DNA of 64,000 nucleotides, taken from IMG/VR virus record IMGVR_UViG_3300008261_000075, positions 1-64,000 of that record; one strand, 5' to 3'. The position numbers and the translations under genes were made by a program. How positions within the stretch are numbered: position 1 is the first letter of the stretch; every line of letters begins with the position of its first letter. Under the pieces are notes generated by a model, which was not told where the DNA came from, searched no databases, and was given only the letters and a program-made list of their open reading frames with translations. This DNA is from a virus. Taxonomy: Duplodnaviria; Caudoviricetes. Shown piece by piece: positions 1-64,000 of the stretch.

Positions 1-784
1 GTTGATTTCTAGACATTTCATAAATGATAGCCGCTAACGCAACATCACCAACTCTACTCAACATCTGCACCAATCGTTGAGCGGCAGCATTTCCTTTTAG
101 TCCTGCGAGACGCCCAAGCCAGTTTTTAAATTTATCAACTTGCTTGGCAACAAGTCCAGTAGCGCCACCTACGAGTTTGACAGTTCCCCCCAACGCAATA
201 GCCGCAATAACTTTTGAAGAATAAATCATTCTAGCAGATCCGATAGCTTGATTGGCATCTGCCAAAGCCTTTTCTTTATCAGCGTCGCTGACAGTACTGT
301 CTTCTAAAGTTTTAACAAGGTTTTTTCGTATATTCTGTTCTGTTGCTACGTAATCGTCCCATATATCATCTAAACTCCATGCAACAACAGAGATTGATCC
401 CCACTTTGCTATAACGTCTAATGCTGAAAAGAATTTTTTAGCTTTATCTTTTACAGCTTCTTTAACAGCGGCAGCACCTGCTTTGATATCTCGTATAAGT
501 CCTGCTCGCTCAGCTTGTCTAAAAGCCTTGACTGCTTCTTTATAGGCAGCATTCATAACTTCACGATCGGCAGCTAAAACAGGATCTCTAATCACGTTGA
601 TAGGCATGGATACTCTAATGTTACCTGCTTCTAACATCTTAGCAGACCATGCTTCCGCTAACTGTCTAGCAGCCTGATTCTTAGCACTGTTACCTAGAGA
701 CCATGCTACACCTCTAAGAATTTTGTTAAGAAACCCTACAGCTTCACTAGAGGGTGCTTCATTAATAATATCAAATACTTTCAT
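1..784 (-). CDS. Late-expressed protein, probably an internal virion protein (3' end beyond window)
   Basis: Not in the ORF track. Hand translation from ATG at 784 is open to the window edge (MKVFDIINEAPSSEAVGFLNKILRG...). Preceded by ATAAATA at 805-811. Ala-rich helical composition with hydrophobic stretches. Confidence 0.8.
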   Translation of the reverse strand, partial: MKVFDIINEAPSSEAVGFLNKILRGVAWSLGNSAKNQAARQLAEAWSAKMLEAGNIRVSMPINVIRDPVLAADREVMNAAYKEAVKAFRQAERAGLIRDIKAGAAAVKEAVKDKAKKFFSALDVIAKWGSISVVAWSLDDIWDDYVATEQNIRKNLVKTLEDSTVSDADKEKALADANQAIGSARMIYSSKVIAAIALGGTVKLVGGATGLVAKQVDKFKNWLGRLAGLKGNAAAQRLVQMLSRVGDVALAAIIYEMSRNQ

Positions 785-804
785 ACCTGTTCCAATATAT
801 AGAG

Positions 805-811
805 TATTTAT
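805..811 (-). promoter_or_regulatory. T4-type late promoter (ATAAATA)
   Basis: TAAATA core about 20 nt upstream of the ATG at 784. The same motif precedes other late genes, and a gp55 sigma is encoded in the window. Confidence 0.7.
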
Positions 812-814
812 TAA

Positions 815-894
815 AGAAGAACTACGTTCTTCTGTGTTTATCGCTTGCGCTCAAACACATTTCACATTTCATTTATATTAACTGCGAAGCAGTT
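815..894. repeat. Cluster of three short inverted repeats with GNA/GNNA loops
   Basis: AGAAGAAC-TAC-GTTCTTCT (815-833), TGTGTTT...AAACACA enclosing GC-TTGC-GC (833-859), AACTGC-GAA-GCAGTT (880-894). Confidence 0.75.
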
Positions 895-899
895 TAAAT

Positions 900-1265
900 A
901 TTATCTAGATTGTTCAGTCACACTTAGCCCTTGCGGGCTAAAGTTTGGACATTATCTGAGTTGAACATGTCACTTAGCGTTAACACTACAAGTATTGCTA
1001 CTAGCTTAGGCGGTCATCCTGTACCTAATCGTGCTGTCTTTTGACGGCGGTGTGCAAATATACGCTAACATACGGGCACACGTAGGGTATTTCTCCCTTC
1101 TTTTAGCCTTTTAAATTCTTTTTAAACAGCAAAACCAGTTGTGTATAGGCATATCTGATCACGTCCTGTAAAGGATAGTTGCTGAGTACTCTTAACGGCG
1201 AGAGATTTCCTTACCCCGAGACATCACCGAGGATTTGGGCGCACGAAATTGGCCTGCGCTGAGCG
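900..1265 (-). ncRNA. Candidate large structured non-coding RNA
   Basis: No ORF >=60 aa. About 10 helices found by eye on the minus strand, two GCAA tetraloops, G-U pairs that favour the minus strand, and three loop-to-distal complementarities (pseudoknots). Confidence 0.6.
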
Positions 1266-1706
1266 TTAACCGTTTAGTTGTCGGCCTTTGATGTGTGAAC
1301 CGTGTACACGAACCTGTATGTGACCGTTGTAGTAGTCGTCACTTTCCAGTACTCGTCGTGTGAATTGTTCACGAGCCTCTATGTATGAGCATTCAGCCTT
1401 GCTGGTACAGTAGTATAATATTTCTCTTGTGAAATTATCTGCGCCTAGATCTTGTACGTCTTTGTTTAATTGGTCGTTTGAGCCATAGTATTCCGGCCAG
1501 TCAGAATCAATTTTAGATCGAATCCTCTTTTTCTTCTTGTTGCCGTTTTTAAGTTTTACTGTTTTATATGTGGTTTTACTAAACTTTGCTAGTTTCTTGC
1601 CTATATATTTGCGACCAGTGATGTTATTAGTGATGCAGTAGACGAATCCAATATACTCTTCAGATATAGTTTCGACTATTGTGTTTTGATAATACCATGA
1701 CATCAA
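1266..1706 (-). CDS. GIY-YIG endonuclease, T4 endonuclease II (DenA)-like
   Basis: GFVYCITNNITGRKYIGKK, YYGS, FTREIL, E and YYN motifs; single compact domain of 146 aa. Confidence 0.85.
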   Translation of the reverse strand: MMSWYYQNTIVETISEEYIGFVYCITNNITGRKYIGKKLAKFSKTTYKTVKLKNGNKKKKRIRSKIDSDWPEYYGSNDQLNKDVQDLGADNFTREILYYCTSKAECSYIEAREQFTRRVLESDDYYNGHIQVRVHGSHIKGRQLNG

Positions 1707-1979
1707 CTAGTTAGTGTCTTTGGAGCCTGCCTTGTGTTGTTTTTGAATACGCCTACGTGCCTTTTCTTCTGCCATTTCTATATTTCTAAGCCTACGCCAG
1801 TCCATGATCACTGCTCGACGCTGATCACATAGTTTTTTAATTTCAAGTAGCCAGTGTCTGGTGTCCATACCGGCTCTTTTGGTCCCCTCATTCAACCAAC
1901 GTTGATTAGCTTCAAAGTACTGCCTAAATGCTGTGAGCAATTCTGCATGTATCTCTTCGTCCTTGGGGAGCATACTCAC
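1707..1979 (-). CDS. Small basic helical protein (Hc1-like F..G.K.AG..R pattern)
   Basis: ORF abutting both neighbours; NEGTKRAGMDTR pattern. Confidence 0.6.
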   Translation of the reverse strand: MSMLPKDEEIHAELLTAFRQYFEANQRWLNEGTKRAGMDTRHWLLEIKKLCDQRRAVIMDWRRLRNIEMAEEKARRRIQKQHKAGSKDTN

Positions 1980-3754
1980 TCAGTAATCTCCAAGTCGTTA
2001 GCATAGCTGGTAAAGCCATTTTCTTTAATAACTTTGAGTACATTGCTGACACGCCCAATCAATTCATCTTTGTGACTGATTAGATAGATATTCTTTCGTC
2101 TTTCACGGCCCATCTTCTTAAGCACAGCCAGTGCGTTTTCAACACCTGACGCATCAAGCCCGTTATCAATCAGCTCGTCAATAAACAACAAGTTGATCTG
2201 CTGATACAAACTTTCCCACACATCACGGAATGCCCACGACAATCCTAAGATTAAGCGATTCCTTTCTCCCCGTGACAGGTTATCAAAGTCTAGATCCTGC
2301 CCCAGCTGTGTGATCTCAACAGTGAGATCGTTTTGGAATGACACAGTGTGCGGCAAGCCCATCTTGTCCAGATAGTAGGTAAGTCTGTTGTTGAGATACG
2401 CCAAGTTCTGATCAATGATCTTCTTGCGGATAAAACTATCCTTACTGGTCAGCAACTTGAGCAAAAATTCTTGATGATCTTTAACGCTGGTTAGTTCGTT
2501 TACATTGTCCCATGACACTTCTTGTAGCGCAGTTGCAGTCAGCTCATCAATTTGTTCTTGATAGGGATCTGTTTCCCCAGCTTTGATAGTCAGCTGTGTT
2601 TCCAACGTGTTTAAATTATTCTGATGCTTGAGTGCTTCTTCCACAGTGTCATAGTAGGTATTGGGTTTGACCAATTCAGTGTCTACACCTATCTCATCTG
2701 TGATCTTTTTAAGGTCTGCGGCCACTTTGTCTGCGTACTTTTGTGCTTCTGCCAAGTGCTTGGTCGCAGTTGCTGACATTTCTTCATGCTTGTGATCATG
2801 TAGATCTTGTTCGCAAGCGTGACATTTCTTACCGTCTAAGGCGGCAAGCTCGCTCGCGTATTTTTTTACGCTTCGCTCCGCTTGCGCTGTCGCGCTTTCT
2901 AGCGTTGCTCGTTCTTTGTTTAGACTTTTGATACGAGCAGAGTGTTCTAAATATTGTTTAAGTTGAGTATGTGCTTCAAGTTCCGTAGCAATATCTACAT
3001 TCTCAAGTTCAATAATAGCCCTGCCAATCTTTTCTAACTCTGTATCATGCTGATTATTCCATGCACGTTGTTTAGAACTTAACGCATCAATACTTTGTTG
3101 GATCTTTTCGTTGGACTTTTTAGTAGCTTCGATGTTTGCAGACTCTTGCGTGATAGCATCTTTGGTAGTCTTAATCAATTCTCTTAGTTTTTCTGCTTTC
3201 TCACTGAGTAATGTAATACCTAACAGTTGTTCAATGATCACTCTTTGATCATTTGCTTTCATACTAAGGAAAGGTTCACTATAAGTGTTTAATGCTACAA
3301 GATGTTTAAACATCTCGTGACTCATACCTAGCAAATCATCTAGGTCTTTTTGCGTTTCGCGCATGTCACCTTGACTATTATCTTCTGATTCGTCTGACTC
3401 TTGTTCTTCGTCGTTAACATAGAACTTTAGAATGTTAGGTTTACGTCCTCTCTCAATACGATAATTGATAGAATCTTTATCAAAAGACAAGGTGACCAAC
3501 ATGTTTTTATTGTTGATCTTGTTAATTAAGTTGTCTTTTTTAATATTAGTTAGAGCTTGACCGTATAGCGCATAGCTTAGTGCGTTGATAATTGTAGTTT
3601 TACCAGTGCCGTTACGGGCTCCGCTGTCATCACCGCCCATATCTAAGTTTTCACCTAGTACTAATGTTAACGTACCTTTGTCAAAGTCTACTGCTTGAGT
3701 TTGGTTACCCACACTCATAAAGTTTTTAACAGTTAAGTCTTTAATTTTTATCAT
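1976..3754 (-). CDS. gp46: Recombination endonuclease ATPase subunit (gp46, SbcC/Rad50-like)
   Basis: Walker A NGTGKTT, coiled coil with CHAC zinc hook, LSRGE signature, Walker B FIDE, ISH. Confidence 0.95.
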   Translation of the reverse strand: MIKIKDLTVKNFMSVGNQTQAVDFDKGTLTLVLGENLDMGGDDSGARNGTGKTTIINALSYALYGQALTNIKKDNLINKINNKNMLVTLSFDKDSINYRIERGRKPNILKFYVNDEEQESDESEDNSQGDMRETQKDLDDLLGMSHEMFKHLVALNTYSEPFLSMKANDQRVIIEQLLGITLLSEKAEKLRELIKTTKDAITQESANIEATKKSNEKIQQSIDALSSKQRAWNNQHDTELEKIGRAIIELENVDIATELEAHTQLKQYLEHSARIKSLNKERATLESATAQAERSVKKYASELAALDGKKCHACEQDLHDHKHEEMSATATKHLAEAQKYADKVAADLKKITDEIGVDTELVKPNTYYDTVEEALKHQNNLNTLETQLTIKAGETDPYQEQIDELTATALQEVSWDNVNELTSVKDHQEFLLKLLTSKDSFIRKKIIDQNLAYLNNRLTYYLDKMGLPHTVSFQNDLTVEITQLGQDLDFDNLSRGERNRLILGLSWAFRDVWESLYQQINLLFIDELIDNGLDASGVENALAVLKKMGRERRKNIYLISHKDELIGRVSNVLKVIKENGFTSYANDLEITE

Positions 3755-3764
3755 GTAATGTAGT

Positions 3765-4778
3765 TTATAGACCGCTATAAATTTCTAATAGTTTATTTTT
3801 GTCAAACGTATCGCTTTCAATATTGATAATCTGATTGGACACAATTTGATCAACTGACTCGAACGCTTGAATATCAATATTAGTATTGATTTCAGCTTCT
3901 TTCTTTTCAGCAATCAGCGTAAGTTCACGGATATCGTAGTCAGAAATAAACTTTTCTTTAATAAAACTTGCTTCTTCGTAACTAATGTCAATGTCTAGTG
4001 TAACACGTAAGTGTTGCTTGGGCAATATCAATGTGTCCGCTTCGTCGATCAATTGACTTAACTTGACTGTACGGAATGTAGGTTGACTAGGCCAGCTGTA
4101 ATATTGAGGCTTTCCGTCCCATTCTAGTATCATCATTCCACGTTCATCATCCCAAGCATCTGCATAGTTGTGTGGAAAAGCATTACCAATATAGATCATA
4201 TTAGACTTTTGTTGTCGTTTATGAAAGTGCCCGCTAAACCCTAGCTCGTAAGATTTAAAATTTTCTAAATTAATTTCACCGTGATCGGGCATCTGTACCA
4301 TAGCGTTCATAAAGAAGTTAGGCAATTCAAAATGACCAAAAATATATTTGCCACCCTTTTTGCCTACAGTTTTCCATTCTTCCCCAACAAGCCAGGGGCA
4401 GAGTGTAACGTCTCCAATAGTAGTAGGCTCATGTACCACAGTGATACCAGGAATATACTTTCCAAACTCCACAGAGTGAATGTCTCGTTTGTCCTTGTAA
4501 TACAAATCATGATTACCAGGAAAGAAGTAGAACTGATCAAACGCCTGCCCCAACTTTTCCAAGGCCCTGAGGCTATAATCCATTGTAGTAATATTAAGGC
4601 TATTACGGTTATGGTGCCAATCACCCATAAAGATACCTGTATCACACCCTTCCTCCTTTGCTTTGGCAATATACCAGTCTACAAAATCTTCACAGTCTTG
4701 GTTATGTGTAGAACTATTTGATTTTAATCCAAAGTGAATGTCCGTAAAACAGGCAACTTTCTTAAACAAATTACTCAT
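3765..4778 (-). CDS. gp47: Recombination endonuclease nuclease subunit (gp47, SbcD/Mre11-like)
   Basis: Metallophosphoesterase motifs DIHFG, GDWHH, GNHD, GHFH. Start moved to MSNLFKK at 4778. Confidence 0.95.
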   Translation of the reverse strand: MSNLFKKVACFTDIHFGLKSNSSTHNQDCEDFVDWYIAKAKEEGCDTGIFMGDWHHNRNSLNITTMDYSLRALEKLGQAFDQFYFFPGNHDLYYKDKRDIHSVEFGKYIPGITVVHEPTTIGDVTLCPWLVGEEWKTVGKKGGKYIFGHFELPNFFMNAMVQMPDHGEINLENFKSYELGFSGHFHKRQQKSNMIYIGNAFPHNYADAWDDERGMMILEWDGKPQYYSWPSQPTFRTVKLSQLIDEADTLILPKQHLRVTLDIDISYEEASFIKEKFISDYDIRELTLIAEKKEAEINTNIDIQAFESVDQIVSNQIINIESDTFDKNKLLEIYSGL

Positions 4779-5607
4779 CAGTTGATCCTTCATAGCGTTT
4801 AACAGCCGCCGCATGTTCACCAGCACCTGTTCTGCTGTAGCTTGGATTCATGCCGTTCATTTCTAGTATGTCATCACGGATGTTTTGATTGCGCTTTTCA
4901 ATATTAATGACCCTAACAAAACTATTAGTAACCGCGGCAGTAAAATAAGCAAATGGGTTATCTGATTTACTCTCATCAAACTGTAGACCAATCTGTGTAA
5001 GTTGTAAGATTGCCTGACCACGCATTTCATCATTGTAGGTATATCCACGAACGTTACCTCTAGTAGCATATCTTTCGCACAGTTTGATCATCATACGGGC
5101 CAGCGTAGGAGTAATACATCCTGCGTCTTTATCAAACGTACCTGTTTCTAAATCACCCTTCCAATGACTTTTACCTACACAGACTAACTCGTCTTTGTCA
5201 TTAAACTTCCAGTGTTGGAATGGTGGAAAATTTACTTTGTCATGACGATCTGCTGTGCTCTTTGGGTTACGTTTTCTAATTCCGTTAACTGGCACATGTT
5301 CGTAAGTCATAATACGAAATACTACATCGGTTTTTACTATCTTCTTATAATCAACTTCGCAGTCTGCTTGTTTAACTTTTTCACCTGCGCTTTTTCTTGC
5401 TTGATATGCTTGTTCGCCCTGTCGTTTAGCACGATTACGTTTAGCTTCTGCTATAGTACGGATATTAACTTTGTCAACATTAGGAAGAATAAGGTCATAT
5501 TGATGGTATTCAGGGCTGGTAAAACTACAATATGATGTCTTGCTTCTATGTATTTCTAACAACATATCCTTGTTGTTTAGATAGTTAACTTTGGGGGTTG
5601 GTGTCAT
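4771..5607 (-). CDS. gp55: Late-transcription sigma factor (gp55-like)
   Basis: NYLNNKDML N-terminus, YTYNDEM...FDESKSDNPFAYFT; adjacent to gp47/gp46 as in T4-like phages. Confidence 0.9.
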   Translation of the reverse strand: MTPTPKVNYLNNKDMLLEIHRSKTSYCSFTSPEYHQYDLILPNVDKVNIRTIAEAKRNRAKRQGEQAYQARKSAGEKVKQADCEVDYKKIVKTDVVFRIMTYEHVPVNGIRKRNPKSTADRHDKVNFPPFQHWKFNDKDELVCVGKSHWKGDLETGTFDKDAGCITPTLARMMIKLCERYATRGNVRGYTYNDEMRGQAILQLTQIGLQFDESKSDNPFAYFTAAVTNSFVRVINIEKRNQNIRDDILEMNGMNPSYSRTGAGEHAAAVKRYEGSTDE

Positions 5608-5628
5608 TAAATTGATCCTCTTTGATAT

Positions 5629-5657
5629 ATTATAAACTACGCAGATAATTTTGTCAA
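5629..5657 (-). promoter_or_regulatory. Sigma70 consensus promoter for the gp55-gp47-gp46 operon
   Basis: Minus strand TTGACA-17 nt-TATAAT, followed by RBS GAGGA and the ATG at 5607. Confidence 0.85.
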
Positions 5658-5664
5658 ATAAATA
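5658..5664 (+). promoter_or_regulatory. T4-type late promoter for the virion operon
   Basis: ATAAATA just upstream of GGAG and the ATG at 5684. Confidence 0.75.
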
Positions 5665-5683
5665 CTAGCCAATGGAGAACATT

Positions 5684-6700
5684 ATGGGGATATTTGATAA
5701 TGCTGCCGGACTAACATCTAAAATTGGTGCCGCACAACAAACTTTTGGGGCACTTGGTGGCGCCAGCAGTGTGGCTAGTAATTTGAGTTCAGCCTTGGGC
5801 CAAGCCGCAAACGGCAATTTTTTAGGTGCAATACGAGCGGCAAATTTGCCAGCCGCTGGTGAATTAGTTGGCAATGTAATGGCCGCAGTATCGCTATTCA
5901 GTAGTGACAACAATAGTTCAGATTGGCGAGTAAGATTAAGTATGCCATCGTGGCCTGCATTTAGTACTAGTCCAGCATTACGACCTTTAAAGGATGCAGG
6001 CGGATTAGTATTTCCATATACTCCTACAATTAATATTGAATCTTCGGCCAAGTATACTCCTGTAACACCAATACATTCAAATTTTAGCTTTCAAACTTAC
6101 GAACATAGCAAACCTGGATCAATTGTAATTACTGCGCCAATGTTTGTTGAAGATGCAAGTCAAGCATTGTATTGGATAGCGATGGTGCATTATTTACGAT
6201 CTGTATCTAAAATGTTTACCGGTCGTGATCCTATTGCAGGTAATCCTCCTCCAATTGTATTACTAAACGGATACGGCAATTATGTGTTTAAAAATGTGCC
6301 TGTGGTAATAAGCAAATTTACTCTTCAACTAAAACCTGACTGCGACTATATGGGAGTAGGAGTTGAAGGAAGTGCCGCCGGACAAATAACCAACCTTGCA
6401 GACAGTATAGGCGGCTTAGCCGGATCACTTGGTGGCGCATTTGGTGGAGCCTTTGGTGGATCGTTAGGTACTATTGCCAACTCAGTTGGAAAAGTTGCAG
6501 GTGTGGTAGGAGATGTGTCAAGTCTGTTAGGCGGATTTGGTATAGGCGGTACAGCCAGTGGCGGCACTTCCTATGTCCCAACAAAGAGTGAATTTTCAGT
6601 TACACTAGAACCTGCATACAGTAGAAATAGTGCTAGAAACTTTAGTCTACAACAATTTGTTCAAGGCGGATATATGAACGGCACACCAGGATACATTTAA
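5684..6700 (+). CDS. Baseplate/tail-tube initiator-like virion protein
   Basis: DWRVRLS, GLVFPYTPTI, GNPPPIVLLNGYG, NVPVVI; first gene of the baseplate cluster. Start at 5684 after GGAG. Confidence 0.65.
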   Translation: MGIFDNAAGLTSKIGAAQQTFGALGGASSVASNLSSALGQAANGNFLGAIRAANLPAAGELVGNVMAAVSLFSSDNNSSDWRVRLSMPSWPAFSTSPALRPLKDAGGLVFPYTPTINIESSAKYTPVTPIHSNFSFQTYEHSKPGSIVITAPMFVEDASQALYWIAMVHYLRSVSKMFTGRDPIAGNPPPIVLLNGYGNYVFKNVPVVISKFTLQLKPDCDYMGVGVEGSAAGQITNLADSIGGLAGSLGGAFGGAFGGSLGTIANSVGKVAGVVGDVSSLLGGFGIGGTASGGTSYVPTKSEFSVTLEPAYSRNSARNFSLQQFVQGGYMNGTPGYI

Positions 6701-6701
6701 T

Positions 6702-7001
6702 ATGGCAACTTATACAGCAACCAGTCCGTGGCATTTAACAAAAGTTAAACAAGACTACCTTGATGTTCTAAGCATTAGAACAATCAGTGCAGAGTCTGAT
6801 GATTTTTTATATACAATAGAAGCACAATACGCTAGTCGTCCTGACTTGCTGTCGTATGACTTATATGGAACTCCAAATTTATGGTGGGTATTTGCTCAAC
6901 GAAATTTAGATACTATTGAAGATCCTATTTTTGATTTTAATACTGGAGTACAAATTTACATTCCTAAAAAAAGTAGTCTATTTGCAATTTTAGGAATATA
7001 A
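6702..7001 (+). CDS. Baseplate wedge LysM-type protein (gp53-like)
   Basis: RPDLLSYDLYGTPNLWWVFAQRN motif. Confidence 0.8.
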   Translation: MATYTATSPWHLTKVKQDYLDVLSIRTISAESDDFLYTIEAQYASRPDLLSYDLYGTPNLWWVFAQRNLDTIEDPIFDFNTGVQIYIPKKSSLFAILGI

Positions 7002-7002
7002 T

Positions 7003-9327
7003 ATGTTTGATATTTCAAGAGCTACTACTGCAATCAATGCAACTAAAACAGTGTTACAGGCCACAGGTCCGGCCTCAAATTTATCTGGAATCGTTAAAGG
7101 TGCATTAGATAGTTTAGGTGGAATAGGCACTGCTATCAGTGGAGCACTTGGTGCGCTGACCAAAGCATTAGCATCCACTTCAGGAGTAACACTGCCGTTG
7201 CCTAACGTGTTACACAACTATGCAACTTATAACTATGTGTTGAGTTTTGGAGTTTTAGACTCAAACGAATTAAATTTTCCAGACTCAACATACAGAGCTG
7301 GCATTAGTCCTCGATTAATTTTAAAAAGTGCCAATGCTGAACCTAACAATAGAGTTCAAACACCTTATGGCAAGTTTGATTTCTTTATTTCAGAGTTATC
7401 TTTTGAAGGATTTGCAGGCAACAGTAGAAAGACTGGTAACACAAATGCAACCAACATACAATTTAAAGTTATAGAACCATATAGTATGGGTTTGTTTATG
7501 ACAAGTATGCAACAGGCAGCGTTTGAAGCAGGTCACAAAAATTTTAGAGATGCTCCTTTTATTATCATTATTGAATTTAGAGGAAACACTCAATCTGGTA
7601 TACCTGAAAAAGTAATGGGTGCTACTAGATATCTACCATTAAAGATTAGTAATATTTCTATGAATGTTACAGGCGCTGGTAGTACGTATAATGTATCTGC
7701 ATTTGCATTTAATGAACAAGCATTGAGTAATCAAGTAGCACAAGTTAAAACAGATGTAACTATTAAAGGCAAAACAGTACAAGAAGTTTTACAAACAGGT
7801 GAATACAGCCTACAAGCCGCGTTGAATAAAAGACAATCTGATATGGTAACATCAGGTATTTTGCAAGTAGCTGACCAATATTTAATATTGTTTCCAAACG
7901 ATATTGCTAGTAATGCATCAGGCGCCGCCGGCGCAGGTGACACAGAAAATGATTCGTCAGCTACCGGTGCCCCAAGCGCCGGGGGCTCTGTATTTGCAAA
8001 ATTAGGTGTTGCACAGAGTAAAATTAATGATACATTTGTGCAGGGTGATGGAGAATGTAATTCTATAGGCAAAGCAAAGATGGGATTTGATCTCGAAAGA
8101 CGCGGCACTGCCCCAATGGCAGAAATGGACGAAGTTTGGGATTCTAAAAAAGGAATTATGAATCGATCTAAGCAATCTATAGATCCTGAAATGAGTGATA
8201 TGAAGTTTCCACAAAACAGCGATATCAACAATGCAATTAATCAAGTAATACTAAACAGTGAGTTCTCTTCAAAGACATTAGATCCGGCAGCACTAAAATC
8301 AGACGGAATGAGAGACTGGTGGCGTATTGATGTTCAAACATTTTTAATTGACGACGATTCTAATTTAACAACTACTGGTGTTAAACCTAAGTTATATGTT
8401 TATAGAGTAGTACCTTACGAAGTTCATGCAAGCAGAGCAGCCCCACCTAACGTTGCTCCAACATTTGAACAGCTAAAAACACAAGCAGTTAAAGAATACA
8501 ACTACATTTATACAGGTAAAAATGTTGATGTAATTAGATTTAATATTGATTTTGTTAACGGATTTCAACAAATGATGGCAGCTGATGACGGCCGCCGAAA
8601 CATAGATGTTAGAAAGAAAGAAGATGAAGCAGTTGGACAAGAAGAAGACGGGTATGTAAAACAACCTAAAGGTGATGCGCCGCCAGCACCTGGCGCAGGA
8701 TTTCCAAGCCAAGCATCATATAGCAGAACATCTACATCATCAGACGGCAAAGGCGGCGGCGGAACAGAAACTGCAGGAGTTCGTGTTGCTAAATTGTTTC
8801 ATGATTCGTTAATTAACGGTAAAGATTTAGTTAATTTAGATATAGATATTGTGGGAGACCCGTATTGGTTAACTAGTAGTGGTATGGGAAACTATACAGC
8901 GCAATCTACTCCATACAAAAATCTCAATGCTGAAGGCAGTGTCGACTACCAAAGCAGTGAAGTTGATGTAATAGTTAATTTTAAAACGCCAATAGATATT
9001 AACCAAGCTACAGGAATGTACGATTTTGGAAGTGCAGTAACAGTGCAACAGTTTAGCGGTCTTTATAAAGTTACAACTATTAAAAATGTTTTTAAACAAG
9101 GACAGTTTACTCAAACACTAGCAGGTTTTAGAAGATACGGGCAAGAGAATCCAACTCCAGTTGACGCAAGTCGTTTAACAACAGCAACTGAAAATGTTCC
9201 GGCAGCAGAGGAGTATTCAGATGATGCACCTAACACTGATGATTGGGATCTTAGTGATGTAGGCGAAGGCCCAAGTGATGAAGAAATTGCAAAAAATAAT
9301 GCTGATCTTAAAGATTTTCCAGGATAA
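7003..9327 (+). CDS. Baseplate hub protein (gp27-like)
   Basis: IDIVGDPYWL and FSGLYKVTTIKNVFKQGQFTQTL motifs; position between gp53 and gp5. Confidence 0.65.
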   Translation: MFDISRATTAINATKTVLQATGPASNLSGIVKGALDSLGGIGTAISGALGALTKALASTSGVTLPLPNVLHNYATYNYVLSFGVLDSNELNFPDSTYRAGISPRLILKSANAEPNNRVQTPYGKFDFFISELSFEGFAGNSRKTGNTNATNIQFKVIEPYSMGLFMTSMQQAAFEAGHKNFRDAPFIIIIEFRGNTQSGIPEKVMGATRYLPLKISNISMNVTGAGSTYNVSAFAFNEQALSNQVAQVKTDVTIKGKTVQEVLQTGEYSLQAALNKRQSDMVTSGILQVADQYLILFPNDIASNASGAAGAGDTENDSSATGAPSAGGSVFAKLGVAQSKINDTFVQGDGECNSIGKAKMGFDLERRGTAPMAEMDEVWDSKKGIMNRSKQSIDPEMSDMKFPQNSDINNAINQVILNSEFSSKTLDPAALKSDGMRDWWRIDVQTFLIDDDSNLTTTGVKPKLYVYRVVPYEVHASRAAPPNVAPTFEQLKTQAVKEYNYIYTGKNVDVIRFNIDFVNGFQQMMAADDGRRNIDVRKKEDEAVGQEEDGYVKQPKGDAPPAPGAGFPSQASYSRTSTSSDGKGGGGTETAGVRVAKLFHDSLINGKDLVNLDIDIVGDPYWLTSSGMGNYTAQSTPYKNLNAEGSVDYQSSEVDVIVNFKTPIDINQATGMYDFGSAVTVQQFSGLYKVTTIKNVFKQGQFTQTLAGFRRYGQENPTPVDASRLTTATENVPAAEEYSDDAPNTDDWDLSDVGEGPSDEEIAKNNADLKDFPG

Positions 9328-9332
9328 CATAT

Positions 9333-10940
9333 ATGTCAGATTCAAGTAATGAAGCAAGGTCAGCGCAAGACAAACCAACTGGAGATACCACAGGGTTTCC
9401 CCAGTTGGCCAAGGTAGTAAGACATACTGATAATACGTATAATGGTATCCTGGATGTAGAGATTCTGCGCCCGTCAGGTAATGAAAGAACAGGCACTCAA
9501 GTACAACAGGTTAAAATGATTAGTCCGTTTTTTGGATATACTCCTCGTGATTTTGTAGGAGAAGAACCTGACTTTAACGCTACTCAAAAAAGTTACGGTA
9601 TGTGGATGGTGCCACCTGATGTAGGTACAATGGTTGTTGTAATTTTTATCAATGGTGATCCTAAGAATGGCTATTGGCTTGGATCTATTATTGGTCCTGA
9701 TGTTAATTTTATGGTACCTGGTATGGCCGCCACCGGCTTTGCGCTTGAGGATTCTAAACTAACAGACAAGGAACGAGTACCAACAGCCGAACTTAACAAG
9801 AAGTTAAACGAAGCACCTATGGTAGATTCAACAAAAATCTTAAAACCAGCGCACCCTATTGAGGCTACGTTTAATCAGCAAGGATTACTAGAAGACGATA
9901 TTAGAGGTATTACTACTAGCTCAGCCCGTCGCGAAGTTCCTAGCATGGTGTTTGGTATAAGCACCCCGGGACCGTTAGACAAACAAGAAGGCGCTCCCCG
10001 TAATAAAATTGGTCTAAAAAATAAAGAAGCATTAGTTCCGTCTAGTAGATTAGGCGGCACAACTTTTGTTATGGACGACGGAGACGACAAGTTTATTAGA
10101 AAGAAAACTCCATCTGAAGGGCCTCCTGATTATCTCAGCATTGAACAAGAAGCCGCAGATCAAATTGCTGAAGCTGAAGTTACTATTCCTCACAATGAAT
10201 TGATGAGAATTCGCACCAGAACAGGTCATCAAATTCTGTTGCACAACTCAGAAGACTTAATTTATATTAGTAATGCAAAAGGAACAGCATGGATAGAATT
10301 TTCTAGTGATGGTAAAATTGATATCTTTGCAGAAGACAGTGTTAGTATTCGAACTAAACAAGACTTTAATTTTTATGCAGATAGAGATATAAATTTTGAA
10401 GCTAAAAGAAATGTTAATTTAAAATCTGGAGAAAGATTTCAATGTGACGTTGTTGGCAACTATAATCTAGTAGTGCAAGGCAATGGTAAAGTAACTACAA
10501 CTGGAACTTTAGATGTTAATACAGGTAGTACAAATAAATTTACATCTGGCGGCGATACTCATATCAAAGCCGCTAACACTGCAATAGACGGTGGCAACAT
10601 TAATTTTAATTCAGGAATAGCTACTGTAGCAACTACTGCATCACTATTAGCTACTCACAACATTAAAGACATTGAATTAGATGCCGAAGCAGAAGTAGTT
10701 TCTTACAAATTAGCAGACACTCCTATAACAAGTATTTTGAAACGTATACCAACACATGAGCCGTGGCCACATCATGAGAATTTAGATCCTTTAGAAGTTA
10801 AGTTTGAAAAAACTGATAGGGAAGTAGCAGCCGCAATTCCTGAACCAGAGTGGTATAAAAAGTATACTACTATAACAGATACATTTGCTAAGATTGCCGG
10901 CGAAGAAGAAGAACCCCCAGAAGAAGAGGAAGAATTTTAA
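9333..10940 (+). CDS. Baseplate central spike (gp5/VgrG-like)
   Basis: OB-fold motif YGMWMVPPDVGTMVVVIF; RTRTGHQILLH beta-helix region; C-terminal PTHEPWPHHE. Confidence 0.8.
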   Translation: MSDSSNEARSAQDKPTGDTTGFPQLAKVVRHTDNTYNGILDVEILRPSGNERTGTQVQQVKMISPFFGYTPRDFVGEEPDFNATQKSYGMWMVPPDVGTMVVVIFINGDPKNGYWLGSIIGPDVNFMVPGMAATGFALEDSKLTDKERVPTAELNKKLNEAPMVDSTKILKPAHPIEATFNQQGLLEDDIRGITTSSARREVPSMVFGISTPGPLDKQEGAPRNKIGLKNKEALVPSSRLGGTTFVMDDGDDKFIRKKTPSEGPPDYLSIEQEAADQIAEAEVTIPHNELMRIRTRTGHQILLHNSEDLIYISNAKGTAWIEFSSDGKIDIFAEDSVSIRTKQDFNFYADRDINFEAKRNVNLKSGERFQCDVVGNYNLVVQGNGKVTTTGTLDVNTGSTNKFTSGGDTHIKAANTAIDGGNINFNSGIATVATTASLLATHNIKDIELDAEAEVVSYKLADTPITSILKRIPTHEPWPHHENLDPLEVKFEKTDREVAAAIPEPEWYKKYTTITDTFAKIAGEEEEPPEEEEEF

Positions 10941-11384
10941 ATGAGCTCAAATTCTAATTTATACAATAAAATAGTATTAACTGCACCTAGGCAAGAAAGC
11001 CCGTTGCCTCCTAAAACATACAAAGGTTTTAGTTCAATTAGCCCTGATAGCGAAAATTTTAACCTATTTGATCTTCAGTTAATCCGCCAAGATTTAATTA
11101 ATCATTTCCATGTTAGGCAGGGTGAAAGACTGATGAATCCTAGATTTGGAACTATCATATGGGATGTGTTATTTGAGCCGTTGACTGAAGAATTAAAGCA
11201 ATTAATTACTGCCAATGTAACAGATATAGTAAATTTTGATCCTCGTATTGTAGCTGACAATGTAGTGGTTAGTCAGTACGAAAGTGGCATTCAAATTGAA
11301 TGTCAATTAACATATTTGCCCTACAATGTGGCGCAGGGTATGCGATTACGATTCGATCAAGAAAATGGCCTGCTGGCTGAATAA
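10941..11384 (+). CDS. gp25: Baseplate wedge subunit gp25
   Basis: DLINHF..RQGERLMNPRFGT..W..LFEP, FDPRI. Confidence 0.9.
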   Translation: MSSNSNLYNKIVLTAPRQESPLPPKTYKGFSSISPDSENFNLFDLQLIRQDLINHFHVRQGERLMNPRFGTIIWDVLFEPLTEELKQLITANVTDIVNFDPRIVADNVVVSQYESGIQIECQLTYLPYNVAQGMRLRFDQENGLLAE

Positions 11385-11405
11385 CTACCCTGATAATTTT
11401 AACCA

Positions 11406-11412
11406 ATAAATA
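11406..11412 (+). promoter_or_regulatory. Late promoter
   Basis: ATAAATA 18 nt upstream of the gp6 ATG, with AGGA RBS. Confidence 0.7.
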
Positions 11413-11430
11413 CAAGATATAGGATAAATC

Positions 11431-14400
11431 ATGAGTGCAACAGATAGACAAAATAGACTTCTTGTAGCAGAAGACTGGAAGAAAATTTATCAAACCTTCC
11501 GCAATGCAGACTTTCAAAGTTACGATTTTGAGAATCTGCGTCGCACTATGATCAATTATATCCGCCAGAATTACCCTGAAGATTTTAACGATTACATCGA
11601 GTCCAGCGAATACCTTGCCCTAATTGATCTTATTGCGTTCTTGGGCCAAAGCATAGCTTTCCGTGTTGACCTCAATGCTCGTGAAAACTTCTTAGAATTA
11701 GCAGAACGCCGTGAATCAGTGCTACGTCTAGCACGTATGTTAAGCTACAACGCCAAACGAAATGTGCCTGCTAACGGACTATTAAAGTTTACAACGGTAC
11801 AAACAACTCAAAATATTATTGACAGCAACGGCCGTAATATTGCTAACCAAGCAATAGTGTGGAATGATCCTGCTAATCCTGGTTGGTACGATCAATTTAT
11901 TCGTGTAATTAATGCGGCTATTCCTGCAACTAGACAATTTGGCAATCCAGATGACAAGGCAACAATATACGGCATTCCTACAGAACAGTATAGATTCCAA
12001 GCAGTTAATTCAGATGTTCCTGTTTATAGCTTTACTAAAACAATAGACGGCCGCGCAATGAATTTTGAAATAGTCAGTACTGTGTTTAACGGCCAAGACT
12101 ACATTTACGAAGAAGCTCCTAAAGTTGGCAATAGACTAGCATTTTTATATAGAGATGACGGCAAAGGTGCACCTAGTTCAGGGTCTGGTTTCTTCTTACA
12201 TTTCCGTCAAGGAACTTTAAACACCGGCGCATTTGGAATAACTCAACCAAGCAATAACGAATCAGTAGATATTGATGCAACTAACATTAATAACGATGAT
12301 GTTTGGTTATACCGTTTAGATAAGGATGGAGTTGAAACAGAAGCATGGGATAAAGTACCTAGCTTTGAAGGCAACAATATTATCTATAATAGTTTAAAGA
12401 AAAATATTAGAAATATCTACGGAGTAGTTACTCGAGCAGGCGACCGCGTGAGCTTAGTGTTTAGTGATGGTACGTTTGGTAATGTACCATTAGGTACATT
12501 CCGCGCATATTACAGAACTAGTAACGGAATCTCATATACTATTAATCCTAAAGATATGAGAGGTATTACTATAACTGTTCCTTATGTTTCTAACATTGGA
12601 CAATTAGAAACTCTTAGTATTACTATGAGCCTTGGTTCTGGTGTCAGTAATGCCGCACCTGCAGAATCAAATACTAGTATTAAAATTAAAGCCCCGCAAA
12701 ACTACTATACTCAAAATCGTATGATTACAGGCGAGGACTATAATATTAGTCCACTGGCGTCGAGTCAAGAAGTTGCAAAAATTAAATCAGTTAATAGAAG
12801 TAGCAGTGGTATCAGCAGATATTTTGATCTAGTAGATCCAACTGGCAAGTATAGTTCAACTAATTTATTTGCAGATGACGGAGTATTATATCAAGAAGAA
12901 TATGTCGATAAAATTAGATTTAGTTATGCTAATAAAACAGACATAGAAGGTATTATCTACAACGATATTTTTGATATTATTAAAAAATCTAGTTTGAGAA
13001 ATTATTATTATAATCGATTTATCAAACTGGCAGCATCTAGTTTAAACATTAGTTGGTTTAATGTTACTTCTGATACTGGAATGAGCACAGGGTATATAGG
13101 TGATGCATTATTAAAGACTACCTATAAAGTGGGACAGTTTACTGCTACAGATTTAAAATATGTCGAAGCAGGTAGTTTAATTAAGTTTATTGCGCCCGCA
13201 GGATTTTATTTTGATACTACAAATAATAATGCTCTAATACAAGGAAACGCCACAGCATACGGGTCAACAACATACATATGGGCAGAAATTGTTTCAGTCA
13301 GCGGGGACGGCACTGCTAACGGCACAGGCGTATTAAGCACAGGGCTTGGACCTATTGTAATTAATGAAATCATCCCAGGTGATGATAATGTATCGCCGCT
13401 GATTAACCAAATTATTCCTAAATGGCGCACTGTTATTGATAATAGTGTTGTAACATCAATTATAGATTTAATATTTGCTAACAAGCCGTTTGGCTTAAGA
13501 TACGACACTACTACTAAATCATGGCAGATTATATTTGAAAGCAATCTTGACAGTAAGAATTCTTTTAGTTTAGGTAAGCAAGGCGATGTTTCTAATCAAC
13601 AATTAGATTCAAGCTGGTTATTACTATTCACAACAGACAACGAATTTTATACTGTAACTAGTCGAGAACTACGTTATATTTTTGAAAGTGACGAACAGAT
13701 TAGATTCTACTTTGATAGTACAAACAAGATTTATGACAGCAAGTCAAATGCCATTGTTAAAGATAACATTAAAGTATTAAGCATTAATAGATTACCTAGT
13801 GCAACACAGGCATACACTAGTGATCAATCATGGGACATTGTTTCGGAGTTTAGGGGAGTTGACGGATATATCGATAATAAAAAGATTTTAGTAACGTTTT
13901 CAGATCCCGACGACAACGGAGTAGTTGACGATCCAGACACGTTTGCTAATATAGTCGGCCCAACTATTGGCAACCCACTGACAAAATATATTATTCTTGA
14001 AAAATACGATGTTGCCCAAGGTCAACAAGATTATCGATACATTGATAATTCTACAGAGATAGTAAAAATATTAAACAGCGAAAAGGATATTGTAACATTT
14101 CTTAATTATGTTAATGGTCAGTACTTTTATTTTATAGATACTAACTTAGTTAAAAAACTTAATCTGGCTACGGCAACATTGATTAATAGCCTAGACTATA
14201 AAGTATTTTTAGGCAGAGACAAATTAAAATTTCAATATATTCATAATGCAGATTATGAATCAAGAATTGATCCTGGATCAAGTAATATTATAGATGTCTT
14301 TATTTTATCAAAGACCTATGACACTCAATTTAGGCAATTTCTAAACGGTAGTAGAAAATCTGCTCCTTTACCTCCTAGTAGCGATGCGTTGTACAATACA

Positions 14401-14889
14401 CTTTCTCCGTCTTTAAATGCGATTAAGTCTATTAGTGATGAAATTATCTATCATCCTGTAAGGTATAAATTATTGTTTGGCGCGGCAGCATCTGCAGAAG
14501 TTCAGGCAACATTTAAAGCAGTAAAGAATAGCAAACAAGTTATTTCTGATAACGACATCAAAGCACAAATATTGACAGCAATAAATCAATTTTTTGTTTT
14601 AGAAAATTGGGATTTTGGAGATACATTTTACTTCTCAGAGTTGGCCACATACGTAATGAATCAACTTGCGCCCAACATTACAAACTTTGTAATTGTTCCT
14701 AAAGCAAACGGTTTAAATTTTGGTAGCTTGTTTGAAATAAAAGCAAACTCTGATGAATTGTTTATTAACGGTGCTACTGTTGACGATATAGAAGTAATTT
14801 CAGGTATTACAGCAAGTACAATTAAAGCAACTAGTGCAACTAGTGTTAGCAGTAATGTTGTATCACAACAAACTATTACAAGTAATTAA
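11431..14889 (+). CDS. gp6: Baseplate wedge subunit gp6-like
   Basis: DFQSYDFE.LR, ENFLELAERRESVLRLARMLSYN, FSDGTFG, YYTQNRMITGEDY. Confidence 0.85.
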   Translation: MSATDRQNRLLVAEDWKKIYQTFRNADFQSYDFENLRRTMINYIRQNYPEDFNDYIESSEYLALIDLIAFLGQSIAFRVDLNARENFLELAERRESVLRLARMLSYNAKRNVPANGLLKFTTVQTTQNIIDSNGRNIANQAIVWNDPANPGWYDQFIRVINAAIPATRQFGNPDDKATIYGIPTEQYRFQAVNSDVPVYSFTKTIDGRAMNFEIVSTVFNGQDYIYEEAPKVGNRLAFLYRDDGKGAPSSGSGFFLHFRQGTLNTGAFGITQPSNNESVDIDATNINNDDVWLYRLDKDGVETEAWDKVPSFEGNNIIYNSLKKNIRNIYGVVTRAGDRVSLVFSDGTFGNVPLGTFRAYYRTSNGISYTINPKDMRGITITVPYVSNIGQLETLSITMSLGSGVSNAAPAESNTSIKIKAPQNYYTQNRMITGEDYNISPLASSQEVAKIKSVNRSSSGISRYFDLVDPTGKYSSTNLFADDGVLYQEEYVDKIRFSYANKTDIEGIIYNDIFDIIKKSSLRNYYYNRFIKLAASSLNISWFNVTSDTGMSTGYIGDALLKTTYKVGQFTATDLKYVEAGSLIKFIAPAGFYFDTTNNNALIQGNATAYGSTTYIWAEIVSVSGDGTANGTGVLSTGLGPIVINEIIPGDDNVSPLINQIIPKWRTVIDNSVVTSIIDLIFANKPFGLRYDTTTKSWQIIFESNLDSKNSFSLGKQGDVSNQQLDSSWLLLFTTDNEFYTVTSRELRYIFESDEQIRFYFDSTNKIYDSKSNAIVKDNIKVLSINRLPSATQAYTSDQSWDIVSEFRGVDGYIDNKKILVTFSDPDDNGVVDDPDTFANIVGPTIGNPLTKYIILEKYDVAQGQQDYRYIDNSTEIVKILNSEKDIVTFLNYVNGQYFYFIDTNLVKKLNLATATLINSLDYKVFLGRDKLKFQYIHNADYESRIDPGSSNIIDVFILSKTYDTQFRQFLNGSRKSAPLPPSSDALYNTLSPSLNAIKSISDEIIYHPVRYKLLFGAAASAEVQATFKAVKNSKQVISDNDIKAQILTAINQFFVLENWDFGDTFYFSELATYVMNQLAPNITNFVIVPKANGLNFGSLFEIKANSDELFINGATVDDIEVISGITASTIKATSATSVSSNVVSQQTITSN

Positions 14890-14898
14890 GAGAAAAGA

Positions 14899-17800
14899 AT
14901 GGCAGATAAAACTAATCCAACTGACGGCGGCATCTCAAATTTCCTTCCGCGTTTTTACAGAACAGACGCCAATAAAAAGTTCCTACAAGCAACAATTGAA
15001 CAATTGGTCAAACCCGGCACGGTTAAAAAGATTAATGGTTATGTTGGTAGAAAAAACGCAAAAGCTGCCGTAGGCGAAGATATTTTCGTAGCAGCCCCAA
15101 CAGTTGACAGACAAAATTATCAGCTAGAACCTAGTATAACAATTGACGATGCGCTGGGCAATACTACTTTCTTTAAAGATTATCAAGATTACATTAACCA
15201 ATTAAATGTATTTGGTGCCAACGTTAAGAATCATAGTAGACTAAACGAGCAAGAGTTTTATTCTTGGGATCCACATATTGATTGGGATAAGTTTGTAAAT
15301 TTTCAACAGTACTATTGGTTGCCCTATGGGCCTGATCCAATAACAATTTTTGGCCAGCAGAAAAAGATTAACAGTACGTTTACTGTCGAAATTGATATTG
15401 AATTAGATGACAAGAGTTTCTTGTTTACTCCAAACGGACTAACACGTAATCCAACTATAAAATTATTTAGAGGTCAAACTTATAAATTTGAAGTTAACTC
15501 ACCTGGAGAACCTTTTAGTATTAAAACTAGACGAGTTGGCGGCAGCGATGACAGATATGCTGAATTAAACCACATTGATAATTTTGCAGTGGAAAAAGGT
15601 GTAGTAACTTTTGTAGTACCTGAAGATGCTCCTGACGTATTATTTTATGTTAGCGAAACAAATATCGACATGGGCGGTGTGTTTCAAATTTTAGATATTA
15701 AAGACAACACTGAGATTAATGTTGAAGAACAGTTAATTGGTAAAAGAGATTATACATTAGCAAATGGAACTAAACTTAGTAACGGTATGAAAATATCGTT
15801 TGGTGGAAACGTTCTTCCTGCTGAGTATGCTAAAGACCAATATTATGTTGAAGGGGTTGGCACTGCAATTAAATTAGTTGCTGAATCTTCATTAGCGTTA
15901 ATTACTCCATACAGCGAAGAAATAAATGTACTTTTTGATGACACAAAGTTTGACGAATTGCCGTTTAATACTGCAACAGTTTATTCAGGGCAAGTTGATT
16001 ATATTGCAATTAACAGAGCAAGTAGAGATAAAAACCCGTGGAGTCGTTACAACAAATGGTTCCATCAAGATGTAATCAATAAGAGTGCCGCGTATAATGG
16101 CAAAATAGCCGACTTAAATCAAAACATTCGAGCAGTTAGACCTATCATTGAATTTAATGCAGATTTAAAATTATACAACTTTGGTCTTGATGCTGCCCCA
16201 GATGTTGACTTAATTGACACATACACTACAGATGTGTTTTCTACAATTGAAGGTGCGTTAGGATATAATATTGACGGTGTTCCATTAGTAAACGGACATA
16301 AGATTTTATTCACCGCTGATAATGATATTTTAGTTAAAAATAAAACCTTCCAAGTTAAGTTTATTGAAGTACAAGATAGTATTAAACAGACTCGTGTTCG
16401 TCAGCTTCACTTAGTTGAAATAAACACACCACTTGACAATCAAGTAGTAGTTATTCGATCAGGCGAAAGCAACAAAGGTACAATGCGTTGGTTTAACGGG
16501 TCTGATTGGTTAGTAGCACAAAATAAAACCAGTTTAAATCAGCCACCACTATTTGATATAGTTGATGAAAATGGAAATTCTTTTGCAGATAAAACGGTGT
16601 ATGACGGATCTACGTTTGCTGGAACTAAAATTTTTAGTTACAAACCAGGGTCAGGGTCTAATGATACGTATTTGAACTTTCCACTTTCATATAGAAATAT
16701 CAACAACGTTGGCGATATTGTTTTTAATTTTGATGTTGTTGGTAATGTATTCCAGTACAAAGACGTAGAAAAAATCTTAGAAAAGAACGTAAGTACAGGT
16801 TTCTTTGTTAAATCAAAAGGCAACAACACAGTTGCATATGAAAACGGCTGGCAAAAAAGTGTTATTAATTTTACATATCAGCCTGCCTTACGAATTTACA
16901 AAAATTCAAATCAAATCAATAATTTTGATCTAGATATTTTTGACGACAAACATAACCTTACTGATCTTGAAGTACGAATTTATGTCAACGGTATTCGTTT
17001 AGATAAATCAAAATGGTCAATGGTAGACGGTGCAGTCTATAAAAAAATTCAGTTAGTATCAAATATTTCAACCAACGATATTTTAACAATCAAGGCGTTT
17101 GCAAGCCAGCCCATTAACGCAAACGGATTTTATGAAATTCCATTTAACTTACAGAACAATCCGTTAAACTCGGCCATTGGCGATTTTACATTAGGTGAAG
17201 TAATTGACCATGTCAACTCAATAATTGACAACTTACAAACATTTGAAGGACAATATCCTGGATCTAATAATCTTAGAGACTTAGGTAATACTACTGTCTT
17301 TGGTACAAAGTTTGTGCAACACAGTGGCCCAATGAGTTTGGCATTGTATCATATTACTAATCCTAATAGTAATGTTATACGAGCAATTGAAAAATCTAGA
17401 GACGAGTATGGTCAGTTTAAACGTAATTTCCTTTCTGTAGCATTGGGATTAGGTATTGATACTGATACTAAGCAACACGTAGATTTAGTTTTACAAGAGC
17501 TTAACAAAGATAAACCTAAAAAAGCAGCCTATTATTTCAGTGATATGGTCCCGTATGGCAGTGCAGTTAAAAATGAATACACTGTAATTGACTATAGAAT
17601 ATTAACATATCCTCTAACTCAAGTATTTGATCTAGACATGCTATCAAACAGAGCAGTTGGAGTTTACTTAAACGGTGTACAACTAGTTTACGGAATACAG
17701 TATGAGTTTGACAGTCAGGGATTTGTTAGAATTATTACTACAATGCAAGACGGTGATTTAATCACAATTTATGAATATGATAATACTGACGGATCGTTCG

Positions 17801-20800
17801 TCCCGCAGACTCCTACTAAATTAGGTATATGGCCTGCATTTGAACCTAAAATTTATTTAGACACTAGTTTAATAACTCCTAGAACAATGATCCAGGGCCA
17901 TGACGGTAGCCAGGTATTGGCGTTTGGTGACTTTAGAGATGAGTTAATTTTAGAATTAGAAAAGCGAATATTTAACAATATCAAAGTGAAGTACAACCCG
18001 GCTATATTTGACGTTTACGATATATTACCAGGCTACGGCAGAGAAAATGATTATTCTTTAAAAGAATTTAATGAAGTGTTAGCTCCTAACTTTTTCAAAT
18101 GGACAACGCTGATTGACAGAGACTTTACTAAACCGTTAAGTTTTGACAAAAATAATAGCCTTACATTTAACTACAGAGGACAAACTGCTCCCGACGGGAG
18201 AGAAGTTCCAGGGTATTGGAGAGGTATATATCGATGGATGCTAGATACAGACAGACCAAATATCTGTCCATGGGAGTGTCTTGGTTATACAATTGAGCCA
18301 TCTTGGTGGCAAGATGTGTATGGGCCAGCACCTTATACTAGCAATAACAAAGTTATGTGGCAAGATTTATCAGAAGGTATAATAAAAGAACCAGGTAAGC
18401 CAATAGAACGTAATCCTAAATTTATTAGACCATTTTTGATAGATTGTATTCCTGTTGACGAATTTGGTAATTTAATAAGCCCGTTGTTTTCTAATATGGC
18501 CGCAGGCCTTATCACTCAAAGTACATCTGGAGACTTTGTATTTGGAGATGTTAGCCCTATAGAAGCAGCCTGGAGAAGAAGTAGCTATTATCCATTTAGT
18601 CTACTGCTAACGTCAATTCTTTTAAAGCCAGCAAACACGTTTGGAGTATTACTAGATAGATCAAGAATTATCCGTAACCTAACAGGACAACTAGTTTATA
18701 AAGACACTGGATTGCGAGTTACACCGACTGACTTAATATTACCTAACATTTATTCTAGTGACACTAGAGTTCAAACAGCAGGATTAATCAACTATATTGT
18801 TGACTATGTCATTGCAGATAATTCTAAGTCTTATGATCAATACCTTTATGATTTAAACAACATTAGCTTTAAATTAAGTTATAGAGTTAGTGGATTTACT
18901 AGTAAAGACAAATTTAATTTATTGTTGGATAGCAAAAATCCCACAGCAGTAGGCGGCGTATTTGTTCCTCCTGAAAATTTTAAAATTGTTTTAAATTCTA
19001 GTAGTCCTATAAAACGTTTAACATATAGCGGTGTAATAATTACAAAATTACACGACGGATACGAGGTCAAAGGATATAGTAAAACTACACCTTACTTTGA
19101 ATATTATCCTTGGATACAAAGCGGCAACACTATTAACGTAGGAGGCATGAGTGAAAGTTATATTATTTGGACATCTAACCAGCGGTATACTACCGGTAAG
19201 GTTGTAAGCTATGGTAACTCATTCTATCGATGCACAGTAACCCATGTTGCGTCTGACACGTTTGAACAAGCTAATTTCCAAAGACTTCCTAAGTTGCCAG
19301 TCATTGGCGGCCGAGACGCAGTACTGAGAAAATTATGGGATCGAAGAGAATTACTGGTCCTTCCATACGGTACTAAATTTAGAACTATTCAGGAAGTAGT
19401 GGATTTCCTACAAGGTTACGGCGAGCGTTTAAAGGATCAAGGATTTGTATTTGACGACTTTAACAACACCCTTGGGCAGATAACTAACTGGGAAACCAGT
19501 GCCAAAGAATTCTTATTTTGGACTACACAAAATTGGAGTTCAGGCCAAGACAAGTGGAACGACTGGTCTGCAGATCAGCCTGTTAACTACGGTAGTATTG
19601 TAAGATACAATGGTGACTATTACAGAGCTGTAAGAAATGTCCCAACTAGTAGTATATTTGAAGAACAATACTATGACAAGTTAGAAGGACTAAGCACAGT
19701 TGGTAGCAGTGTTATTGCTCTAAGTCCAGCAGCCAACAAAATTGTTATCAAGTCAGACTTTGCAGTGGTAGACGATATATTAAATCAATTTAACGGATAC
19801 GATATTTTTAAAGTTGATGGAACAAAATTAGAACCTAATTTTCTTAACTCATATAGATCAGGCAATTTAGTCACGTACTCACCTGCAAATTCTGAAGGCA
19901 TATTTGGTGCTACATTCTTTTTAATACAAAAAGAACAAGTAGTTATTTTAGATAATAATACGCTATTCAACGATACAATTTATAATCCAGAAAGTGGTTA
20001 CAGACAAGAACGAATTAAAACTTCTAGTTATGTTAGTACTACATGGGACGGCAGTTTTGATGTACCTGGTTTTATATTTGATCAAGCAAAAATACAAGAA
20101 TGGAACGCATGGACAGATTACAGTTTAGGCGACATTATCAAATATAAAGAATTTTATTACAGTGCAAAAACTGCAATAGTTGGCGAATCTACGTTTAATG
20201 ACAGCGAATGGACTCGACTTTCTGAAAAGCCAACACCTAACCTGTTGCCTAACTGGTCTTACAAGGCTGCACAGTTTACAGATTTTTATAGTCTGGACAG
20301 CGGAAACTTTGATGTAGGCCAACAGACAATGGCTCAACATTTAATTGGATATCAGAAGCGTCAATATCTAAGTAATATTATTAAAGATGATGTTAGTGAA
20401 TTTAAATTCTATCAAGGCATGATAATTGAAAAAGGCACGCAAAATAGCTTGAACAAGTTGTTTGATGTGCTCAGTGCTGACGGTCAAGAAAGTTTAAAAT
20501 TCTTTGAGGAATGGGCAGTACGTGTTGGGCAATATGGTGCCAGTTCTGCGTTTGAAGACATTGAATTTACGCTAGATCAGAGTTTATTTAAGAATAATCC
20601 ACAAGGGTTTGAGTTAACTCAATTACCAGTAGACAAGTTAGATTTTATTATACGACAAACTCCCAATGACGTCTACTTAAAACCGTTTGGCTATAATAGT
20701 CAACCTTGGTTAGTTAACAATAAGTTTAGTCCATTTTTAAGAACTCCTGGATATGTTCGTAGAGAAGATGCCGCATTGGTATTAGATAACATTAATGAAA

Positions 20801-22983
20801 TTCTTACAAAAAATCCAGATCCACTAAATGAAGGTGATTATGTTTGGTGTGCATTTGAGGGCAGAGAGTGGAACATTTATAGATACACTGCTAGTCCGTT
20901 AAAACTTACAGATGCAACTTACACTTCAAATACGTTAACTTTAACATTTGATGAGCAAGTGCGATTAGAGCCCGGTACGTATATAAGTGTTGTGCAAGTA
21001 GATAAGTTTAGCGGATTTTATAAAATTGATTCAGTAACATTAAATCAAATTAAAATTAAAACAGCGTTAAAAGTTCCTCCTGCCACACCTTTTATAGATC
21101 AAACAACTGCTCAAGTATTGTTTTTGAAGAGTCAGCGTATAGATTCAATCGATGATGCAAATAGTATTCTTCCAGACAATATCGGTCTCAACGAAAAATT
21201 GTGGACTGACAATCGAGGCGACGGCAAGTGGGCAGTATGGAATTATTCTAAAGTCTTTGAACCTAAAGAGTTTGTTAACTCGAGTCCTACAGATGAACTA
21301 GCCTATGGTAGAAGCATTAGCACTGATATCAAAGGTCAGTATGCGGCTGTATCAACACGCGACGAAATTGTAATCACGTATGACAAAGTTCCAGGGTCAA
21401 ACAAATGGTTGCAACGCCAAAGTATTGCAGAACCGTTTATATTTGCGCTATCAAATAGACCTGCAAATATTTCAGCAGGATATTCTTTTGGTGAAACTGT
21501 TTCAGTATCTAAAGATGGCGAGTGGTTGGTTGTTGGTAGCCCTCGAGCAAGTTTTGCATCAACCTACTTTGCAGGCCTGCACAATAGTGGTCAAACTTAT
21601 AGTCAAGATCAAGTAGTGTATTCAAACTTGTTCCATTATTCTGCCAAACAAAGTGTGCCAGTGGGCACTGCTATTACCAACACTCAGTATTGGAAACCAA
21701 CAAATATTATAGAAACAACGATTACAGGCGCATCAAACGCTCTTACTAGACACGGTGCAATTTCTCTTTACAAGATAGATATTTCAAATACTGCAAATTA
21801 CGTAGGTACAATTATTAGCCCGTACCCTGCTAGCGATGAACTGTTTGGAACTAGTATTACATTTGGTAATGATACAATGTTTGTTTCTGCGGTTGATAAA
21901 GTATATCAACTAAATTATAATACCATTACTGCTACCGCAACTTATTTGCCATTAGGTAGTACAGGTATTACGTTAAAAGTATCTAGCACAGCTACTATTG
22001 AAGTTGGAATGTTTATAACAGGAACAGGATTCCAAGGTTATCAAACTGTTGCTAGAGTTATTGACAGTACTACAATACAAATTAGTGAAGCTCCTAATGC
22101 AACCCCGTTTGGTACATTAACATTTAAAATTTCTCGTTGGGAATATAGCTACAACAGAAAGTATAAAGGTCAATGGAACAATACTGCTGTATATCTAAAA
22201 GACGATTTAGTGCAATATAAAAACAAGTTATATCTAGCACTTTCTACAGTTACTTCATTAGACACGCCGGTAGCAAACGTTGAACAATGGATAGAAAACA
22301 ATCCAACTAACATTACAGGTGTTTTCCCGCAACAGTTAACACCTACATACTTGCCATTGACTACAGAAAAAGTTGAAGCAGTTCAAACTGGTAATCAATA
22401 TGGATATTCTGTAAGTATTAGTAATGATTTTACAAAACTAATAGTCTATTACAAGTGCATTTATAATTTTAATAATACAGTAGCAGGTGTGTGGAATGGA
22501 TCACGATGGGAACAAGTATTTTCAATAAATCAACGTATAGCAACAGGCAAAGTATTTGTCTATACCTTAACTAACAATTCATATATTTTAACTCAAACGT
22601 TATCAGCTACTGGCAATGCTGCCACGTCAAATCAACGATTTGGAGATAGCGTAGCAGTATCCGGAAACGGCAAATATTTGGCCATTGGCTCTACATTATA
22701 TGACGGTACTAACATAGACCAAGGTAGAGTATTAATTTATGATCAAGTAGGTACTAATTTTAATGTATATCAAGAACTAGTTAGTAATAATCCTGAGACG
22801 GCAGAGTTCTTTGGTGCAAAACTAGCATTTATGAACAACTACGAAACACTGGTAGTGTTCAGCGCCAACGGCGACAGCTACAAGTCTACTGTGTTTGATA
22901 CCGACTCTACAATATTTGACAACGGGGTAATGAACTTAGTTGAAGATATTAAGGTGCACCTTATGCTACAGATAGAACTTTAA
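14899..22983 (+). CDS. Giant baseplate/virion structural protein, N-terminal part (frameshifted at ~22951)
   Basis: FLPRFYRT N-terminus, FG-GAP-like repeats, W..Y..G..V.Y carbohydrate-binding-like repeats. Coding continues in another frame from 22953. Confidence 0.8.
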   Translation: MADKTNPTDGGISNFLPRFYRTDANKKFLQATIEQLVKPGTVKKINGYVGRKNAKAAVGEDIFVAAPTVDRQNYQLEPSITIDDALGNTTFFKDYQDYINQLNVFGANVKNHSRLNEQEFYSWDPHIDWDKFVNFQQYYWLPYGPDPITIFGQQKKINSTFTVEIDIELDDKSFLFTPNGLTRNPTIKLFRGQTYKFEVNSPGEPFSIKTRRVGGSDDRYAELNHIDNFAVEKGVVTFVVPEDAPDVLFYVSETNIDMGGVFQILDIKDNTEINVEEQLIGKRDYTLANGTKLSNGMKISFGGNVLPAEYAKDQYYVEGVGTAIKLVAESSLALITPYSEEINVLFDDTKFDELPFNTATVYSGQVDYIAINRASRDKNPWSRYNKWFHQDVINKSAAYNGKIADLNQNIRAVRPIIEFNADLKLYNFGLDAAPDVDLIDTYTTDVFSTIEGALGYNIDGVPLVNGHKILFTADNDILVKNKTFQVKFIEVQDSIKQTRVRQLHLVEINTPLDNQVVVIRSGESNKGTMRWFNGSDWLVAQNKTSLNQPPLFDIVDENGNSFADKTVYDGSTFAGTKIFSYKPGSGSNDTYLNFPLSYRNINNVGDIVFNFDVVGNVFQYKDVEKILEKNVSTGFFVKSKGNNTVAYENGWQKSVINFTYQPALRIYKNSNQINNFDLDIFDDKHNLTDLEVRIYVNGIRLDKSKWSMVDGAVYKKIQLVSNISTNDILTIKAFASQPINANGFYEIPFNLQNNPLNSAIGDFTLGEVIDHVNSIIDNLQTFEGQYPGSNNLRDLGNTTVFGTKFVQHSGPMSLALYHITNPNSNVIRAIEKSRDEYGQFKRNFLSVALGLGIDTDTKQHVDLVLQELNKDKPKKAAYYFSDMVPYGSAVKNEYTVIDYRILTYPLTQVFDLDMLSNRAVGVYLNGVQLVYGIQYEFDSQGFVRIITTMQDGDLITIYEYDNTDGSFVPQTPTKLGIWPAFEPKIYLDTSLITPRTMIQGHDGSQVLAFGDFRDELILELEKRIFNNIKVKYNPAIFDVYDILPGYGRENDYSLKEFNEVLAPNFFKWTTLIDRDFTKPLSFDKNNSLTFNYRGQTAPDGREVPGYWRGIYRWMLDTDRPNICPWECLGYTIEPSWWQDVYGPAPYTSNNKVMWQDLSEGIIKEPGKPIERNPKFIRPFLIDCIPVDEFGNLISPLFSNMAAGLITQSTSGDFVFGDVSPIEAAWRRSSYYPFSLLLTSILLKPANTFGVLLDRSRIIRNLTGQLVYKDTGLRVTPTDLILPNIYSSDTRVQTAGLINYIVDYVIADNSKSYDQYLYDLNNISFKLSYRVSGFTSKDKFNLLLDSKNPTAVGGVFVPPENFKIVLNSSSPIKRLTYSGVIITKLHDGYEVKGYSKTTPYFEYYPWIQSGNTINVGGMSESYIIWTSNQRYTTGKVVSYGNSFYRCTVTHVASDTFEQANFQRLPKLPVIGGRDAVLRKLWDRRELLVLPYGTKFRTIQEVVDFLQGYGERLKDQGFVFDDFNNTLGQITNWETSAKEFLFWTTQNWSSGQDKWNDWSADQPVNYGSIVRYNGDYYRAVRNVPTSSIFEEQYYDKLEGLSTVGSSVIALSPAANKIVIKSDFAVVDDILNQFNGYDIFKVDGTKLEPNFLNSYRSGNLVTYSPANSEGIFGATFFLIQKEQVVILDNNTLFNDTIYNPESGYRQERIKTSSYVSTTWDGSFDVPGFIFDQAKIQEWNAWTDYSLGDIIKYKEFYYSAKTAIVGESTFNDSEWTRLSEKPTPNLLPNWSYKAAQFTDFYSLDSGNFDVGQQTMAQHLIGYQKRQYLSNIIKDDVSEFKFYQGMIIEKGTQNSLNKLFDVLSADGQESLKFFEEWAVRVGQYGASSAFEDIEFTLDQSLFKNNPQGFELTQLPVDKLDFIIRQTPNDVYLKPFGYNSQPWLVNNKFSPFLRTPGYVRREDAALVLDNINEILTKNPDPLNEGDYVWCAFEGREWNIYRYTASPLKLTDATYTSNTLTLTFDEQVRLEPGTYISVVQVDKFSGFYKIDSVTLNQIKIKTALKVPPATPFIDQTTAQVLFLKSQRIDSIDDANSILPDNIGLNEKLWTDNRGDGKWAVWNYSKVFEPKEFVNSSPTDELAYGRSISTDIKGQYAAVSTRDEIVITYDKVPGSNKWLQRQSIAEPFIFALSNRPANISAGYSFGETVSVSKDGEWLVVGSPRASFASTYFAGLHNSGQTYSQDQVVYSNLFHYSAKQSVPVGTAITNTQYWKPTNIIETTITGASNALTRHGAISLYKIDISNTANYVGTIISPYPASDELFGTSITFGNDTMFVSAVDKVYQLNYNTITATATYLPLGSTGITLKVSSTATIEVGMFITGTGFQGYQTVARVIDSTTIQISEAPNATPFGTLTFKISRWEYSYNRKYKGQWNNTAVYLKDDLVQYKNKLYLALSTVTSLDTPVANVEQWIENNPTNITGVFPQQLTPTYLPLTTEKVEAVQTGNQYGYSVSISNDFTKLIVYYKCIYNFNNTVAGVWNGSRWEQVFSINQRIATGKVFVYTLTNNSYILTQTLSATGNAATSNQRFGDSVAVSGNGKYLAIGSTLYDGTNIDQGRVLIYDQVGTNFNVYQELVSNNPETAEFFGAKLAFMNNYETLVVFSANGDSYKSTVFDTDSTIFDNGVMNLVEDIKVHLMLQIEL

Positions 22984-25900
22984 ATTCAGGTTTAATTTTT
23001 AGTTATGAAAAACCAGCACACACATTAGCATGGACTCAAATTCAAACCGAAGAAGATAAACCAGACATCTCTAAGATTAAGAAAGCGTTTTTATACAATA
23101 AGAGAACAAACAAGCTAATAACTTACCTAGACATTATTGATCCAATCCAAGGCAAAGTTCCAGGAATTGCAGAACAAGAAATCAAGTTTAAAACTTATTA
23201 TGACCCTGCAACATACACTGTTGGTACAAGTGCTGTAAAAGTTGATGACGGACAGGCATGGACAACTACTAAAGTTGGCATGCTATGGTGGGATTTAACT
23301 CGTGCTAAATTTATTGACAGCTACGGCGGCGATGTAGTGTATCGTAACACCACATGGAATACATTGTTTGATACTGCAAGTATTGACATATACGAATGGG
23401 TAGAGACTAGTTTAAAACCTGCAGAGTGGGATAAAAGAGCTGATACCGAAGCTGGATTGTCATCAAATATCAGTGGCACAAGTCTATATGGCAATTCAGT
23501 TTATAGTGTTAAGAAACGATATGATAACGTTTCTAAAACTTTTAAAGAAACATATTACTTTTGGGTAAAGAATAAAAAAACAATACCTAACGTACAAGAC
23601 AGACGGATGAGTGCTTCTGACGTTTCCGGATTGATTTCTAATCCAAAAGGCCAAGGATACAAATACCTTGCGCTAACAGGATTAAATTCATTTAGCTTGG
23701 TTAATGTTAAGCCATTGCTACAAGACACTGATGTTGTGTTGTCTGTACAATATTGGACCATTGACAAGACTGATCAAAATATCCATAGCGAGTGGCGCCT
23801 AATAAGCTCAGACGAAAATACAGCACTTCCTGCTAGCATTGAAGAAAAGTGGTTTGACAGTTTGTGTGGCAAAGATCAAAATAATCGCGTAGTACCTGAT
23901 TTAAATCTTCCACCTAAATTACGATACGGCGCAGAATTCCGCCCACGTCAAAGTTTGTTTGTTAATCGCTTTGAAGCTCTAAAACAATTTGTTGAACGTG
24001 CAAATAGTGTCATGTTAACTAATCAAATTGTTGAGACTCGTGACATTTTAGCATTAAGCAGTTATGACCCACAACCAAGCATTATCACAGCGTTATACGA
24101 CGAAGTGTTTGATACTGATGCAGAATTAAGATTTGCCAGTGTTAGTACGTTTAAAGCACCTTCTTTATTACCTATAATTCAAGACGGTTCTATAGTTGGG
24201 GTAGAAATTATTGAAGCTGGTAACGGATATGTAACTGCGCCCTATATAACAGTTAAGGGTAACGGACATAGTGCAGAATTACAAGCATTAATTAATAGTC
24301 GAGGTCAAGTTGTTGGCGTAAAAATTATTGAAGAAGGTAAAGGTTATGACAGCGCAACTGTTTTGGAATTAAGAAACTATTCTGTTTTAATTCGTAGTGA
24401 TAGTCAAGCACTCAACAGGTGGAGCATATATGCATACACTCCAAACTCTAGAACATGGTCTAGAACTCAAAGTCAAGCATATGATACTCGCCGCTATTGG
24501 AACTATGCTGACTGGTATGCTGCCGATGTTAACCAATTTACATTAGCAGATTTTTCAGTTGAAACAATTAGTGATATTAATAATCTAACAGTTAAGATTG
24601 GTCAATATGTTAAAGTTAGAACTACTGGCTCAGGCGGCTGGGACTTGTTACAAAAATACGCTGATAGTATTAGTATTGACTGGACACAGAGTTATAAAGT
24701 AGTAGGTAGTCAAAACGGAACAATTCAATTAAGTAGTGAACTTTATAAATTTTCAGACACTACTTTGGGATTTGATGGTGCGTTATTTGATGGTGACACT
24801 TTTGACAACACCGCAGTTATTGAATTAAGAATTATTCTTGAGACTTTAAAGAATAAAATCTTTATTGACACTTTAAAACAAACTTACTTAGATTTATTCT
24901 TTGTATGCTTACGTTATGCATTGTCTGAACAGACGTATTTAGATTGGGCATTTAAAACTAGCTTTGTTAGAGCTCAACATAATGTTGGACCTTTAAAACA
25001 AAAAGTTACATTTAATAACGATAACCTTGCAGATTTTGAAGCATACATTGCAGAAGTAAAACCATACAGAACTCAAATTAGAGAGTATGTTAGTGAATAC
25101 ACTGCAATAGATCAAACTGAAACTTCAGTAACTGACTTTGATATACTTCCTGTTTATAGAGAAGGAAAAACACTTCCAGTTGCAGTAGCCAACGTTAACG
25201 GTGACATTCAATCGTTAGAACCGGCTATTTTAACTTATCCTTGGAAGTACTGGCTAGATAATGTTGGATTTGAAATTTTATCTATTAAAATTGTTGACCA
25301 AGGTAGTGGATACATTACTGAACCCGTGGTTAGAATTATTGATCCAGATACACAAAGTACCTCAACCGCCGCCACAGCTAGAGCATTTATTTCTAACGGT
25401 AAGTTATCTAGAATAGTATTACTAACATCCGGCAAAGGCTATCTAACAACTCCAACTATAGTGATTGACGGCGGCCTTGATATTGACGGGACTCCAGCAA
25501 GGGCAATTGCAATTATTGGCAATAGTGTTGTTCGTAGTAATCTTATCAAAATGAAATTTGATAGAACTAGTAGAACATATTTTATTACAGAATTAGAAGA
25601 GTCGGCAGCATTTACTGGCACAGGCAATCAATTACAGTTTGCACTAAAATGGGCTCCAGATATTAGAATTGGAAAAAGTTTAGTAAAAGTTGACGGAGTA
25701 GAAGTGTTGAGAGCCAACTATAAATTAGCCGTCAACAAATCCACAGTTAGGGGATACACTAGTTATTATGGAACATTGACATTTGAAACTCCACCGGCCA
25801 AGGCAGCAGTTATCACTATTGATTATATTAAAGATTGGTCGCTACTAAGCGCCGCAGATAGAATTCAATACTACTACGATCCAAAAACCGGCCAACTTGG

Positions 25901-28900
25901 TAAAGACCTAGCACAATTAATGACTGGTGTTGATTATGGCGGTGTAATTATCACTGGTTTAGATTTTGGCATATCAACTGGTTGGGATAGTGTTCCGTAT
26001 TTCTCTGATAGATGGGACGAGATCGATCCTACCTTTGATGACTACATTATTAAAGCAGGCTTAAATTCAAACGAATTTACTTTGCCATACATTCCAGAAT
26101 ACGACACAGTTATTAACATATACCATAACGGTATTAGGATTGACGACTTAAACTACGGTACAGAACAACAGACTAATATTAATGCTACAATGCAAACATT
26201 TGTAGGAGATGGTATTATCAGCACAATATCGTTACCGTCAATTGCAGTTACAGTTGATACAGATTTAATTGCGGTGCAAGGCGCAACAGCAATTCAGTTG
26301 ACTGATGTATTAACTATTCAACCTGGTAGTTTAGTGTTGTCACCTAATGTAATTGTTAACGGATCAACGGTTATCTTTGTAACAGGTAATGTTGTTCCGT
26401 CATCAACTACTGGGTCAATTAACGACACTGTGTTAACTGCACCTGGCCTAACAACTTACGCAACAGGTATGAAAGTAACTGGTATAGGAGTTGCGGCAGA
26501 TACTTATATTGTATCCGTTACTCCTGGCGTACAAGGTATTGCAGAAATTCAAAAGATTTTAGTAACTGGTACCGCTACCGGCCCTGTATCGTTCTTGGGA
26601 TCAGTAGTGCCAAGTGTAGTATCTGGCAATACTGCTAAACAAGTAGTTAACAGGATTGTGTCAAACAGAGCAGGCATAATTTCTGCTTGGAACAGTCTAA
26701 ATCCTACTCGTATAATTCAAGAGTTAGAAATTGATCTTTTTGAGGACGGTGACTCGACCATCAAAGTAACCTATAGTCTATCTTCTGGAAATGTACCAAA
26801 TCTACCTCAGCAGATCAGTAATGGTATTAATTTTGGAAATAGTGTAACTTCAAGAAGTGGTCTTGCAGGCACAGTTTCAACGGCAGTAATATCAGTTAGT
26901 CAAGTTGTTGGACCAACAATGTTAACCTTTACGCCTGTAATAGAAATTTCTAATGCTATTTTAGCAGATATATCGTCATTATCAGAACTAGTTGTTGGTA
27001 ATGTATCTGTGTTTACTGCTGGAAATCAATTAAAGAATTCAACAAAAATAACAGTAAGTAATGCTACCGGGGTTAACGAAGGCGACATAGTAAGTTCTTT
27101 ACTAGAACGCATTACAACATCTGCAATATTATCAAACACTGCGGTAGTTGATATTGATCCAGTAACAAACATTGTGACATTGTCTACTCCTTTATCTAGC
27201 GAAATTCCTGCAGGCACTGCATTAACTTTTGGTTATAACAAGTTAGCGTTCCGTAAGAGTACTAGTGACGGATCAATTAAGCCACAAGAAGTTGATTATG
27301 ATACTAGTTTATCAGGTGGTGCATTTGTAGGATCTGCACTAACAAGTGCAACAGGTCTTGCTCCAGACGATATTATTCTAGATGGTGACGGCTTAGTAAC
27401 ACCAACAACTAGTTCTGATCTAGAAGAAGTTGTTCCAGGTCAAATCTTAGATGCTGTTGCAATTAAAGTATTTTATAGACCAACATCTGGTGCCGCAAAT
27501 ATTCGAGTTGATAATCATATTGCCAACGGTACTACTCAAACGTACTCGTTTAATCAATATATCAACAGTTCAGAAGCAGTATTGGTAAAAGTTGACGATA
27601 CTATCCTTACTTTAGATGACGACTATCAAGTAGATTACAGGAATCGAACAATAGAGTTATCAGCAATACCGCAGGTAGGTGCAATAGTTTCTATATTCAA
27701 CTACGGATTTAATGGATCTGGTGTGCTAGACATTGATTACTTTGTAGGAGATGATGATACATTTGAATTTATTACCAAAGCTCCTTGGTTAGACACAGTG
27801 TCCGCAATAGCTTATGTTGACGGACTAGTAGAGCCTTTTGAATTATTTCAAACAGACGACACATATGACAGTGTCAACACAGTTGGTATTAGATTTGGTG
27901 CCACACCAGTTGCCAATGCAATTATAAATTATGTGATTGTTGACAATAAAAATGAAACGTTTAGTTTAGTTAAATCTGAACGATTTGTTTCGAACGGAAC
28001 AGCTACAGTTTTTAACTTAGAAAATCCTGTAGGAACAACAGAACCGTATGCACCTAATGTAATAGTTAGGGCAGGGCAGACAATTCTAGCACCTGCTAAC
28101 AATGTTTACTTTACTATTGGTAAAAATAAACTTAATTACACAATTGATCAAACTAAAGCTAGACCGTATGAGCCAGACATGGATGAAATACTTGTCTATG
28201 TAGATGGTGTTCAACTGCAAGTAAATGTAGACTACATTATCGATCCAGCAGGCATCACAGTTAAGATCAATAGAACAGTATACAACAATAACAAAGGAAA
28301 ATTATTAGTAATCAGTATCATAAACAATCAACAATATTTGATGACAGGTACGTCTTTAGTGTTAATGCAGCCCCAGCCTACTGGCACAGAAATTGAAGTA
28401 GTTAATGCTTACAAACATCAAGTGCTAGATATACACCGTACAAGTATTTCAGCTAAATCTGATCTAAGTTACGAGCCTGACACAGTTGAGTATTATAATT
28501 TTAATAATATCCTTAGTGGTTATATTAAACTTGACCGACCAGTGATTGACGATGCTGGGGTGTGGGTTACTAAAAACGGACAACTGTTAACTCCTAGCGT
28601 TGATTATAAACTCAACTCAGATAAACAGAGTATCACATTATTAAATACTGTTGCAGTCAATGATAAAATTGATTTAATCACGTATTCAACTAATGTTTAC
28701 CAACAGACTATGAGTTATATGCAGTTTAAAGACATGTTGAATAGAACACACTTTAAACGTCTAGCGTTACGCAAACAGACAAGGTTAACCCAACCGTTGA
28801 ATTTTTATGATTTTGAAATTTATGTAGAAGATGCATCAACATTTGATGTGCCTAACATGAGTAAAAATTTACCAGGAGCAGTAGAAATCAACGGCGAACG

Positions 28901-29789
28901 CATTGAATATTTTGAAAAAGATGGTAACGTTTTACGAAGATTAAGAAGAGGTACACTAGGTACAGGAACTGCACAAGTATATCCAAGAGGTACTAAAGTT
29001 CAAGATATTGGACCAAGTGAAACTATTCCGTATCGTGACGAAACACAAGTCCTACAGTTTACTTCGTCAGGTAGCAATACCTTCAACTTAGAATTCTTAC
29101 CAACAAAGTCTAACACTGAATGGTCTTTTGCCAATGGGTTTACTTCAACTATTCCTACAGGCTACGGACAGTCAAATGATATAGAAGTGTTTGTTGGCGG
29201 CTATGACAACAGTCAAATATGGATACCGTCTACAGTTTATCAAGTAGATACTATAGTTCAAGTTGGCAGTTACAATTATAGATGCGTGACTGCGCATACA
29301 TCTAGCACTAGATTCTCGCTAGACTCAGCTTACTGGCAATTCTTTGTAGGCAACATCAGACTTAAAAAACATCCATTCAAAGTACATAATGTTGGCATTC
29401 ACAGCGAAAGTCCCGAGGGAGATGTACAATTTGACCCTGACTTTGCAGTTGACGGTGACACAACAGCAGTGAGACTAACTCATGCTCTTGATCAAGGAGT
29501 TAAGGTCACAGTGGTTAAGAAGACCGGCAGATTGTGGACTGGTATTACATACAATCCTACACCTGCTGTGTTTGATGGGGTAGAAACTGATTTTGACACA
29601 GGTACTACTGTGTTTGATCAAAGAGACAGCGCAATACTTTCTCAAGCAAATAGAAATATTATTGAGTTCTTGAGAGCAGAACCTGGAATATGGTATTCTG
29701 GTTCTAAAAACGTAATAGGTACAGCAACTTACGATTCGTCAACTACAACGTTTGACGGTACCGAAACAAAATTTGATAAAGGGAATTAA
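22953..29789 (+). CDS. Giant baseplate/virion structural protein, C-terminal part
   Basis: The frame of ORF 23280 is open back to 22953 (GAPYATDRTLNSG...IIDPIQGKVPGIAEQEIKFKTYYDPA). EVKPYRTQIRE motif and G.GY...P repeats. Confidence 0.8.
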   Translation, partial: GAPYATDRTLNSGLIFSYEKPAHTLAWTQIQTEEDKPDISKIKKAFLYNKRTNKLITYLDIIDPIQGKVPGIAEQEIKFKTYYDPATYTVGTSAVKVDDGQAWTTTKVGMLWWDLTRAKFIDSYGGDVVYRNTTWNTLFDTASIDIYEWVETSLKPAEWDKRADTEAGLSSNISGTSLYGNSVYSVKKRYDNVSKTFKETYYFWVKNKKTIPNVQDRRMSASDVSGLISNPKGQGYKYLALTGLNSFSLVNVKPLLQDTDVVLSVQYWTIDKTDQNIHSEWRLISSDENTALPASIEEKWFDSLCGKDQNNRVVPDLNLPPKLRYGAEFRPRQSLFVNRFEALKQFVERANSVMLTNQIVETRDILALSSYDPQPSIITALYDEVFDTDAELRFASVSTFKAPSLLPIIQDGSIVGVEIIEAGNGYVTAPYITVKGNGHSAELQALINSRGQVVGVKIIEEGKGYDSATVLELRNYSVLIRSDSQALNRWSIYAYTPNSRTWSRTQSQAYDTRRYWNYADWYAADVNQFTLADFSVETISDINNLTVKIGQYVKVRTTGSGGWDLLQKYADSISIDWTQSYKVVGSQNGTIQLSSELYKFSDTTLGFDGALFDGDTFDNTAVIELRIILETLKNKIFIDTLKQTYLDLFFVCLRYALSEQTYLDWAFKTSFVRAQHNVGPLKQKVTFNNDNLADFEAYIAEVKPYRTQIREYVSEYTAIDQTETSVTDFDILPVYREGKTLPVAVANVNGDIQSLEPAILTYPWKYWLDNVGFEILSIKIVDQGSGYITEPVVRIIDPDTQSTSTAATARAFISNGKLSRIVLLTSGKGYLTTPTIVIDGGLDIDGTPARAIAIIGNSVVRSNLIKMKFDRTSRTYFITELEESAAFTGTGNQLQFALKWAPDIRIGKSLVKVDGVEVLRANYKLAVNKSTVRGYTSYYGTLTFETPPAKAAVITIDYIKDWSLLSAADRIQYYYDPKTGQLGKDLAQLMTGVDYGGVIITGLDFGISTGWDSVPYFSDRWDEIDPTFDDYIIKAGLNSNEFTLPYIPEYDTVINIYHNGIRIDDLNYGTEQQTNINATMQTFVGDGIISTISLPSIAVTVDTDLIAVQGATAIQLTDVLTIQPGSLVLSPNVIVNGSTVIFVTGNVVPSSTTGSINDTVLTAPGLTTYATGMKVTGIGVAADTYIVSVTPGVQGIAEIQKILVTGTATGPVSFLGSVVPSVVSGNTAKQVVNRIVSNRAGIISAWNSLNPTRIIQELEIDLFEDGDSTIKVTYSLSSGNVPNLPQQISNGINFGNSVTSRSGLAGTVSTAVISVSQVVGPTMLTFTPVIEISNAILADISSLSELVVGNVSVFTAGNQLKNSTKITVSNATGVNEGDIVSSLLERITTSAILSNTAVVDIDPVTNIVTLSTPLSSEIPAGTALTFGYNKLAFRKSTSDGSIKPQEVDYDTSLSGGAFVGSALTSATGLAPDDIILDGDGLVTPTTSSDLEEVVPGQILDAVAIKVFYRPTSGAANIRVDNHIANGTTQTYSFNQYINSSEAVLVKVDDTILTLDDDYQVDYRNRTIELSAIPQVGAIVSIFNYGFNGSGVLDIDYFVGDDDTFEFITKAPWLDTVSAIAYVDGLVEPFELFQTDDTYDSVNTVGIRFGATPVANAIINYVIVDNKNETFSLVKSERFVSNGTATVFNLENPVGTTEPYAPNVIVRAGQTILAPANNVYFTIGKNKLNYTIDQTKARPYEPDMDEILVYVDGVQLQVNVDYIIDPAGITVKINRTVYNNNKGKLLVISIINNQQYLMTGTSLVLMQPQPTGTEIEVVNAYKHQVLDIHRTSISAKSDLSYEPDTVEYYNFNNILSGYIKLDRPVIDDAGVWVTKNGQLLTPSVDYKLNSDKQSITLLNTVAVNDKIDLITYSTNVYQQTMSYMQFKDMLNRTHFKRLALRKQTRLTQPLNFYDFEIYVEDASTFDVPNMSKNLPGAVEINGERIEYFEKDGNVLRRLRRGTLGTGTAQVYPRGTKVQDIGPSETIPYRDETQVLQFTSSGSNTFNLEFLPTKSNTEWSFANGFTSTIPTGYGQSNDIEVFVGGYDNSQIWIPSTVYQVDTIVQVGSYNYRCVTAHTSSTRFSLDSAYWQFFVGNIRLKKHPFKVHNVGIHSESPEGDVQFDPDFAVDGDTTAVRLTHALDQGVKVTVVKKTGRLWTGITYNPTPAVFDGVETDFDTGTTVFDQRDSAILSQANRNIIEFLRAEPGIWYSGSKNVIGTATYDSSTTTFDGTETKFDKGN

Positions 29790-29794
29790 TTAAA

Positions 29795-32700
29795 ATGGCA
29801 AAACAAATTATCAATGTTGGTGCTCGTAATAACGATGGTACAGGCGATTCGTTAAGAGTTGGAGCAACCAAGGTTAACGACAACTTTAGTGAAATTTATA
29901 ATCTACTAGGTGACGGTGAAAATTTAAGCGTTGTTTCTAGAATTACTGCTGGCATAGGTCTAGCAGTTGGTAACAATACTGGAGCAGTGCTAATTACAGG
30001 TCGTATTGCGTCTGGTAACGATCTAGGAATGATTAAGGTTGGTGAAAATTTAACAATTAGTCAAGACGGAACATTGAGCGCACAGCAAACAGAATATATT
30101 TTACCCACAGCATCGTCTACTGTGTTGGGAGGTGTTAAAGTTGGTTCGGGGTTAGCAATAAATCAAGGTGTACTTAGTAACACTGTGTCAGCATACACTC
30201 TTCCAACTGCATCTACTAGTTTACTTGGTGGAGTAAAAGTTGACGGCACTAGTATTACAATCAACAACGGTGTTATCAGCGGAAGCAATCAGTATTCTTT
30301 ACCAACAGCAACTGACAGCATACTAGGCGGTATAAAAATTGGCGCTGGCTTATCTATTAGTCAAGGAGTTGTTAGCGTAACTGGCACTAGTAATTTGGCC
30401 ACAGTGGCTACTACAGGCAGTTATAATGATTTATTAAACCAGCCAGCTCTGTTCAGCGGCGCATATGCAGACTTGAGTGGCACTCCGACTATTCCTTCTG
30501 CACAAATACAAAGTGATTGGAATCAAGCTAGTAATGTAGCATTGGATTTTATTAAGAATAAGCCAACTATTCCATCTGCATATACACTGCCCACAGCAAC
30601 AACAAGTGTATTAGGTGGTGTAAAAGTTGATGGTACAACTATTACTATTGCCGATGGAGTTATTAGTTCAGTTAGTACAGATCCTAACCTTTGGGTTGAA
30701 ACATTTGCAATGGCTCCTCTAGAGGAAGGTATTGTACAGATAGCAACCAGCGTGGAATATGATGCAAGTGGAAATATTTTTGCCTTGTTCAGCCATTATG
30801 TACCTGGACCTGATACCAACTCTTCCGACGACGACATAACTTATACCTCTGTGGCCAAGTTAACCCCCGCCGGTGCTGTAATATGGAGGGTTCGTTTTGC
30901 TAACACTCTAAACACAGACGGGTGGGGCTTGGCCTATGACGGCGCCGACGCTGTATACATTGCCGGTCAACAGCGTCCAAACTCGCTGACCTATAGATCT
31001 GCCACACTGACTAAGATAGACGCAGTTGATGGCAGCATAGTATGGGGCAAAACCTACGATTTTGGATACTATAGCGGTAGTCCTGTAGTAGATGTAGACG
31101 TTGACGGTAATCCTATTATGGTAGGCTATGCTGACAACAGTATAGATAGTATGATCGTTACTAGTAAAATTGATCAAGCAGACGGCACAGTAATATGGTC
31201 AAAGACTCTAGACGGCCAGGGCGACGATCAAGCCTATGGTATGGCTGTGGGTCCTACAGGGGAAATTGTTACTATTGGTTATGTTGATAGGATCGGAGTA
31301 CAAGATGCAGTTGCAACAGTTGTTACAATACCGCCAACTAACCCTAATTGGACAGACGCATACAGTGTTTCTAATGGCAGCTTTTCGTGTGATATCACTT
31401 TTGCTAGTCCAGGCAATCCAACATTCAGCAACGTTGTAGACACTGTGGGTAACAGAACAATAGGAGACACACTAGTAACTGTAATGGGTTCAGATCTTGG
31501 AGGGATGGACGGTGATGATGATATGATTATCAATGTTGCCACTTTAGCTCCAAACGACACAGTCAATCGTATGATTGTGATCAAGTATGCTGCCGACGGT
31601 ACTATTACTTGGCGCAAAGCTGTGCAATTTGACATAGGTTTAAATTGCACAGGAGCAGATGCTGACATTGATGCAGCCGGCAACATTTACGTGTGCGGCA
31701 ATTACGATACGCCAGGCGAAGACGTGGCAATGGGGTTGCTCAAACTGGACAGTAGTGGAGTTAAACAATGGAGTAGACGAGTACAAGGTGACTGTCTTGA
31801 CTTTGCTACCAGCGTAGTAGTAGGTCCCGACAACAACTTGTACTTGAGTGGTGTTACAGGTAGGTTCGGTCTTTCAGATTTTGTCTGGGTTGTAGCCAAG
31901 TATAGTACTACTGGTACAGTGATATGGCAACGTTTAATCGATAATACTGCCAGTTGGACATTTAACGGTGGAATATTTTTTAATAACTCAGGTGGTAGTA
32001 ATCTTGCTGTGAGAAACGAATATGTAGCATTGGCTGGCGGGTTTGCCAATCTTGACCTCAATGAGTCGTCAACGGCTACGGTGGTACAAATTGACACCAA
32101 CGGTACTATGTTTACCGTAAGCGATTGGGCTATTACAGGTGCTTTATTTACAGGCTTGTTAAATGCTACAGCTAGTGATATTACAGTGGTTAACGTTGGC
32201 AAGACTTCAAACACAGTGACGCCAGGAGTGGCTGATTTTGTTGTTCAAGAAGATGCCACTAACTTCTTATCTGTCACACAATATAACCCAAGCGCCATCG
32301 AAAACGCCAGTAGTATAAACAACGGTGCATATTCAGTAAGTGTTAACACGAATGGTGTTGTCACTATGGCAACAAGCCGTGGCTCACTGGAGTTCGGAGC
32401 ATTGCCAGAAATTGGCGGCACAACTCACTTCCACATAATGAAGACTGCTGGAGACACCGCCGATCTATACTTTGGTGATGACTACAACTATATGCTACAG
32501 CGTGGGCCAGCATACCTTGGATCGCCTGCATATGGTGTTGAGATTGGAACCAACGACAATGACGCCGGCAATCAGCATGTGTGGCGTTTTGGCACAGATG
32601 GTAGACTAACACTACCTGGTGGCGAAGCATGGGTAGAGGTTAGCGGTGACGGCGGCGTAAGCATTCTCGAAGGCGAATATGCGTTTGATGATATTCCTGT

Positions 32701-33241
32701 AGCGGCAATTAAAATTGGCGGTACAGAAGGCGACGCATTTACAATATCCAGTTACGATGATCTGGTTAAGACTTGGCGCTTTAATCACAACGGTGCTGTA
32801 ACATTCCCTGATAACACAGTACAAACCACTGCCTATCCTGGAGAATTAGTTCCAGCCAACGGTGATACAGTAAGTGGTAATGCTAATCTAGTATTTTATG
32901 CTGGCACTGATTGGTACAACACATCTAAGGTAACCATTAACCCTACCTCGTCTATGTTGACGTTGAGTGGAAATAGCGGCACAGGTGGTATAACATTCCC
33001 AGATGCTACAGTACAGACCACAGCCTGGGCAGGTGGTCGTGTTGTTGCAGTACCTACTGCTAGCATAGGTGCCGCAGGCAATAAGCAAGGTGATTTAGCA
33101 TTTAATAGTTCCTACATATATTATTGTACTCAAAATTTTACACCATCTAGTTATTCTTCTACGATTGTCTTAACGTATTCAGGTACATATCCTACTATAG
33201 TAAAAGGCAGTATTCCTCAACCGAGTGGAGACACTTGGTAA
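29795..33241 (+). CDS. Tail fibre / receptor-binding protein with gp9/gp10-type N-terminus and beta-propeller
   Basis: INVG..NDGTGDSLR N-terminus; LPTA...LGGVKV repeats; repeated D..G.I.W propeller blades; TFPDxTVQTTA repeats. Confidence 0.75.
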   Translation: MAKQIINVGARNNDGTGDSLRVGATKVNDNFSEIYNLLGDGENLSVVSRITAGIGLAVGNNTGAVLITGRIASGNDLGMIKVGENLTISQDGTLSAQQTEYILPTASSTVLGGVKVGSGLAINQGVLSNTVSAYTLPTASTSLLGGVKVDGTSITINNGVISGSNQYSLPTATDSILGGIKIGAGLSISQGVVSVTGTSNLATVATTGSYNDLLNQPALFSGAYADLSGTPTIPSAQIQSDWNQASNVALDFIKNKPTIPSAYTLPTATTSVLGGVKVDGTTITIADGVISSVSTDPNLWVETFAMAPLEEGIVQIATSVEYDASGNIFALFSHYVPGPDTNSSDDDITYTSVAKLTPAGAVIWRVRFANTLNTDGWGLAYDGADAVYIAGQQRPNSLTYRSATLTKIDAVDGSIVWGKTYDFGYYSGSPVVDVDVDGNPIMVGYADNSIDSMIVTSKIDQADGTVIWSKTLDGQGDDQAYGMAVGPTGEIVTIGYVDRIGVQDAVATVVTIPPTNPNWTDAYSVSNGSFSCDITFASPGNPTFSNVVDTVGNRTIGDTLVTVMGSDLGGMDGDDDMIINVATLAPNDTVNRMIVIKYAADGTITWRKAVQFDIGLNCTGADADIDAAGNIYVCGNYDTPGEDVAMGLLKLDSSGVKQWSRRVQGDCLDFATSVVVGPDNNLYLSGVTGRFGLSDFVWVVAKYSTTGTVIWQRLIDNTASWTFNGGIFFNNSGGSNLAVRNEYVALAGGFANLDLNESSTATVVQIDTNGTMFTVSDWAITGALFTGLLNATASDITVVNVGKTSNTVTPGVADFVVQEDATNFLSVTQYNPSAIENASSINNGAYSVSVNTNGVVTMATSRGSLEFGALPEIGGTTHFHIMKTAGDTADLYFGDDYNYMLQRGPAYLGSPAYGVEIGTNDNDAGNQHVWRFGTDGRLTLPGGEAWVEVSGDGGVSILEGEYAFDDIPVAAIKIGGTEGDAFTISSYDDLVKTWRFNHNGAVTFPDNTVQTTAYPGELVPANGDTVSGNANLVFYAGTDWYNTSKVTINPTSSMLTLSGNSGTGGITFPDATVQTTAWAGGRVVAVPTASIGAAGNKQGDLAFNSSYIYYCTQNFTPSSYSSTIVLTYSGTYPTIVKGSIPQPSGDTW
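30094..30665 (+). repeat. Intragenic peptide repeats (Y-x-LPTA-xxx-LGG[VI]K[VI]) x4
   Basis: YILPTASSTVLGGVKV, YTLPTASTSLLGGVKV, YSLPTATDSILGGIKI, YTLPTATTSVLGGVKV in the translation. Confidence 0.8.
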
Positions 33242-33269
33242 TGATTAAACTAGCATATTATAGCTATTG

Positions 33270-33276
33270 ATAAATA
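33270..33276 (+). promoter_or_regulatory. Late promoter
   Basis: ATAAATA 20 nt upstream of ATG 33297. Confidence 0.7.
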
Positions 33277-33296
33277 ATGAATAACGAGATTTTACC

Positions 33297-33905
33297 ATGC
33301 AAAGTAAAGATTTAACAGGACTACACATTGAAGGGCATATTAAAATATATGACCCTATAACTAAAGATGTTTTCATAGACAAGCGAAATGCTATCCACTA
33401 TGAAAACATCAGTATTGCTCTAGCACAAAGTATTGCTAATAGCGGCCAAGGTTTTATCTACGAAATGGCATTTGGTAACGGCGGAACAGCAGTTGACCCA
33501 ACCGGTATTATTACTTACTTAACACCAAACAGCTCTGGATCAAACGCCAGCTTGTATAATCAAACCTACGCCAAAGTAGTTGATGATCGTTCAAGCAACA
33601 ATAGCGATCCTACACGTAATTACATAGAAACACGTCACGTAACAGGCACAAACTATACTGACGTGTTTATTACTTGTCTACTGGATTACGGTGAGCCTAG
33701 CGGGCAAAGTGCATTTGACAATACCAATGATAATCAAAGTGAATTTGTATTTGATGAATTGGGATTAAAAAGTTATAGTACCTCTGGAAACAGCCTACTG
33801 CTAACTCATGTTATTTTTCACCCTGTGCAAAAATCGTTGAATCGTTTAATTCAAATCGACTACACTGTTCGAGTACAGAGTTTAACTGGTCTAGCGGGAG
33901 TATAA
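33297..33905 (+). CDS. Virion structural (baseplate) protein
   Basis: GHIKIYD..KRNAIH, MAFGNGGT, FDELGL, THVIFHPVQKS; late promoter and context. Confidence 0.7.
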   Translation: MQSKDLTGLHIEGHIKIYDPITKDVFIDKRNAIHYENISIALAQSIANSGQGFIYEMAFGNGGTAVDPTGIITYLTPNSSGSNASLYNQTYAKVVDDRSSNNSDPTRNYIETRHVTGTNYTDVFITCLLDYGEPSGQSAFDNTNDNQSEFVFDELGLKSYSTSGNSLLLTHVIFHPVQKSLNRLIQIDYTVRVQSLTGLAGV

Positions 33906-33906
33906 T

Positions 33907-36060
33907 ATGAGCTATCAAGTTCGTTTTTCAGAATTAAATAATCCGCAAAAAACAACTATTGTTGTTGAAGACCAAACCCTTAATACAGAAACTAGTTTAA
34001 CCTTTGTTGGTAAAAACTATGCAGGCTATGCACAATTTGTTGCAGAAAACTTTTTACATCTGTTAGAAAATTTTGCAAGGTCAACTGCTCCTAGCAATCC
34101 AGTACAAGGTCAACTATGGTTTGACAACACGGCTGGGGTTAATCAGCTAAAAGTATTTGATGGAACAACATGGACTGCCGCTGGTAGTGTTAAGAAAGCT
34201 CCGGTAGCTCCGTCAGTGTCAAACAGTATCAAAGGCGATCTTTGGGTCGACACTGACAATCAGCAGTTATACATGTTCTCAGGTTCTAACTGGGTTTTAA
34301 TTGGCCCACAGTTTAGCGGAGGTCTAAAGACAGGACCTAACGTTGAAACAATAGTTGATACCTCAAATAATGTTCACGGTGTGATCAGTTTATATTCAGA
34401 TGGCGACCTAATTGCCATTATCAGTAACGTAAGTTTTGCGCCAAAGAGTGCTATAACTGGGTTTGAAGTTATTGGCAAAGGTCTTAATATCAGTTCAGTA
34501 GATGTTTCAAGCACTACTTCTCCAATGAAAATGTGGGGTGTCGCCAGTAAAGCTGATGCATTAGTTGTTAACAATGCAGTCGTACCGTCAACTAGTTTTT
34601 TAAGATCTGACCAAGTTAGTACTACTAACAACGGACTAAATGTTCGTTCAAACAGCGGTATTAGTCTAGGCGGCGACCTAAGTTTTAACATTGGTACTGA
34701 CGTTAACAGCGCAGTATTATATTCTAAGACTAGTAATTCAGTTATTGACTTTAAATTAACACTAGCTAGCGGTGACCCTAAAACGGTCATGCGTATTAAC
34801 AGTACTGAAAACATTACCAACGTCGGTATTAACAAAACTAATCCTAATGAAAGCCTTGATGTATCTGGCAAAATTAGAAGTGATGAAGGTATAGTAGTTA
34901 CTGGTACTGGTATATCTAGCATTAATACTGCTGGCGGACTAGTGGTAGCCGGTACAAGCAATCTCAAAGGGCAAATTACAAACGAAGCTCCTATGATTAT
35001 AACTTATCTAGATACTAACGGTAATCCTAGATCAGATAATCCAGTTATTGCACCTAGTTCAACTGCGGCTCATATGAAATATGATATTGGCAGTCCTTCA
35101 AAATCTTTTAGAAATATCTATGCAGAAACATTTGTAGGAAATTTTAGCGGAACATTTAGTGGTTCACTAACAGGTAACATTTCAGGAACTGCGGCAAGGC
35201 TAGCAAGTTCAACACTATTCCAGTTGGTAGGTGATGTAACCAGTAACCAGATTAACTTCAACGGACAAACGGGCGACGGAACAGCAACATTCCAAACAGT
35301 AATTGGCCAAGATATGATTGGTGCAAGAGAAGAAGTTGGGGCAGCATTTCAAACAGATCAGTTATTGATATTAAGACCTAACTTAGGTCTACGTAAAATT
35401 AGCAAGCAGACGTTGTTTGCTTCTGCTGCCACAGTGCCAACGGGTTCTATACTACCATTTGGTGGCCAGACAGCTCCAGCTGGATATTTGTTGTGTGATG
35501 GCGGTGAAGTTAGAATTTCAGAATTTCCGTTACTGTTTTCAGTAATTGGATATTCATTTAAAGATGTAAGCCTATTACAGGGTGCTTCAACCTTTGCACT
35601 ACCGGACTTAAGAGGACGTTTCCCCTTAGGTCGTGACAATATGGACAACGGTAGAACTATTCCTAGTAAAGACAACGCTACAATTCTTATAGATGCTGGA
35701 GGCGGCATTGCTGACAGGGTAACTGATACCACAGCAGACATAGTGGGTGCGGCATCTGGTAATGAACAACGTTCATTAGCAATCAACAACATTCCAGAGC
35801 ACGAACACGATTTTAGAGGTACTAGATCCAGCGGTGGCGTTGGTAATCAGTATTATGCAATTCGTAATGTACCCGGAGCACCTATTGATAACGGCATTCC
35901 AGCACAGGGCGCAACAGGTGCCAACGGATCAGCACAGGCACTAGGATCAAGTGGAGGCATCTTAACAGACGATTTACCTGTTAAAGATCTTGCAACTCCG
36001 TTTAATACTATGAATCCTTATCAAACAGTCAACTACATTATCTATACTGGTATACTATAA
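33907..36060 (+). CDS. Short tail fibre with phage tail collar domain
   Basis: VGKNYAGY..ENFLHLLENFA N-terminus; collar motif PTGSILPFGG..APAGYLLCDG...FALPDLRGRFPLG; MNPYQTVNYII. Confidence 0.85.
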   Translation: MSYQVRFSELNNPQKTTIVVEDQTLNTETSLTFVGKNYAGYAQFVAENFLHLLENFARSTAPSNPVQGQLWFDNTAGVNQLKVFDGTTWTAAGSVKKAPVAPSVSNSIKGDLWVDTDNQQLYMFSGSNWVLIGPQFSGGLKTGPNVETIVDTSNNVHGVISLYSDGDLIAIISNVSFAPKSAITGFEVIGKGLNISSVDVSSTTSPMKMWGVASKADALVVNNAVVPSTSFLRSDQVSTTNNGLNVRSNSGISLGGDLSFNIGTDVNSAVLYSKTSNSVIDFKLTLASGDPKTVMRINSTENITNVGINKTNPNESLDVSGKIRSDEGIVVTGTGISSINTAGGLVVAGTSNLKGQITNEAPMIITYLDTNGNPRSDNPVIAPSSTAAHMKYDIGSPSKSFRNIYAETFVGNFSGTFSGSLTGNISGTAARLASSTLFQLVGDVTSNQINFNGQTGDGTATFQTVIGQDMIGAREEVGAAFQTDQLLILRPNLGLRKISKQTLFASAATVPTGSILPFGGQTAPAGYLLCDGGEVRISEFPLLFSVIGYSFKDVSLLQGASTFALPDLRGRFPLGRDNMDNGRTIPSKDNATILIDAGGGIADRVTDTTADIVGAASGNEQRSLAINNIPEHEHDFRGTRSSGGVGNQYYAIRNVPGAPIDNGIPAQGATGANGSAQALGSSGGILTDDLPVKDLATPFNTMNPYQTVNYIIYTGIL

Positions 36061-37985
36061 TGAGCTATATTATTAATAAAACAGACGGGACCGTACTAAC
36101 TGAAGTAGTAGACGGCACTCTTGACCAAACGTCAACTGATGTTACTCTAGTTGGAAAGAATTCTAGTAGTTACGGTGAATTTTTTAATGAAAATTTTATT
36201 CACTTATTAGAAAACTTTGCCAACACAAGTCCTCCTAGTAATCCTATAACCGGCCAGTTGTGGTATGACACTACCGAAGGCAGACTTAAAGCCTATGATG
36301 GCAATGGATTTAGAGTATCGGGTGGAACAGTTGTGTCAAATAAAGTCCCTAGTAATCTAGTACAAGGTGATATATGGATTGACAGTTTTAGAAAGCAATT
36401 GTTTTTTTATGACGGCACACAGTTAACTTTAGCTGGCCCTCAATTTACTGACCAACAAGGGTTAACCGGACTGACAATTGAATCTATTTTAGATACTAAT
36501 CAGATTAGTCATACAATAGCACTGATGTATGTTAATCAAACATTAATGGGAATTTGGAGTAAAGATCAATTTACTCCCGCTAGTCCAATTGCAGGCGCAG
36601 TTCCTGGGCCAATTTATAGAGGATTTAATTCTAGTTCATTAACCGGCCTAGAGTTTAGAGGTACTATTACCAAAGCTAGAGGACTAATTGCCGCCGATGG
36701 TTCAGTAAAAACACCTGAAAACTTTGTATCAGTAACTGACCCAGAAACAATATTCCAAGGTCAAGTCTATATTAACAATGCAGTTCCGCTGACGTTAGGT
36801 CCTGGACCATCAACAGAAATTAGAACTACTGATGCACAATTTAATATTACTCCACTACAAAGTGGTCAAGAAGTAGTATTAAAAGTTAAAAACGTAGACG
36901 GTATTAAATCAGCAGTACATATCAAGGCCACAACTGAGAGAGTTGGTATTTTTACACCTTCTCCTGAAAGTACATTAGATGTAAATGGCGACACTATAAT
37001 TAGAGGTAATCTTACTGTACAAGGTCAAACGACATCTTTAGAAACTAATAATATTGTAGTTGAAGATAAGACTATTGAGCTGGCAAAAACAGACCTTCCA
37101 ACTGATGTTAATTGTGACGAAGGTGGTCTAATACTTAAAGGAACTACAGATCATACTATTCTTTGGGTGAGAGACAGCTTAGATGTTACTAACAGTAACT
37201 GGACATTTAACGAACATATAAGTTTAGGGGTTAGCAAGAAGTTTAAAATTAATAATATTGAGGTTTTATCAGCAGATACTTTAGGTAATACAGTGGCAAC
37301 GGCGCTGGGTCTAAGACGTATTGGTAACTTAGAAGATCTAAGTGTTGATAATCTCTTGTTAAACAACAACACTATTAGTTCTACTGATACTAATGGTGAT
37401 ATTATTATTAGTCCTAACGGTACAGGAGTTGTTGATGTTAATAATTCTATAGTAACAAATATTTTAGATCCTGTAAATCCGCTAGATGCTGTAAATTTAG
37501 CATTTTTACAAAATGCCATACTAGCACTACCTAAGGCATTCTCGTTAGATATTACAGGGCTAAGTCAAATTGCTGGAACTTTGCGAACTCAAATAGCCAC
37601 TATTTTAACAGACGTATTTCCAATTGCAAATAATCCTACAGGAACAGTTTGCAGAGTGTATTGTACCCGCCAAGAAATTAGCTTTCCAGCATTGGCTATT
37701 CCGTTATCTGAAACTGTAAATGCTCCTGGTATTGTAAAAACAACTGCTACTGCACTAGGACAACGCGATACAGGTACGCTAGTTACAGCACCAACTAGCC
37801 CAGGCGGAGAAGCAGTAATTTACGGGGTAGTTCCAGGATCAGAAGTGTCTGTGTTAGAAGATATTGACACAAATCCGTTTAATACGGGCCCTGCAACTAT
37901 AACTTATACAAGGTCTATTAAAGTTTTTGAAGTTGTAAACAGTGTCTGGACATGGGATAGCGACGAAGCCGCTACTCCAATATAA
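36060..37985 (+). CDS. Baseplate/tail fibre protein (paralogue of flanking genes)
   Basis: Same ENFIHLLENFA...GQLWYD N-terminal module. Confidence 0.75.
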   Translation: MSYIINKTDGTVLTEVVDGTLDQTSTDVTLVGKNSSSYGEFFNENFIHLLENFANTSPPSNPITGQLWYDTTEGRLKAYDGNGFRVSGGTVVSNKVPSNLVQGDIWIDSFRKQLFFYDGTQLTLAGPQFTDQQGLTGLTIESILDTNQISHTIALMYVNQTLMGIWSKDQFTPASPIAGAVPGPIYRGFNSSSLTGLEFRGTITKARGLIAADGSVKTPENFVSVTDPETIFQGQVYINNAVPLTLGPGPSTEIRTTDAQFNITPLQSGQEVVLKVKNVDGIKSAVHIKATTERVGIFTPSPESTLDVNGDTIIRGNLTVQGQTTSLETNNIVVEDKTIELAKTDLPTDVNCDEGGLILKGTTDHTILWVRDSLDVTNSNWTFNEHISLGVSKKFKINNIEVLSADTLGNTVATALGLRRIGNLEDLSVDNLLLNNNTISSTDTNGDIIISPNGTGVVDVNNSIVTNILDPVNPLDAVNLAFLQNAILALPKAFSLDITGLSQIAGTLRTQIATILTDVFPIANNPTGTVCRVYCTRQEISFPALAIPLSETVNAPGIVKTTATALGQRDTGTLVTAPTSPGGEAVIYGVVPGSEVSVLEDIDTNPFNTGPATITYTRSIKVFEVVNSVWTWDSDEAATPI

Positions 37986-37987
37986 CG

Positions 37988-37994
37988 ATAAATA
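37988..37994 (+). promoter_or_regulatory. Late promoter
   Basis: ATAAATA upstream of GAGG and ATG 38017. Confidence 0.7.
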
Positions 37995-38016
37995 CTAGGA
38001 ACGAGGAATAAACGAG

Positions 38017-39468
38017 ATGGCTTATACCATAAACAAATACGACGGGTCGCAAGTTACAGTAGTTGCGGACGGTACCATCGACAATACTTTAGATATCAAA
38101 TTAATTGGTAAAAACTATGCTGGTTATGGTGAAGTCCAGAACGAGAATTTAGTGTTTTTACTGGAGAATTTTGCTAATACAACCCAACCTTCTAAGCCAG
38201 TTAGGGGCCAAATTTGGTTTGATAGTGGCACAAGAAAATTAAAGTTTTACGATGGAACTAAATTCCGTACTACAGGCGGTGCTGAAATTTCAGCTACTGC
38301 TCCTACTGGGTTAACAACAGGCGACTTTTGGTATGATACAACAAACGACCAGCTATATGCGTGGAACGGTGTTGAATTTATCCTAATTGGACCACAAGGT
38401 GTTTCAGGATCAGGAACTACACAGATGTTATCTCGCAGTGTTCTTGACGATCAAAGCGTTGGACATGCGATTATTGAAGCGATTGTTAATGACAAGACGG
38501 TGTTTATTATCTCAAAAGATGCGTTTACCTTGTCAAGTATTAATCCAATTACAGGATTTACTTCAATTAAGAAAGGTACTACATTAGCATATAGCCCAAC
38601 TGGCGTTACTGCCACAGATGACAGATTTTGGGGAACTGCTACAGACGCAGATAGACTAGGTGGATTTTTAGCATCAGACTATGTTCGCTCAGGCGAAGCT
38701 AATTTTAGTACACTAGTAAGATTTAGTGATTTAGGGTATACAGTCGGTAACAACAATACTCTTAAAGTATTCATTGAAAGTTCTACAGATCCTATTATTC
38801 AAAATCAAGTAGGCGACAAGATTATATTTAGAACTACTGTAGCCGGTATTACAAGAACTCCTTTAAGAATTTTAGGCAATGACTTAATTCCAGGTGTTGA
38901 TAACGGAAACGATGTAGGATCAACGGCGTTTAAATTTAGAACAATGTACGCTAATACCTTTAGCGGACTAGCTACTCAGGCAGCTACGCTAGATGTTGCA
39001 GGTTCGTTTAGAACTGCGTCAGCGGCAGCAACATCAAACTCAATTGCAGCCAGAGATGGTAGCGGCAATCTATATGCTACTTTATTCCAAGGTGAAGCGT
39101 CAACAGCACGTTGGGCTGACTTGGCAGAAAAATATTTAACAGATCAAGTATACGAAGTTGGTACAGTTGTAGCAGTTGGCGGAGAAGCAGAAGTTACAGC
39201 ATCGAAGTATGGAGATAGAGCTATTGGTGTAGTTAGTTCTCAACCTGCATTTATGATGAACAGTGAATTAGAAGGTGGCACATATATTGCGTTGAAAGGT
39301 CGAGTTCCGGTAAAAGTTACTGGGGCAATAACAAAAGGTCAACGTTTAGTTGCAGCCAACGACGGAACAGCAGTTGCTGGAGTCCCACACGCAAACGATG
39401 TATTTGGTATTGCATTAGAATCAAGCGACGACACTGGAGTCAAATTGATCGAAGCAGTGATACTATAA
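38017..39468 (+). CDS. Tail fibre protein with C-terminal intramolecular-chaperone-like domain
   Basis: ENLVFLLENFA module; C-terminal ADLAEKY...GTVV.VGG...IGVVS..PA..MN...ALKGRVPVKV. Confidence 0.75.
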   Translation: MAYTINKYDGSQVTVVADGTIDNTLDIKLIGKNYAGYGEVQNENLVFLLENFANTTQPSKPVRGQIWFDSGTRKLKFYDGTKFRTTGGAEISATAPTGLTTGDFWYDTTNDQLYAWNGVEFILIGPQGVSGSGTTQMLSRSVLDDQSVGHAIIEAIVNDKTVFIISKDAFTLSSINPITGFTSIKKGTTLAYSPTGVTATDDRFWGTATDADRLGGFLASDYVRSGEANFSTLVRFSDLGYTVGNNNTLKVFIESSTDPIIQNQVGDKIIFRTTVAGITRTPLRILGNDLIPGVDNGNDVGSTAFKFRTMYANTFSGLATQAATLDVAGSFRTASAAATSNSIAARDGSGNLYATLFQGEASTARWADLAEKYLTDQVYEVGTVVAVGGEAEVTASKYGDRAIGVVSSQPAFMMNSELEGGTYIALKGRVPVKVTGAITKGQRLVAANDGTAVAGVPHANDVFGIALESSDDTGVKLIEAVIL

Positions 39469-39478
39469 GGAATTAATT

Positions 39479-40390
39479 ATGCCAGGCGTAGGTTCAAGAG
39501 TTAGGGCAGCTGATTATAATGCAATTCAAGGAAAGATTGCATTAGTCTTAGGAACAGGCACAGGCAATTACGGCTATGGTCAGTCTCTCACCAGCACACA
39601 AGTAGCAGTTGGCGATCTAATTCGTGCAGTGCAATGGAATCAGTTAAGAACAGATTTACTTAAAACAAGACAACACCAAACTGGTGTTGACGAAACTAGT
39701 AATTTAACATTGGCTTCAACCAGCAGTATTATTAGTGAAGCCTTGCGGGCACAATACGATAATATGGCAGATACAGTTACTGCCAATAGATTAGCAGTAG
39801 CTAGTAATCAAGGTACATTAGAAAATGTAGTATCACCGTATCAGCGAACTAGTGCATGGAACGGTACATTAACGCATACTTGTACTATTACATTTTCTAG
39901 TTTTGATGCCGCAAGACACTACTTTAACGCTGGCGGAAATTTTCAAATCAGTGCCAGCAGAACTGGCGGAAATTCGGGTTCAAAGAATAATACATGGACA
40001 TTGATGTTAAGTCAAATGGGTACTATTACTATGAACTACACTACTACAGTCTGTGGAGATCCTAGCGCAACTGCTCAGACTTTTCCAATTGGGTTCTATA
40101 GTTTAACAGGCAGCGACCAATTAATCTTCCGTAAACAAGCACCAGCTGGAGCCTATGCAGAAAACGATTATTTTATCTATGCTAGATTAACTGGAAATAA
40201 TATTGTCTTTTCAATAGTATTTCAAGATGAAGATGCAGGTGATTTAAACAATCCAAGTCCTGGTTTTCCACCGGGTCCAGTACAAGACGAGGATGTAGAT
40301 GGTACGTTAACTAGTTCCATTCAAATGTTCCGTCCATCTGGCGCAAACGTATCAGTACCAGTACCGTCTGCTTCGCAGTCAGGATTCTAA
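39479..40390 (+). CDS. Virion structural protein
   Basis: GYGQ, ARHYFNAGG motifs; located in the late operon. Confidence 0.6.
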   Translation: MPGVGSRVRAADYNAIQGKIALVLGTGTGNYGYGQSLTSTQVAVGDLIRAVQWNQLRTDLLKTRQHQTGVDETSNLTLASTSSIISEALRAQYDNMADTVTANRLAVASNQGTLENVVSPYQRTSAWNGTLTHTCTITFSSFDAARHYFNAGGNFQISASRTGGNSGSKNNTWTLMLSQMGTITMNYTTTVCGDPSATAQTFPIGFYSLTGSDQLIFRKQAPAGAYAENDYFIYARLTGNNIVFSIVFQDEDAGDLNNPSPGFPPGPVQDEDVDGTLTSSIQMFRPSGANVSVPVPSASQSGF

Positions 40391-40442
40391 ACCTTTTTAC
40401 TAAATTAAGATAATTACTTGAGCAATTCAAGTGAGATTATCT

Positions 40443-40796
40443 ATGACAGAAAGTTTAGAAAAAGCATTCCAAACCGCCAACTTTATGGCGTCGTTAACAG
40501 GACAAAGAAAATTAGCCTTAGAAGAATTTAATCAAGGACTAATTTTCTATCAAAGTGGTGCTAGCTTTACTATTCAACGAGAGTTAATTACTTTTGTTAA
40601 GTTAGTATTAGATTCTGGATATACTGAAGATGTTGTTCTTATTGACGACAACAATATGCCTGTACAGATAAAAGATGTTCAAGAATTTTATGATAATATT
40701 CTTGACCAATACTTTCAATCATCAAATCAATATTTTTCAAAATATTCAGCACTTAAAAAACAAAGAAAAGTTGAGGATTTAGTCAAGTATGACTAA
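40443..40796 (+). CDS. Small protein, possible tail-fibre assembly factor
   Basis: VLIDDNNMPVQI pattern; follows the fibre genes. Start moved to ATG 40443. Confidence 0.5.
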   Translation: MTESLEKAFQTANFMASLTGQRKLALEEFNQGLIFYQSGASFTIQRELITFVKLVLDSGYTEDVVLIDDNNMPVQIKDVQEFYDNILDQYFQSSNQYFSKYSALKKQRKVEDLVKYD

Positions 40797-41631
40797 GGGA
40801 TGTTTAATCTTTGCTCAGAACAACAGTGAAGTTGACTATGTTAAACAGGCACTGTTTGCAGCCAAGCGGGTAAAACAGTATTTAAATGTTCCAGTTTCAA
40901 TTGTTACAGACAGCCCTGATTATCTTGCTGAGATAGACACAGACAACACATTTGACCAAGTAATTGATATTTGGAAAGTAGTTGACTATAGAAATAGTCA
41001 AACTCAGAATAGAAGTTTTCACGACGGCACACTAAAGAAAAAATTACTAAAGTGGAATAATTTTAGTAGAACAAGTGCATATGAGTTGTCACCTTATGAT
41101 GAAACGTTAGTAATTGACAGTGACTTTATCATCTGCTCTGACAACTTAAAAGCTATCTGGGACAACTCTAGCGATTTTGCCATCTATAAAGACAGCTACG
41201 ATATATCAAGATGGCGTATGAAGTATGAATATATTAATCAGTATTCAGTTCCTTTTTATTGGGCAACAGTATTTTATTTTAAAAAGACTCCTATAACAGA
41301 ATCATTTTTTACGTTGATTAATCACATTAGAGAAAATTGGAATTACTACAGATTGCTCTATTGTGTAGAAACAATGACCTATAGAAACGATTATGCGTTT
41401 AGTATAGCAATCAGTATTATGAACGGTGGCACCCCAGACAGTTTTTTTGCATCAAGTTTGCCCGGAAAACTTTATTACGCTATAGATAAAGACATAATTA
41501 ATAGTATTAACGGACATGAATGTCAAATTCTAATTGAAAAAGAAAGTTTTCCAGGGGAATACATTGTTGTTAAAACATCAAATCTTGATGTACATCTTAT
41601 GAACAAATATAGTTTAGAGCGAATAATTTAA
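40789..41631 (+). CDS. GT-A fold glycosyltransferase-like protein
   Basis: SPYDETLVIDSD (DxD) and WATVFYFKK; paralogue of 42098..42949. Confidence 0.7.
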   Translation: MTKGCLIFAQNNSEVDYVKQALFAAKRVKQYLNVPVSIVTDSPDYLAEIDTDNTFDQVIDIWKVVDYRNSQTQNRSFHDGTLKKKLLKWNNFSRTSAYELSPYDETLVIDSDFIICSDNLKAIWDNSSDFAIYKDSYDISRWRMKYEYINQYSVPFYWATVFYFKKTPITESFFTLINHIRENWNYYRLLYCVETMTYRNDYAFSIAISIMNGGTPDSFFASSLPGKLYYAIDKDIINSINGHECQILIEKESFPGEYIVVKTSNLDVHLMNKYSLERII

Positions 41632-41639
41632 GGAATTTT

Positions 41640-42101
41640 ATGAAATTTATTGAAAATCATCCAAGAACAATAGCCAAGGTAATTTCATGGCGTGTTCTAC
41701 TAACAGTCAGTCATGTCGTAAATGGATTTATTGTATCGGGTAGTTGGGTTACCGGTTTGCAAATTGCCGGACTGGCAGCAGTAATTAATTCAGTGTTATA
41801 CTGGGCACACGAACGTGGTTGGAATTTTGCACAGTGGAATCGTAAACCTTCGGACGGCCTATTATTCCATGAAGGCCAACCACGAACTATCAGCAAGATT
41901 GTTACATGGCGTGTACTAATTACATCTAGCAATTTCTTAATTCCATTTATTATGACAGGAAGCTGGGGTAGTGCTGCCGCGTTCTTAGGTATTGCTACCG
42001 TTGTAAACATTGCATTATTCTATGGACACGAACGTGTTTGGAATAGAGTTACCTGGGGCAAGAAATCCGACGATACTAATACAGCATTAAGCGCGGCATG
42101 A
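41640..42101 (+). CDS. Membrane protein with tandem DUF2061-like domains
   Basis: Two copies of RT..K..[ST]WR...G.W...Y..HER.WN. Confidence 0.8.
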   Translation: MKFIENHPRTIAKVISWRVLLTVSHVVNGFIVSGSWVTGLQIAGLAAVINSVLYWAHERGWNFAQWNRKPSDGLLFHEGQPRTISKIVTWRVLITSSNFLIPFIMTGSWGSAAAFLGIATVVNIALFYGHERVWNRVTWGKKSDDTNTALSAA

Positions 42102-42949
42102 AAGGATTCCTAGTATTAGCTCAAAATAGCGAAGGCATAGATTATGTAAAGCAAGCCTATGCTCTTGCTTTGAGTCTACATACTAGTCAAGATTCTTGCC
42201 TTATAAGTATCGTCACAAACGATCCTGTGCCTGAAGAGTATCAAGCAGTGTTTGATAAAGTACTAGCCATTCCCGGTGACGACCAAGCAGCCGACAGTGT
42301 ATGGAAGGTTGAAAATCGTTGGAAACTATATCACATTACACCGTATGATGAAACTATAGTCTTAGATAGTGATATGTTAGTCTTAGACAATTTCACACCA
42401 ATGTGGGATCAGTTGTCTAACTACGATGTTTTCTTCAATTCAAAAATAAAAGATTTTAGAGGTCGAGTACTTAAAGACTATGTAAATCGTAAAATGTTTA
42501 ATGAGAACGAATTACCTAACGTATATTTTGGTCTCCATTACTTTAAGAAAAATAAAACAGCGTTAGACTTTTATAACGCTATGGCATTTGTTGTTGCCAA
42601 CTGGGAACGTACATATTTTGATATTGCTCCTAAGCACAAACAGAGTTGGCTAAGCATGGATGTCAGTGCAGCCATTGCGGCCAAGGTGTTAGGCGTAGAC
42701 GATCAAATTGTCAATGATCAAATCAACTTATCAATAACACACATGAAATCTAATCTGCAGAATATTAGTCCAATACCAACAAGTTGGACTAAAGTTTTAG
42801 ATTGGTACTATACTGATAGCGGACAGTTATACGTGTCTAATATTTTACAAACAGGCGTGTTTCATTATATTGACGATAGTTTTTTAACTCCACAAGTGTT
42901 ATCTTCATTAAAGGAATCCTCAAAAAATGGAAGAAGAATTGTTGCATGA
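42098..42949 (+). CDS. GT-A fold glycosyltransferase-like protein
   Basis: KVENRWKLYHITPYDETIVLDSDML (DxD), ITHMK. Confidence 0.7.
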   Translation: MKGFLVLAQNSEGIDYVKQAYALALSLHTSQDSCLISIVTNDPVPEEYQAVFDKVLAIPGDDQAADSVWKVENRWKLYHITPYDETIVLDSDMLVLDNFTPMWDQLSNYDVFFNSKIKDFRGRVLKDYVNRKMFNENELPNVYFGLHYFKKNKTALDFYNAMAFVVANWERTYFDIAPKHKQSWLSMDVSAAIAAKVLGVDDQIVNDQINLSITHMKSNLQNISPIPTSWTKVLDWYYTDSGQLYVSNILQTGVFHYIDDSFLTPQVLSSLKESSKNGRRIVA

Positions 42950-43565
42950 AGATGACGTATTGTCAGATGAAGCAATCATACAAGCACATAATCTAGGTGT
43001 TATTGACAACAGCTATTTGATTTATTTTGATAAATTTAATGGTGCAATACTTTCAATAACAAATGAAGAAAGAAAAGATCTTGATTCGTTTATCAAGATG
43101 CCATATGACGATGTAAAACTATTTTTAGAAGGCAAACAAAATTTTAATGATTTTAAAATTGTCTTTGAAAAAGATCAAATAACTTTAGTTAGTTCTAAAG
43201 TTAGTACTGATATCAATTTTAATTCATTAATTCTTGTAGATTTGTCTAATGTATTAGATAGCTCGTGTTCAATTGAAAATCACATAGATGTAAAACACTG
43301 GGCATTTAAAATACGTGATGATGTTAAAGTTGGCCTAAAACAAAAAATTCTTGATGTAACATTAGAGTTTTATATTTGTAAATATCAAAATAAAAATTTT
43401 GTGTTTAGAACAATTCCTATAACACTAGAAAGACTAGTTCGAGAAGATCGCGTGTTTATCCCACATGAATTTAATATCGAATCTGATAGTACAGAAGTTT
43501 CTATTGTAACTAAAAAATTCTTTGATACTTATAGCCTAAGGACATTAAATGAGTCAAAAGTTTAA
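42927..43565 (+). CDS. Hypothetical protein
   Basis: 212-aa ORF overlapping both neighbours in the operon. Confidence 0.7.
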   Translation: MEEELLHEDDVLSDEAIIQAHNLGVIDNSYLIYFDKFNGAILSITNEERKDLDSFIKMPYDDVKLFLEGKQNFNDFKIVFEKDQITLVSSKVSTDINFNSLILVDLSNVLDSSCSIENHIDVKHWAFKIRDDVKVGLKQKILDVTLEFYICKYQNKNFVFRTIPITLERLVREDRVFIPHEFNIESDSTEVSIVTKKFFDTYSLRTLNESKV

Positions 43566-44472
43566 AATTATAGATTTTGACATTATCTATCTCAGCTATG
43601 ATGAACCAAATGCTGAAAAAAATTATGCAGATTTATTAAACAAAGTACCCTGGGCAAAGCGTGTACACGGTGTTAAAGGCAGCGATAGTGCTCATAAAGC
43701 CTGCGCCGCATTAAGTGAAACAGATCGATTCGTTACAGTAGACGGCGACAATATTGTACGTGAAGATTTCTTTAATCAAGAAGTTGACTTTACTGCATAC
43801 AAAGACTATAGTCGTTGTGTAGTTAGTTGGTGTGGTCATAACATTATAAATGGATTAATGTACGGTAACGGCGGCCTAAAGTTATGGCCAAAAGAATACG
43901 TGTTGTCTATGAAGACGCACGAAAATGCTCCCACTGATGATCCAAATGCACAAGTAGACTTTTGCTGGGATGCAGAATATATCCAAATGAATAGTTGTTA
44001 CAGCGATGTACACAATAATGCTACTCCGTTTCAAGCATGGCGAGCAGGATTCCGTGAAGGTGTTAAGATGTCATTGGATCGTGGCGTTCGTGTTAATCAT
44101 ATAAATTTTAAAAAAGAAGTACATTGGAAAAATCTACATCGCTTGTTGATCTGGATGAATGTTGGGTCTGATGTTAAAAACGGTATGTGGGCAATACTTG
44201 GCGCTAGACAGGGATGCTACATGACCAATTGTACTGATTGGGATTATACCAATGTTCGAGATTTTGATTATCTTGGAAAACTATATGCTGAGACAGTAGA
44301 CGGTACAGTTACTGATGAAAACATTATTGATTATGTAAAACATTTTGGGGACAAATTAAGTCCGCAATTGGACATACCATTAAGCGTGTTAGATGAAAGT
44401 GCCAGCCGATTTTTTAAACATGTTCATGCAGATCAAACTCGTATTACAACTAATCTGCTAGACAGAGAATAA
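43549..44472 (+). CDS. Glycosyltransferase-like protein (GT-A)
   Basis: SYDEPNAE, RVHGVKG..AHK, VDGDN (DxD), YGNGGLK, AWRAGFREGVK. Confidence 0.7.
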   Translation: MSQKFKIIDFDIIYLSYDEPNAEKNYADLLNKVPWAKRVHGVKGSDSAHKACAALSETDRFVTVDGDNIVREDFFNQEVDFTAYKDYSRCVVSWCGHNIINGLMYGNGGLKLWPKEYVLSMKTHENAPTDDPNAQVDFCWDAEYIQMNSCYSDVHNNATPFQAWRAGFREGVKMSLDRGVRVNHINFKKEVHWKNLHRLLIWMNVGSDVKNGMWAILGARQGCYMTNCTDWDYTNVRDFDYLGKLYAETVDGTVTDENIIDYVKHFGDKLSPQLDIPLSVLDESASRFFKHVHADQTRITTNLLDRE

Positions 44473-45524
44473 TGTACGATATAATTTTCCTACATAATAA
44501 GTCTTGGCCAGAAGATGCATTAAACCGTGCAAAAGATCAATTTCCGTTAGCTAAAATAGTTTATGATTTAGATGCTTTTTCTACAGCAGTAAATTACACA
44601 AACACTGTTAGAACTAAAATGTTTTGGATTATACCAACTGTCCAACTTCTTAGTTTTGAATTTTTAAAAATAGATCCTGTATTTTTAGATAGGATTTCTT
44701 ATTTAGAAGATGTAAATTCTAATAAGATCTATTTGTGCCCTGGAAGAAAACCAGTAACTAAGGCAGCATTTGAATCTGCTAAATTTTTAGTAAGCACTCG
44801 ATATAAAAAATCATCAGTATGTTATGATGTATTTTTTCTCAGTTACAATGAAACTTATGCAGAGAATAACTGGCAAAAATTAAAAAACAAAGTGCCATCT
44901 GCAAATAGAGTAAACGGGATTAAGGGAATAGCCAATGCACATAAACGTGCCGCACTCGGTTCTGCAACAAGTTTTTTATGGGTAGTTGACGCCGATGCAA
45001 TAATTGAAGACACTTTTAAATTTACCTACGAAGTATCAGCTGATCATTTTGATACAGTTCATATTTGGAAGAGTCGTAATCCAGTCAATGGATTAGAATA
45101 CGGTTACGGCGGAATAAAGTTATTACCAAAACATCTATTAATAGATAAAACAGCAGGAGTTGATGTTACTACTAGTTTAAGTCACAATGTTAAAGTTATG
45201 GACGAAATTAGCAATGTAACAAACTTTGCGGTTAGTCCATTTGAAGCATGGAAAGGTGCGTTTCGAGAGTGTGCAAAATTAGCTAGTCAAAGTATTGATA
45301 GACAAGATACTAGCGAAACACAGGATCGATTAGCAAAGTGGTTAGAGCCAACTAATCATGTATTTGCTAACTATATACTTGATGGCGCACAGCAAGGAGA
45401 GTTGTTTGGGAAAACGTGCAGAAGTAACATATCTGCACTGGTTTCAATTAACAATTATGATTGGCTAGGCAATCAGTTTGATACAAGATCGTTAGCCATA
45501 GGGAACACTGTTGAAATTACTTGA
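44472..45524 (+). CDS. Glycosyltransferase-like protein (GT-A), paralogue of 43549..44472
   Basis: SYNETYAE, RVNGIKGIANAH, VDADA, YGYGGIKL, AWKGAFRECAKL. Confidence 0.7.
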   Translation: MYDIIFLHNKSWPEDALNRAKDQFPLAKIVYDLDAFSTAVNYTNTVRTKMFWIIPTVQLLSFEFLKIDPVFLDRISYLEDVNSNKIYLCPGRKPVTKAAFESAKFLVSTRYKKSSVCYDVFFLSYNETYAENNWQKLKNKVPSANRVNGIKGIANAHKRAALGSATSFLWVVDADAIIEDTFKFTYEVSADHFDTVHIWKSRNPVNGLEYGYGGIKLLPKHLLIDKTAGVDVTTSLSHNVKVMDEISNVTNFAVSPFEAWKGAFRECAKLASQSIDRQDTSETQDRLAKWLEPTNHVFANYILDGAQQGELFGKTCRSNISALVSINNYDWLGNQFDTRSLAIGNTVEIT

Positions 45525-46141
45525 GCACATGCTTTGGCAATTTCTTGATGTTCTAGTTGAGTACCGTTAGCTGATCGAAGTTCTATGTAGTGTACCCAAC
45601 TACGTAAAGTTCCATTCATATATAAACGACTTTCTGTAAGACCTTCTGGTAAAACAGCACGAGCCTGTTCCTTGGCAATACCTCTTTCAATTGCCTCAGA
45701 GTATGCTGAACTAGCCTGTTCAATAATCCATTTTTGTTTAGCATCCCACCATGCTTGCAGTTCTGTGTCATTTGTGGAAATACTGTTTTGCCTATTTTTT
45801 GTATCTTGTAGCCTAGCCTCTCGAATTACAAAATTTAAATCTTTAGTAGGATCAGCGTAGCGTTGACTAAACTCTTGAAATGCAAAGCTTCGATGTCGCA
45901 GAATTTGCCTTGCAATATCTCTAGTAGTAGTAATTTCAATACAGGCGCTGACCATTTCTAATGGTGACCAATGTTGATGTTTAATTAGATATTTGATAAG
46001 TTTTTCACTAGTTTCTGTATTAAATTGATTGCTAGGATTACTTACTCTTGCACAATATGCAATAAGTTCTTGAGCATCAGCGATGCCCAAATTCTTAAAC
46101 TCTTGTGTGGGTTGACTGTAGGATAGGAGGTTAACTTTCAT
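45473..46141 (-). CDS. thyX: Flavin-dependent thymidylate synthase
   Basis: HWSPLE, RQILRHRSFAFQEFSQRY ThyX motif, EQARAVLP. Confidence 0.95.
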   Translation of the reverse strand: MKVNLLSYSQPTQEFKNLGIADAQELIAYCARVSNPSNQFNTETSEKLIKYLIKHQHWSPLEMVSACIEITTTRDIARQILRHRSFAFQEFSQRYADPTKDLNFVIREARLQDTKNRQNSISTNDTELQAWWDAKQKWIIEQASSAYSEAIERGIAKEQARAVLPEGLTESRLYMNGTLRSWVHYIELRSANGTQLEHQEIAKACAQVISTVFPMANDLVSN

Positions 46142-46462
46142 TTAATCTAACTTTTTCTTAAGAAATTTTTGTGTATCTTTAGTAATATCTTTTTTAACTC
46201 TGTCAGTATCTAACTTAAAATCAACGTTATCAATTTTTTCTTCGTATGTTTTAACCAACTCAGAAATAGACTTTTCGAACTGATCCCAACCAGCATCTCT
46301 AGTCTTTTTAGTAACTTTAATCTCCCAAACTTTACCGTCTTTAAAATTTAACAGCACAGAGTCCAAATATCGTAAGGGTAGAACATTTAATCTTACCTCA
46401 CCAAATACTTCAGGCCAGTGTGCTATAACATCTTTTGGGAGAGACTTCCCTTGGTTGCTCAC
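46142..46462 (-). CDS. Hypothetical phage protein
   Basis: ORF coupled to neighbours; HWPEVF. Confidence 0.7.
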   Translation of the reverse strand: MSNQGKSLPKDVIAHWPEVFGEVRLNVLPLRYLDSVLLNFKDGKVWEIKVTKKTRDAGWDQFEKSISELVKTYEEKIDNVDFKLDTDRVKKDITKDTQKFLKKKLD

Positions 46463-47076
46463 TCCACTGCCGATACTTTCTTTTTAGTGGGCACTAAATC
46501 TTCAGCCATTCTTCTAAGTTGTGCTGCCTCTTTACTAAGACGATCTGCATCGCTTCGGTATTTTTTAGCTACAGCATCGTCAGTTAGTGGCTCGGTATCG
46601 GTTGGTGGAGTCAACGGTTGAGATTTTGGCGGATCTACATCTCGAATAGTTGCAACATCACGTACCTGAATATTTGGATCAGTTAATGGACGTTGTACAG
46701 CAAGGCTGTCAACTGTAACGCCTTTTTGCTCTGCAATTAATGAATTTAATTCAGACAGTATTACAGTGTGACTGTTAGTTGGGCACATTTCTATTTCGCT
46801 AGTACCAACAGATATCATCCTACCTTGAGAATGCAAAGCAGCCAGCATAATAGTACCGTCTGGAAAATTGGTACGTGCTAATACTTCTGCAAATTCGTTA
46901 GCACTTTGTCCAGCGTTACTCTCAACAAGATTAATTAATGCATCGTGATAACTATCTGGTAGGCTTTCAGTTGGGACAACCAAGCATCTATCAGATGCAC
47001 CAGGTAATGTTCTAAAAGCTACTAATACTTTTTTGCCGGTTTTTACAACCCGACCTATGTGTTTAAGTTCAGCCAT
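46459..47076 (-). CDS. Hypothetical phage protein
   Basis: Start MAELKHIGR at 47076 after GGAG; C-terminal coiled coil. Confidence 0.7.
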   Translation of the reverse strand: MAELKHIGRVVKTGKKVLVAFRTLPGASDRCLVVPTESLPDSYHDALINLVESNAGQSANEFAEVLARTNFPDGTIMLAALHSQGRMISVGTSEIEMCPTNSHTVILSELNSLIAEQKGVTVDSLAVQRPLTDPNIQVRDVATIRDVDPPKSQPLTPPTDTEPLTDDAVAKKYRSDADRLSKEAAQLRRMAEDLVPTKKKVSAVE

Positions 47077-47311
47077 TTTGTTTTGCTCCTTCTGCAGTTT
47101 TTGACACAACATCTAAAAATGCGGCCAGCTTTGCATATGTTTGGCCCACCGCCACCATTTCAGATGGTTTAAATGCACCCCTGCTACTAGCGATGTCGAT
47201 GATAACTTTTAAGGCATTAAGATCGTTAATGTTAAGATCTGGGCCTTCTTGTGCGGGTGCGGCCGGCCCGCTTGGTGCCGCTGTTTTAATATCTTTGTTT
47301 TCTTCAGTCAT
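47069..47311 (-). CDS. Hypothetical phage protein
   Basis: AGGAG RBS; IIDIASSRGAFK motif. Confidence 0.75.
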   Translation of the reverse strand: MTEENKDIKTAAPSGPAAPAQEGPDLNINDLNALKVIIDIASSRGAFKPSEMVAVGQTYAKLAAFLDVVSKTAEGAKQNG

Positions 47312-47341
47312 AAAGTCTCCTAAACAAGAACGTATAGTAAT

Positions 47342-47629
47342 TTATCTTGATTCTAAAATAGGACACGCAATTTTGAAGAAACTAAGTTCTTTTTCCGTTT
47401 CAAACCCTACCTTAGTTACATATACTATGGTATTTGTATGATCTAAAGTTAAATCCTGACCTACGTAATATCTACCGTTAAGATTCAGTTTAATCCATTG
47501 ATCGATATCTTTAACTAATGTAGGTGTATATCTGTCTATTTTAGTGTAAACAAAATGCGGAGCAGAATAATCTACTCTCCTTAGATTAAAAAAATTTAAA
47601 GGATTTGGCTTGCCATTTTTTAAGGCCAT
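47342..47629 (-). CDS. Hypothetical phage protein
   Basis: PNPLNFF...KVGFETEKELSFF; in operon. Confidence 0.7.
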   Translation of the reverse strand: MALKNGKPNPLNFFNLRRVDYSAPHFVYTKIDRYTPTLVKDIDQWIKLNLNGRYYVGQDLTLDHTNTIVYVTKVGFETEKELSFFKIACPILESR

Positions 47630-48177
47630 TATTTTTTACCTATTGTCATGTATCTAGTATAGGAATCCATGCATTTACTACCTGTAAAAAATGTTTCAGC
47701 TAGCGGAAATTTTTGTTCTAATTCTTCTATACTTGATACTATGTTTATGTGATCTGAGTGTTGAAGATTGTTAGATTGAAATAGACACAGAGTACCATTA
47801 GGTATCCGATCATACCATGCGGTACCTTTTACGTGTTCAGTTACTGTATTAATTACGCAGTTAACGGACACTGGGTAATCTATTGTATTAATATCTTGTG
47901 GATATGCTCTAAATGCCCAGTCTTGTAATTCCCAAGTGTTGTTAATTGCATTAGCAACTGAACAGGCACTGGGATCAAGATCAAAAGATCGACACGAATT
48001 TATTTTAATATTATTTCTAACTTTGAGGATAAAGTGTAATAGGGAATACCAACCGCCTAAGACATATATGTCCAAGGGGTCGGTAATGTGTTCCTTTACA
48101 CACCATTCTAGTTTTTCAGCGGCCCATAGTTTGCTATTAACTTGACCACTACTAAATGCATCAAACTCTAGATTCAT
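47629..48177 (-). CDS. SAM-dependent methyltransferase-like protein
   Basis: YVLGGWYS (motif I), SFDLDP, VINTVTEH, FQSNN. Start moved to ATG 48177. Confidence 0.65.
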   Translation of the reverse strand: MNLEFDAFSSGQVNSKLWAAEKLEWCVKEHITDPLDIYVLGGWYSLLHFILKVRNNIKINSCRSFDLDPSACSVANAINNTWELQDWAFRAYPQDINTIDYPVSVNCVINTVTEHVKGTAWYDRIPNGTLCLFQSNNLQHSDHINIVSSIEELEQKFPLAETFFTGSKCMDSYTRYMTIGKK

Positions 48178-49366
48178 TCTTAAATTCGTAGTAGGCAAAC
48201 TCACCCCATGGTGGAATAATAGTGTCGTTGCCATGAATGATGAATACTGTATCGCAATAGTTTTCATCACCCCACGAACCGTATGGATAACCATCTGTAA
48301 ACATGATAAACTTTTTAGGGTTAATATCGTTTTCTTTCATGTATTCCCAGTTAGCCATAAACTCAGTTCCACCACCGCCTGCTACTTTATAGTCTTCAAA
48401 CTCGTCAATAGTGTATCCGTCAAAGTCTGCTTCGTTATACACAGCAGTGTCAAAACACCATAGTTTGATTTTAAAGTCTTTATATTCTTCCATAATTCCT
48501 TTAATCTCAGTAAGGAAATCTCGAGCTTGATCGTCGCCAATACTTCCGCTCATATCAATGGAGATACAGATATCAATAGTTTCTTGATAGTTCTGACCAG
48601 GAAGAATAGCATTCATATGCCAGCCCTTACGGTTAGGCCGCATAAAACTAAAGTCGTTCTTAATAGTGCTTTGGATTTGTTGACGCAGAATTTGTCTCCA
48701 ATCCATTTTAGGTTCAGTAAGTTCTTTAATCATGCGCTGAATGTTTGCGGGAGTATTTCCCGCACCCGCTGCCTGTGCCGCCTGCACAATAGCTTCACGC
48801 ATCTCGTCTCTAATTTTCTTTAGTTCTTCTTTGCTGTATTGAGGACGATTGCCCTTGCCATCCTGGCTATCACCATCTTGGTTACCCCAGTCTATGTGTT
48901 CATCCAACAGTTGACCTAACGCACTCAATTCTTCATCAGTATGTTTGTCATAAATGTCGTCATAGACCTGTTCTGCACCCCAAGTATAGTATTTAGGATC
49001 GTGAAAGATTTTAATTTCTTTTGGAGGTATCTCTCCAATATGGTCACGGATCAATTGTCCGTTAACGCAATAGTCAGCGGCAATGTTAAAGATTCTATGA
49101 TCGCGGCCTTCGTTACGGCTCAAGTGATCGAATACATTATGTAGGATTTCGTGAGCAATAACAAATTCAATTTGTTTAATGCTTAATTTTTGGAAAAATT
49201 CTCTATTAAAATAGATATGGCGACCATCTGTAGCCGCAGTTGCACACCAATCACTGCCGTCTACAATTTTTAAACGAGTTGCCATGTTACCAAAGAATGG
49301 ATGACGTAGCAACAGTCCAACACGGGCGACAATAATGTTGTCAATGATTGGATCAAGATTAGACAT
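48161..49366 (-). CDS. Metallopeptidase-vWA domain protein (DUF2201-like)
   Basis: TAATDG, HEILH (HExxH), MIDAS DMSGS, GGGTEF, FTDGY. Confidence 0.9.
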   Translation of the reverse strand: MSNLDPIIDNIIVARVGLLLRHPFFGNMATRLKIVDGSDWCATAATDGRHIYFNREFFQKLSIKQIEFVIAHEILHNVFDHLSRNEGRDHRIFNIAADYCVNGQLIRDHIGEIPPKEIKIFHDPKYYTWGAEQVYDDIYDKHTDEELSALGQLLDEHIDWGNQDGDSQDGKGNRPQYSKEELKKIRDEMREAIVQAAQAAGAGNTPANIQRMIKELTEPKMDWRQILRQQIQSTIKNDFSFMRPNRKGWHMNAILPGQNYQETIDICISIDMSGSIGDDQARDFLTEIKGIMEEYKDFKIKLWCFDTAVYNEADFDGYTIDEFEDYKVAGGGGTEFMANWEYMKENDINPKKFIMFTDGYPYGSWGDENYCDTVFIIHGNDTIIPPWGEFAYYEFKNESRV

Positions 49367-49394
49367 TAAATGCTCCTATTTACAATATACTTAT

Positions 49395-49423
49395 ATTATA
49401 ACACCGCCCTAAGGCGGTGTCAA
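49395..49423 (-). promoter_or_regulatory. Sigma70 consensus promoter with internal palindrome
   Basis: TTGACA-17 nt-TATAAT on the minus strand; ACACCGCC-CTAA-GGCGGTGT at 49401-49420; AGGAG RBS downstream. Confidence 0.85.
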
Positions 49424-49428
49424 TCATT

Positions 49429-50526
49429 TTAGCGAACGCTCTTTTCAGTTGCTGCCGAAATGTACTTTCCATACTTTGCATGGAAATCATCAAAACACTT
49501 GATCTCATCTGGATCCAGCGGAAGTTTATATTGGCTCAATGCCAATTTAGTACCCATAATAACTAATTCTGTTTCAAAATTATCCATCATGAACTGGAAA
49601 AAGTTATTAACTTGTAAATCCCAATCTTTAGAACGTTTGTCGTTTGCTTCTTTAAGCTCGTAGCACAGACTAACAGTCAATGAGTACATGGCACTGATTT
49701 CTTTAGTATCCATTTTCTTAACTTTGCCAGACAGGATATCTGTTGGATTAGGCATTTTGCTGGCATGCTTACGGTGTGCCATAAATTTAATAGCAAGACC
49801 TTCGCCAATTGCTCCACAAGTAAGATCAGTAAGTGTACTGTCATCGCAGTCGTCGTCTGTGAGCAGTTCGCTAACGAAAGCCCATGAGCGAGGTGTAGCA
49901 AATGCACGTGAGCTAGACTTTGGGTCAAAGTCGTACAGGTCCTTCTTAGAGAAGGTCAAGAAGCCAACTACGTCTTTATGGATCTTGTTTTCAGTAGCCC
50001 ACTCAAAATAGTCATCCCACTCAACAGTCATTTCCAAGTGAACGAAACGGTTAGCCAACGGCGCAGGCATACGATAGGTAACACCCTTGTCAGTTTCACG
50101 GTTACCAGCGGCAACCATTACAACGTTGTCTGGCAATTCATAAGTGCCTACTTTACGGTTGAGCACTAGCTGATAAGCCGCGGCCTGTACGCTAGGAGCC
50201 GCAGAGTTCATTTCGTCCATAAACAGGATAATTTGTTTATGATTCTTAGCAAATTCTTTGCTTGGCAATTCACCTGGAGGTGCCCAAACCATTGTATTAG
50301 AGTTTGAGTCAAAATATGGAATACCTTTAATGTCGGTAGGTTCCCAAAGTGACAAACGAACGTCGATCACATATGCGTCAAGTTCTGCACCCAACTGTTT
50401 AATAATATCTGACTTACCAATTCCTGGAGGACCCCAAAGGAAGATTGGACGTTTACTGTTAAATGCTTTACGCAGGGATTTTTTAGCGGCTTTAGGACCA
50501 ACGGTACGTGAAATGATCTCGCTCAT
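49429..50526 (-). CDS. MoxR-type AAA+ ATPase
   Basis: GPPGIGKS, LFMDE, AAGNR, LANRF, TPRSW; adjacent to the vWA gene. Confidence 0.9.
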   Translation of the reverse strand: MSEIISRTVGPKAAKKSLRKAFNSKRPIFLWGPPGIGKSDIIKQLGAELDAYVIDVRLSLWEPTDIKGIPYFDSNSNTMVWAPPGELPSKEFAKNHKQIILFMDEMNSAAPSVQAAAYQLVLNRKVGTYELPDNVVMVAAGNRETDKGVTYRMPAPLANRFVHLEMTVEWDDYFEWATENKIHKDVVGFLTFSKKDLYDFDPKSSSRAFATPRSWAFVSELLTDDDCDDSTLTDLTCGAIGEGLAIKFMAHRKHASKMPNPTDILSGKVKKMDTKEISAMYSLTVSLCYELKEANDKRSKDWDLQVNNFFQFMMDNFETELVIMGTKLALSQYKLPLDPDEIKCFDDFHAKYGKYISAATEKSVR

Positions 50527-50573
50527 ATATACTCCAGGGTTAAAAATTGTTAAGAACTATCTGTCTATGTGTT

Positions 50574-50602
50574 ATTATACGACAGTAGCTTAACTAAGTC
50601 AA
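50574..50602 (-). promoter_or_regulatory. Sigma70-type early promoter
   Basis: TTGACT-17 nt-TATAAT upstream of the MoxR gene. Confidence 0.8.
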
Positions 50603-50613
50603 CTGGAATTTTA

Positions 50614-51021
50614 TTAATTTTGGACAGAATCGTCCAAATCTTTTTGGCGTTCTTTCATTGCTTTTACTAGTCCAAATTTTCGAATATCGTCCGAAAATAG
50701 ATAAAGCTCAAAACTTTTCTTTTCTGAGAATACTGTTATGCTTTCGGCAGTCAAATAGTACGGGCAATCAATGTATCGTTCTAAAAATACAATAGTCTGA
50801 GGGCTTAGTTCAATAGATTCGGTAAACGGTATCTCGTAGCTTTTTAAATCCAATTCTTCTAATAGGAATTTAAATCCTTCGTCGCTAAGTCTGAATGCTG
50901 ACTGTTTGCCAACTCTTGTAGATTGCCACCATTTTCGTGAAAACAATTTAACATTGGTGTCATCTGTACCCTTGCCCCATTGTTTGAGAAAAATTTTAGT
51001 TAATGTATCTCTCTCAATCAT
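50614..51021 (-). CDS. Hypothetical phage protein
   Basis: FRLSDEG, IDCPYYL; ATGA overlap with the upstream gene. Confidence 0.7.
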   Translation of the reverse strand: MIERDTLTKIFLKQWGKGTDDTNVKLFSRKWWQSTRVGKQSAFRLSDEGFKFLLEELDLKSYEIPFTESIELSPQTIVFLERYIDCPYYLTAESITVFSEKKSFELYLFSDDIRKFGLVKAMKERQKDLDDSVQN

Positions 51022-51302
51022 TTTTGAATTTCACCTTGCGTTAATTTAACCACTTGGAAATCTTGAGTACCAAAAGTTAGATTAAGTTTTTTAGCAAGGT
51101 TTACAGCATGTCCGGGATTGCTAAAGGATACTTTTTTGTACTTAGGTCCAGGGTAGCTGGTAAGGCTGTTGAATGATTTAAGATTAAACGGCTGTCCTTT
51201 ATAGAAGACTGCCCAAATGGCATCAGCTTCTAAAACTTGTTCAGCTTTATAAGTTTTTTTGTTAACGTACTCTAATAGAACTTTAGGTTTTGGTCTGCTC
51301 AT
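51018..51302 (-). CDS. Hypothetical basic phage protein
   Basis: MSRPKPKVLLE, GPKYKKVSFSNPGHA. Confidence 0.75.
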   Translation of the reverse strand: MSRPKPKVLLEYVNKKTYKAEQVLEADAIWAVFYKGQPFNLKSFNSLTSYPGPKYKKVSFSNPGHAVNLAKKLNLTFGTQDFQVVKLTQGEIQK

Positions 51303-51330
51303 ATGCGTTGTTATCTACGCATATATTTAT
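51301..51330 (-). promoter_or_regulatory. Late promoter overlapping a start-codon-sequestering hairpin
   Basis: ATAAATA at 51324-51330; inverted repeat ATATGCGT (51301-51308) / ACGCATAT (51317-51324). Confidence 0.65.
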
Positions 51331-51356
51331 CATTTTTAACGGTATAAAGTACCAAG

Positions 51357-51602
51357 TTAATCTTTCTGAAAATCTCCACCGTCCATTTCAACAGAAACTA
51401 TATCTGGATTAGATCCTTGTTTTAGTGCATGATACAATGTTTCCCAGTCTCTATTCATGTGCTCTAATACTTCTGCTAGTGCTAGCGAGATTAAACGTGC
51501 CTGTTGCATAGGCAGTTTAACTTCTTTTTGTTGGCTTAATTCCGCAGTTCGTATTTGCTGAATAAACTGTGTTATTGGAGTAGTATTAATCTGATTTTGC
51601 AT
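51357..51602 (-). CDS. Hypothetical protein
   Basis: 81-aa ORF ending VEMDGGDF; overlaps upstream gene. Confidence 0.7.
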   Translation of the reverse strand: MQNQINTTPITQFIQQIRTAELSQQKEVKLPMQQARLISLALAEVLEHMNRDWETLYHALKQGSNPDIVSVEMDGGDFQKD

Positions 51603-52068
51603 TAGCTAACATAACCTTCATTTCAAGTTCACTAGTAAATGGACCTTTATATGGATATCGCTCTACAGTGATTGCTTTTGGACAAAAACTTTTAACCCAA
51701 CCTTTGTCAAATTTAATTACATAGTATCCAGCACAATAAAGACTTTTTGATTTTTCACTTTTAGTAAACAGTGGCAGTTTTCTTCTTACATCGTACATGG
51801 CGTTATACGGATTACAACTAGCCGGATACCCATGACACTCCTTGTTCTCTTCAGTTGAAGTAATCTTCACTTTGGAATTTTTTAAGAAAAAGTCCTTGCC
51901 AAATTGTTTGGTAAGATCATCTTTCTTATTAAACATAAGTTCACCGCCAGTTGAACTGAGCATAAACTTGTTGTTTTCTTTTTTATGTAGTAGACCTACT
52001 TTGACACCGTCTTGTTCAACGATCCAAAATTTTCCATCTATAATAGGCTTAGCATAATATTCTGTCAT
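51586..52068 (-). CDS. Hypothetical phage protein
   Basis: AGGAG RBS; LPLFTKS..S.S.YCAGYY, FCPK. Confidence 0.75.
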   Translation of the reverse strand: MTEYYAKPIIDGKFWIVEQDGVKVGLLHKKENNKFMLSSTGGELMFNKKDDLTKQFGKDFFLKNSKVKITSTEENKECHGYPASCNPYNAMYDVRRKLPLFTKSEKSKSLYCAGYYVIKFDKGWVKSFCPKAITVERYPYKGPFTSELEMKVMLANAKSD

Positions 52069-53088
52069 TTAATTCTCCTGTAATAGCTCACGTATCTCAT
52101 TTGATCTTGTTGGATACTTTGCTTGGAATGGCTCAGCATACGACTGTATGTTGTCTGCAATTTTTTTCATATCCCACGCATTGCAGAATTTTAACATACG
52201 TATACCGACTTGTGTAATGTCCTTAGGTACAGCATGTGTGGCAATTGTTTCTTTAATAATTGTTTTAATTTCGTCGGGCTGTGCAGTCAAGTCGCATAAT
52301 TTAACATTACGAATATAATCATCTAGTACACGATGTTCGACGCCGTTATGGTCAACCCAACGTTGAAGCATGAGATTGTTCCAAGAATATCCTTTGCTCT
52401 TACGATCTTCAAATGCTTCCATTAGCCCCACTTTATTTTTAGAACCTTTTGTACGCACACCGGGATAAGCTGAGAATACATTATCACTAGTATCTCCACG
52501 CATACACTTTTCGAATAGCATCCATTCTGGATCTTGTGCAGGCTTTGGCTCCCCTGTCTTTTTATCTTTAACAGGTTTACCTTTAGCATCAAATATGCCC
52601 TCGTGTGTAATATGTAAATCACCTACGCCGTTATACTGACTAACTGTAGGGCTTACTAATTGTGCAAAATCCCCGTCTGTTGAAATAATAACGTGTTTGT
52701 CAGTTGGATGACTTTGTATCCAGCCTGCAATTAAGTCGTCTGCTTCTAATTGCTGATGTTGCATTACTGTACAATTAGTTTTTTCTGTAATAAAAGTCTT
52801 AAACTCGTCAAACGCTTCCCAGAACAATTTGTCTTCTTCTTGTTCTTTTACAGTCATTGCACTACGAGTTTCCTGTCTGTTGCGTTTATACGGCTGATAA
52901 AAGTCTTTACGCCACGAGCGACCTTCGAGGCAGAACACTACGTGAGTACCGCCGAAGTCGTTCCACGCTTTTTTAATGCTATTGAAAGTAATGTGAAAAG
53001 CCATGCCAAGTTTAATATCAGCACCACCTTGCACCACGTGTCTAGCACGAAAAAACGTGTTAGCAGTATCAACTATAATGTGTGTCAT
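52069..53088 (-). CDS. rnh: T4 RNase H-like 5'-3' exonuclease
   Basis: IVDTAN, SWRK...YK.NR, LEADDLI, STDGDFAQL, GDTSDNV. Confidence 0.9.
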   Translation of the reverse strand: MTHIIVDTANTFFRARHVVQGGADIKLGMAFHITFNSIKKAWNDFGGTHVVFCLEGRSWRKDFYQPYKRNRQETRSAMTVKEQEEDKLFWEAFDEFKTFITEKTNCTVMQHQQLEADDLIAGWIQSHPTDKHVIISTDGDFAQLVSPTVSQYNGVGDLHITHEGIFDAKGKPVKDKKTGEPKPAQDPEWMLFEKCMRGDTSDNVFSAYPGVRTKGSKNKVGLMEAFEDRKSKGYSWNNLMLQRWVDHNGVEHRVLDDYIRNVKLCDLTAQPDEIKTIIKETIATHAVPKDITQVGIRMLKFCNAWDMKKIADNIQSYAEPFQAKYPTRSNEIRELLQEN

Positions 53089-53516
53089 GAAACCTCTGAT
53101 TTGCCTTTTGTTAGCGGAACAACATTAATAAAACCTGCTGTGCGATTTCTTGGATCTAATCCTTGCTCCATAAACATATTACTAGCAAGCTCTCTGAACC
53201 AACGATCCACAATCTCTTCGTCTGGATCACCATCAAAACCGTATCCAGCTTGTTTCAATTGTACTATAAAAAGGTCATTCCAGTCAAGCTCAAAGAAACC
53301 GTTTCTAACGTTATCATGGTTAACATGTGTGTTAAGCACTCCTACCCATGGTTCACCTTTTTTAGTAGCTCGATCTTTTGGAGTAGCTTTAGCTTGCTCT
53401 TCTTTTTGCTGAGCCAATACAGCTTCGGCCGCGGCTTTGTCTCTAGCCGCTTGAAGCTCGGCTTTTTCTATTTCTAGTTTTTCAATTCCAAAAATACGTT
53501 TAATAAATTGTTTCAT
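53085..53516 (-). CDS. Hypothetical phage protein
   Basis: GEPWV, GFFELDWN, IVDRWF; start MKQFIKR at 53516. Confidence 0.7.
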   Translation of the reverse strand: MKQFIKRIFGIEKLEIEKAELQAARDKAAAEAVLAQQKEEQAKATPKDRATKKGEPWVGVLNTHVNHDNVRNGFFELDWNDLFIVQLKQAGYGFDGDPDEEIVDRWFRELASNMFMEQGLDPRNRTAGFINVVPLTKGKSEVS

Positions 53517-54370
53517 TATGTACCCCACTCATTTTTAAACAACGGCACTTGCAAACGGTCACTGTAGCGCCATCCACGTTTCATTGCAGCCAATGCTACA
53601 TTCTTTGCGTTCAGCGTGTACACACTTTCAACGCCGCCTACAGGCATTAGATAAACATGACCTTTAAACCCTGCTTCGCGATATTCCTCCACAGCATGTT
53701 CTGCATCAATAATATCTTCTTCAGTTGCTACTACAAACTTCAAATATGCCGTGCCAACTTCTTCGTACTCGCAAACAATTTCTGGCTTAATTGCATCAAA
53801 CCAATTCTCGCCACTTGCCGGCAGTTTAGCACTTACACTAAAGGTAAGTTCTTTTCCTACTACGCTATTCCATTTTCTTAAATATTCTTTAAACTCTGGT
53901 GTAAGTTTCTGGGTACCGTTTGTTTCAAATGTGATCTCTTTTAATCCGCGCATCTTAGAATTATTCAACAAGTCTGGATAAGCACGTTGCCAGCCTAGCA
54001 AAGGCTCACCGCCTGTAATAACCAAATGTTCATCCTGCCAATCATTATGCGGAATGATTTCCATGATGCGATCTACAATGGCTTCACTAGTAAGCATAGG
54101 ACTAAGATCTTTAAAATCTGGATGCCAGCTGGCATAGCTGTCACAACCAGTGCTAACTAATGGCAAGTCTTCGTATTTTGTAAATGGAGTAATCATTGTA
54201 TGTGTAGCCGCAATGTCTGTTGCTTCGTGACTAATTTCACCACGCGGCATGCCAAACCCACTACATTTAAAGTTACAACCAAATGTACGTAAGAAAACAG
54301 ACGGTACACCCATATACCGTCCTTCACCTTGTATACTATAAAATAATTCTGCAATTTTAATCTTTGACAT
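53516..54370 (-). CDS. queE: 7-carboxy-7-deazaguanine synthase (radical SAM)
   Basis: ELFYSIQGEG, FLRTFGCN, CDS, ITGGEPLL, ETNGT, KFVV, YLMP, RLQ..L. Confidence 0.92.
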   Translation of the reverse strand: MSKIKIAELFYSIQGEGRYMGVPSVFLRTFGCNFKCSGFGMPRGEISHEATDIAATHTMITPFTKYEDLPLVSTGCDSYASWHPDFKDLSPMLTSEAIVDRIMEIIPHNDWQDEHLVITGGEPLLGWQRAYPDLLNNSKMRGLKEITFETNGTQKLTPEFKEYLRKWNSVVGKELTFSVSAKLPASGENWFDAIKPEIVCEYEEVGTAYLKFVVATEEDIIDAEHAVEEYREAGFKGHVYLMPVGGVESVYTLNAKNVALAAMKRGWRYSDRLQVPLFKNEWGT

Positions 54371-54698
54371 TCTGTTTCCTAAATTCTTCTACATCTTTGA
54401 TTGCTAATTGTAACACAGATGCATAGTTTAGTGCAACCTGTTTGGTCATAATAATACAAGATTCAGTTTCAACATAACCTTTGGTTAGCAACTTCCAAAT
54501 ATGTGTCCAACGTCTAGTAGACCAAAAATTTGTTCTTGTTTGGGTATAGACTGTTACTGTAACACCTACGTCCTCCGCCTCTACATCTATAGTATGTGTA
54601 CAGTCGTTATCACCGCATTGGCATACAGCTTTGTACATTTTACTAGAACCCCAATCGTTGATTAGGAGTATACCATTGGCAGGTTCTTGTGCGCTCAT
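54357..54698 (-). CDS. Hypothetical protein (CxC...H motif)
   Basis: VCQCGDNDCTH; coupled ORF. Confidence 0.65.
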   Translation of the reverse strand: MSAQEPANGILLINDWGSSKMYKAVCQCGDNDCTHTIDVEAEDVGVTVTVYTQTRTNFWSTRRWTHIWKLLTKGYVETESCIIMTKQVALNYASVLQLAIKDVEEFRKQNVKD

Positions 54699-55012
54699 CG
54701 TAAGACCTCTAGTGTTGAAATTTTAGCAATCTTTTCACCAAAGTCTTCGTCTTTGCCAATAACATATATTTGATGATCGTGTCTGTCAGTTTTACGGTCA
54801 TAGCGAGTAAACTCTACAACCTTGCCACCTACAGCGTTGTATACTTTGAACTGTAGTGTAGCTTCGCTATCAACGTGAGCACGACCACTGATAGTGCTGA
54901 TAGTATTGCCACGACTCAACTTAGGACTTGGATAACAATCCTCTGGCTGGTCTCTAGCATTTTCCCAATCCTCACGTACCCATTTAACCACCATTCTTTT
55001 AAACCAGTTCAT
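54695..55012 (-). CDS. Hypothetical protein
   Basis: FKVYNAVGGKVVE; ATGA overlaps. Confidence 0.7.
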   Translation of the reverse strand: MNWFKRMVVKWVREDWENARDQPEDCYPSPKLSRGNTISTISGRAHVDSEATLQFKVYNAVGGKVVEFTRYDRKTDRHDHQIYVIGKDEDFGEKIAKISTLEVLR

Positions 55013-55227
55013 TTACAAGTCTCCAACCATTTATCTAAACGATCAACAGCCTCTTCAAAATCAACAGCCCAAACTTTAGCTTCAATTTCTCCGTCGACTA
55101 TTTGCATGTTAAACGGAACAACTCCGTTAAATCTAAAGTCAGCTGGTGTGTTTACACATACAGTAAACTCCTGCAAATTTTTTGCGCGACTAATAAATTG
55201 ATCCATAATATCTTTAGCAGTATCCAT
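55009..55227 (-). CDS. Hypothetical protein
   Basis: Coupled small ORF with RBS. Confidence 0.65.
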   Translation of the reverse strand: MDTAKDIMDQFISRAKNLQEFTVCVNTPADFRFNGVVPFNMQIVDGEIEAKVWAVDFEEAVDRLDKWLETCK

Positions 55228-55733
55228 TATTCTTCCTCAGGTTTAGGGTTATCCGTACTCCACGGCCACGATGTTCTAGGATCCGGCCGCGGTTTAAGTT
55301 TAACGTTTTCTTCAATAACTGTGCCGTCATCTTCGCACAGATCAATTTGATACGGAGCAATGATGTGAACCGCAGTGTCTTCTTCTAGCCAATCATGTTC
55401 CCCGTCAAACAACCAACCAGCGCCACCATCGTAGTAAGCTTCTCGGATAGCTTCTTGTTCTTCTTCACCGATATCATCACTAAACTCAATTTCAATGTTA
55501 ATGCTGTCATCAAACTCACAACCCCAGCCTGCATCAGCTCTAGCATAAGCAACATCATCGCCCTCCCAAGGAAGGTTGCAGTCTAAGTCGCCCTCCACAA
55601 AACCTTGACCCCAACGATAAGTTTCGTCAATGGTAAAAGAACTAATGCTACCGTCTGCATTTTCTCTAAACATTTCTACATGATAGACAATGCTTTTCTT
55701 TTCAAGTGGTTTAATTACATATACTTGGCTCAT
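55227..55733 (-). CDS. Acidic hypothetical protein
   Basis: AAGGA RBS; PLEKKS, YRWGQGF, GAGWLFDGEHDW. Confidence 0.7.
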   Translation of the reverse strand: MSQVYVIKPLEKKSIVYHVEMFRENADGSISSFTIDETYRWGQGFVEGDLDCNLPWEGDDVAYARADAGWGCEFDDSINIEIEFSDDIGEEEQEAIREAYYDGGAGWLFDGEHDWLEEDTAVHIIAPYQIDLCEDDGTVIEENVKLKPRPDPRTSWPWSTDNPKPEEE

Positions 55734-55742
55734 AATTTTTCC

Positions 55743-56423
55743 TTAACGTGGTTTCTTTGTACCCTGATCATCTTTAAATGCGCCTTTAAGTACTGTAGTC
55801 TGTGTTAGACTAGAGTGTGCCATAATACCACGGTTTTCACAACAGCCGTGTGTGGCTTGAATGTATACTGCTACGTTTTCTGAGTTGGTTGCTTTTTGGA
55901 TTTCCCTAGCAATGTCATTACAAAGTTCCTCCTGGAGAGTACCTCTACGGGCACACCACTGAGCGATCCTTGTATACTTGCTAAGTCCGATGAGTTTCTC
56001 AGCCGCAATAATACCAATATAAGCAACGCCAGCAACGGGTTGGTGATGATGGCTACACATACTGCGAAGCTCACTACGAACAACCAACATACCTTGATAA
56101 CGGTCTGTCGAGTCATTTGGAAACGCGGTTGCGTCTGGTGCTGGTTCATATCTTCCTGCCATTATTTCATTAAAGTACATTTTAGCAAGACGTCTTGCTG
56201 TACCTTTGCTGTTAGGATCAGTTTCTCGATCAATCAACAGGGTGTCTAATACTTGTTCAAATGCTGTTGTTGCTTCGTTGATTAAAGAATCTTTTTCAAC
56301 ATCGCTAATGTATTCGCTGATATTGTCGCCAGCCCAGAAACGTTTGTTATTTTGTTTGAGCCTGTTGCGGATAACCTGGCTAAGAGGTCGTCCGTCTTCT
56401 TCTTTATAATGTAGTTCTGACAT
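55743..56423 (-). CDS. folE: GTP cyclohydrolase I (C-terminus apparently clipped)
   Basis: SMCSHH, GLSKYTR, LQEEL, THGCCENRG. Confidence 0.92.
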   Translation of the reverse strand: MSELHYKEEDGRPLSQVIRNRLKQNNKRFWAGDNISEYISDVEKDSLINEATTAFEQVLDTLLIDRETDPNSKGTARRLAKMYFNEIMAGRYEPAPDATAFPNDSTDRYQGMLVVRSELRSMCSHHHQPVAGVAYIGIIAAEKLIGLSKYTRIAQWCARRGTLQEELCNDIAREIQKATNSENVAVYIQATHGCCENRGIMAHSSLTQTTVLKGAFKDDQGTKKPR

Positions 56424-56462
56424 TTATTCTCCGAGTTAGTGTCGTGGATGACATATACTAGT

Positions 56463-56492
56463 AGTATATAGGTTTATTTAGGTCAAGGTCAA
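56463..56492 (-). promoter_or_regulatory. Probable folE promoter(s): sigma70-type plus embedded TAAATA
   Basis: TTGACC-18 nt-TATACT, with TAAATA at 56475-56480 in the spacer. Confidence 0.5.
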
Positions 56493-56503
56493 GTTTTCTC
56501 TGC

Positions 56504-56725
56504 TCAAACATTATCGGGAATTTTGTTTAAGATTTGGCAAAGTGATTTGACATCATCGTTGGTCATGAAGAAATTATAAGTTTGGCTGTCTACAACCTCG
56601 CCATTGTTCAAACTCTCCTGTATAAACTCTACAGAATTATAATCTTCTGGTCTAACACATTTCCAACTTTTAACACGAAGACGGAATCCTTCGCTTTCTT
56701 TAACAACTTCATTTAATACGTTCAT
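56504..56725 (-). CDS. Hypothetical protein
   Basis: AAGGAG RBS before ATG 56725. Confidence 0.7.
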   Translation of the reverse strand: MNVLNEVVKESEGFRLRVKSWKCVRPEDYNSVEFIQESLNNGEVVDSQTYNFFMTNDDVKSLCQILNKIPDNV

Positions 56726-56735
56726 GTATTTCTCC

Positions 56736-57302
56736 TTAAAAAATAAGATCGGCTGCAATTACAAATCGATCTTGAGTTGATTGTGGTATCATGGGCCTAT
56801 GATACACTTTACCAGGGTAAACAATCCAAGTAAAATCTTTTGGTACAGATTTAAATCTTTCAAGATTTTCTACGCCATTATAGGCAAATTCTGTACCACA
56901 TTCTGTTTTGTCTGCAACATCATCAGGAATGTGCAAATAGTACACACCACTTAGTGTGCGCTCCTCACCGTATTGATGAGTATGCCAGAGCCTTTCCCGA
57001 TCTTCTTGAATAGTGTTTGAAGTCATAAAACTCCAAGCCATTAGTTGTTTAATTGGAACTTCTTTTCCAAGATACATAAAACAACTAAAGATAAAACTCA
57101 TTCTAAATTTTAACCAAGTAGGATCTTGGATTCCAAACAAATTAACTTCTGTTTGATACTTTGGTGAATTTTTAAAATATCTACCTTGATCAATAAATTC
57201 TCTAATTTGTGACTTTGCACTATTGTGATCGTCAGAAGTTATAACCGAACTAAAATCGTATTCTTCAAAAGTTTCAAAGCCGTTATTAAATACCACTGTC
57301 AT
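56736..57302 (-). CDS. 2OG-Fe(II) oxygenase-like protein
   Basis: WHTH...LSGVYYL...YPG...H...R.VIAAD double-stranded beta-helix pattern. Confidence 0.75.
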   Translation of the reverse strand: MTVVFNNGFETFEEYDFSSVITSDDHNSAKSQIREFIDQGRYFKNSPKYQTEVNLFGIQDPTWLKFRMSFIFSCFMYLGKEVPIKQLMAWSFMTSNTIQEDRERLWHTHQYGEERTLSGVYYLHIPDDVADKTECGTEFAYNGVENLERFKSVPKDFTWIVYPGKVYHRPMIPQSTQDRFVIAADLIF

Positions 57303-57556
57303 AGTCGTTCACTTAATAGTATGCGGCATAACTGCTCGTCTTTTTCATTTTTAAAATGAAACTCCATAAAGTCTTCAAATGGGTGATAGACAAACCTATC
57401 ACCGGGTAAACCAAACACTTCCAATACCATGGCACATGTTTCATTCCACCACGATGTTCCTTGATTGTGCCAATCTACTCGAACACAATAACTAAACTTC
57501 TTTACGGTAATTACCCTTTTCTGGGATAACGTGTCTAACACCGCCTCTTGGGTCAT
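57299..57556 (-). CDS. Hypothetical phage protein
   Basis: WWNETCAMVLEVFGLPG; start uncertain because it overlaps the HIT gene. Confidence 0.6.
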   Translation of the reverse strand: MTQEAVLDTLSQKRVITVKKFSYCVRVDWHNQGTSWWNETCAMVLEVFGLPGDRFVYHPFEDFMEFHFKNEKDEQLCRILLSERL

Positions 57557-57866
57557 CCATATCTCCTTTGCGTCGCGGAATCATATGTACATGTGGGTAC
57601 ATTACTGTTTGACCAGCAGCCTCGCCAACATTTTGTCCGATGTTGAACGCTTCCCACCGTCCAAGTTCAACGCCTTCAAACCCGAATTTATATGCGGCTT
57701 TGAAGCACTCCCAGAGATTAACACTTTGCTCTTCGGTAGGCACAAATAGCAAATGCCCGGGGGTAACTGGATATGCGTCTCTAAACACCCAAAAGTCTTT
57801 TGATCGGAATTCAATTTCAGTCCACGGTGCTCGATTTTCATCTAAGGCCCTTTCAAGGTTGGTCAT
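57492..57866 (-). CDS. HIT-family nucleotide hydrolase
   Basis: D.YPVTPGHLLFVP, N.GEAAGQTVMYPHVHMIPR. Confidence 0.9.
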   Translation of the reverse strand: MTNLERALDENRAPWTEIEFRSKDFWVFRDAYPVTPGHLLFVPTEEQSVNLWECFKAAYKFGFEGVELGRWEAFNIGQNVGEAAGQTVMYPHVHMIPRRKGDMDDPRGGVRHVIPEKGNYRKEV

Positions 57867-58014
57867 CTTTAATCTCAGCAAGTTGTTCTAGTAAGTATTC
57901 TCTATACATTCTTAACGATTCGCTATGACGATCTGCGTTAGTAGGCATGTCTTTTACTTTTTCTAGGTCTGCATTTACTTGCGATATTCTTTGTAAGATT
58001 TCATCTTTAGTCAT
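57853..58014 (-). CDS. Small coiled-coil protein (53 aa, not in ORF track)
   Basis: Hand translation MTKDEILQRISQVNADLEK...EIKDDQP*; ATGA overlap with the PRTase stop; fills the gap exactly. Confidence 0.65.
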   Translation of the reverse strand: MTKDEILQRISQVNADLEKVKDMPTNADRHSESLRMYREYLLEQLAEIKDDQP

Positions 58015-58508
58015 TTAACCCACCATTCCTCGTATGGAAATTCAATCCAAACATCTTTCTCAGCTTTATTAACTTCCATGCCCCAGTAATTCATTCCGAC
58101 ATTGCACTTACTACTAAGATTATCAACGACTACAGCAAACCTAACATTATTACCCCAGACACCTTCCCATTTAGGATCGTCGGGAAAGCAACCGCTTGGC
58201 CAGTCTTTCATAATCCAGTTTAAAGTAGTTCCTTGGTCATTAATATCGTCAACAATGAGAATGTTTTTATTATTATATGCATCTTCAGCCATTCCTAGAT
58301 CGCTAACAGTTTCAATGTTATCTCGAAGACTAACCTGTAGCGGCTTCATAGGGATGTTAAAATATTGACTAATCATTACAGCAGGCAATAACCCACCACG
58401 ACTAATACCTACAATGTAGTCAGGTTTCCAACCAGTACGTTGAATAGTAGAACACATGTTTAAAACAAGCAATTTAAATTCTTTAAATTTTATTAAACGC
58501 TTGTTCAT
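58011..58508 (-). CDS. Type I phosphoribosyltransferase (Gpt/Hpt-like)
   Basis: VGISRGGL, PRPP loop ILIVDDINDQGTT, WIEFPYE. Confidence 0.9.
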   Translation of the reverse strand: MNKRLIKFKEFKLLVLNMCSTIQRTGWKPDYIVGISRGGLLPAVMISQYFNIPMKPLQVSLRDNIETVSDLGMAEDAYNNKNILIVDDINDQGTTLNWIMKDWPSGCFPDDPKWEGVWGNNVRFAVVVDNLSSKCNVGMNYWGMEVNKAEKDVWIEFPYEEWWVK

Positions 58509-58759
58509 TGAATGTTCCTTTTGGTAGTGCTATTATCTTCTGACAAAGATCGAACAATTTGTTGTTGCACATCTTCATCGAGAGTGTCAAGATCTTCAGC
58601 AGTAATTTGAGTCGACATAGCTTCGAGCTCTTCTTTACTTTTGTTCTCAAACATGTCCATAATGTCTTTAATCATTTGATCAAGCTCTTCTTGAGTGCCA
58701 TCAAAATGATCAAAACATCCTGGCGCAAATTCGACTTTGAGTTTTTTGTCTTCAGTCAT
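58505..58759 (-). CDS. Acidic hypothetical protein
   Basis: FAPGCFDHFDGTQEELD; start moved to MTEDKK. Confidence 0.7.
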   Translation of the reverse strand: MTEDKKLKVEFAPGCFDHFDGTQEELDQMIKDIMDMFENKSKEELEAMSTQITAEDLDTLDEDVQQQIVRSLSEDNSTTKRNIQ

Positions 58760-59156
58760 CGTCGCCTTTAATTGTTTCAAATGTTCTGTATTTTCCCAAT
58801 GCCGCAATGTATTCGTCATACAATTTCTTTAGCTTTGGGTGCTTAGCCTCTAGTTTAACATCTCTTTCGGGAATTTGCAAGACTTTTTCGATTGTGGTTA
58901 ACCGTTCTTCTAAATCTCTACCGTTAATAACCATTCGACCTGTAACTTCTAATTCTGGCGGATTGGTTTGTTTAACAGTTAATGCAGGATTGGTATTGAC
59001 AGTGCCATTAGCCCAAATATTAGAATAAGAAGTACCGTTACTACCAGTAGATGTTAAAAACTGTCCGTTCGTAGTGTTAGTAGTATAGTTTACTAAAGGT
59101 ATTGCTCCGTATCCTGGACTAACCGCGGAGTTTACGTTCTTGTAAGTAGCTGTCAT
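58752..59156 (-). CDS. Hypothetical protein
   Basis: LEERLTTIEKVL..LEAKHPKLK; low-complexity N-terminus. Confidence 0.7.
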   Translation of the reverse strand: MTATYKNVNSAVSPGYGAIPLVNYTTNTTNGQFLTSTGSNGTSYSNIWANGTVNTNPALTVKQTNPPELEVTGRMVINGRDLEERLTTIEKVLQIPERDVKLEAKHPKLKKLYDEYIAALGKYRTFETIKGDDD

Positions 59157-59598
59157 TGTGAATCCATTTATTATCAACAAGAAATCCCCATTCTCGTTTT
59201 TGTGGACCAGGCATAAACAAGGTCCATGCAGTTACACCGGCTTTAAGCTCAATGCGATGATAGCTATTAGGACTGCAAATACGAAAATGACCAGGCCTGC
59301 GCCAATGCCGTGTCTCACTGATCTTGACTCCAGTTGAATCAAAGTTAGGAGTCCATTCATAATAACCACCTTTTAAAATCAATGTGGCATACGGCCATGG
59401 ATGATCGTGTATATCATCCGGATCACCTTTTAAAAATTTATGTAAAAATACATTAAACGGGAACGTTTTTCTATCTTTTAGAAAAAGATAATATCTTTCT
59501 AGATAGGGTTGATTATCAACTCGATCCATAATGATCCTTTTTCGATCATGCTTTTCTAAAAAAGAAAAGAATTTATTTTTTATCTGTTGGATTATCAT
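59119..59598 (-). CDS. Cupin-fold protein
   Basis: PYLERYY, HDHPW...GGY.E, HRIEL, WGF. Confidence 0.75.
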   Translation of the reverse strand: MIIQQIKNKFFSFLEKHDRKRIIMDRVDNQPYLERYYLFLKDRKTFPFNVFLHKFLKGDPDDIHDHPWPYATLILKGGYYEWTPNFDSTGVKISETRHWRRPGHFRICSPNSYHRIELKAGVTAWTLFMPGPQKREWGFLVDNKWIHNDSYLQERKLRG

Positions 59599-59977
59599 AA
59601 TCGTCTTTCACAAGTTTATAAGTAGTTTTAAACTTTTCAAATGCAATTTTCAATCCAGGATACTGCTCGCACATTTCTTGAATTCTTGTCCATTGCGGAA
59701 ATGAATTGACCCATTCTTCGTCACTCCAGTAATACGGTGAACTATCGAGTGTTACTGTATTAATAGTACCAGACACTGCGCCACCGTTTGTTATAGTAAA
59801 ACTACCAGTTGCACCTACACCACCTATACCAGCACCGGTGTTATAAAAATAAGTACCTCCGGTATTGCTTAGAGTAATTGTATCTGATGCAACCATAGTA
59901 GATACATTCTGAGATGAGAACTCACCGGAATCATCTAATGTTATTGAGTAGCTTGGTTGCGCTGAAGAATTGTTCAT
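59573..59977 (-). CDS. Hypothetical protein
   Basis: Low-complexity N-terminus, MCEQYPGLKIAFEKFK C-terminus. Confidence 0.7.
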   Translation of the reverse strand: MNNSSAQPSYSITLDDSGEFSSQNVSTMVASDTITLSNTGGTYFYNTGAGIGGVGATGSFTITNGGAVSGTINTVTLDSSPYYWSDEEWVNSFPQWTRIQEMCEQYPGLKIAFEKFKTTYKLVKDDYDNPTDKK

Positions 59978-60961
59978 GTAGTGCATCCTTTTGTTTTCTT
60001 ATTTGCGGCAAGAAAGAAGCATAGTTTTCCATGTATTGAGTTATTTTATAACATATAGCAGGTCTAAACATTTCGTATGCTTCAAAACTTTCAGTCCAAT
60101 AGCATCTACTACGGCACCTTCGTACCAACTGATGCCAAGTGTTTCTTGTAAGTTAGCACTGAACACTAGTTTAGCCTCGCCTAACAAATTATGATACTCG
60201 TTCTTTGTAAGTTGCTGATCCTGACAAACAACAAATTCATATTGTGGTAAGTGTTCTTTTAGATCACGGAATATGTCAACTTGTTTTTCTGGAGCGATAC
60301 GATGCGGGAAAAGAATAAGATCACGCTTGGGCATGTTTTTATACATTAACAATGTATCCTGCATATACTCCATAGGCCAGCCAGTACGTACAAATCTAGG
60401 ATCTTCACCATTTAGGATTTCTTCTAAGTGTTCACTATACCAAGGATTTTCTGTAGGATAATCATTTAGTAAATTTGTATAGAACAACTTGATATGGAAA
60501 TCTGTAGCAAAGTAGTTATGATCAAATGCGTGAAAGAAACTCTTCTCAGCATGTCTAACCCAAGGCTTATTACCTACAAGACGTCCTAAAAAGTCTTGCG
60601 GATCATAACTACCAGCATGCCATAAGCCGTGAGTGACTACTGGAATGCCCAGCAATTCACTCATATACTTTAGGTTAATGATACCCGGGTGCCAAGCATC
60701 AGTAAAAATAAAGTGATCACCGGGATGAACGGCTCCGTCGCAAAATAGACGACCCATCTGCTCCACTTGTGCTGATTTATAAATGTTGGTACCGCCAAAA
60801 TTAAGGAACGCACCCGGAGTAGTTGCTGTAGGAATGTCTGTAGGCCCACATAGAACTTGAACATTGTGTCCTGCCTTTTTAAGTAAAGTAGGTACATGGC
60901 GCTTCCACTGCGCCGTATACCTGGTTTCAACTGCTTCTAAATCAACTAAAAATACGTTCAT
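59931..60961 (-). CDS. GT-B glycosyltransferase, frameshifted at ~60098 (ORFs 60041..60961 + 59931..60128)
   Basis: WHAGSYD, FPHRIAPEK, LQETLGISWYEG (E-x7-E). The natural-looking C-terminus WTESFEAY...FFSATKLL is in another frame. Confidence 0.8.
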
Positions 60962-61203
60962 TAAGCATCGTGTCTTGAGTTATTAAATCTAGGCTTATTT
61001 CCTAGGTACGGTTTACGTTCACCGGTCCAGGGCTTCTTTTCGCCATTCCATGGACGCTTAGGTCTGCGGCTATTTTCAAATGAACGCCATACGTGGCTTT
61101 CTCTATTATAGAGATCTGCCGGGTTGTATGGAAGGAGTTCGAATCTGCAAAAATTTAGCAGGTTTTCGAGATCGTTAAAAATTTTAACAACTTCCGGTTT
61201 CAT
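60961..61203 (-). CDS. Small basic protein
   Basis: IFNDLE.L.NFCR...YNPADLY; AAGGA RBS; KRPWNGE/KKPWTGE repeats. Confidence 0.7.
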   Translation of the reverse strand: MKPEVVKIFNDLENLLNFCRFELLPYNPADLYNRESHVWRSFENSRRPKRPWNGEKKPWTGERKPYLGNKPRFNNSRHDA

Positions 61204-61216
61204 ATACTGTCCTTAA

Positions 61217-61279
61217 TTAATATTTGATAAATGAACCATTTTCTCCGTCTTCGGAGACCTCAATCCAAACCTCACGGCT
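61217..61279 (-). pseudogene. Orphaned 3' end of the queD-like gene
   Basis: Translates SREVWIEVSEDGENGSFIKY*, versus GREVWIEVSEDGENGALIKF* at 62819-62881. In-frame stop at 61322-61324 upstream. Confidence 0.85.
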
Positions 61280-61292
61280 AGAGAGATAAGTT

Positions 61293-61889
61293 ATGCCTAT
61301 ACTGACTACCACTAATGTTAATTATACTTGTTTTTTGTGCGGAAGTCAAGCCTTCTACATAAGTGTGAACTCCAAACAGATGCGTTGCGTTGAAAAAATT
61401 ACCCAATGTCCGGGCCACGCTAAGAAGGCCGAAGCCTCTCGACAGGCACGAATGAGTAAAGCGGATAGAATCAAACATATGAAAACTATGAGCGAACGAG
61501 GAAATGCCAGTCTCAAGGAACTTCATACTGATGCTAATTGGCGTAGACAAAAAGGACACAATATTTCCAAGGCTAAATCTACCATTCCTATCGAACAGCG
61601 TCCTCTCTGGGAAGCATACGAAAACATTGTTGATAGAATTACAAGAGATAGTTGGATATATCATAATGATAAAATTAATCCTTTAGGGCTACCGCGGGGA
61701 ACTGAATACGAGTTGGATCACAAATATAGCAAACATCAAGGTTTCCTAAATAATGTGCCGCCCGAATTAATCGGGCATTATTCAAATCTTCAAATGATTT
61801 CACGGCATTCCAATCGCACAAAGTATAATAAATGTTCCATTACTTTGGAAAAACTTCTTCAACTTCAACAGGTCGAAAAACTGGTGTAG
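61293..61889 (+). CDS. HNH homing endonuclease with N-terminal Cys cluster
   Basis: CFLC...C...CP; YELDHKYS...NLQMISRHSNRTK (H-N-N); GAGAG before ATG. Confidence 0.85.
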   Translation: MPILTTTNVNYTCFLCGSQAFYISVNSKQMRCVEKITQCPGHAKKAEASRQARMSKADRIKHMKTMSERGNASLKELHTDANWRRQKGHNISKAKSTIPIEQRPLWEAYENIVDRITRDSWIYHNDKINPLGLPRGTEYELDHKYSKHQGFLNNVPPELIGHYSNLQMISRHSNRTKYNKCSITLEKLLQLQQVEKLV

Positions 61890-62043
61890 ATTTTGACATT
61901 CTTACAAACTCTAAATTATTAACTGAGAGTGTGTCTAATGTGCCGCGATAGCGTTCAATGCTTACTTTGCCGTTATTTTCAATAACATAGAAAAACTGAT
62001 CAGTAGCACCACCGTCTATTTGTTGTTTAAAATATTCGTTCAT
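61840..62043 (-). CDS. Hypothetical cargo protein
   Basis: ATGA overlap with the upstream ORF; converges on the HNH gene. Confidence 0.55.
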   Translation of the reverse strand: MNEYFKQQIDGGATDQFFYVIENNGKVSIERYRGTLDTLSVNNLEFVRMSKSTPVFRPVEVEEVFPK

Positions 62044-62267
62044 TCTTCAACTCCGAAATGTTGTTTAATCTCCGCCATACATTGTGTGCCACCATTCAAC
62101 CAAGTATCAACTGATTCGGGAACAGGATCACTGATAACTTGTTCGCAACATCCTAAACATTCCTTTACAATCAACTCGGCGAACTTTTCTTTACTGAAGA
62201 CGAGTTCTCCATCATATGGCACAAGACTCTGTGCGGCAAACTTTTCCAACATAGGTATCTTTTTCAT
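62040..62267 (-). CDS. Small phage protein (EKFAELIV.EC...IK.HFGVE type)
   Basis: Recognisable motif of small phage accessory proteins. Confidence 0.7.
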   Translation of the reverse strand: MKKIPMLEKFAAQSLVPYDGELVFSKEKFAELIVKECLGCCEQVISDPVPESVDTWLNGGTQCMAEIKQHFGVEE

Positions 62268-62509
62268 TCTTTGTAAACCTTTGTAGTTTTTTCAAATCCA
62301 ATATAGGTTGTTTCAGTAATATCTTTACCAAGCAAGTTTTTGATTTTAGGATCATTCCAACAATCTTCGTCAATCATAATATTTTTAGTAAGACGCATTT
62401 TACTGAGTATGTAGATAACTTCTTCCAGTGTAGTCACTTGAGACCAGTCCAATGTCTTGTATCTGTTAGTTATTGGTTCTGGCGGTAATCGCTTAAACAG
62501 ATTCCACAT
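62264..62509 (-). CDS. Hypothetical cargo protein
   Basis: Coupled ORF (TAATG overlap). Confidence 0.6.
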   Translation of the reverse strand: MWNLFKRLPPEPITNRYKTLDWSQVTTLEEVIYILSKMRLTKNIMIDEDCWNDPKIKNLLGKDITETTYIGFEKTTKVYKE

Positions 62510-62817
62510 TACACATTCCCCAATCCTACTCTACTATAACCCAGTTCTGATTTAACTTCTCGCTCAATGTTTTGAGTCTTATGCCGCCAGTTGATACCCC
62601 AAGTGGTAATAAACTCAATAGCATCACTATCAAGATTACACTCAACATAGCCCATATTGCCCCAACGGCGATTTTCTGGATCTGCCAAGCACCACGCTTC
62701 TAACTCTGCCCGTTGCTCTCCACCATAGTGCGACATCTCAAAACAATATTTAAACTTGTTCTTAGAATGAGGAGGTGGCATCTGGCGAATAGTAGTTCGG
62801 GGCAAAGGCTTAGACAT
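62509..62817 (-). CDS. Hypothetical cargo protein
   Basis: Starts 1 nt after the queD-like stop. Confidence 0.6.
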   Translation of the reverse strand: MSKPLPRTTIRQMPPPHSKNKFKYCFEMSHYGGEQRAELEAWCLADPENRRWGNMGYVECNLDSDAIEFITTWGINWRHKTQNIEREVKSELGYSRVGLGNV

Positions 62818-62818
62818 A

Positions 62819-63241
62819 TTAGAACTTAATTAGAGCACCATTTTCGCCGTCTTCTGACACTTCGATCCAAACTTCTCGTCCTGGGTGTTTTGCGGCAATC
62901 TGTTCATACAAATCTTCTGCCATCATCTCACAGGATTTATAGTCTAACTGGAGTGTTCCTTGACTATACAGATTTTCTAACCAGCGTTTAAATTGAATAA
63001 ATTCAATCGCCCGGTCTGAATGTTCTACGGAAATCCAAACTTTAAAGTGGAAGATGTGACGATGCGGATATCCTAGAAAACTTACATCGTACTCATCACC
63101 TGTAGCAAGTGCTGGATCTGTAAGTGCGGCTGGATATTTGTGCATACCTTCTTTCTGAAAGGTAACCCAAATCATTTTGTTAGGGCGGATATCTTGTTTA
63201 ATAATCATAGGATTTAAATTTTCTATTTTACCAACTATCAT
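62819..63241 (-). CDS. QueD-like (6-pyruvoyltetrahydropterin synthase / T-fold) protein
   Basis: H...HRHIFHF, IEFIQFKR, SCEM.A, IEVSEDGENG; lies in the folE/queE/GT neighbourhood. Confidence 0.7.
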   Translation of the reverse strand: MIVGKIENLNPMIIKQDIRPNKMIWVTFQKEGMHKYPAALTDPALATGDEYDVSFLGYPHRHIFHFKVWISVEHSDRAIEFIQFKRWLENLYSQGTLQLDYKSCEMMAEDLYEQIAAKHPGREVWIEVSEDGENGALIKF

Positions 63242-63756
63242 TGTACAATCTCGTCATTGTTATATTGTGACCAGTCTGTGAAGTTTTTACGATCCATAAG
63301 TGAGTGCAGACTGTGGGACCACACACCTGGGTTTGTTGCTTTAAAATCCTTGTCATCAATTTTAAGCATTGTATTATAGTTCCATAATTTAATATATGGA
63401 ATTGGCACACGTATTTGCGGAATAAAGTTATCATACTCACAATAACCGCTTTCGTGAAATTCTTCAATTTGATTAAACGGAATATCTAAGGAGCATAGAA
63501 CACCTTTTTTAAGGAAATAAAAGATCATTTCTTCCCATGCTTTGTGTTCTTCATAGGTCCGTGGATTAAAACTATGATTAGCACCAAAGAAAATATGCTT
63601 ACATTCTTTATCTTTAAAGAATTCTTCTATAGCATTGCAAGGGTGTACTCCTACAACAAACAAACTTAATTTTCCAAACGCAGGAGTATGTTCAATTTCA
63701 GTGCCAACAAAAAAGTTTACTCCCGTAGTAACTCCATCATTGTAATTACGCTTCAT
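63238..63756 (-). CDS. Hypothetical protein adjacent to the queD-like gene
   Basis: F.G.E.EHTP, HIFFGANHSF, KIDDKDFKATNPGVW, FTDWSQY; start MKRNY at 63756. Confidence 0.75.
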   Translation of the reverse strand: MKRNYNDGVTTGVNFFVGTEIEHTPAFGKLSLFVVGVHPCNAIEEFFKDKECKHIFFGANHSFNPRTYEEHKAWEEMIFYFLKKGVLCSLDIPFNQIEEFHESGYCEYDNFIPQIRVPIPYIKLWNYNTMLKIDDKDFKATNPGVWSHSLHSLMDRKNFTDWSQYNNDEIVQ

Positions 63757-64000
63757 CTTTTTTGTCCTTTGCTTGCTCGTACCGCCTAAATAATCTAGTA
63801 ACATCTTCCATTTGTGTTTGAAATATATGTGGACTAGCTTCACAGACCTGCATCATATCCCAATCACTGGGATAGTGGCGTAATACACCTCTAGCTTGAC
63901 TGCGTATAATTGCAGGAACCTTAGGAGTCTTTTGCGGATCCATTAGTTCTTGCAAAAACTGGCGAGCCATTTTTACTGCACGATATCTTTCGTCGGGGAG
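63746..64000 (-). CDS. BPSL0761-like small protein (5' end beyond window)
   Basis: Frame open to the edge: LPDERYRAV...TPKVP..IR..AR..LRHYP. Confidence 0.7.
   Translation of the reverse strand, partial: LPDERYRAVKMARQFLQELMDPQKTPKVPAIIRSQARGVLRHYPSDWDMMQVCEASPHIFQTQMEDVTRLFRRYEQAKDKKDEA

What the first reader, a model, noticed from the sequence alone, without database searches (positions are those of the whole stretch)
900..1265. Large, multi-pseudoknotted candidate ncRNA
Seen on the minus strand (plus-strand coordinates given). Stems: GCGCA/TGCGC; CCTCGG/TCGGGG; CAGCAA (1179-1184)/TTGCTG (1127-1132) enclosing TCCT/AGGA and GATCAG/CTGGTT; AGGG/CCCT; TGTGC (1076-1080)/GCACA (1051-1055); TTAGG/CCTAA; AGTA-GCAA-TACT (991-1002); GACAT (967-971)/ATGTC (948-952); TTAGCCC-GCAA-GGGCTAA (924-941). 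Three loops match distal segments: TTAGCGT (1062-1068) with ACGCTAA (974-980), GTTCA (962-966) with TGAAC (912-916), GCCT (1147-1150) with AGGC (1106-1109). This is the largest truly non-coding gap in a window where genes otherwise abut. Inference: an ornate phage RNA (ribozyme or scaffold), comparable in kind to GOLLD/ROOL but shorter; I cannot assign it to a family.
Basis: partly seen in the sequence, partly recalled or inferred. Interest (0 to 1): 0.85.

Follow-up and report, generated by a model that had tools for sequence, protein, structure and literature searches.

The report
Large pseudoknotted RNA in jumbo phages
A roughly 460-base, intricately folded non-coding RNA sits just after a small nuclease gene in many uncultured freshwater giant phages; only its first third was catalogued before, and its function is unknown.

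Summary
It runs on the minus strand from about 1274 to 815 (about 460 nt).

- **Known part.** The 5' third (1264..1124) is a full-length match to Rfam RF01718, Polynucleobacter-1 (81 bits, cut-off 37). The remaining ~310 nt match no Rfam family.
- **Conservation.** The element is conserved as a unit in 243 IMG/VR viral contigs (187 unique sequences, mean identity 66%).
- **Structure.** A model of 23 helices, five of them pseudoknots, is 88% paired in 26 diverse sequences, against 38-41% when partners are slid. 76 of 119 pairs show compensatory changes. Its GCCU/AGGC pairing is not.
- **Position.** The RNA starts within about 20 nt of the stop codon of a 141-150-aa GIY-YIG nuclease gene, at the end of a gp47-gp46 operon. 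It ends in a covarying hairpin.
- **Downstream gene.** That gene has its own late-promoter-like ATAAATA. Both gene and motif are missing in some relatives that keep the RNA.

My reading is an operon-terminal, trans-acting structured RNA rather than the 5' leader implied by the original catalogue entry. Function is untested. A sister class keeps the 3' core but swaps the Rfam domain.

The parts
815..1274 (-). Whole conserved structured RNA, about 460 nt
   Evidence: Conservation profile over 82 sequences. An nhmmer profile found it in 243 of 249 loci, 184 of them near full length. Covariation.
1124..1264 (-). 5' domain, a match to Rfam RF01718 Polynucleobacter-1. Helices: P1 1259-1255/1243-1239; P2 1232-1227/1219-1214; P3 1204-1201/1192-1189; P4 1184-1179/1132-1127; P5 1175-1172/1167-1164; P6 1160-1155/1138-1133.
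   Evidence: 81.1 bits against a gathering score of 37, model positions 1-141 of 141. It is the only copy in the 109-kb record. Helix counts.
1194..1274 (-). PK0: pseudoknot between the 5' flank AACGGU (1274-1269, outside the Rfam model, overlapping the last codons of the upstream ORF) and the P3 loop GCCGUU (1199-1194).
   Evidence: Over 187 sequences: 1273/1195 AU 109, GC 11; 1270/1198 GC 150, CG 26; 1271/1197 GC 154, AU 17. The two strands are fully swapped in a subgroup, CUGCC with GGCAG or GGUAG. Only 65% paired in MAFFT alignment A2, where the flank is poorly aligned.
1046..1108 (-). Three-way junction: P8 1108-1106/1048-1046 encloses hairpin P7 1098-1095/1087-1084 and the 12-bp hairpin P9 1081-1070/1061-1050.
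   Evidence: P9 is 94.9% paired, with 11 of 12 pairs changed on both sides. P7 has 4 of 4 such pairs. P8 is conserved with no compensatory change.
974..1068 (-). PK1: the P9 loop UUAGCGU (1068-1062) pairs with ACGCUAA (980-974).
   Evidence: 98.4% paired, 6 of 7 pairs changed on both sides. Covariation sum 2.16 over 187 sequences.
983..1045 (-). P11 1034-1031/986-983 encloses P12 1028-1024/1010-1006. PK2 pairs 1045-1041 with 1017-1013 in the P12 loop. P13 (1002-991) is a variable insertion.
   Evidence: 1034/983 is the strongest covarying pair of the RNA: GC 74, CG 65, UA 22, AU 18. P11 is 98.1% paired, P12 96.1%, PK2 95.2%.
900..971 (-). P14 971-967/952-948, whose loop may pair with 916-912 (PK3) and 910-907 (PK4). 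P15 hairpin 941-935/930-924. Two direct repeats RGAURAU at 957-951 and 906-900. Palindrome AUCUAGAU at 910-903.
   Evidence: PK4 is 99% paired with no compensatory change. PK3 is 80.8% paired. The repeats vary in concert: AA 101 and GG 79 at 957/906.
815..893 (-). 3' hairpins: P16 893-889/885-881; P17 858-853/839-834 plus 850-849/844-843, with tandem G-A and a GNRA loop; P18 terminal hairpin 833-826/822-815.
   Evidence: P18 is 97.1% paired, 5 of 8 pairs changed on both sides. P17 outer stem has 5 of 5 such pairs. P16 has 4 of 5.
805..812 (-). AAUAAAUA, a late-promoter-like motif belonging to the downstream gene and not part of the RNA.
   Evidence: A TAAATA motif lies within 45 nt after P18 in 139 of 154 sequences with a co-oriented downstream gene, and in 8 of 32 without one. 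In the window, 5 of 6 ATAAATA sites lie 60 nt or less upstream of an ORF of 80 aa or more. The T4 late-promoter consensus itself is recalled, not from a call.
1266..1706 (-). Upstream gene: a 146-aa stand-alone GIY-YIG nuclease.
   Evidence: Pfam PF19835 SegE_GIY-YIG, E 9e-32. phrog_447, E 2.5e-36. AF2 model pLDDT 90.7. Best folds are I-TevI catalytic domain Z 8.3, PD-T4-3 7.3, UvrC N-domain 5.5 and T4 EndoII 5.5.
2..784 (-). Downstream gene, cut by the contig end: hypervariable, with a conserved N-terminus and no family match.
   Evidence: No Pfam or PHROG hit. It falls into several blastp clusters across relatives.

Best explanation
Window ~1274..815 (minus strand) encodes a stable, highly folded non-coding RNA of about 460 nt. 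It has about 18 helices and four to five pseudoknots.

**How it is made (inferred).** It is the 3'-terminal part of the gp47 - gp46 - 90-aa - GIY-YIG transcription unit. There is no room or signal for a promoter of its own. It ends at the covarying P18 hairpin.

**How it works (inferred).** The conserved tertiary architecture indicates that the folded RNA itself is the functional product. It would act in trans during infection as a scaffold, a protein partner or a self-assembling particle. It is not the leader of the gene that follows it.

**Architecture (shown).** The Rfam motif Polynucleobacter-1 is only its 5' module. The 3' two-thirds are the more widely kept core.

Shown: conservation, structure, boundaries, gene context. 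Inferred: co-transcription, processing, action in trans. Unknown: the molecular activity.
For: **Structure.**
- 88.0% of cells are paired, against 38-41% when partners are slid.
- 76 of 119 pairs change on both sides.
- 0 of 500 shuffles reach the observed values.
- Many G-U pairs fit only this strand, for example GU in 24 of 26 sequences at columns 144/181.

**Unit conservation.** 243 of 249 loci carry it and 184 are near full length. Mean nucleotide identity is 66% over 187 unique sequences.

**No promoter of its own.**
- The upstream ORF stop lies from 18 nt before to 14 nt after the first PK0 base in 166 of 179 sequences.
- The 200 nt upstream show only codon-periodic conservation, and 0 of 180 carry ATAAATA.
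- No sigma-70-like site was found in 600..2100.

**Not a leader.**
- The ATAAATA motif sits between P18 and the next gene.
- It tracks that gene: 139 of 154 with the gene, 8 of 32 without.
- About 21 loci have the RNA followed by a convergent baseplate-like gene instead.

**Stays at the operon end.** In L346 and L335 a methyltransferase-like ORF sits between the GIY-YIG gene and the RNA. The RNA again starts within 20 nt of that ORF's end.

**RNA libraries.** Contigs from freshwater metatranscriptomes hold the stretch. One 402-nt contig (X17) spans 1083..1484 and so bridges ORF and RNA.
Against: - No transcript ends, abundance or processing were seen. Only assembled contigs were available, and DNA carry-over in those libraries cannot be excluded.
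- P18 is followed by a weak U-run here (UUUAAUAAAU). Where the downstream gene is absent it is followed by non-U-rich sequence. So it is not a textbook intrinsic terminator.
- Read-through into the next gene, and therefore some leader role, is not excluded.
- Action in trans is inferred from architecture alone.
- No activity, partner or target is identified.
- The only published entry lists the motif as probably cis-regulatory. This comes from a passage of Table 1 in PMC2864571. My reading of its column meaning is recalled.
Confidence: 0.5

Rival explanations
1. A 5' leader or riboswitch-like cis-regulator of the downstream late gene. This is the reading implied by the 2010 catalogue entry.
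For: In most loci (154 of 186 scored) a co-oriented gene with a conserved N-terminus starts 35-75 nt after P18. Table 1 of PMC2864571 lists the motif with 'y' in what I recall to be the cis-regulatory column.
Against: A late-promoter-like ATAAATA lies between the RNA and that gene, and it disappears together with the gene. About 21 loci keep the RNA with no such gene. The downstream protein is hypervariable while the RNA is conserved. For example, L003 shows 59% amino-acid identity against about 94% RNA identity.
Confidence: 0.12
2. A cis-acting 3' UTR element of the operon mRNA. It would protect the 3' end, terminate transcription, or couple translation termination of the GIY-YIG ORF to RNA folding through PK0.
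For: It starts at the ORF end. PK0 overlaps the stop codon in 69 of 179 sequences. P18 is a stable terminal hairpin. A contig from an RNA library bridges ORF and RNA.
Against: About 460 nt with four to five pseudoknots is far more than is needed for end protection or termination. The stop-codon position relative to PK0 varies from -18 to +14. The RNA also follows a different ORF in L346 and L335.
Confidence: 0.15
3. An RNA partner or guide of the adjacent GIY-YIG nuclease. The protein lacks a DNA-binding domain, and the layout recalls omega-RNA next to TnpB.
For: The GIY-YIG gene lies directly upstream in 230 of 231 loci that have an upstream ORF. The protein is a lone catalytic domain with a long basic beta-hairpin at residues 41-67. 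Insertions occur at other operon junctions but rarely at this one.
Against: - L346 and L335 have a gene inserted between the two.
- L329, L333, L341 and L359 have a 65-72% identical GIY-YIG gene followed at once by another ORF, with no RNA within 1.5 kb.
- Homologues of the protein occur in 251 GenBank phage records. The four whose flanks I fetched (Melnitz-3, Variovorax phage V45v66, C48C1, ACP17) show no RF01718 hit there, and the three annotated ones have no non-coding gap large enough.
- No variable guide-like segment was identified.
Confidence: 0.08
4. A ribozyme, either self-cleaving to free itself from the mRNA or a degenerate self-splicing intron linked to a homing-type endonuclease.
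For: Size, pseudoknots and invariant unpaired stretches are ribozyme-like. A GIY-YIG gene lies next to it.
Against: No Rfam ribozyme or intron family matches, even at E up to 10 in 700..1400. No split exon context exists. The gene order is syntenic and vertically kept, not sporadic.
Confidence: 0.07

Closest known systems
Polynucleobacter-1 RNA motif (Rfam RF01718; Weinberg et al. 2010, PMC2864571)
   Same: Window 1264..1124 matches the whole 141-position model at 81 bits. The freshwater habitat fits the catalogue's 'fresh water/estuary'.
   Different: - The Rfam model covers only the first third. About 310 further conserved, covarying nucleotides and a 5' pseudoknot (PK0) lie outside it.
- All copies found here are in viral contigs. 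A pattern scan of 185,579 prokaryote genomes gave only chance matches.
- The context argues against a 5' leader.
- The paper's supplement, which may show more, was closed.
GOLLD and ROOL, large ornate RNAs often found in phages
   Same: It works like them in kind: a large, multi-pseudoknotted, phage-borne RNA of unknown function. An 8-nt palindrome in an unpaired stretch would suit self-association. GOLLD and ROOL form RNA-only multimers according to the abstract start of 10.1101/2024.12.08.627333, seen in the listing.
   Different: There is no Rfam match to either. It is shorter than I recall them to be. No tRNA genes occur anywhere in the 64-kb window, whereas those RNAs are, as I recall, often next to tRNAs. 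Oligomerisation here is untested.
Omega-RNA of TnpB/IscB (RNA encoded at the end of its nuclease gene)
   Same: The RNA begins at, or overlaps, the 3' end of a nuclease ORF. That arrangement for TnpB is recalled, not taken from a call.
   Different: The nuclease is GIY-YIG, not RuvC-type. There is no transposon context, and the site is syntenic. The pairing of gene and RNA is breakable.
Group I introns carrying GIY-YIG homing endonuclease genes (such as T4 td with I-TevI)
   Same: A GIY-YIG gene whose model best resembles the I-TevI catalytic domain lies next to a large pseudoknotted RNA.
   Different: There is no match to the Rfam group I model. The ORF precedes the RNA rather than sitting in a loop of it. 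No interrupted host gene is present.

Membership tests
Rfam RF01718 Polynucleobacter-1 | Covariance-model score at or above the curated gathering score | tested here: met
   81.1 bits against 37, E 1.2e-15. The same result came from the own-genome search.
Rfam RF01718 Polynucleobacter-1 | Full-length match with the model's helices present | tested here: met
   Model positions 1-141 of 141, with only one pair marked non-standard. P1, P2, P3, P4 and P6 show compensatory changes.
Rfam RF01718 Polynucleobacter-1 | Stands as a ~141-nt motif acting as a cis-regulatory 5' element (as catalogued) | tested here: not met
   It is the 5' part of a ~460-nt conserved unit. The downstream gene has its own promoter-like motif and is dispensable. 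This is a catalogue interpretation, not a defining sequence feature, so membership stands.
GOLLD / ROOL | Match to the family covariance model | tested here: not met
   No hit at gathering score in the window, nor at E up to 10 in 700..1400.
GOLLD / ROOL | RNA-only homo-oligomeric assembly | not testable with these tools
   Needs native gels, SEC-MALS or cryo-EM. Only a conserved palindrome was seen.
Group I intron | Match to the intron model and a split host gene | tested here: not met
   No Rfam hit. The flanks are two separate complete genes.
Riboswitch or 5' leader | Constant position in the 5' UTR of the regulated gene, with an expression platform touching its terminator or ribosome-binding site | tested here: not met
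   A promoter-like motif lies between RNA and gene. About 21 loci have no co-oriented gene.
Intrinsic terminator (for P18) | GC-rich hairpin followed by a U-run | tested here: inconclusive
   The scan reports the palindromic hairpin only on the plus strand. On the RNA strand the tail is UUUAAUAA here, and not U-rich where the next gene is absent.
GIY-YIG nuclease superfamily (upstream protein) | GIY...YIG motifs, a conserved Arg, Glu and Asn, and the fold | tested here: met
   Pfam PF19835. Invariant residues in 53 sequences include Y23, Y34, G36, R94, E110 and N127; assigning them to the catalytic roles is my inference. Top fold matches are all GIY-YIG domains.
T4 endonuclease II (DenA) | Closest relative by sequence or fold | tested here: inconclusive
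   No PDB sequence hit to EndoII. Fold Z is 5.5 for 2wsh against 8.3 for I-TevI. In Kyanoviridae phages the homologue lies after ribonucleotide reductase genes. As I recall, T4 denA does the same.

The most novel reading that the evidence does not exclude
The catalogued Polynucleobacter-1 motif is merely one exchangeable 5' module of a previously undescribed class of large modular RNAs of freshwater jumbo phages. Their conserved 3' core (P11-P18) carries two co-varying RGAURAU repeats and an AUCUAGAU palindrome. In this reading the core self-assembles, or binds two copies of a common partner, and acts in trans as an RNA machine or scaffold during infection.
Probability: 0.2. Interest if true: 0.85.

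Novelty: new variant of a known kind. Interest (0 to 1): 0.62.

Why it matters
Large, intricately folded RNAs without a known function are rare, and they have repeatedly led to new biology. As I recall, HEARO turned out to be a guide RNA. GOLLD and ROOL turned out to be RNA-only multimers, according to the abstract start seen.

Here a catalogued 141-nt orphan motif proves to be the front end of a ~460-nt RNA:
- It has four to five pseudoknots.
- It is found in more than 240 viral contigs.
- There is enough sequence diversity (187 unique sequences, 66% identity) to model it well.
- A natural domain-swap variant is available for comparison.

This corrects the motif's boundaries, host assignment (phage) and likely mode of action (not a leader). 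It also gives a well-defined target for cryo-EM and for work on jumbo-phage biology.

Tried and rejected
**Searches that found nothing useful**
- blastn of 700..1400 against 50,697 GenBank phage records: no match.
- RF01718 in the whole genomes of PA5oct, Phosso, Atu_ph07, Melnitz-3 and Variovorax phage V45v66: 0 of 5 over the cut-off.
- RF01718 in the fetched flanks of the GIY-YIG homologue in Melnitz-3, V45v66, C48C1 and ACP17: 0 hits.
- Pattern scan of prokaryote genomes: 21 stretches. None is a real copy by nhmmer; the best is 15 bits over about 40 positions. This does not prove absence. The Polynucleobacter copy of the 2010 paper was not recovered.
- tRNA and tmRNA scan of the window: none.
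- PDB sequence search with the GIY-YIG protein: nothing below E 0.2.
- Foldseek against PDB: no match at E <= 0.001; I-TevI appears only at probability 0.9.
- Pfam on the downstream variable gene family and on the 90-aa ORF: nothing.

**Results I do not use as evidence**
- Laying metatranscriptome runs gave contigs only, so depth cannot rank genes. The summed depth was highest over 801-1000 in X17, and I do not count that.
- First structure string: helices P2, P11, P12 and P17 were mis-registered because WIN is misaligned in A2. I corrected this on the columns of a typical row. That derivation favours the structure on 'cells paired'.

**Other dead ends**
- A mistyped spacer (N7 instead of N6) by chance recovered a divergent subgroup.
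- Antisense ORFs of up to 95 aa exist in some relatives but not in the window, and not at a constant place. I rejected them as coding.

**Literature**
- 'Polynucleobacter-1' occurs in 1 paper of the library, once, in a table.
- Searches for GIY-YIG + structured RNA + phage, GOLLD + ROOL and jumbo phage + noncoding RNA + freshwater + pseudoknot showed no description of this larger RNA.
- Supplements were closed and might hold one.
Full report
**What is at the coordinates**

The window is the first 64 kb of a 109-kb IMG/VR virus record. On the minus strand the genes run in this order:
- gp47-like phosphoesterase (4826..3765)
- gp46-like ATPase (3754..1976)
- a 90-aa ORF (1979..1707)
- a 146-aa GIY-YIG protein (1706..1266)
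- a 481-nt ORF-free stretch (1265..785)
- a gene cut by the contig end (784..2)

That stretch is the largest ORF-free gap of the window. An Rfam scan of the whole window gives one hit. It is RF01718 Polynucleobacter-1 at 1264..1124, minus strand, 81.1 bits against a gathering score of 37, covering model positions 1-141. The other two-thirds of the gap match nothing, even at E up to 10. There are no tRNA or tmRNA genes in the window.

**Relatives**

I scanned IMG/VR with a degenerate pattern from the 5' domain (116 stretches). I then used a pattern from the 3' part, which gave 23 stretches with a mistyped spacer and at least 119 with the right one.
- blastn showed that similarity of about 70% runs through nearly the whole gap, not just the Rfam part.
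- An nhmmer profile of 82 sequences found the element in 243 of 249 loci:
  - 184 are near full length.
  - 16 are cut by contig ends.
  - 18 have a divergent 5' part.
  - 23 have a divergent 3' end.
  - 2 are other.
- The 18 with a 'divergent 5' part' still have P1-P3 and PK0, with swapped sequences.
- There are 187 unique sequences, with mean pairwise identity 66%.

**Structure**

Mutual information with average-product correction over the 187 sequences puts Watson-Crick-type pairs at the top. Examples are 1034/983 (GC 74, CG 65, UA 22, AU 18), 1257/1241, 830/818 and 1043/1015. The covarying pairs stack into helices.

The model in window coordinates:

| Helix | 5' strand | 3' strand |
|---|---|---|
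| PK0 | 1274-1269 | 1199-1194 |
| P1 | 1259-1255 | 1243-1239 |
| P2 | 1232-1227 | 1219-1214 |
| P3 | 1204-1201 | 1192-1189 |
| P4 | 1184-1179 | 1132-1127 |
| P5 | 1175-1172 | 1167-1164 |
| P6 | 1160-1155 | 1138-1133 |
| P8 | 1108-1106 | 1048-1046 |
| P7 | 1098-1095 | 1087-1084 |
| P9 | 1081-1070 | 1061-1050 |
| PK1 | 1068-1062 | 980-974 |
| PK2 | 1045-1041 | 1017-1013 |
| P11 | 1034-1031 | 986-983 |
| P12 | 1028-1024 | 1010-1006 |
| P13 (variable) | 1002-999 | 994-991 |
| P14 | 971-967 | 952-948 |
| PK3 | 966-962 | 916-912 |
| PK4 | 957-954 | 910-907 |
| P15 | 941-935 | 930-924 |
| P16 | 893-889 | 885-881 |
| P17 outer | 858-853 | 839-834 |
| P17 inner | 850-849 | 844-843 |
| P18 | 833-826 | 822-815 |

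I counted the model on a MAFFT alignment of 26 sequences that are under 74% identical to each other (A2).
- 88.0% of cells are paired, against 38-41% with partners slid by 1-3 columns.
- 76 of 119 pairs change on both sides.
- 384 cells show such a change, against 66-83 when slid.
- 0 of 500 shuffles reach any measure.

An earlier string with four mis-registered helices gave 80.4%. Because I fixed the register on the alignment itself, 'cells paired' is somewhat favoured. The compensatory counts are less so.

Support by helix:
- Best supported: P9 (11 of 12 pairs), PK1 (6 of 7; 98.4% paired), P18, P11, PK2, P1 and P7.
- Conserved without compensatory change: P8 and PK4.
- Weak: PK3, P14 and P15 in this alignment.
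- Mixed: PK0 has good counts over 187 sequences but only 65% pairing in A2.

Frequent G-U pairs fix the strand. The single-sequence fold gives only z = -2.0.

**Ends and neighbours**

*5' side.* The upstream ORF is the GIY-YIG gene in 230 of 231 loci that have an upstream ORF. Its stop lies from 18 nt before to 14 nt after the first PK0 base in 166 of 179 unique sequences. In 69 of them the stop is inside the conserved GGUUAA next to PK0. The 200 nt upstream show codon-periodic conservation only and no ATAAATA in 0 of 180. No sigma-70-like site was found.

*3' side.* P18 covaries strongly. In most sequences it is followed at once by (U)AUAAAUA, then a ribosome-binding site, then an ATG. That motif resembles the T4 late promoter as I recall it.
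- The motif is present in 139 of 154 sequences with a co-oriented downstream gene, and in 8 of 32 without one.
- In the window, 5 of its 6 occurrences lie just upstream of ORFs.
- About 21 loci have the RNA followed by a convergent gene with a T4 baseplate-protein domain.
- The downstream gene is hypervariable and falls into blastp clusters 10, 11, 12, 13, 15, 18 and 21. It has a conserved N-terminus and no family match.

*Synteny.* The order gp47 - gp46 - (variable inserts) - 90-aa - GIY-YIG - RNA is kept throughout.

**The GIY-YIG gene and the RNA**

The protein belongs to Pfam SegE_GIY-YIG and phrog_447.
- It is 141-150 aa long.
- It is 71% identical on average among 167 unique sequences.
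- It keeps invariant Y23, Y34, G36, R94, E110 and N127.
- It folds with pLDDT 90.7 into a GIY-YIG core plus a long basic beta-hairpin.
- Structural matches are I-TevI catalytic domain Z 8.3, PD-T4-3 7.3, UvrC N-domain 5.5 and T4 EndoII 5.5.

Homologues occur in 251 GenBank phage records, mostly cyanophages. I fetched the flanks of four of them: Melnitz-3, Variovorax phage V45v66, C48C1 and ACP17. None has an RF01718 hit there, and the three annotated ones leave no non-coding gap large enough.

Seeding the search with the protein instead of the RNA gave 80 best loci at 59-90% identity:
- 56 have the RNA.
- 14 match only its 3' half.
- 10 have no hit. Three of these (L280, L320, L358) are cut within about 150 nt of the gene and cannot be judged.

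Exceptions to the adjacency:
- L346 and L335 carry the best RF01718 scores (110 bits). A methyltransferase-like ORF sits between the GIY-YIG gene and the RNA.
- L329, L333, L341 and L359 have the gene followed at once by what reads as another ORF.
- L325 and L304 carry a different conserved non-coding element in the slot.
- L326 carries a barely recognisable relative of the RNA.

So the RNA is tied to the operon end rather than strictly to the nuclease gene.

**Sister class**

In L283, L286, L296, L301, L302, L306, L332, L334, L339 and L350 the 3' half is clearly homologous. This covers PK2, P12, the P14 loop, P15, the UCUAGAU stretch, P17 and P18. The first ~200 nt form another conserved domain with no RF01718 hit in the five of them that were scanned. 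The undescribed 3' part is therefore the wider core, and the Rfam motif is one 5' module.

**Distribution and expression hints**
- The closest cultured relatives by gp46 are jumbo phages PA5oct, Phosso and Atu_ph07, at about 44-49% identity. None has RF01718.
- Near-identical DNA is held by runs labelled freshwater, lake-water and crustacean metagenomes from 16 studies, six of the runs being RNA libraries.
- Laid contigs of four RNA runs cover the region. One 402-nt contig (X17) spans 1083..1484 across the ORF-RNA junction.
- Contigs cannot show ends, strand or level, and DNA carry-over is possible.

**How it most likely works**

- *Shown:* a large RNA fold under strong selection, at the end of an early/middle-type DNA-metabolism operon, independent of the next gene.
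- *Inferred:* it is co-transcribed with the operon, ends at P18 and functions as a folded RNA in trans (confidence 0.5).
- *Rivals:* a 3' UTR cis element (0.15), a leader of the late gene (0.12), a partner of the GIY-YIG nuclease (0.08) and a ribozyme (0.07).

One observation no model yet explains. Two direct repeats RGAURAU (957-951 and 906-900) change in concert: AA 101 against GG 79 at one position, and AA 173 against GG 9 at another, with few discordant sequences. The second repeat lies in a palindrome, AUCUAGAU or AUCUGGAU, in 173 of 187 sequences. This would fit a common partner or a dimer interface.

**Comparison and novelty**

The 5' domain is a member of a known family. That family is catalogued in 2010 only as an entry in Table 1 of PMC2864571, with taxa 'Burkholderiales, fresh water/estuary' (passage seen).

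In the searchable literature I found no description of any of the following (supplements closed):
- the 460-nt unit
- its pseudoknots PK0-PK4
- its phage context
- the sister class

In kind it resembles GOLLD and ROOL, but it matches neither model. I rate it a new variant of a known kind.

**Limits**
- Alignments are MAFFT-based.
- No phylogeny-aware covariation test was run.
- No raw reads were available.
- The Polynucleobacter genome copy was not found.

Noticed in passing
L286:1945-2400, and likewise L283, L296, L301, L302, L306, L332, L334, L339, L350: A sister class of the RNA occupies the same slot after the GIY-YIG gene. Its 3' half is homologous (P11-P18). Its first ~200 nt form a different conserved domain, with no RF01718 hit in the five that were scanned.
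   Followed up: partly
L325:2080-2340 and L304:1925-2095: Yet another conserved non-coding element shared by these two loci downstream of the GIY-YIG gene. It is unrelated by nhmmer to the RNA studied here.
   Followed up: no
window 957-951 and 906-900 (minus strand): Two direct repeats RGAURAU vary in concert across 187 sequences. The second lies in an 8-nt palindrome, AUCUAGAU or AUCUGGAU. This is unexplained.
   Followed up: partly
L346:1930-2740 and L335: A methyltransferase-like ORF of about 270 aa is inserted between the GIY-YIG gene and the RNA. These are the two loci with the highest RF01718 scores, 110 bits.
   Followed up: partly
window, whole; for example 805-812 (minus strand): ATAAATA occurs only 6 times in 64 kb. 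Five of these lie within 60 nt upstream of an ORF of 80 aa or more, which fits a T4-type late promoter in this phage.
   Followed up: partly
window 47630-47935, 22984-23279, 45861-46141: These are the next largest ORF-free gaps, at 306, 296 and 281 nt. No Rfam family reaches its gathering score there.
   Followed up: no
between the gp46-like and 90-aa genes in related loci (for example L054, L236, L112, L123): This is a variable insertion site. Different extra ORFs (blastp clusters 14, 16, 17, 19, 34, 35) sit between gp46 and the 90-aa gene in many relatives, while the rest of the operon is syntenic.
   Followed up: no
window 2-784 (minus strand) and its counterparts in relatives: The gene after the RNA is hypervariable (several blastp clusters, no Pfam or PHROG hit). 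It keeps a conserved N-terminus of the type MK(V/I)x(E/D)II. It is followed by a convergent T4 baseplate-domain gene and a 1232-aa protein with a chitinase or lysozyme-like domain.
   Followed up: partly
plus strand opposite the RNA in L112, L048, L128, L132, L136, L125: Antisense ORFs of 88-95 aa are open in some relatives but not in the window, where the longest are 39 and 37 aa. They are probably chance frames.
   Followed up: partly

Follow-up and report, generated by a model that had tools for sequence, protein, structure and literature searches.

A putative homing endonuclease gene beside a repeated queD-like gene end in uncultured freshwater phages

Genes and features of the locus

The window, by which we mean the whole 64,000-nt stretch of phage DNA analysed here, carries on its minus strand a queD-like gene (62819 to 63241; phrog_17812) whose 140-amino-acid product ends in ...REVWIEVSEDGENGALIKF directly before the stop (the tail can also be written GREVWIEVSEDGENGALIKF). 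A second in-frame copy of this tail, ...REVWIEVSEDGENGSFIKY (SREVWIEVSEDGENGSFIKY), which we call the orphan, lies at 61217 to 61279 on the same strand. The best local DNA alignment of the two copies covers 42 nt with 35 identities, and all seven differences fall on third positions and are synonymous (CGT/CGA, GAG/GAA, ATT/ATC, GAG/GAA, GTC/GTG, TCC/TCA and GGA/GGC), so that both the open reading frames and the alignment bear out the two copies and seven codon differences pointed out in the initial annotation. The working copy of the repeated 14 codons (REVWIEVSEDGENG; 62837 to 62878, minus strand) carries the diverged synonymous codons and has 5 mismatches to a 33-nt core that the orphan matches without any.

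Between the two copies lie four minus-strand ORFs of 102, 81, 75 and 67 amino acids, together with a plus-strand ORF of 198 amino acids (61293 to 61889; phrog_5104 at 1.7e-14), which we read as a free-standing, HNH-like putative homing endonuclease gene. This is the arrangement that had been described, except that the 13 nt between the ATG of the nuclease gene and the R codon of the orphan are peculiar to the window record (the same spacing is 42 nt in five related contigs), and that the HNH label found no match in Pfam, even at E ≤ 10, or among PDB sequences. Beyond the orphan come p80 (60961 to 61203, minus strand), an 80-amino-acid gene that is the normal downstream neighbour of queD and has homologues at 30 to 72% amino acid identity, and p306 (60041 to 60961, minus strand), a 306-amino-acid conserved backbone neighbour. 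In phage Phosso, a 363-amino-acid gene directly 3′ of queD is annotated as a glycosyltransferase. Neither the 33-nt core nor the nuclease nor any of the four ORFs has a further copy or paralogue anywhere in the 109-kb record. A megablast of positions 60000 to 64000 against the phage collection gave no match, a Pfam search with ten local proteins gave nothing usable, and a scan for sigma-70 promoters and terminators was unremarkable.

The queD-like product is predicted to adopt the PTPS/QueD fold. Its AlphaFold model (pLDDT 83) finds its best Foldseek matches in E. coli QueD and the PTPS T-fold (probability 1.00, TM 0.59 to 0.71), and the top 10 PDB matches consist of E. coli QueD (nine chains) and Pyrococcus PTPS; the sequence itself has no match in Pfam or NCBIfam, nor in a PDB profile search. 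His, Cys and Glu residues are invariant. The window also encodes FolE and a QueE-like gene, and a DNA-modification locus is a plausible reading of this combination.

Empty alleles and the origin of the two gene ends

Empty-site alleles, which the initial annotation had named as a test of its interpretation, were found by a queD scan in which the best 80 of 599 stretches were kept, and for which frequencies are rough. The nuclease and the four ORFs are absent from all 80 of these loci; a p80 homologue follows queD directly in 78 of them, and the other two end too soon. Every one of the 77 complete empty alleles of the window's clade within this best-80 set has an orphan-type tail (75 with GSFIKY, one with GSFVKY and one with GSLIKY), and the orphan is colinear with the empty-site tail, spacer and 80-amino-acid gene. 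The duplication of the tail is not due to chance, because the orphan matches the 33-nt core exactly, and that core is exact in 40, and has at most 3 mismatches in 78, of the 80 cassette-free relatives. Since these relatives end in the orphan-type tail and then continue into p80, the orphan can be identified from sequence as the resident tail and the working tail as the foreign one.

Public sequencing runs were consulted as Logan contigs, which are not informative on transcription, transcript ends or allele proportions. In these runs, empty-type alleles are present as contigs in the same samples as the cassette (joints 61273/61278 to 62973). Contigs from RNA libraries also cover the cassette, which is not a sign of expression.

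The foreign piece extends well beyond the repeated codons. In sliding windows, the 5′ part of the queD-like gene is 96 to 100% identical in nucleotides to some empty-site allele, and the matching alleles differ among the window and the contigs L083 and L188. From about aligned codon 40 to 47 (about codon 65 to 72) onward, the best empty allele falls to 69 to 84% in five contigs, apart from one 15-codon window of the 3′ part in which it reaches 91%, and the other cassette contigs remain 87 to 94% identical; the control median in the same test is 93 to 100%. The working tail, GALIKF, resembles those of other clades (GCLIKF in L090, GALIKY in L076 and L078), and a serine codon that is AGT in 99% of the empty alleles has switched codon family to TCC. 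We conclude from these comparisons that the queD-like gene is a chimera with a resident-like 5′ part and a 3′ part of about 70 codons (62819 to 63040, minus strand, with an approximate left boundary at about 63028 to 63049) co-converted from a diverged allele. It had been suggested that the protein was restored with a recoded 21-codon tail; the foreign nature of the tail holds, and a naturally diverged allele over about 70 codons takes the place of 21 codons recoded for the purpose.

The state of the core also separates carriers from non-carriers. The working tails of carriers have at least 5 mismatches to it, and 79 of the 80 non-carriers (again the best 80 of 599) have 4 or fewer; the nuclease-free allele L080 has a diverged core as well, and the correlation between presence of the nuclease and divergence of the core rests on about five independent lineages.

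The nuclease family and its proposed entry into a diverged clade

Assignment of the 198-amino-acid product to the HNH-like nucleases is putative and rests on motifs, namely an invariant D142-H143...N165...H172/N174 pattern and N-terminal Cys/His residues, read by eye from the homologues. NUMOD3 is found in the homologues of L100 and L105 (33.9 and 27.5 bits, against a Pfam cut-off of 20.4), which are 41 to 45% identical to the window nuclease, and in many database relatives; the shorter protein of the window lacks the 47-amino-acid NUMOD3 segment. The structure model (pLDDT 46) is too poor for a fold search, and the ESM Atlas provides leads only (DUF7487 at 0.92, HNH clusters at 0.87 to 0.90). 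Public data contain at least 140 sequence clusters of the family, and relatives at 81% nuclease identity are present among database sequences. A link between the nuclease homologues and this particular target, anticipated from the single locus, is clear in the wider survey: homologues down to 41% identity have a queD-like gene as their neighbour in all 16 IMG/VR loci and in 18 of 20 metagenome loci, and of the other two, L204 has only a partial nuclease match and L205 ends inside the nuclease gene just past its orphan. Presence is sporadic, as in a second queD clade, where the nuclease adjoins queD in 14 of 80 loci, 3 have partial matches elsewhere and 63 have none. Similarities of the nuclease, queD and p306 are also incongruent: L084 and L090 stand at 84% for the nuclease but 52% for queD, and the window and L090 at 84% for queD but 30% for p306. 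The locus thus shows the fixed target position, sporadic presence and horizontal spread that characterise homing endonuclease genes, and the 198-amino-acid ORF is likely to belong to a family of free-standing, HNH-like putative members of this class.

The leader of the nuclease gene is conserved across the family and contains ATAAATA; all 6 ATAAATA sites in the window lie 20 to 30 nt upstream of start codons. Of the T4-type late box form TATAAATA, 8.7 sites would be expected in the window and none occurs; the shorter ATAAATA is the motif in use. In the five undeleted cassette contigs, the box of the nuclease directly abuts the conserved resident block. Alignment with these sister contigs places a 29-nt deletion in the window record at 61278..61279, through which the nuclease gene has lost its ATAAATA box and the orphan its first 10 nt. 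The deletion is seen in the window record only, and no contig of four public runs confirms it: contigs of runs X1, X2 and X3 bridge the site with 29 extra nt exactly there, and the fourth run has no bridging contig.

The window and its five sisters have one junction in common, at which ATTT..CA is shared by the donor leader and the resident gene, and which looks like microhomology joining. Among five cassette contigs, nucleotide identity is highest in the nuclease (91 to 99%) and lower in the queD 3′ part (87 to 94%), the queD 5′ part (72 to 95%) and, among full-length comparisons, the p80 region (about 58 to 70%). A peak at the nuclease with decay on both sides fits a one-sided, illegitimate homing event that took place once, after which its product spread through different backgrounds. 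As p80 is hypervariable everywhere, the differing p80 types beside the cassette are weak evidence on their own. In 13 of 13 other IMG/VR carriers, the nuclease lies cleanly between genes, with no duplication and no cargo. Duplicated gene ends, surveyed as a possible property of the whole family, therefore turn out to belong to one sub-lineage of six contigs with a single junction.

The explanation that we consider probable is that a homing nuclease invaded a diverged queD clade through a one-sided event, which gave rise to both the chimera and the displaced tail. The nuclease family would have its home in large freshwater phages, at the 3′ end of a queD-like gene with the PTPS fold, where the nuclease gene, antiparallel to queD and with its own late-promoter-like leader, sits in most carriers cleanly between queD and the next gene. 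The nuclease is expected to cleave the empty allele, and carriers would be immune. In one sub-lineage, the element may have entered the diverged clade when repair copied the 3′ part of the donor's queD on the left side and, on the right side, microhomology joined the nuclease leader to the resident gene at a point about 27 codons short of the stop; homology would have been lacking on this side because the 80-amino-acid gene was too divergent. The resulting composite would consist of the 5′ part of the resident queD, about 70 foreign codons that complete the protein, a gap with variable ORFs, the nuclease gene and the displaced resident tail, and it could then have spread to several backgrounds by homologous recombination, in which the body of queD would provide homology on the left and the displaced tail on the right. 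The left breakpoint, which lies at about the same place in all five contigs, counts against this account, as independent homing events would be expected to scatter more. From the intron-less homing cassette inserting into a coding sequence that had originally been proposed, this explanation keeps the foreign tail, the empty sites and the association with the target, and drops the fixed unit with cargo.

Could the nuclease instead have been domesticated as a resident of the queD module (for instance, to act on unmodified DNA) and often been lost, the chimera and the orphan having arisen by ordinary mosaic recombination? Sections of one review caution that HEG-like genes can be domesticated (PMC10448857), and the constant position beside queD across clades down to 41% identity, the conserved leader, the mosaic nature of these phage genomes and the general hypervariability of p80 would all suit such a history. 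Nevertheless, we regard it as unlikely, given that the nuclease is absent from 80 of 80 (best 80 of 599) and 63 of 80 sampled relatives, that identity is highest in the nuclease and falls off to either side, that nuclease and queD similarities are incongruent, and that NUMOD3 modules are typical of homing endonucleases.

The contents of the gap bear on whether a fixed cassette, made up of a recoded 21-codon tail, four cargo ORFs and the HNH gene, inserts as a unit into coding sequence and so delivers its cargo. All four ORFs are on the minus strand. The 102-amino-acid c102 (62509 to 62817) belongs to no family, is found at 92% amino acid identity in L083 and has no match in L082 or L186, and the 81-amino-acid c81 (62264 to 62509), also of no family, is absent from all sister contigs. 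The 75-amino-acid c75 (62040 to 62267) belongs to a small-protein family with a FAELI(V/I)xxC motif, has distant homologues (33 to 37% identity) in the same gap of L083 and L082, and lies in a region where the contigs of the public runs add up to a very high depth and show many internal skips. The 67-amino-acid c67 (61840 to 62043), whose 3′ end overlaps that of the nuclease gene on the opposite strand, is alone in the gap of L186 (90% amino acid identity). The gap of L083 holds c102 and a c75-like ORF, that of L082 two other ORFs, and that of L188 a T5orf172 ORF, which represents a second nuclease gene. The layout of the window, and the recurrence of c102 and c67 in one sister contig each at the same relative position, are what a fixed unit would produce. 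A gap content that differs in every sister contig, which removes the four ORFs as cargo of the cassette, together with a foreign tract of about 70 codons rather than 21 and the 13 of 13 other IMG/VR carriers without duplication or cargo, makes such a unit decidedly unlikely. The gap beside the nuclease rather collects small ORFs and even a second nuclease gene, which bears on the formation of hypervariable islands in large phages.

Two same-strand copies 1.6 kb apart, as seen, would also result if the queD 3′ end of this genome had been duplicated locally in tandem, one copy had diverged and genes had been inserted between the two. This is very improbable, as unrelated empty alleles have tails identical to the orphan, and the working copy differs from them over about 70 codons, the AGT to TCC serine switch included, and falls with other clades. 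A chimeric or otherwise faulty assembly, suggested by a 29-nt deletion restricted to the window record, is barely credible, given that six contigs from different samples agree in junction and layout, that 18 of 24 listed runs (rows from 15 studies) contain at least half of the region's sampled 31-mers, and that a 6.6-kb contig of run X1 spans 61248 to 63300 with 1 other letter.

The displaced tail and comparison with known systems

If one-sided homing created the orphan, one may ask why the displaced tail persists. The orphan keeps a conserved 54-nt block intact, and this contains a twin-hairpin element. Its second hairpin, H2 (61242 to 61257, minus strand), has a 6-bp stem and a 4-nt loop; of the first, H1, the window retains a remnant 3′ arm at about 61260 to 61272, the 5′ arm falling within the 29-nt deletion. 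All 6 pairs of H2 are formed in each of the six orphans, and 3 of 6 in each of the five working tails. Support for the twin hairpin comes from covariation and not from energy, as the z-scores of single-sequence RNA folding are not significant (−0.1 to −1.3). Rfam, searched for a group I intron or any other known RNA, gave 0 matches at E ≤ 1 in 60000 to 64000, and 0 at the gathering score in L002, L006 and L083. This covariation-supported element in the displaced tail, lost from the foreign tail, is new here, and an RNA-like element inside the coding sequence explains the unusual synonymous conservation of the tail. The displaced tail probably persists for the twin hairpin that the foreign tail lacks, and not only as a scar.

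In the second queD clade, the tail shows no synonymous conservation, which makes the 54-nt block clade-specific rather than a universal target of the nuclease family. The 33-nt core alone was considered as the cleavage site and is ruled out, as carriers keep it intact in the orphan. If the whole 54-nt block, which is intact there, made up the putative recognition and cleavage site, carriers would be expected to cut their own DNA, a point against the homing account, by which the site would have to extend into, or be contained in, the replaced segment. A bolder reading is that the block could act in cis as a structured RNA (with a pair of hairpins, of which the first has a GNRA-type loop) needed before p80, which would serve at the same time as recognition platform of the nuclease, as right homology arm and perhaps as operator, having been picked by the nuclease family as doubly constrained, by protein and by RNA. 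We think this combination rather unlikely; if it is true, a single sequence would act as target, as homology arm and as an element essential to the host.

Several known systems share parts of this arrangement. When e14 or phage 21 inserts into icd, or prophages insert into tRNA genes, the interrupted gene is made whole by a diverged 3′ end that the element brings along, and the original end stays behind downstream as a remnant, as here. These elements use site-specific integrases and attachment sites, whereas no integrase or att-like repeat is involved at the present locus.

To our knowledge, the known cases of T4 free-standing endonucleases leave no duplicated gene end, and the literature that we searched yielded no phage report of this layout. 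In other respects, the resemblance to the T4-type enzymes (Seg, Mob and MobE) is close: in the accounts that we draw on, these too are stand-alone genes between conserved genes, sporadic among relatives, with co-converted flanking markers and a late-type promoter of their own (PMC2988022, PMC2790892). They differ from the family described here in that the latter matches no HNH profile and its homing role is putative. Sections of PMC2988022 also describe one-sided homing of T4 introns with illegitimate, microhomology junctions, and its proposal as a route into ectopic or diverged sites (Parker et al. 1999, as described there). Homology on one side only and a microhomology junction on the other are features of our locus as well, but the work described there used an engineered T4 td-intron system, and here we would be looking at a natural product that turned into a transmissible unit. 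The same source presents I-TevI as an autorepressor whose operator, resembling the homing site, overlaps its late promoter (PMC2988022). The ATAAATA box that abuts the resident block would be similarly operator-like if the block is a putative binding site, a likeness that is purely positional, and the window record differs in lacking the promoter-like box.

The closest parallels are the mORFs of fungal mitochondria, which, in the parts of PMC3630166 that concern us, replace the C terminus of genes such as atp6 of Allomyces macrogynus, atp6, atp9, cox2 and nad3 of Glomus sp., atp9 of Rhizopus and cox2 of Mortierella. There, as here, a foreign in-frame C-terminal segment completes the gene, an endonuclease ORF comes next, and the native C terminus, which survives further downstream, resembles the genes of relatives more than the inserted C terminus does; the synonymous differences between the copies were taken as a sign of horizontal transfer (PMC3630166). 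The described mORFs encode LAGLIDADG or GIY-YIG enzymes in phase with the host gene or on its strand, in contrast to the HNH-like nuclease of our phages, which is on the opposite strand, has its own promoter-like leader and is unfused to the host gene. Extra ORFs between the copies, a structured element in the displaced tail, and a family in which most members have no duplication are further differences from the mORFs in that account. The locus would illustrate the way in which a homing nuclease crosses into a lineage that has diverged, with one flank homologous, importing half of the target gene and keeping the old end, and its carrier and empty alleles form a testable pair with which the target of this unclassified family of nucleases could be mapped. 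A layout known from fungal mitochondria is found here in uncultured freshwater phages.

The duplicated end of the queD-like gene

The viral record that holds the window comprises 109,386 bp, with a completeness rated at around 30%; the window itself has a G+C content of 38% and several very large ORFs, two of which (14899-22983, 2694 aa, and 23280-29789, 2169 aa) belong to a probably structural plus-strand block. The 140-aa queD-like ORF (62819..63241, -) ends in GREVWIEVSEDGENGALIKF and a stop codon, and an orphan copy of this end (61217..61279, -), reading SREVWIEVSEDGENGSFIKY and a stop codon, is found in the same orientation about 1.6 kb downstream. The best DNA alignment between this working tail and the orphan covers 42 nt with 35 identities, all seven differences being synonymous third positions. 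The copies are separated by four small minus-strand ORFs of 102, 81, 75, and 67 aa (c102, c81, c75, and c67) and, on the opposite strand, by a 198-aa ORF (61293..61889, +), here called the nuclease, that starts 13 nt from the orphan; the initial annotation described this layout accurately.

The queD-like protein belongs to phrog_17812; searches of Pfam, NCBIfam, and PDB sequences gave no match. The best Foldseek matches of its AlphaFold model, for which 24 relatives were used (pLDDT 83), are E. coli QueD and other 6-pyruvoyl-tetrahydropterin synthases (prob 1.00, TM 0.59-0.71, 18% identity). The window also encodes GTP cyclohydrolase I (FolE; 55743..56423, -; 1e-38), a QueE-like radical-SAM protein (53516..54370, -; phrog_2076, 1e-51), ThyX (45473..46141, -), and a phosphoribosyltransferase (58011..58508, -), and in Sinorhizobium phage Phosso the best queD homologue lies among genes annotated as glycosylase, glycosyltransferase, folE-like, and queE-like. 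Given the FolE and QueE-like genes and the Phosso context, it is reasonable to place the gene in a deazapurine or pterin module. The proposed DNA-modification locus is plausible, although modification of DNA itself can only be surmised. The same gene run (45473-58508, -) also contains a DUF2201 metallopeptidase/VWA protein, an AAA ATPase, a 5'-3' exonuclease, and a 2OG-Fe(II) oxygenase-like protein.

The cassette-free relatives that the initial annotation called for do exist. We scanned IMG/VR with the queD-like protein and, among the matches listed (at least 599 stretches), kept 80 loci at 74-86% identity. The nuclease and all four ORFs are absent from every one of these, and queD runs directly into the 80-aa gene (60961..61203, - in the window) in 78, while the other two stop within about 65 nt of queD. 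All 77 alleles of the clade with a complete 3' end finish in the orphan-type tail (75 in GSFIKY, one in GSFVKY, and one in GSLIKY), and at the DNA level the empty sites run colinear with the stretch from the orphan through the spacer to the 80-aa gene. A 33-nt core of the tail is exact in 40 of the 80 listed loci and has at most three mismatches in 78; the orphan has none and the working tail five. The working tail ends in GALIKF, like those of other clades (GCLIKF in the related locus L090, GALIKY in L076 and L078). Since the empty alleles carry the orphan-type end and the working tail resembles other clades, it follows, as first proposed, that the orphan represents the resident end of the gene and that the working one has been imported. 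In other clades (L084-L090, L076, L078), the queD-like genes have an 11-residue C-terminal extension (e.g., NLTRPSQSIII), which is absent from the window's queD clade and from the imported tail.

The import is not the recoded 21-codon tail originally described but a longer stretch. In codon-aligned sliding windows against the empty alleles, the window's queD starts out 96-100% identical (nt) to some empty allele, but from around aligned codon 40-47 (residues ~65-72, near 63028-63049) the best empty allele falls mostly to 71-84%, with 91% in one sliding window, whereas the median best match among the empty alleles themselves stays at 93-100% over the full length. The imported tract thus comprises around 70 codons of a diverged natural allele. 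Within it, Ser103 of the motif KSCEMM (62996-62998) is AGT in 99% of the 77 empty alleles and TCC in all cassette alleles, a three-base codon-family switch inside the most conserved peptide motif and thus a candidate immunity change.

A probably mobile HNH-like nuclease and its variable neighbors

The 198-aa protein matches phrog_5104 and is 25-30% identical to T6 ORF19.1-type genes of T-even phages, one of which is annotated as an HNH endonuclease. It has no HNH profile match and no solved-structure match, and its structure model (pLDDT 46) is too poor for use. However, the family has an invariant DH...N...H/N motif and N-terminal Cys/His residues, relatives at 41-45% identity contain NUMOD3 modules over the Pfam cut-off, and language-model comparison leads to HNH clusters. 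We therefore prefer "HNH-like" to the earlier "HNH gene": the evidence supports a homing-type nuclease, not a proven HNH enzyme.

Searches with the nuclease sequence and a family alignment identified 16 distinct IMG/VR loci with identities as low as 41%, and in all 16 the gene is antiparallel and just 3' of a queD-like gene. The same arrangement occurs in 18 of 20 metagenome loci, some of which are the same contigs; of the others, L204 has only a partial nuclease match and L205 stops 72 nt into the nuclease gene, just past the orphan. The association with the queD target thus holds. In a second queD clade, sampled separately, the nuclease is adjacent in 14 of 80 loci, partial matches lie elsewhere in three, and 63 have none. 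The similarities of these genes are incongruent: L084 and L090 share 84% identity in the nuclease and 52% in queD, and the window and L090 share 84% in queD and 30% in the 306-aa gene beyond the 80-aa gene. Across five cassette contigs, nucleotide identity peaks at the nuclease gene (91-99%) and declines on both sides, through the queD 3' part (87-94%) and 5' part (72-95%) and in the 80-aa gene region (~58-70%), a pattern characteristic of a homing element whose flanks have been co-converted. This peak, the flanks, and the fixed queD site favor the intron-less homing cassette of the initial annotation, stripped of its 21-codon recoding and fixed cargo. The cassette is widespread: 18 of 24 listed public runs hold at least half of the sampled words of the region, the rows coming from 15 studies, almost all freshwater.

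The ORFs in the gap between the queD and nuclease stops differ in each contig. The window has c102, c81, c75, and c67; L083 has c102 and a c75-like ORF; L186 has c67 only; L082 has a 52-aa ORF and a c75-like ORF; and L188 has a 169-aa T5orf172/MUG113 ORF (L188:1172-1681, -) over Pfam cut-offs. These ORFs are therefore a variable accretion in a permissive gap and not a defined payload, contrary to the idea of carried cargo. With the L188 ORF, whose domains are GIY-YIG-related, the hot spot holds another nuclease-type gene. At 62034-62195, inside c75 (62040..62267), summed public-run contig depth rises by up to around 50-fold (999 versus ~20 in run X2), and many public-run contigs skip ~87-104 nt mid-c75, which seems to be a member of an abundant small-gene family with conserved ends, a variable center, and a FAELI(V/I)xxC motif.

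All members of the nuclease family share a leader consisting of (T/G)ATAAATA, ~6-7 nt, GATAGAGAGATAAGTT, and then ATG. ATAAATA occurs at six sites in the window (5658, 11406, 33270, and 37988, +; 805 and 51324, -), each with a same-strand start codon 20-30 nt downstream, while the full T4 late box TATAAATA has no site in the window against 8.7 +/- 3.0 expected; ATAAATA is probably a late-type promoter motif of this phage. A 29-nt deletion in the window record takes away the nuclease's ATAAATA box together with the orphan's first 10 nt. The 29 nt are present in otherwise nearly identical contigs of three public runs (one other letter in ~2 kb), and the deletion is in no public-run contig compared with the region. 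It may have arisen recently, perhaps as the beginning of the element's decay, or may reflect an assembly error.

One junction and a twin-hairpin element

The orphan is present in only six contigs: the window, L082 (= L187), L083, L186, L188, and L205. All share a single junction, where the nuclease leader joins the resident gene ~27 codons before its stop at ATTT..CA, common to donor leader and resident gene. Other carriers leave no room for an orphan: about 20-100 nt separate the nuclease start from the next gene, and at its 3' end the nuclease gene adjoins queD or overlaps it (by 8-26 nt in L088 and L100). The duplication thus belongs to one sub-lineage, and we read it as the product of a single one-sided event, in which the queD side would have been repaired homologously and the other joined by microhomology, because the 80-aa gene is too divergent between clades (27-49% aa identity) to offer a homology arm. 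One-sided, illegitimate homing has been shown experimentally for T4 introns, according to the review PMC2988022. The composite would later have moved by homologous recombination: the queD 5' parts of the window, L083, and L188 match different empty alleles, each at 96-100%, and the orphans differ at exactly the sites variable among empties and precede different 80-aa gene types. The left breakpoints lie at about the same place in all five cassette contigs compared, which could mean that there were fewer independent events than the contigs suggest, or that crossovers favor this stretch.

The displaced tail contains the top 18-codon window of queD for synonymous fixation, KYPxREVWIEVSEDGENG, in which the mean share of the commonest synonymous codon across 77 empties is 0.88, versus 0.63 in the rest of the gene; the second queD clade has no comparable conservation. 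This block is predicted to fold into a 9-bp stem closed by GUGA (H1) and a 6-bp stem with a 4-nt loop (H2), and an Rfam search of the region gave no family match. One H1 pair, between the third base of a G/D/N/S codon and the first base of a V/I codon, covaries across four amino-acid contexts (C-G in 48 of 77 alleles, U-A in 25, U.G in 4, and C-A in none). A neighboring pair is consistent with pairing: a 5' A faces U in 23 of 23, and a partner C faces G in 10 of 11, the exception being an unpaired G-A. In one allele, a Gly-to-Arg change in H2 is compensated by a synonymous Ser change. Overall, 97.0% of cells are paired in 73 distinct sequences, versus 28-52% with the partners slid, and double changes occur in 26 cells, whereas shuffles give 10 +/- 2 and none of 500 gets as high, figures to be read knowing that the sequences are related and the structure was derived from the same data. 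The G.U pairs imply that the structure forms in the sense-strand RNA.

H2 keeps 6/6 pairs in all six orphans and H1 7-9 of 9 in five, whereas imported working tails keep 3/6 pairs of H2; the displaced tail may therefore persist as the supplier of the element upstream of the 80-aa gene. As the block is intact in the carriers' orphan, the cut site has to reach into the replaced segment or fall inside it, the predicted candidates being the left edge of the block, at the junction spot, or the KSCEMM-coding stretch with its serine switch. Carriers' working tails have at least 5/33 core mismatches and 79 of 80 non-carriers at most four, among the matches listed, a comparison that reflects only about five independent lineages. 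The exception, the nuclease-free allele L080:6319-6384, ends in GSFIKY, has 8/33 core mismatches and DNA resembling that of the carrier L090, and may have lost the nuclease yet kept a resistant sequence.

Relation to known systems

What was least expected in this finding is the RNA-like element embedded in queD. Speculatively, if the block were a binding platform, its position against the nuclease promoter box would recall the I-TevI operator described in PMC2988022. We found no example of a phage homing endonuclease with a displaced gene end in the open-access full-text literature, which is not proof of absence. The layout itself resembles the mitochondrial "mORF" gene hybrids of Allomyces and Glomus, which combine a foreign C-terminus, an endonuclease ORF, and a displaced native C-terminus (PMC3630166), and the behavior of the element is like the intronless homing by free-standing phage endonucleases described in PMC2988022 and PMC2790892.
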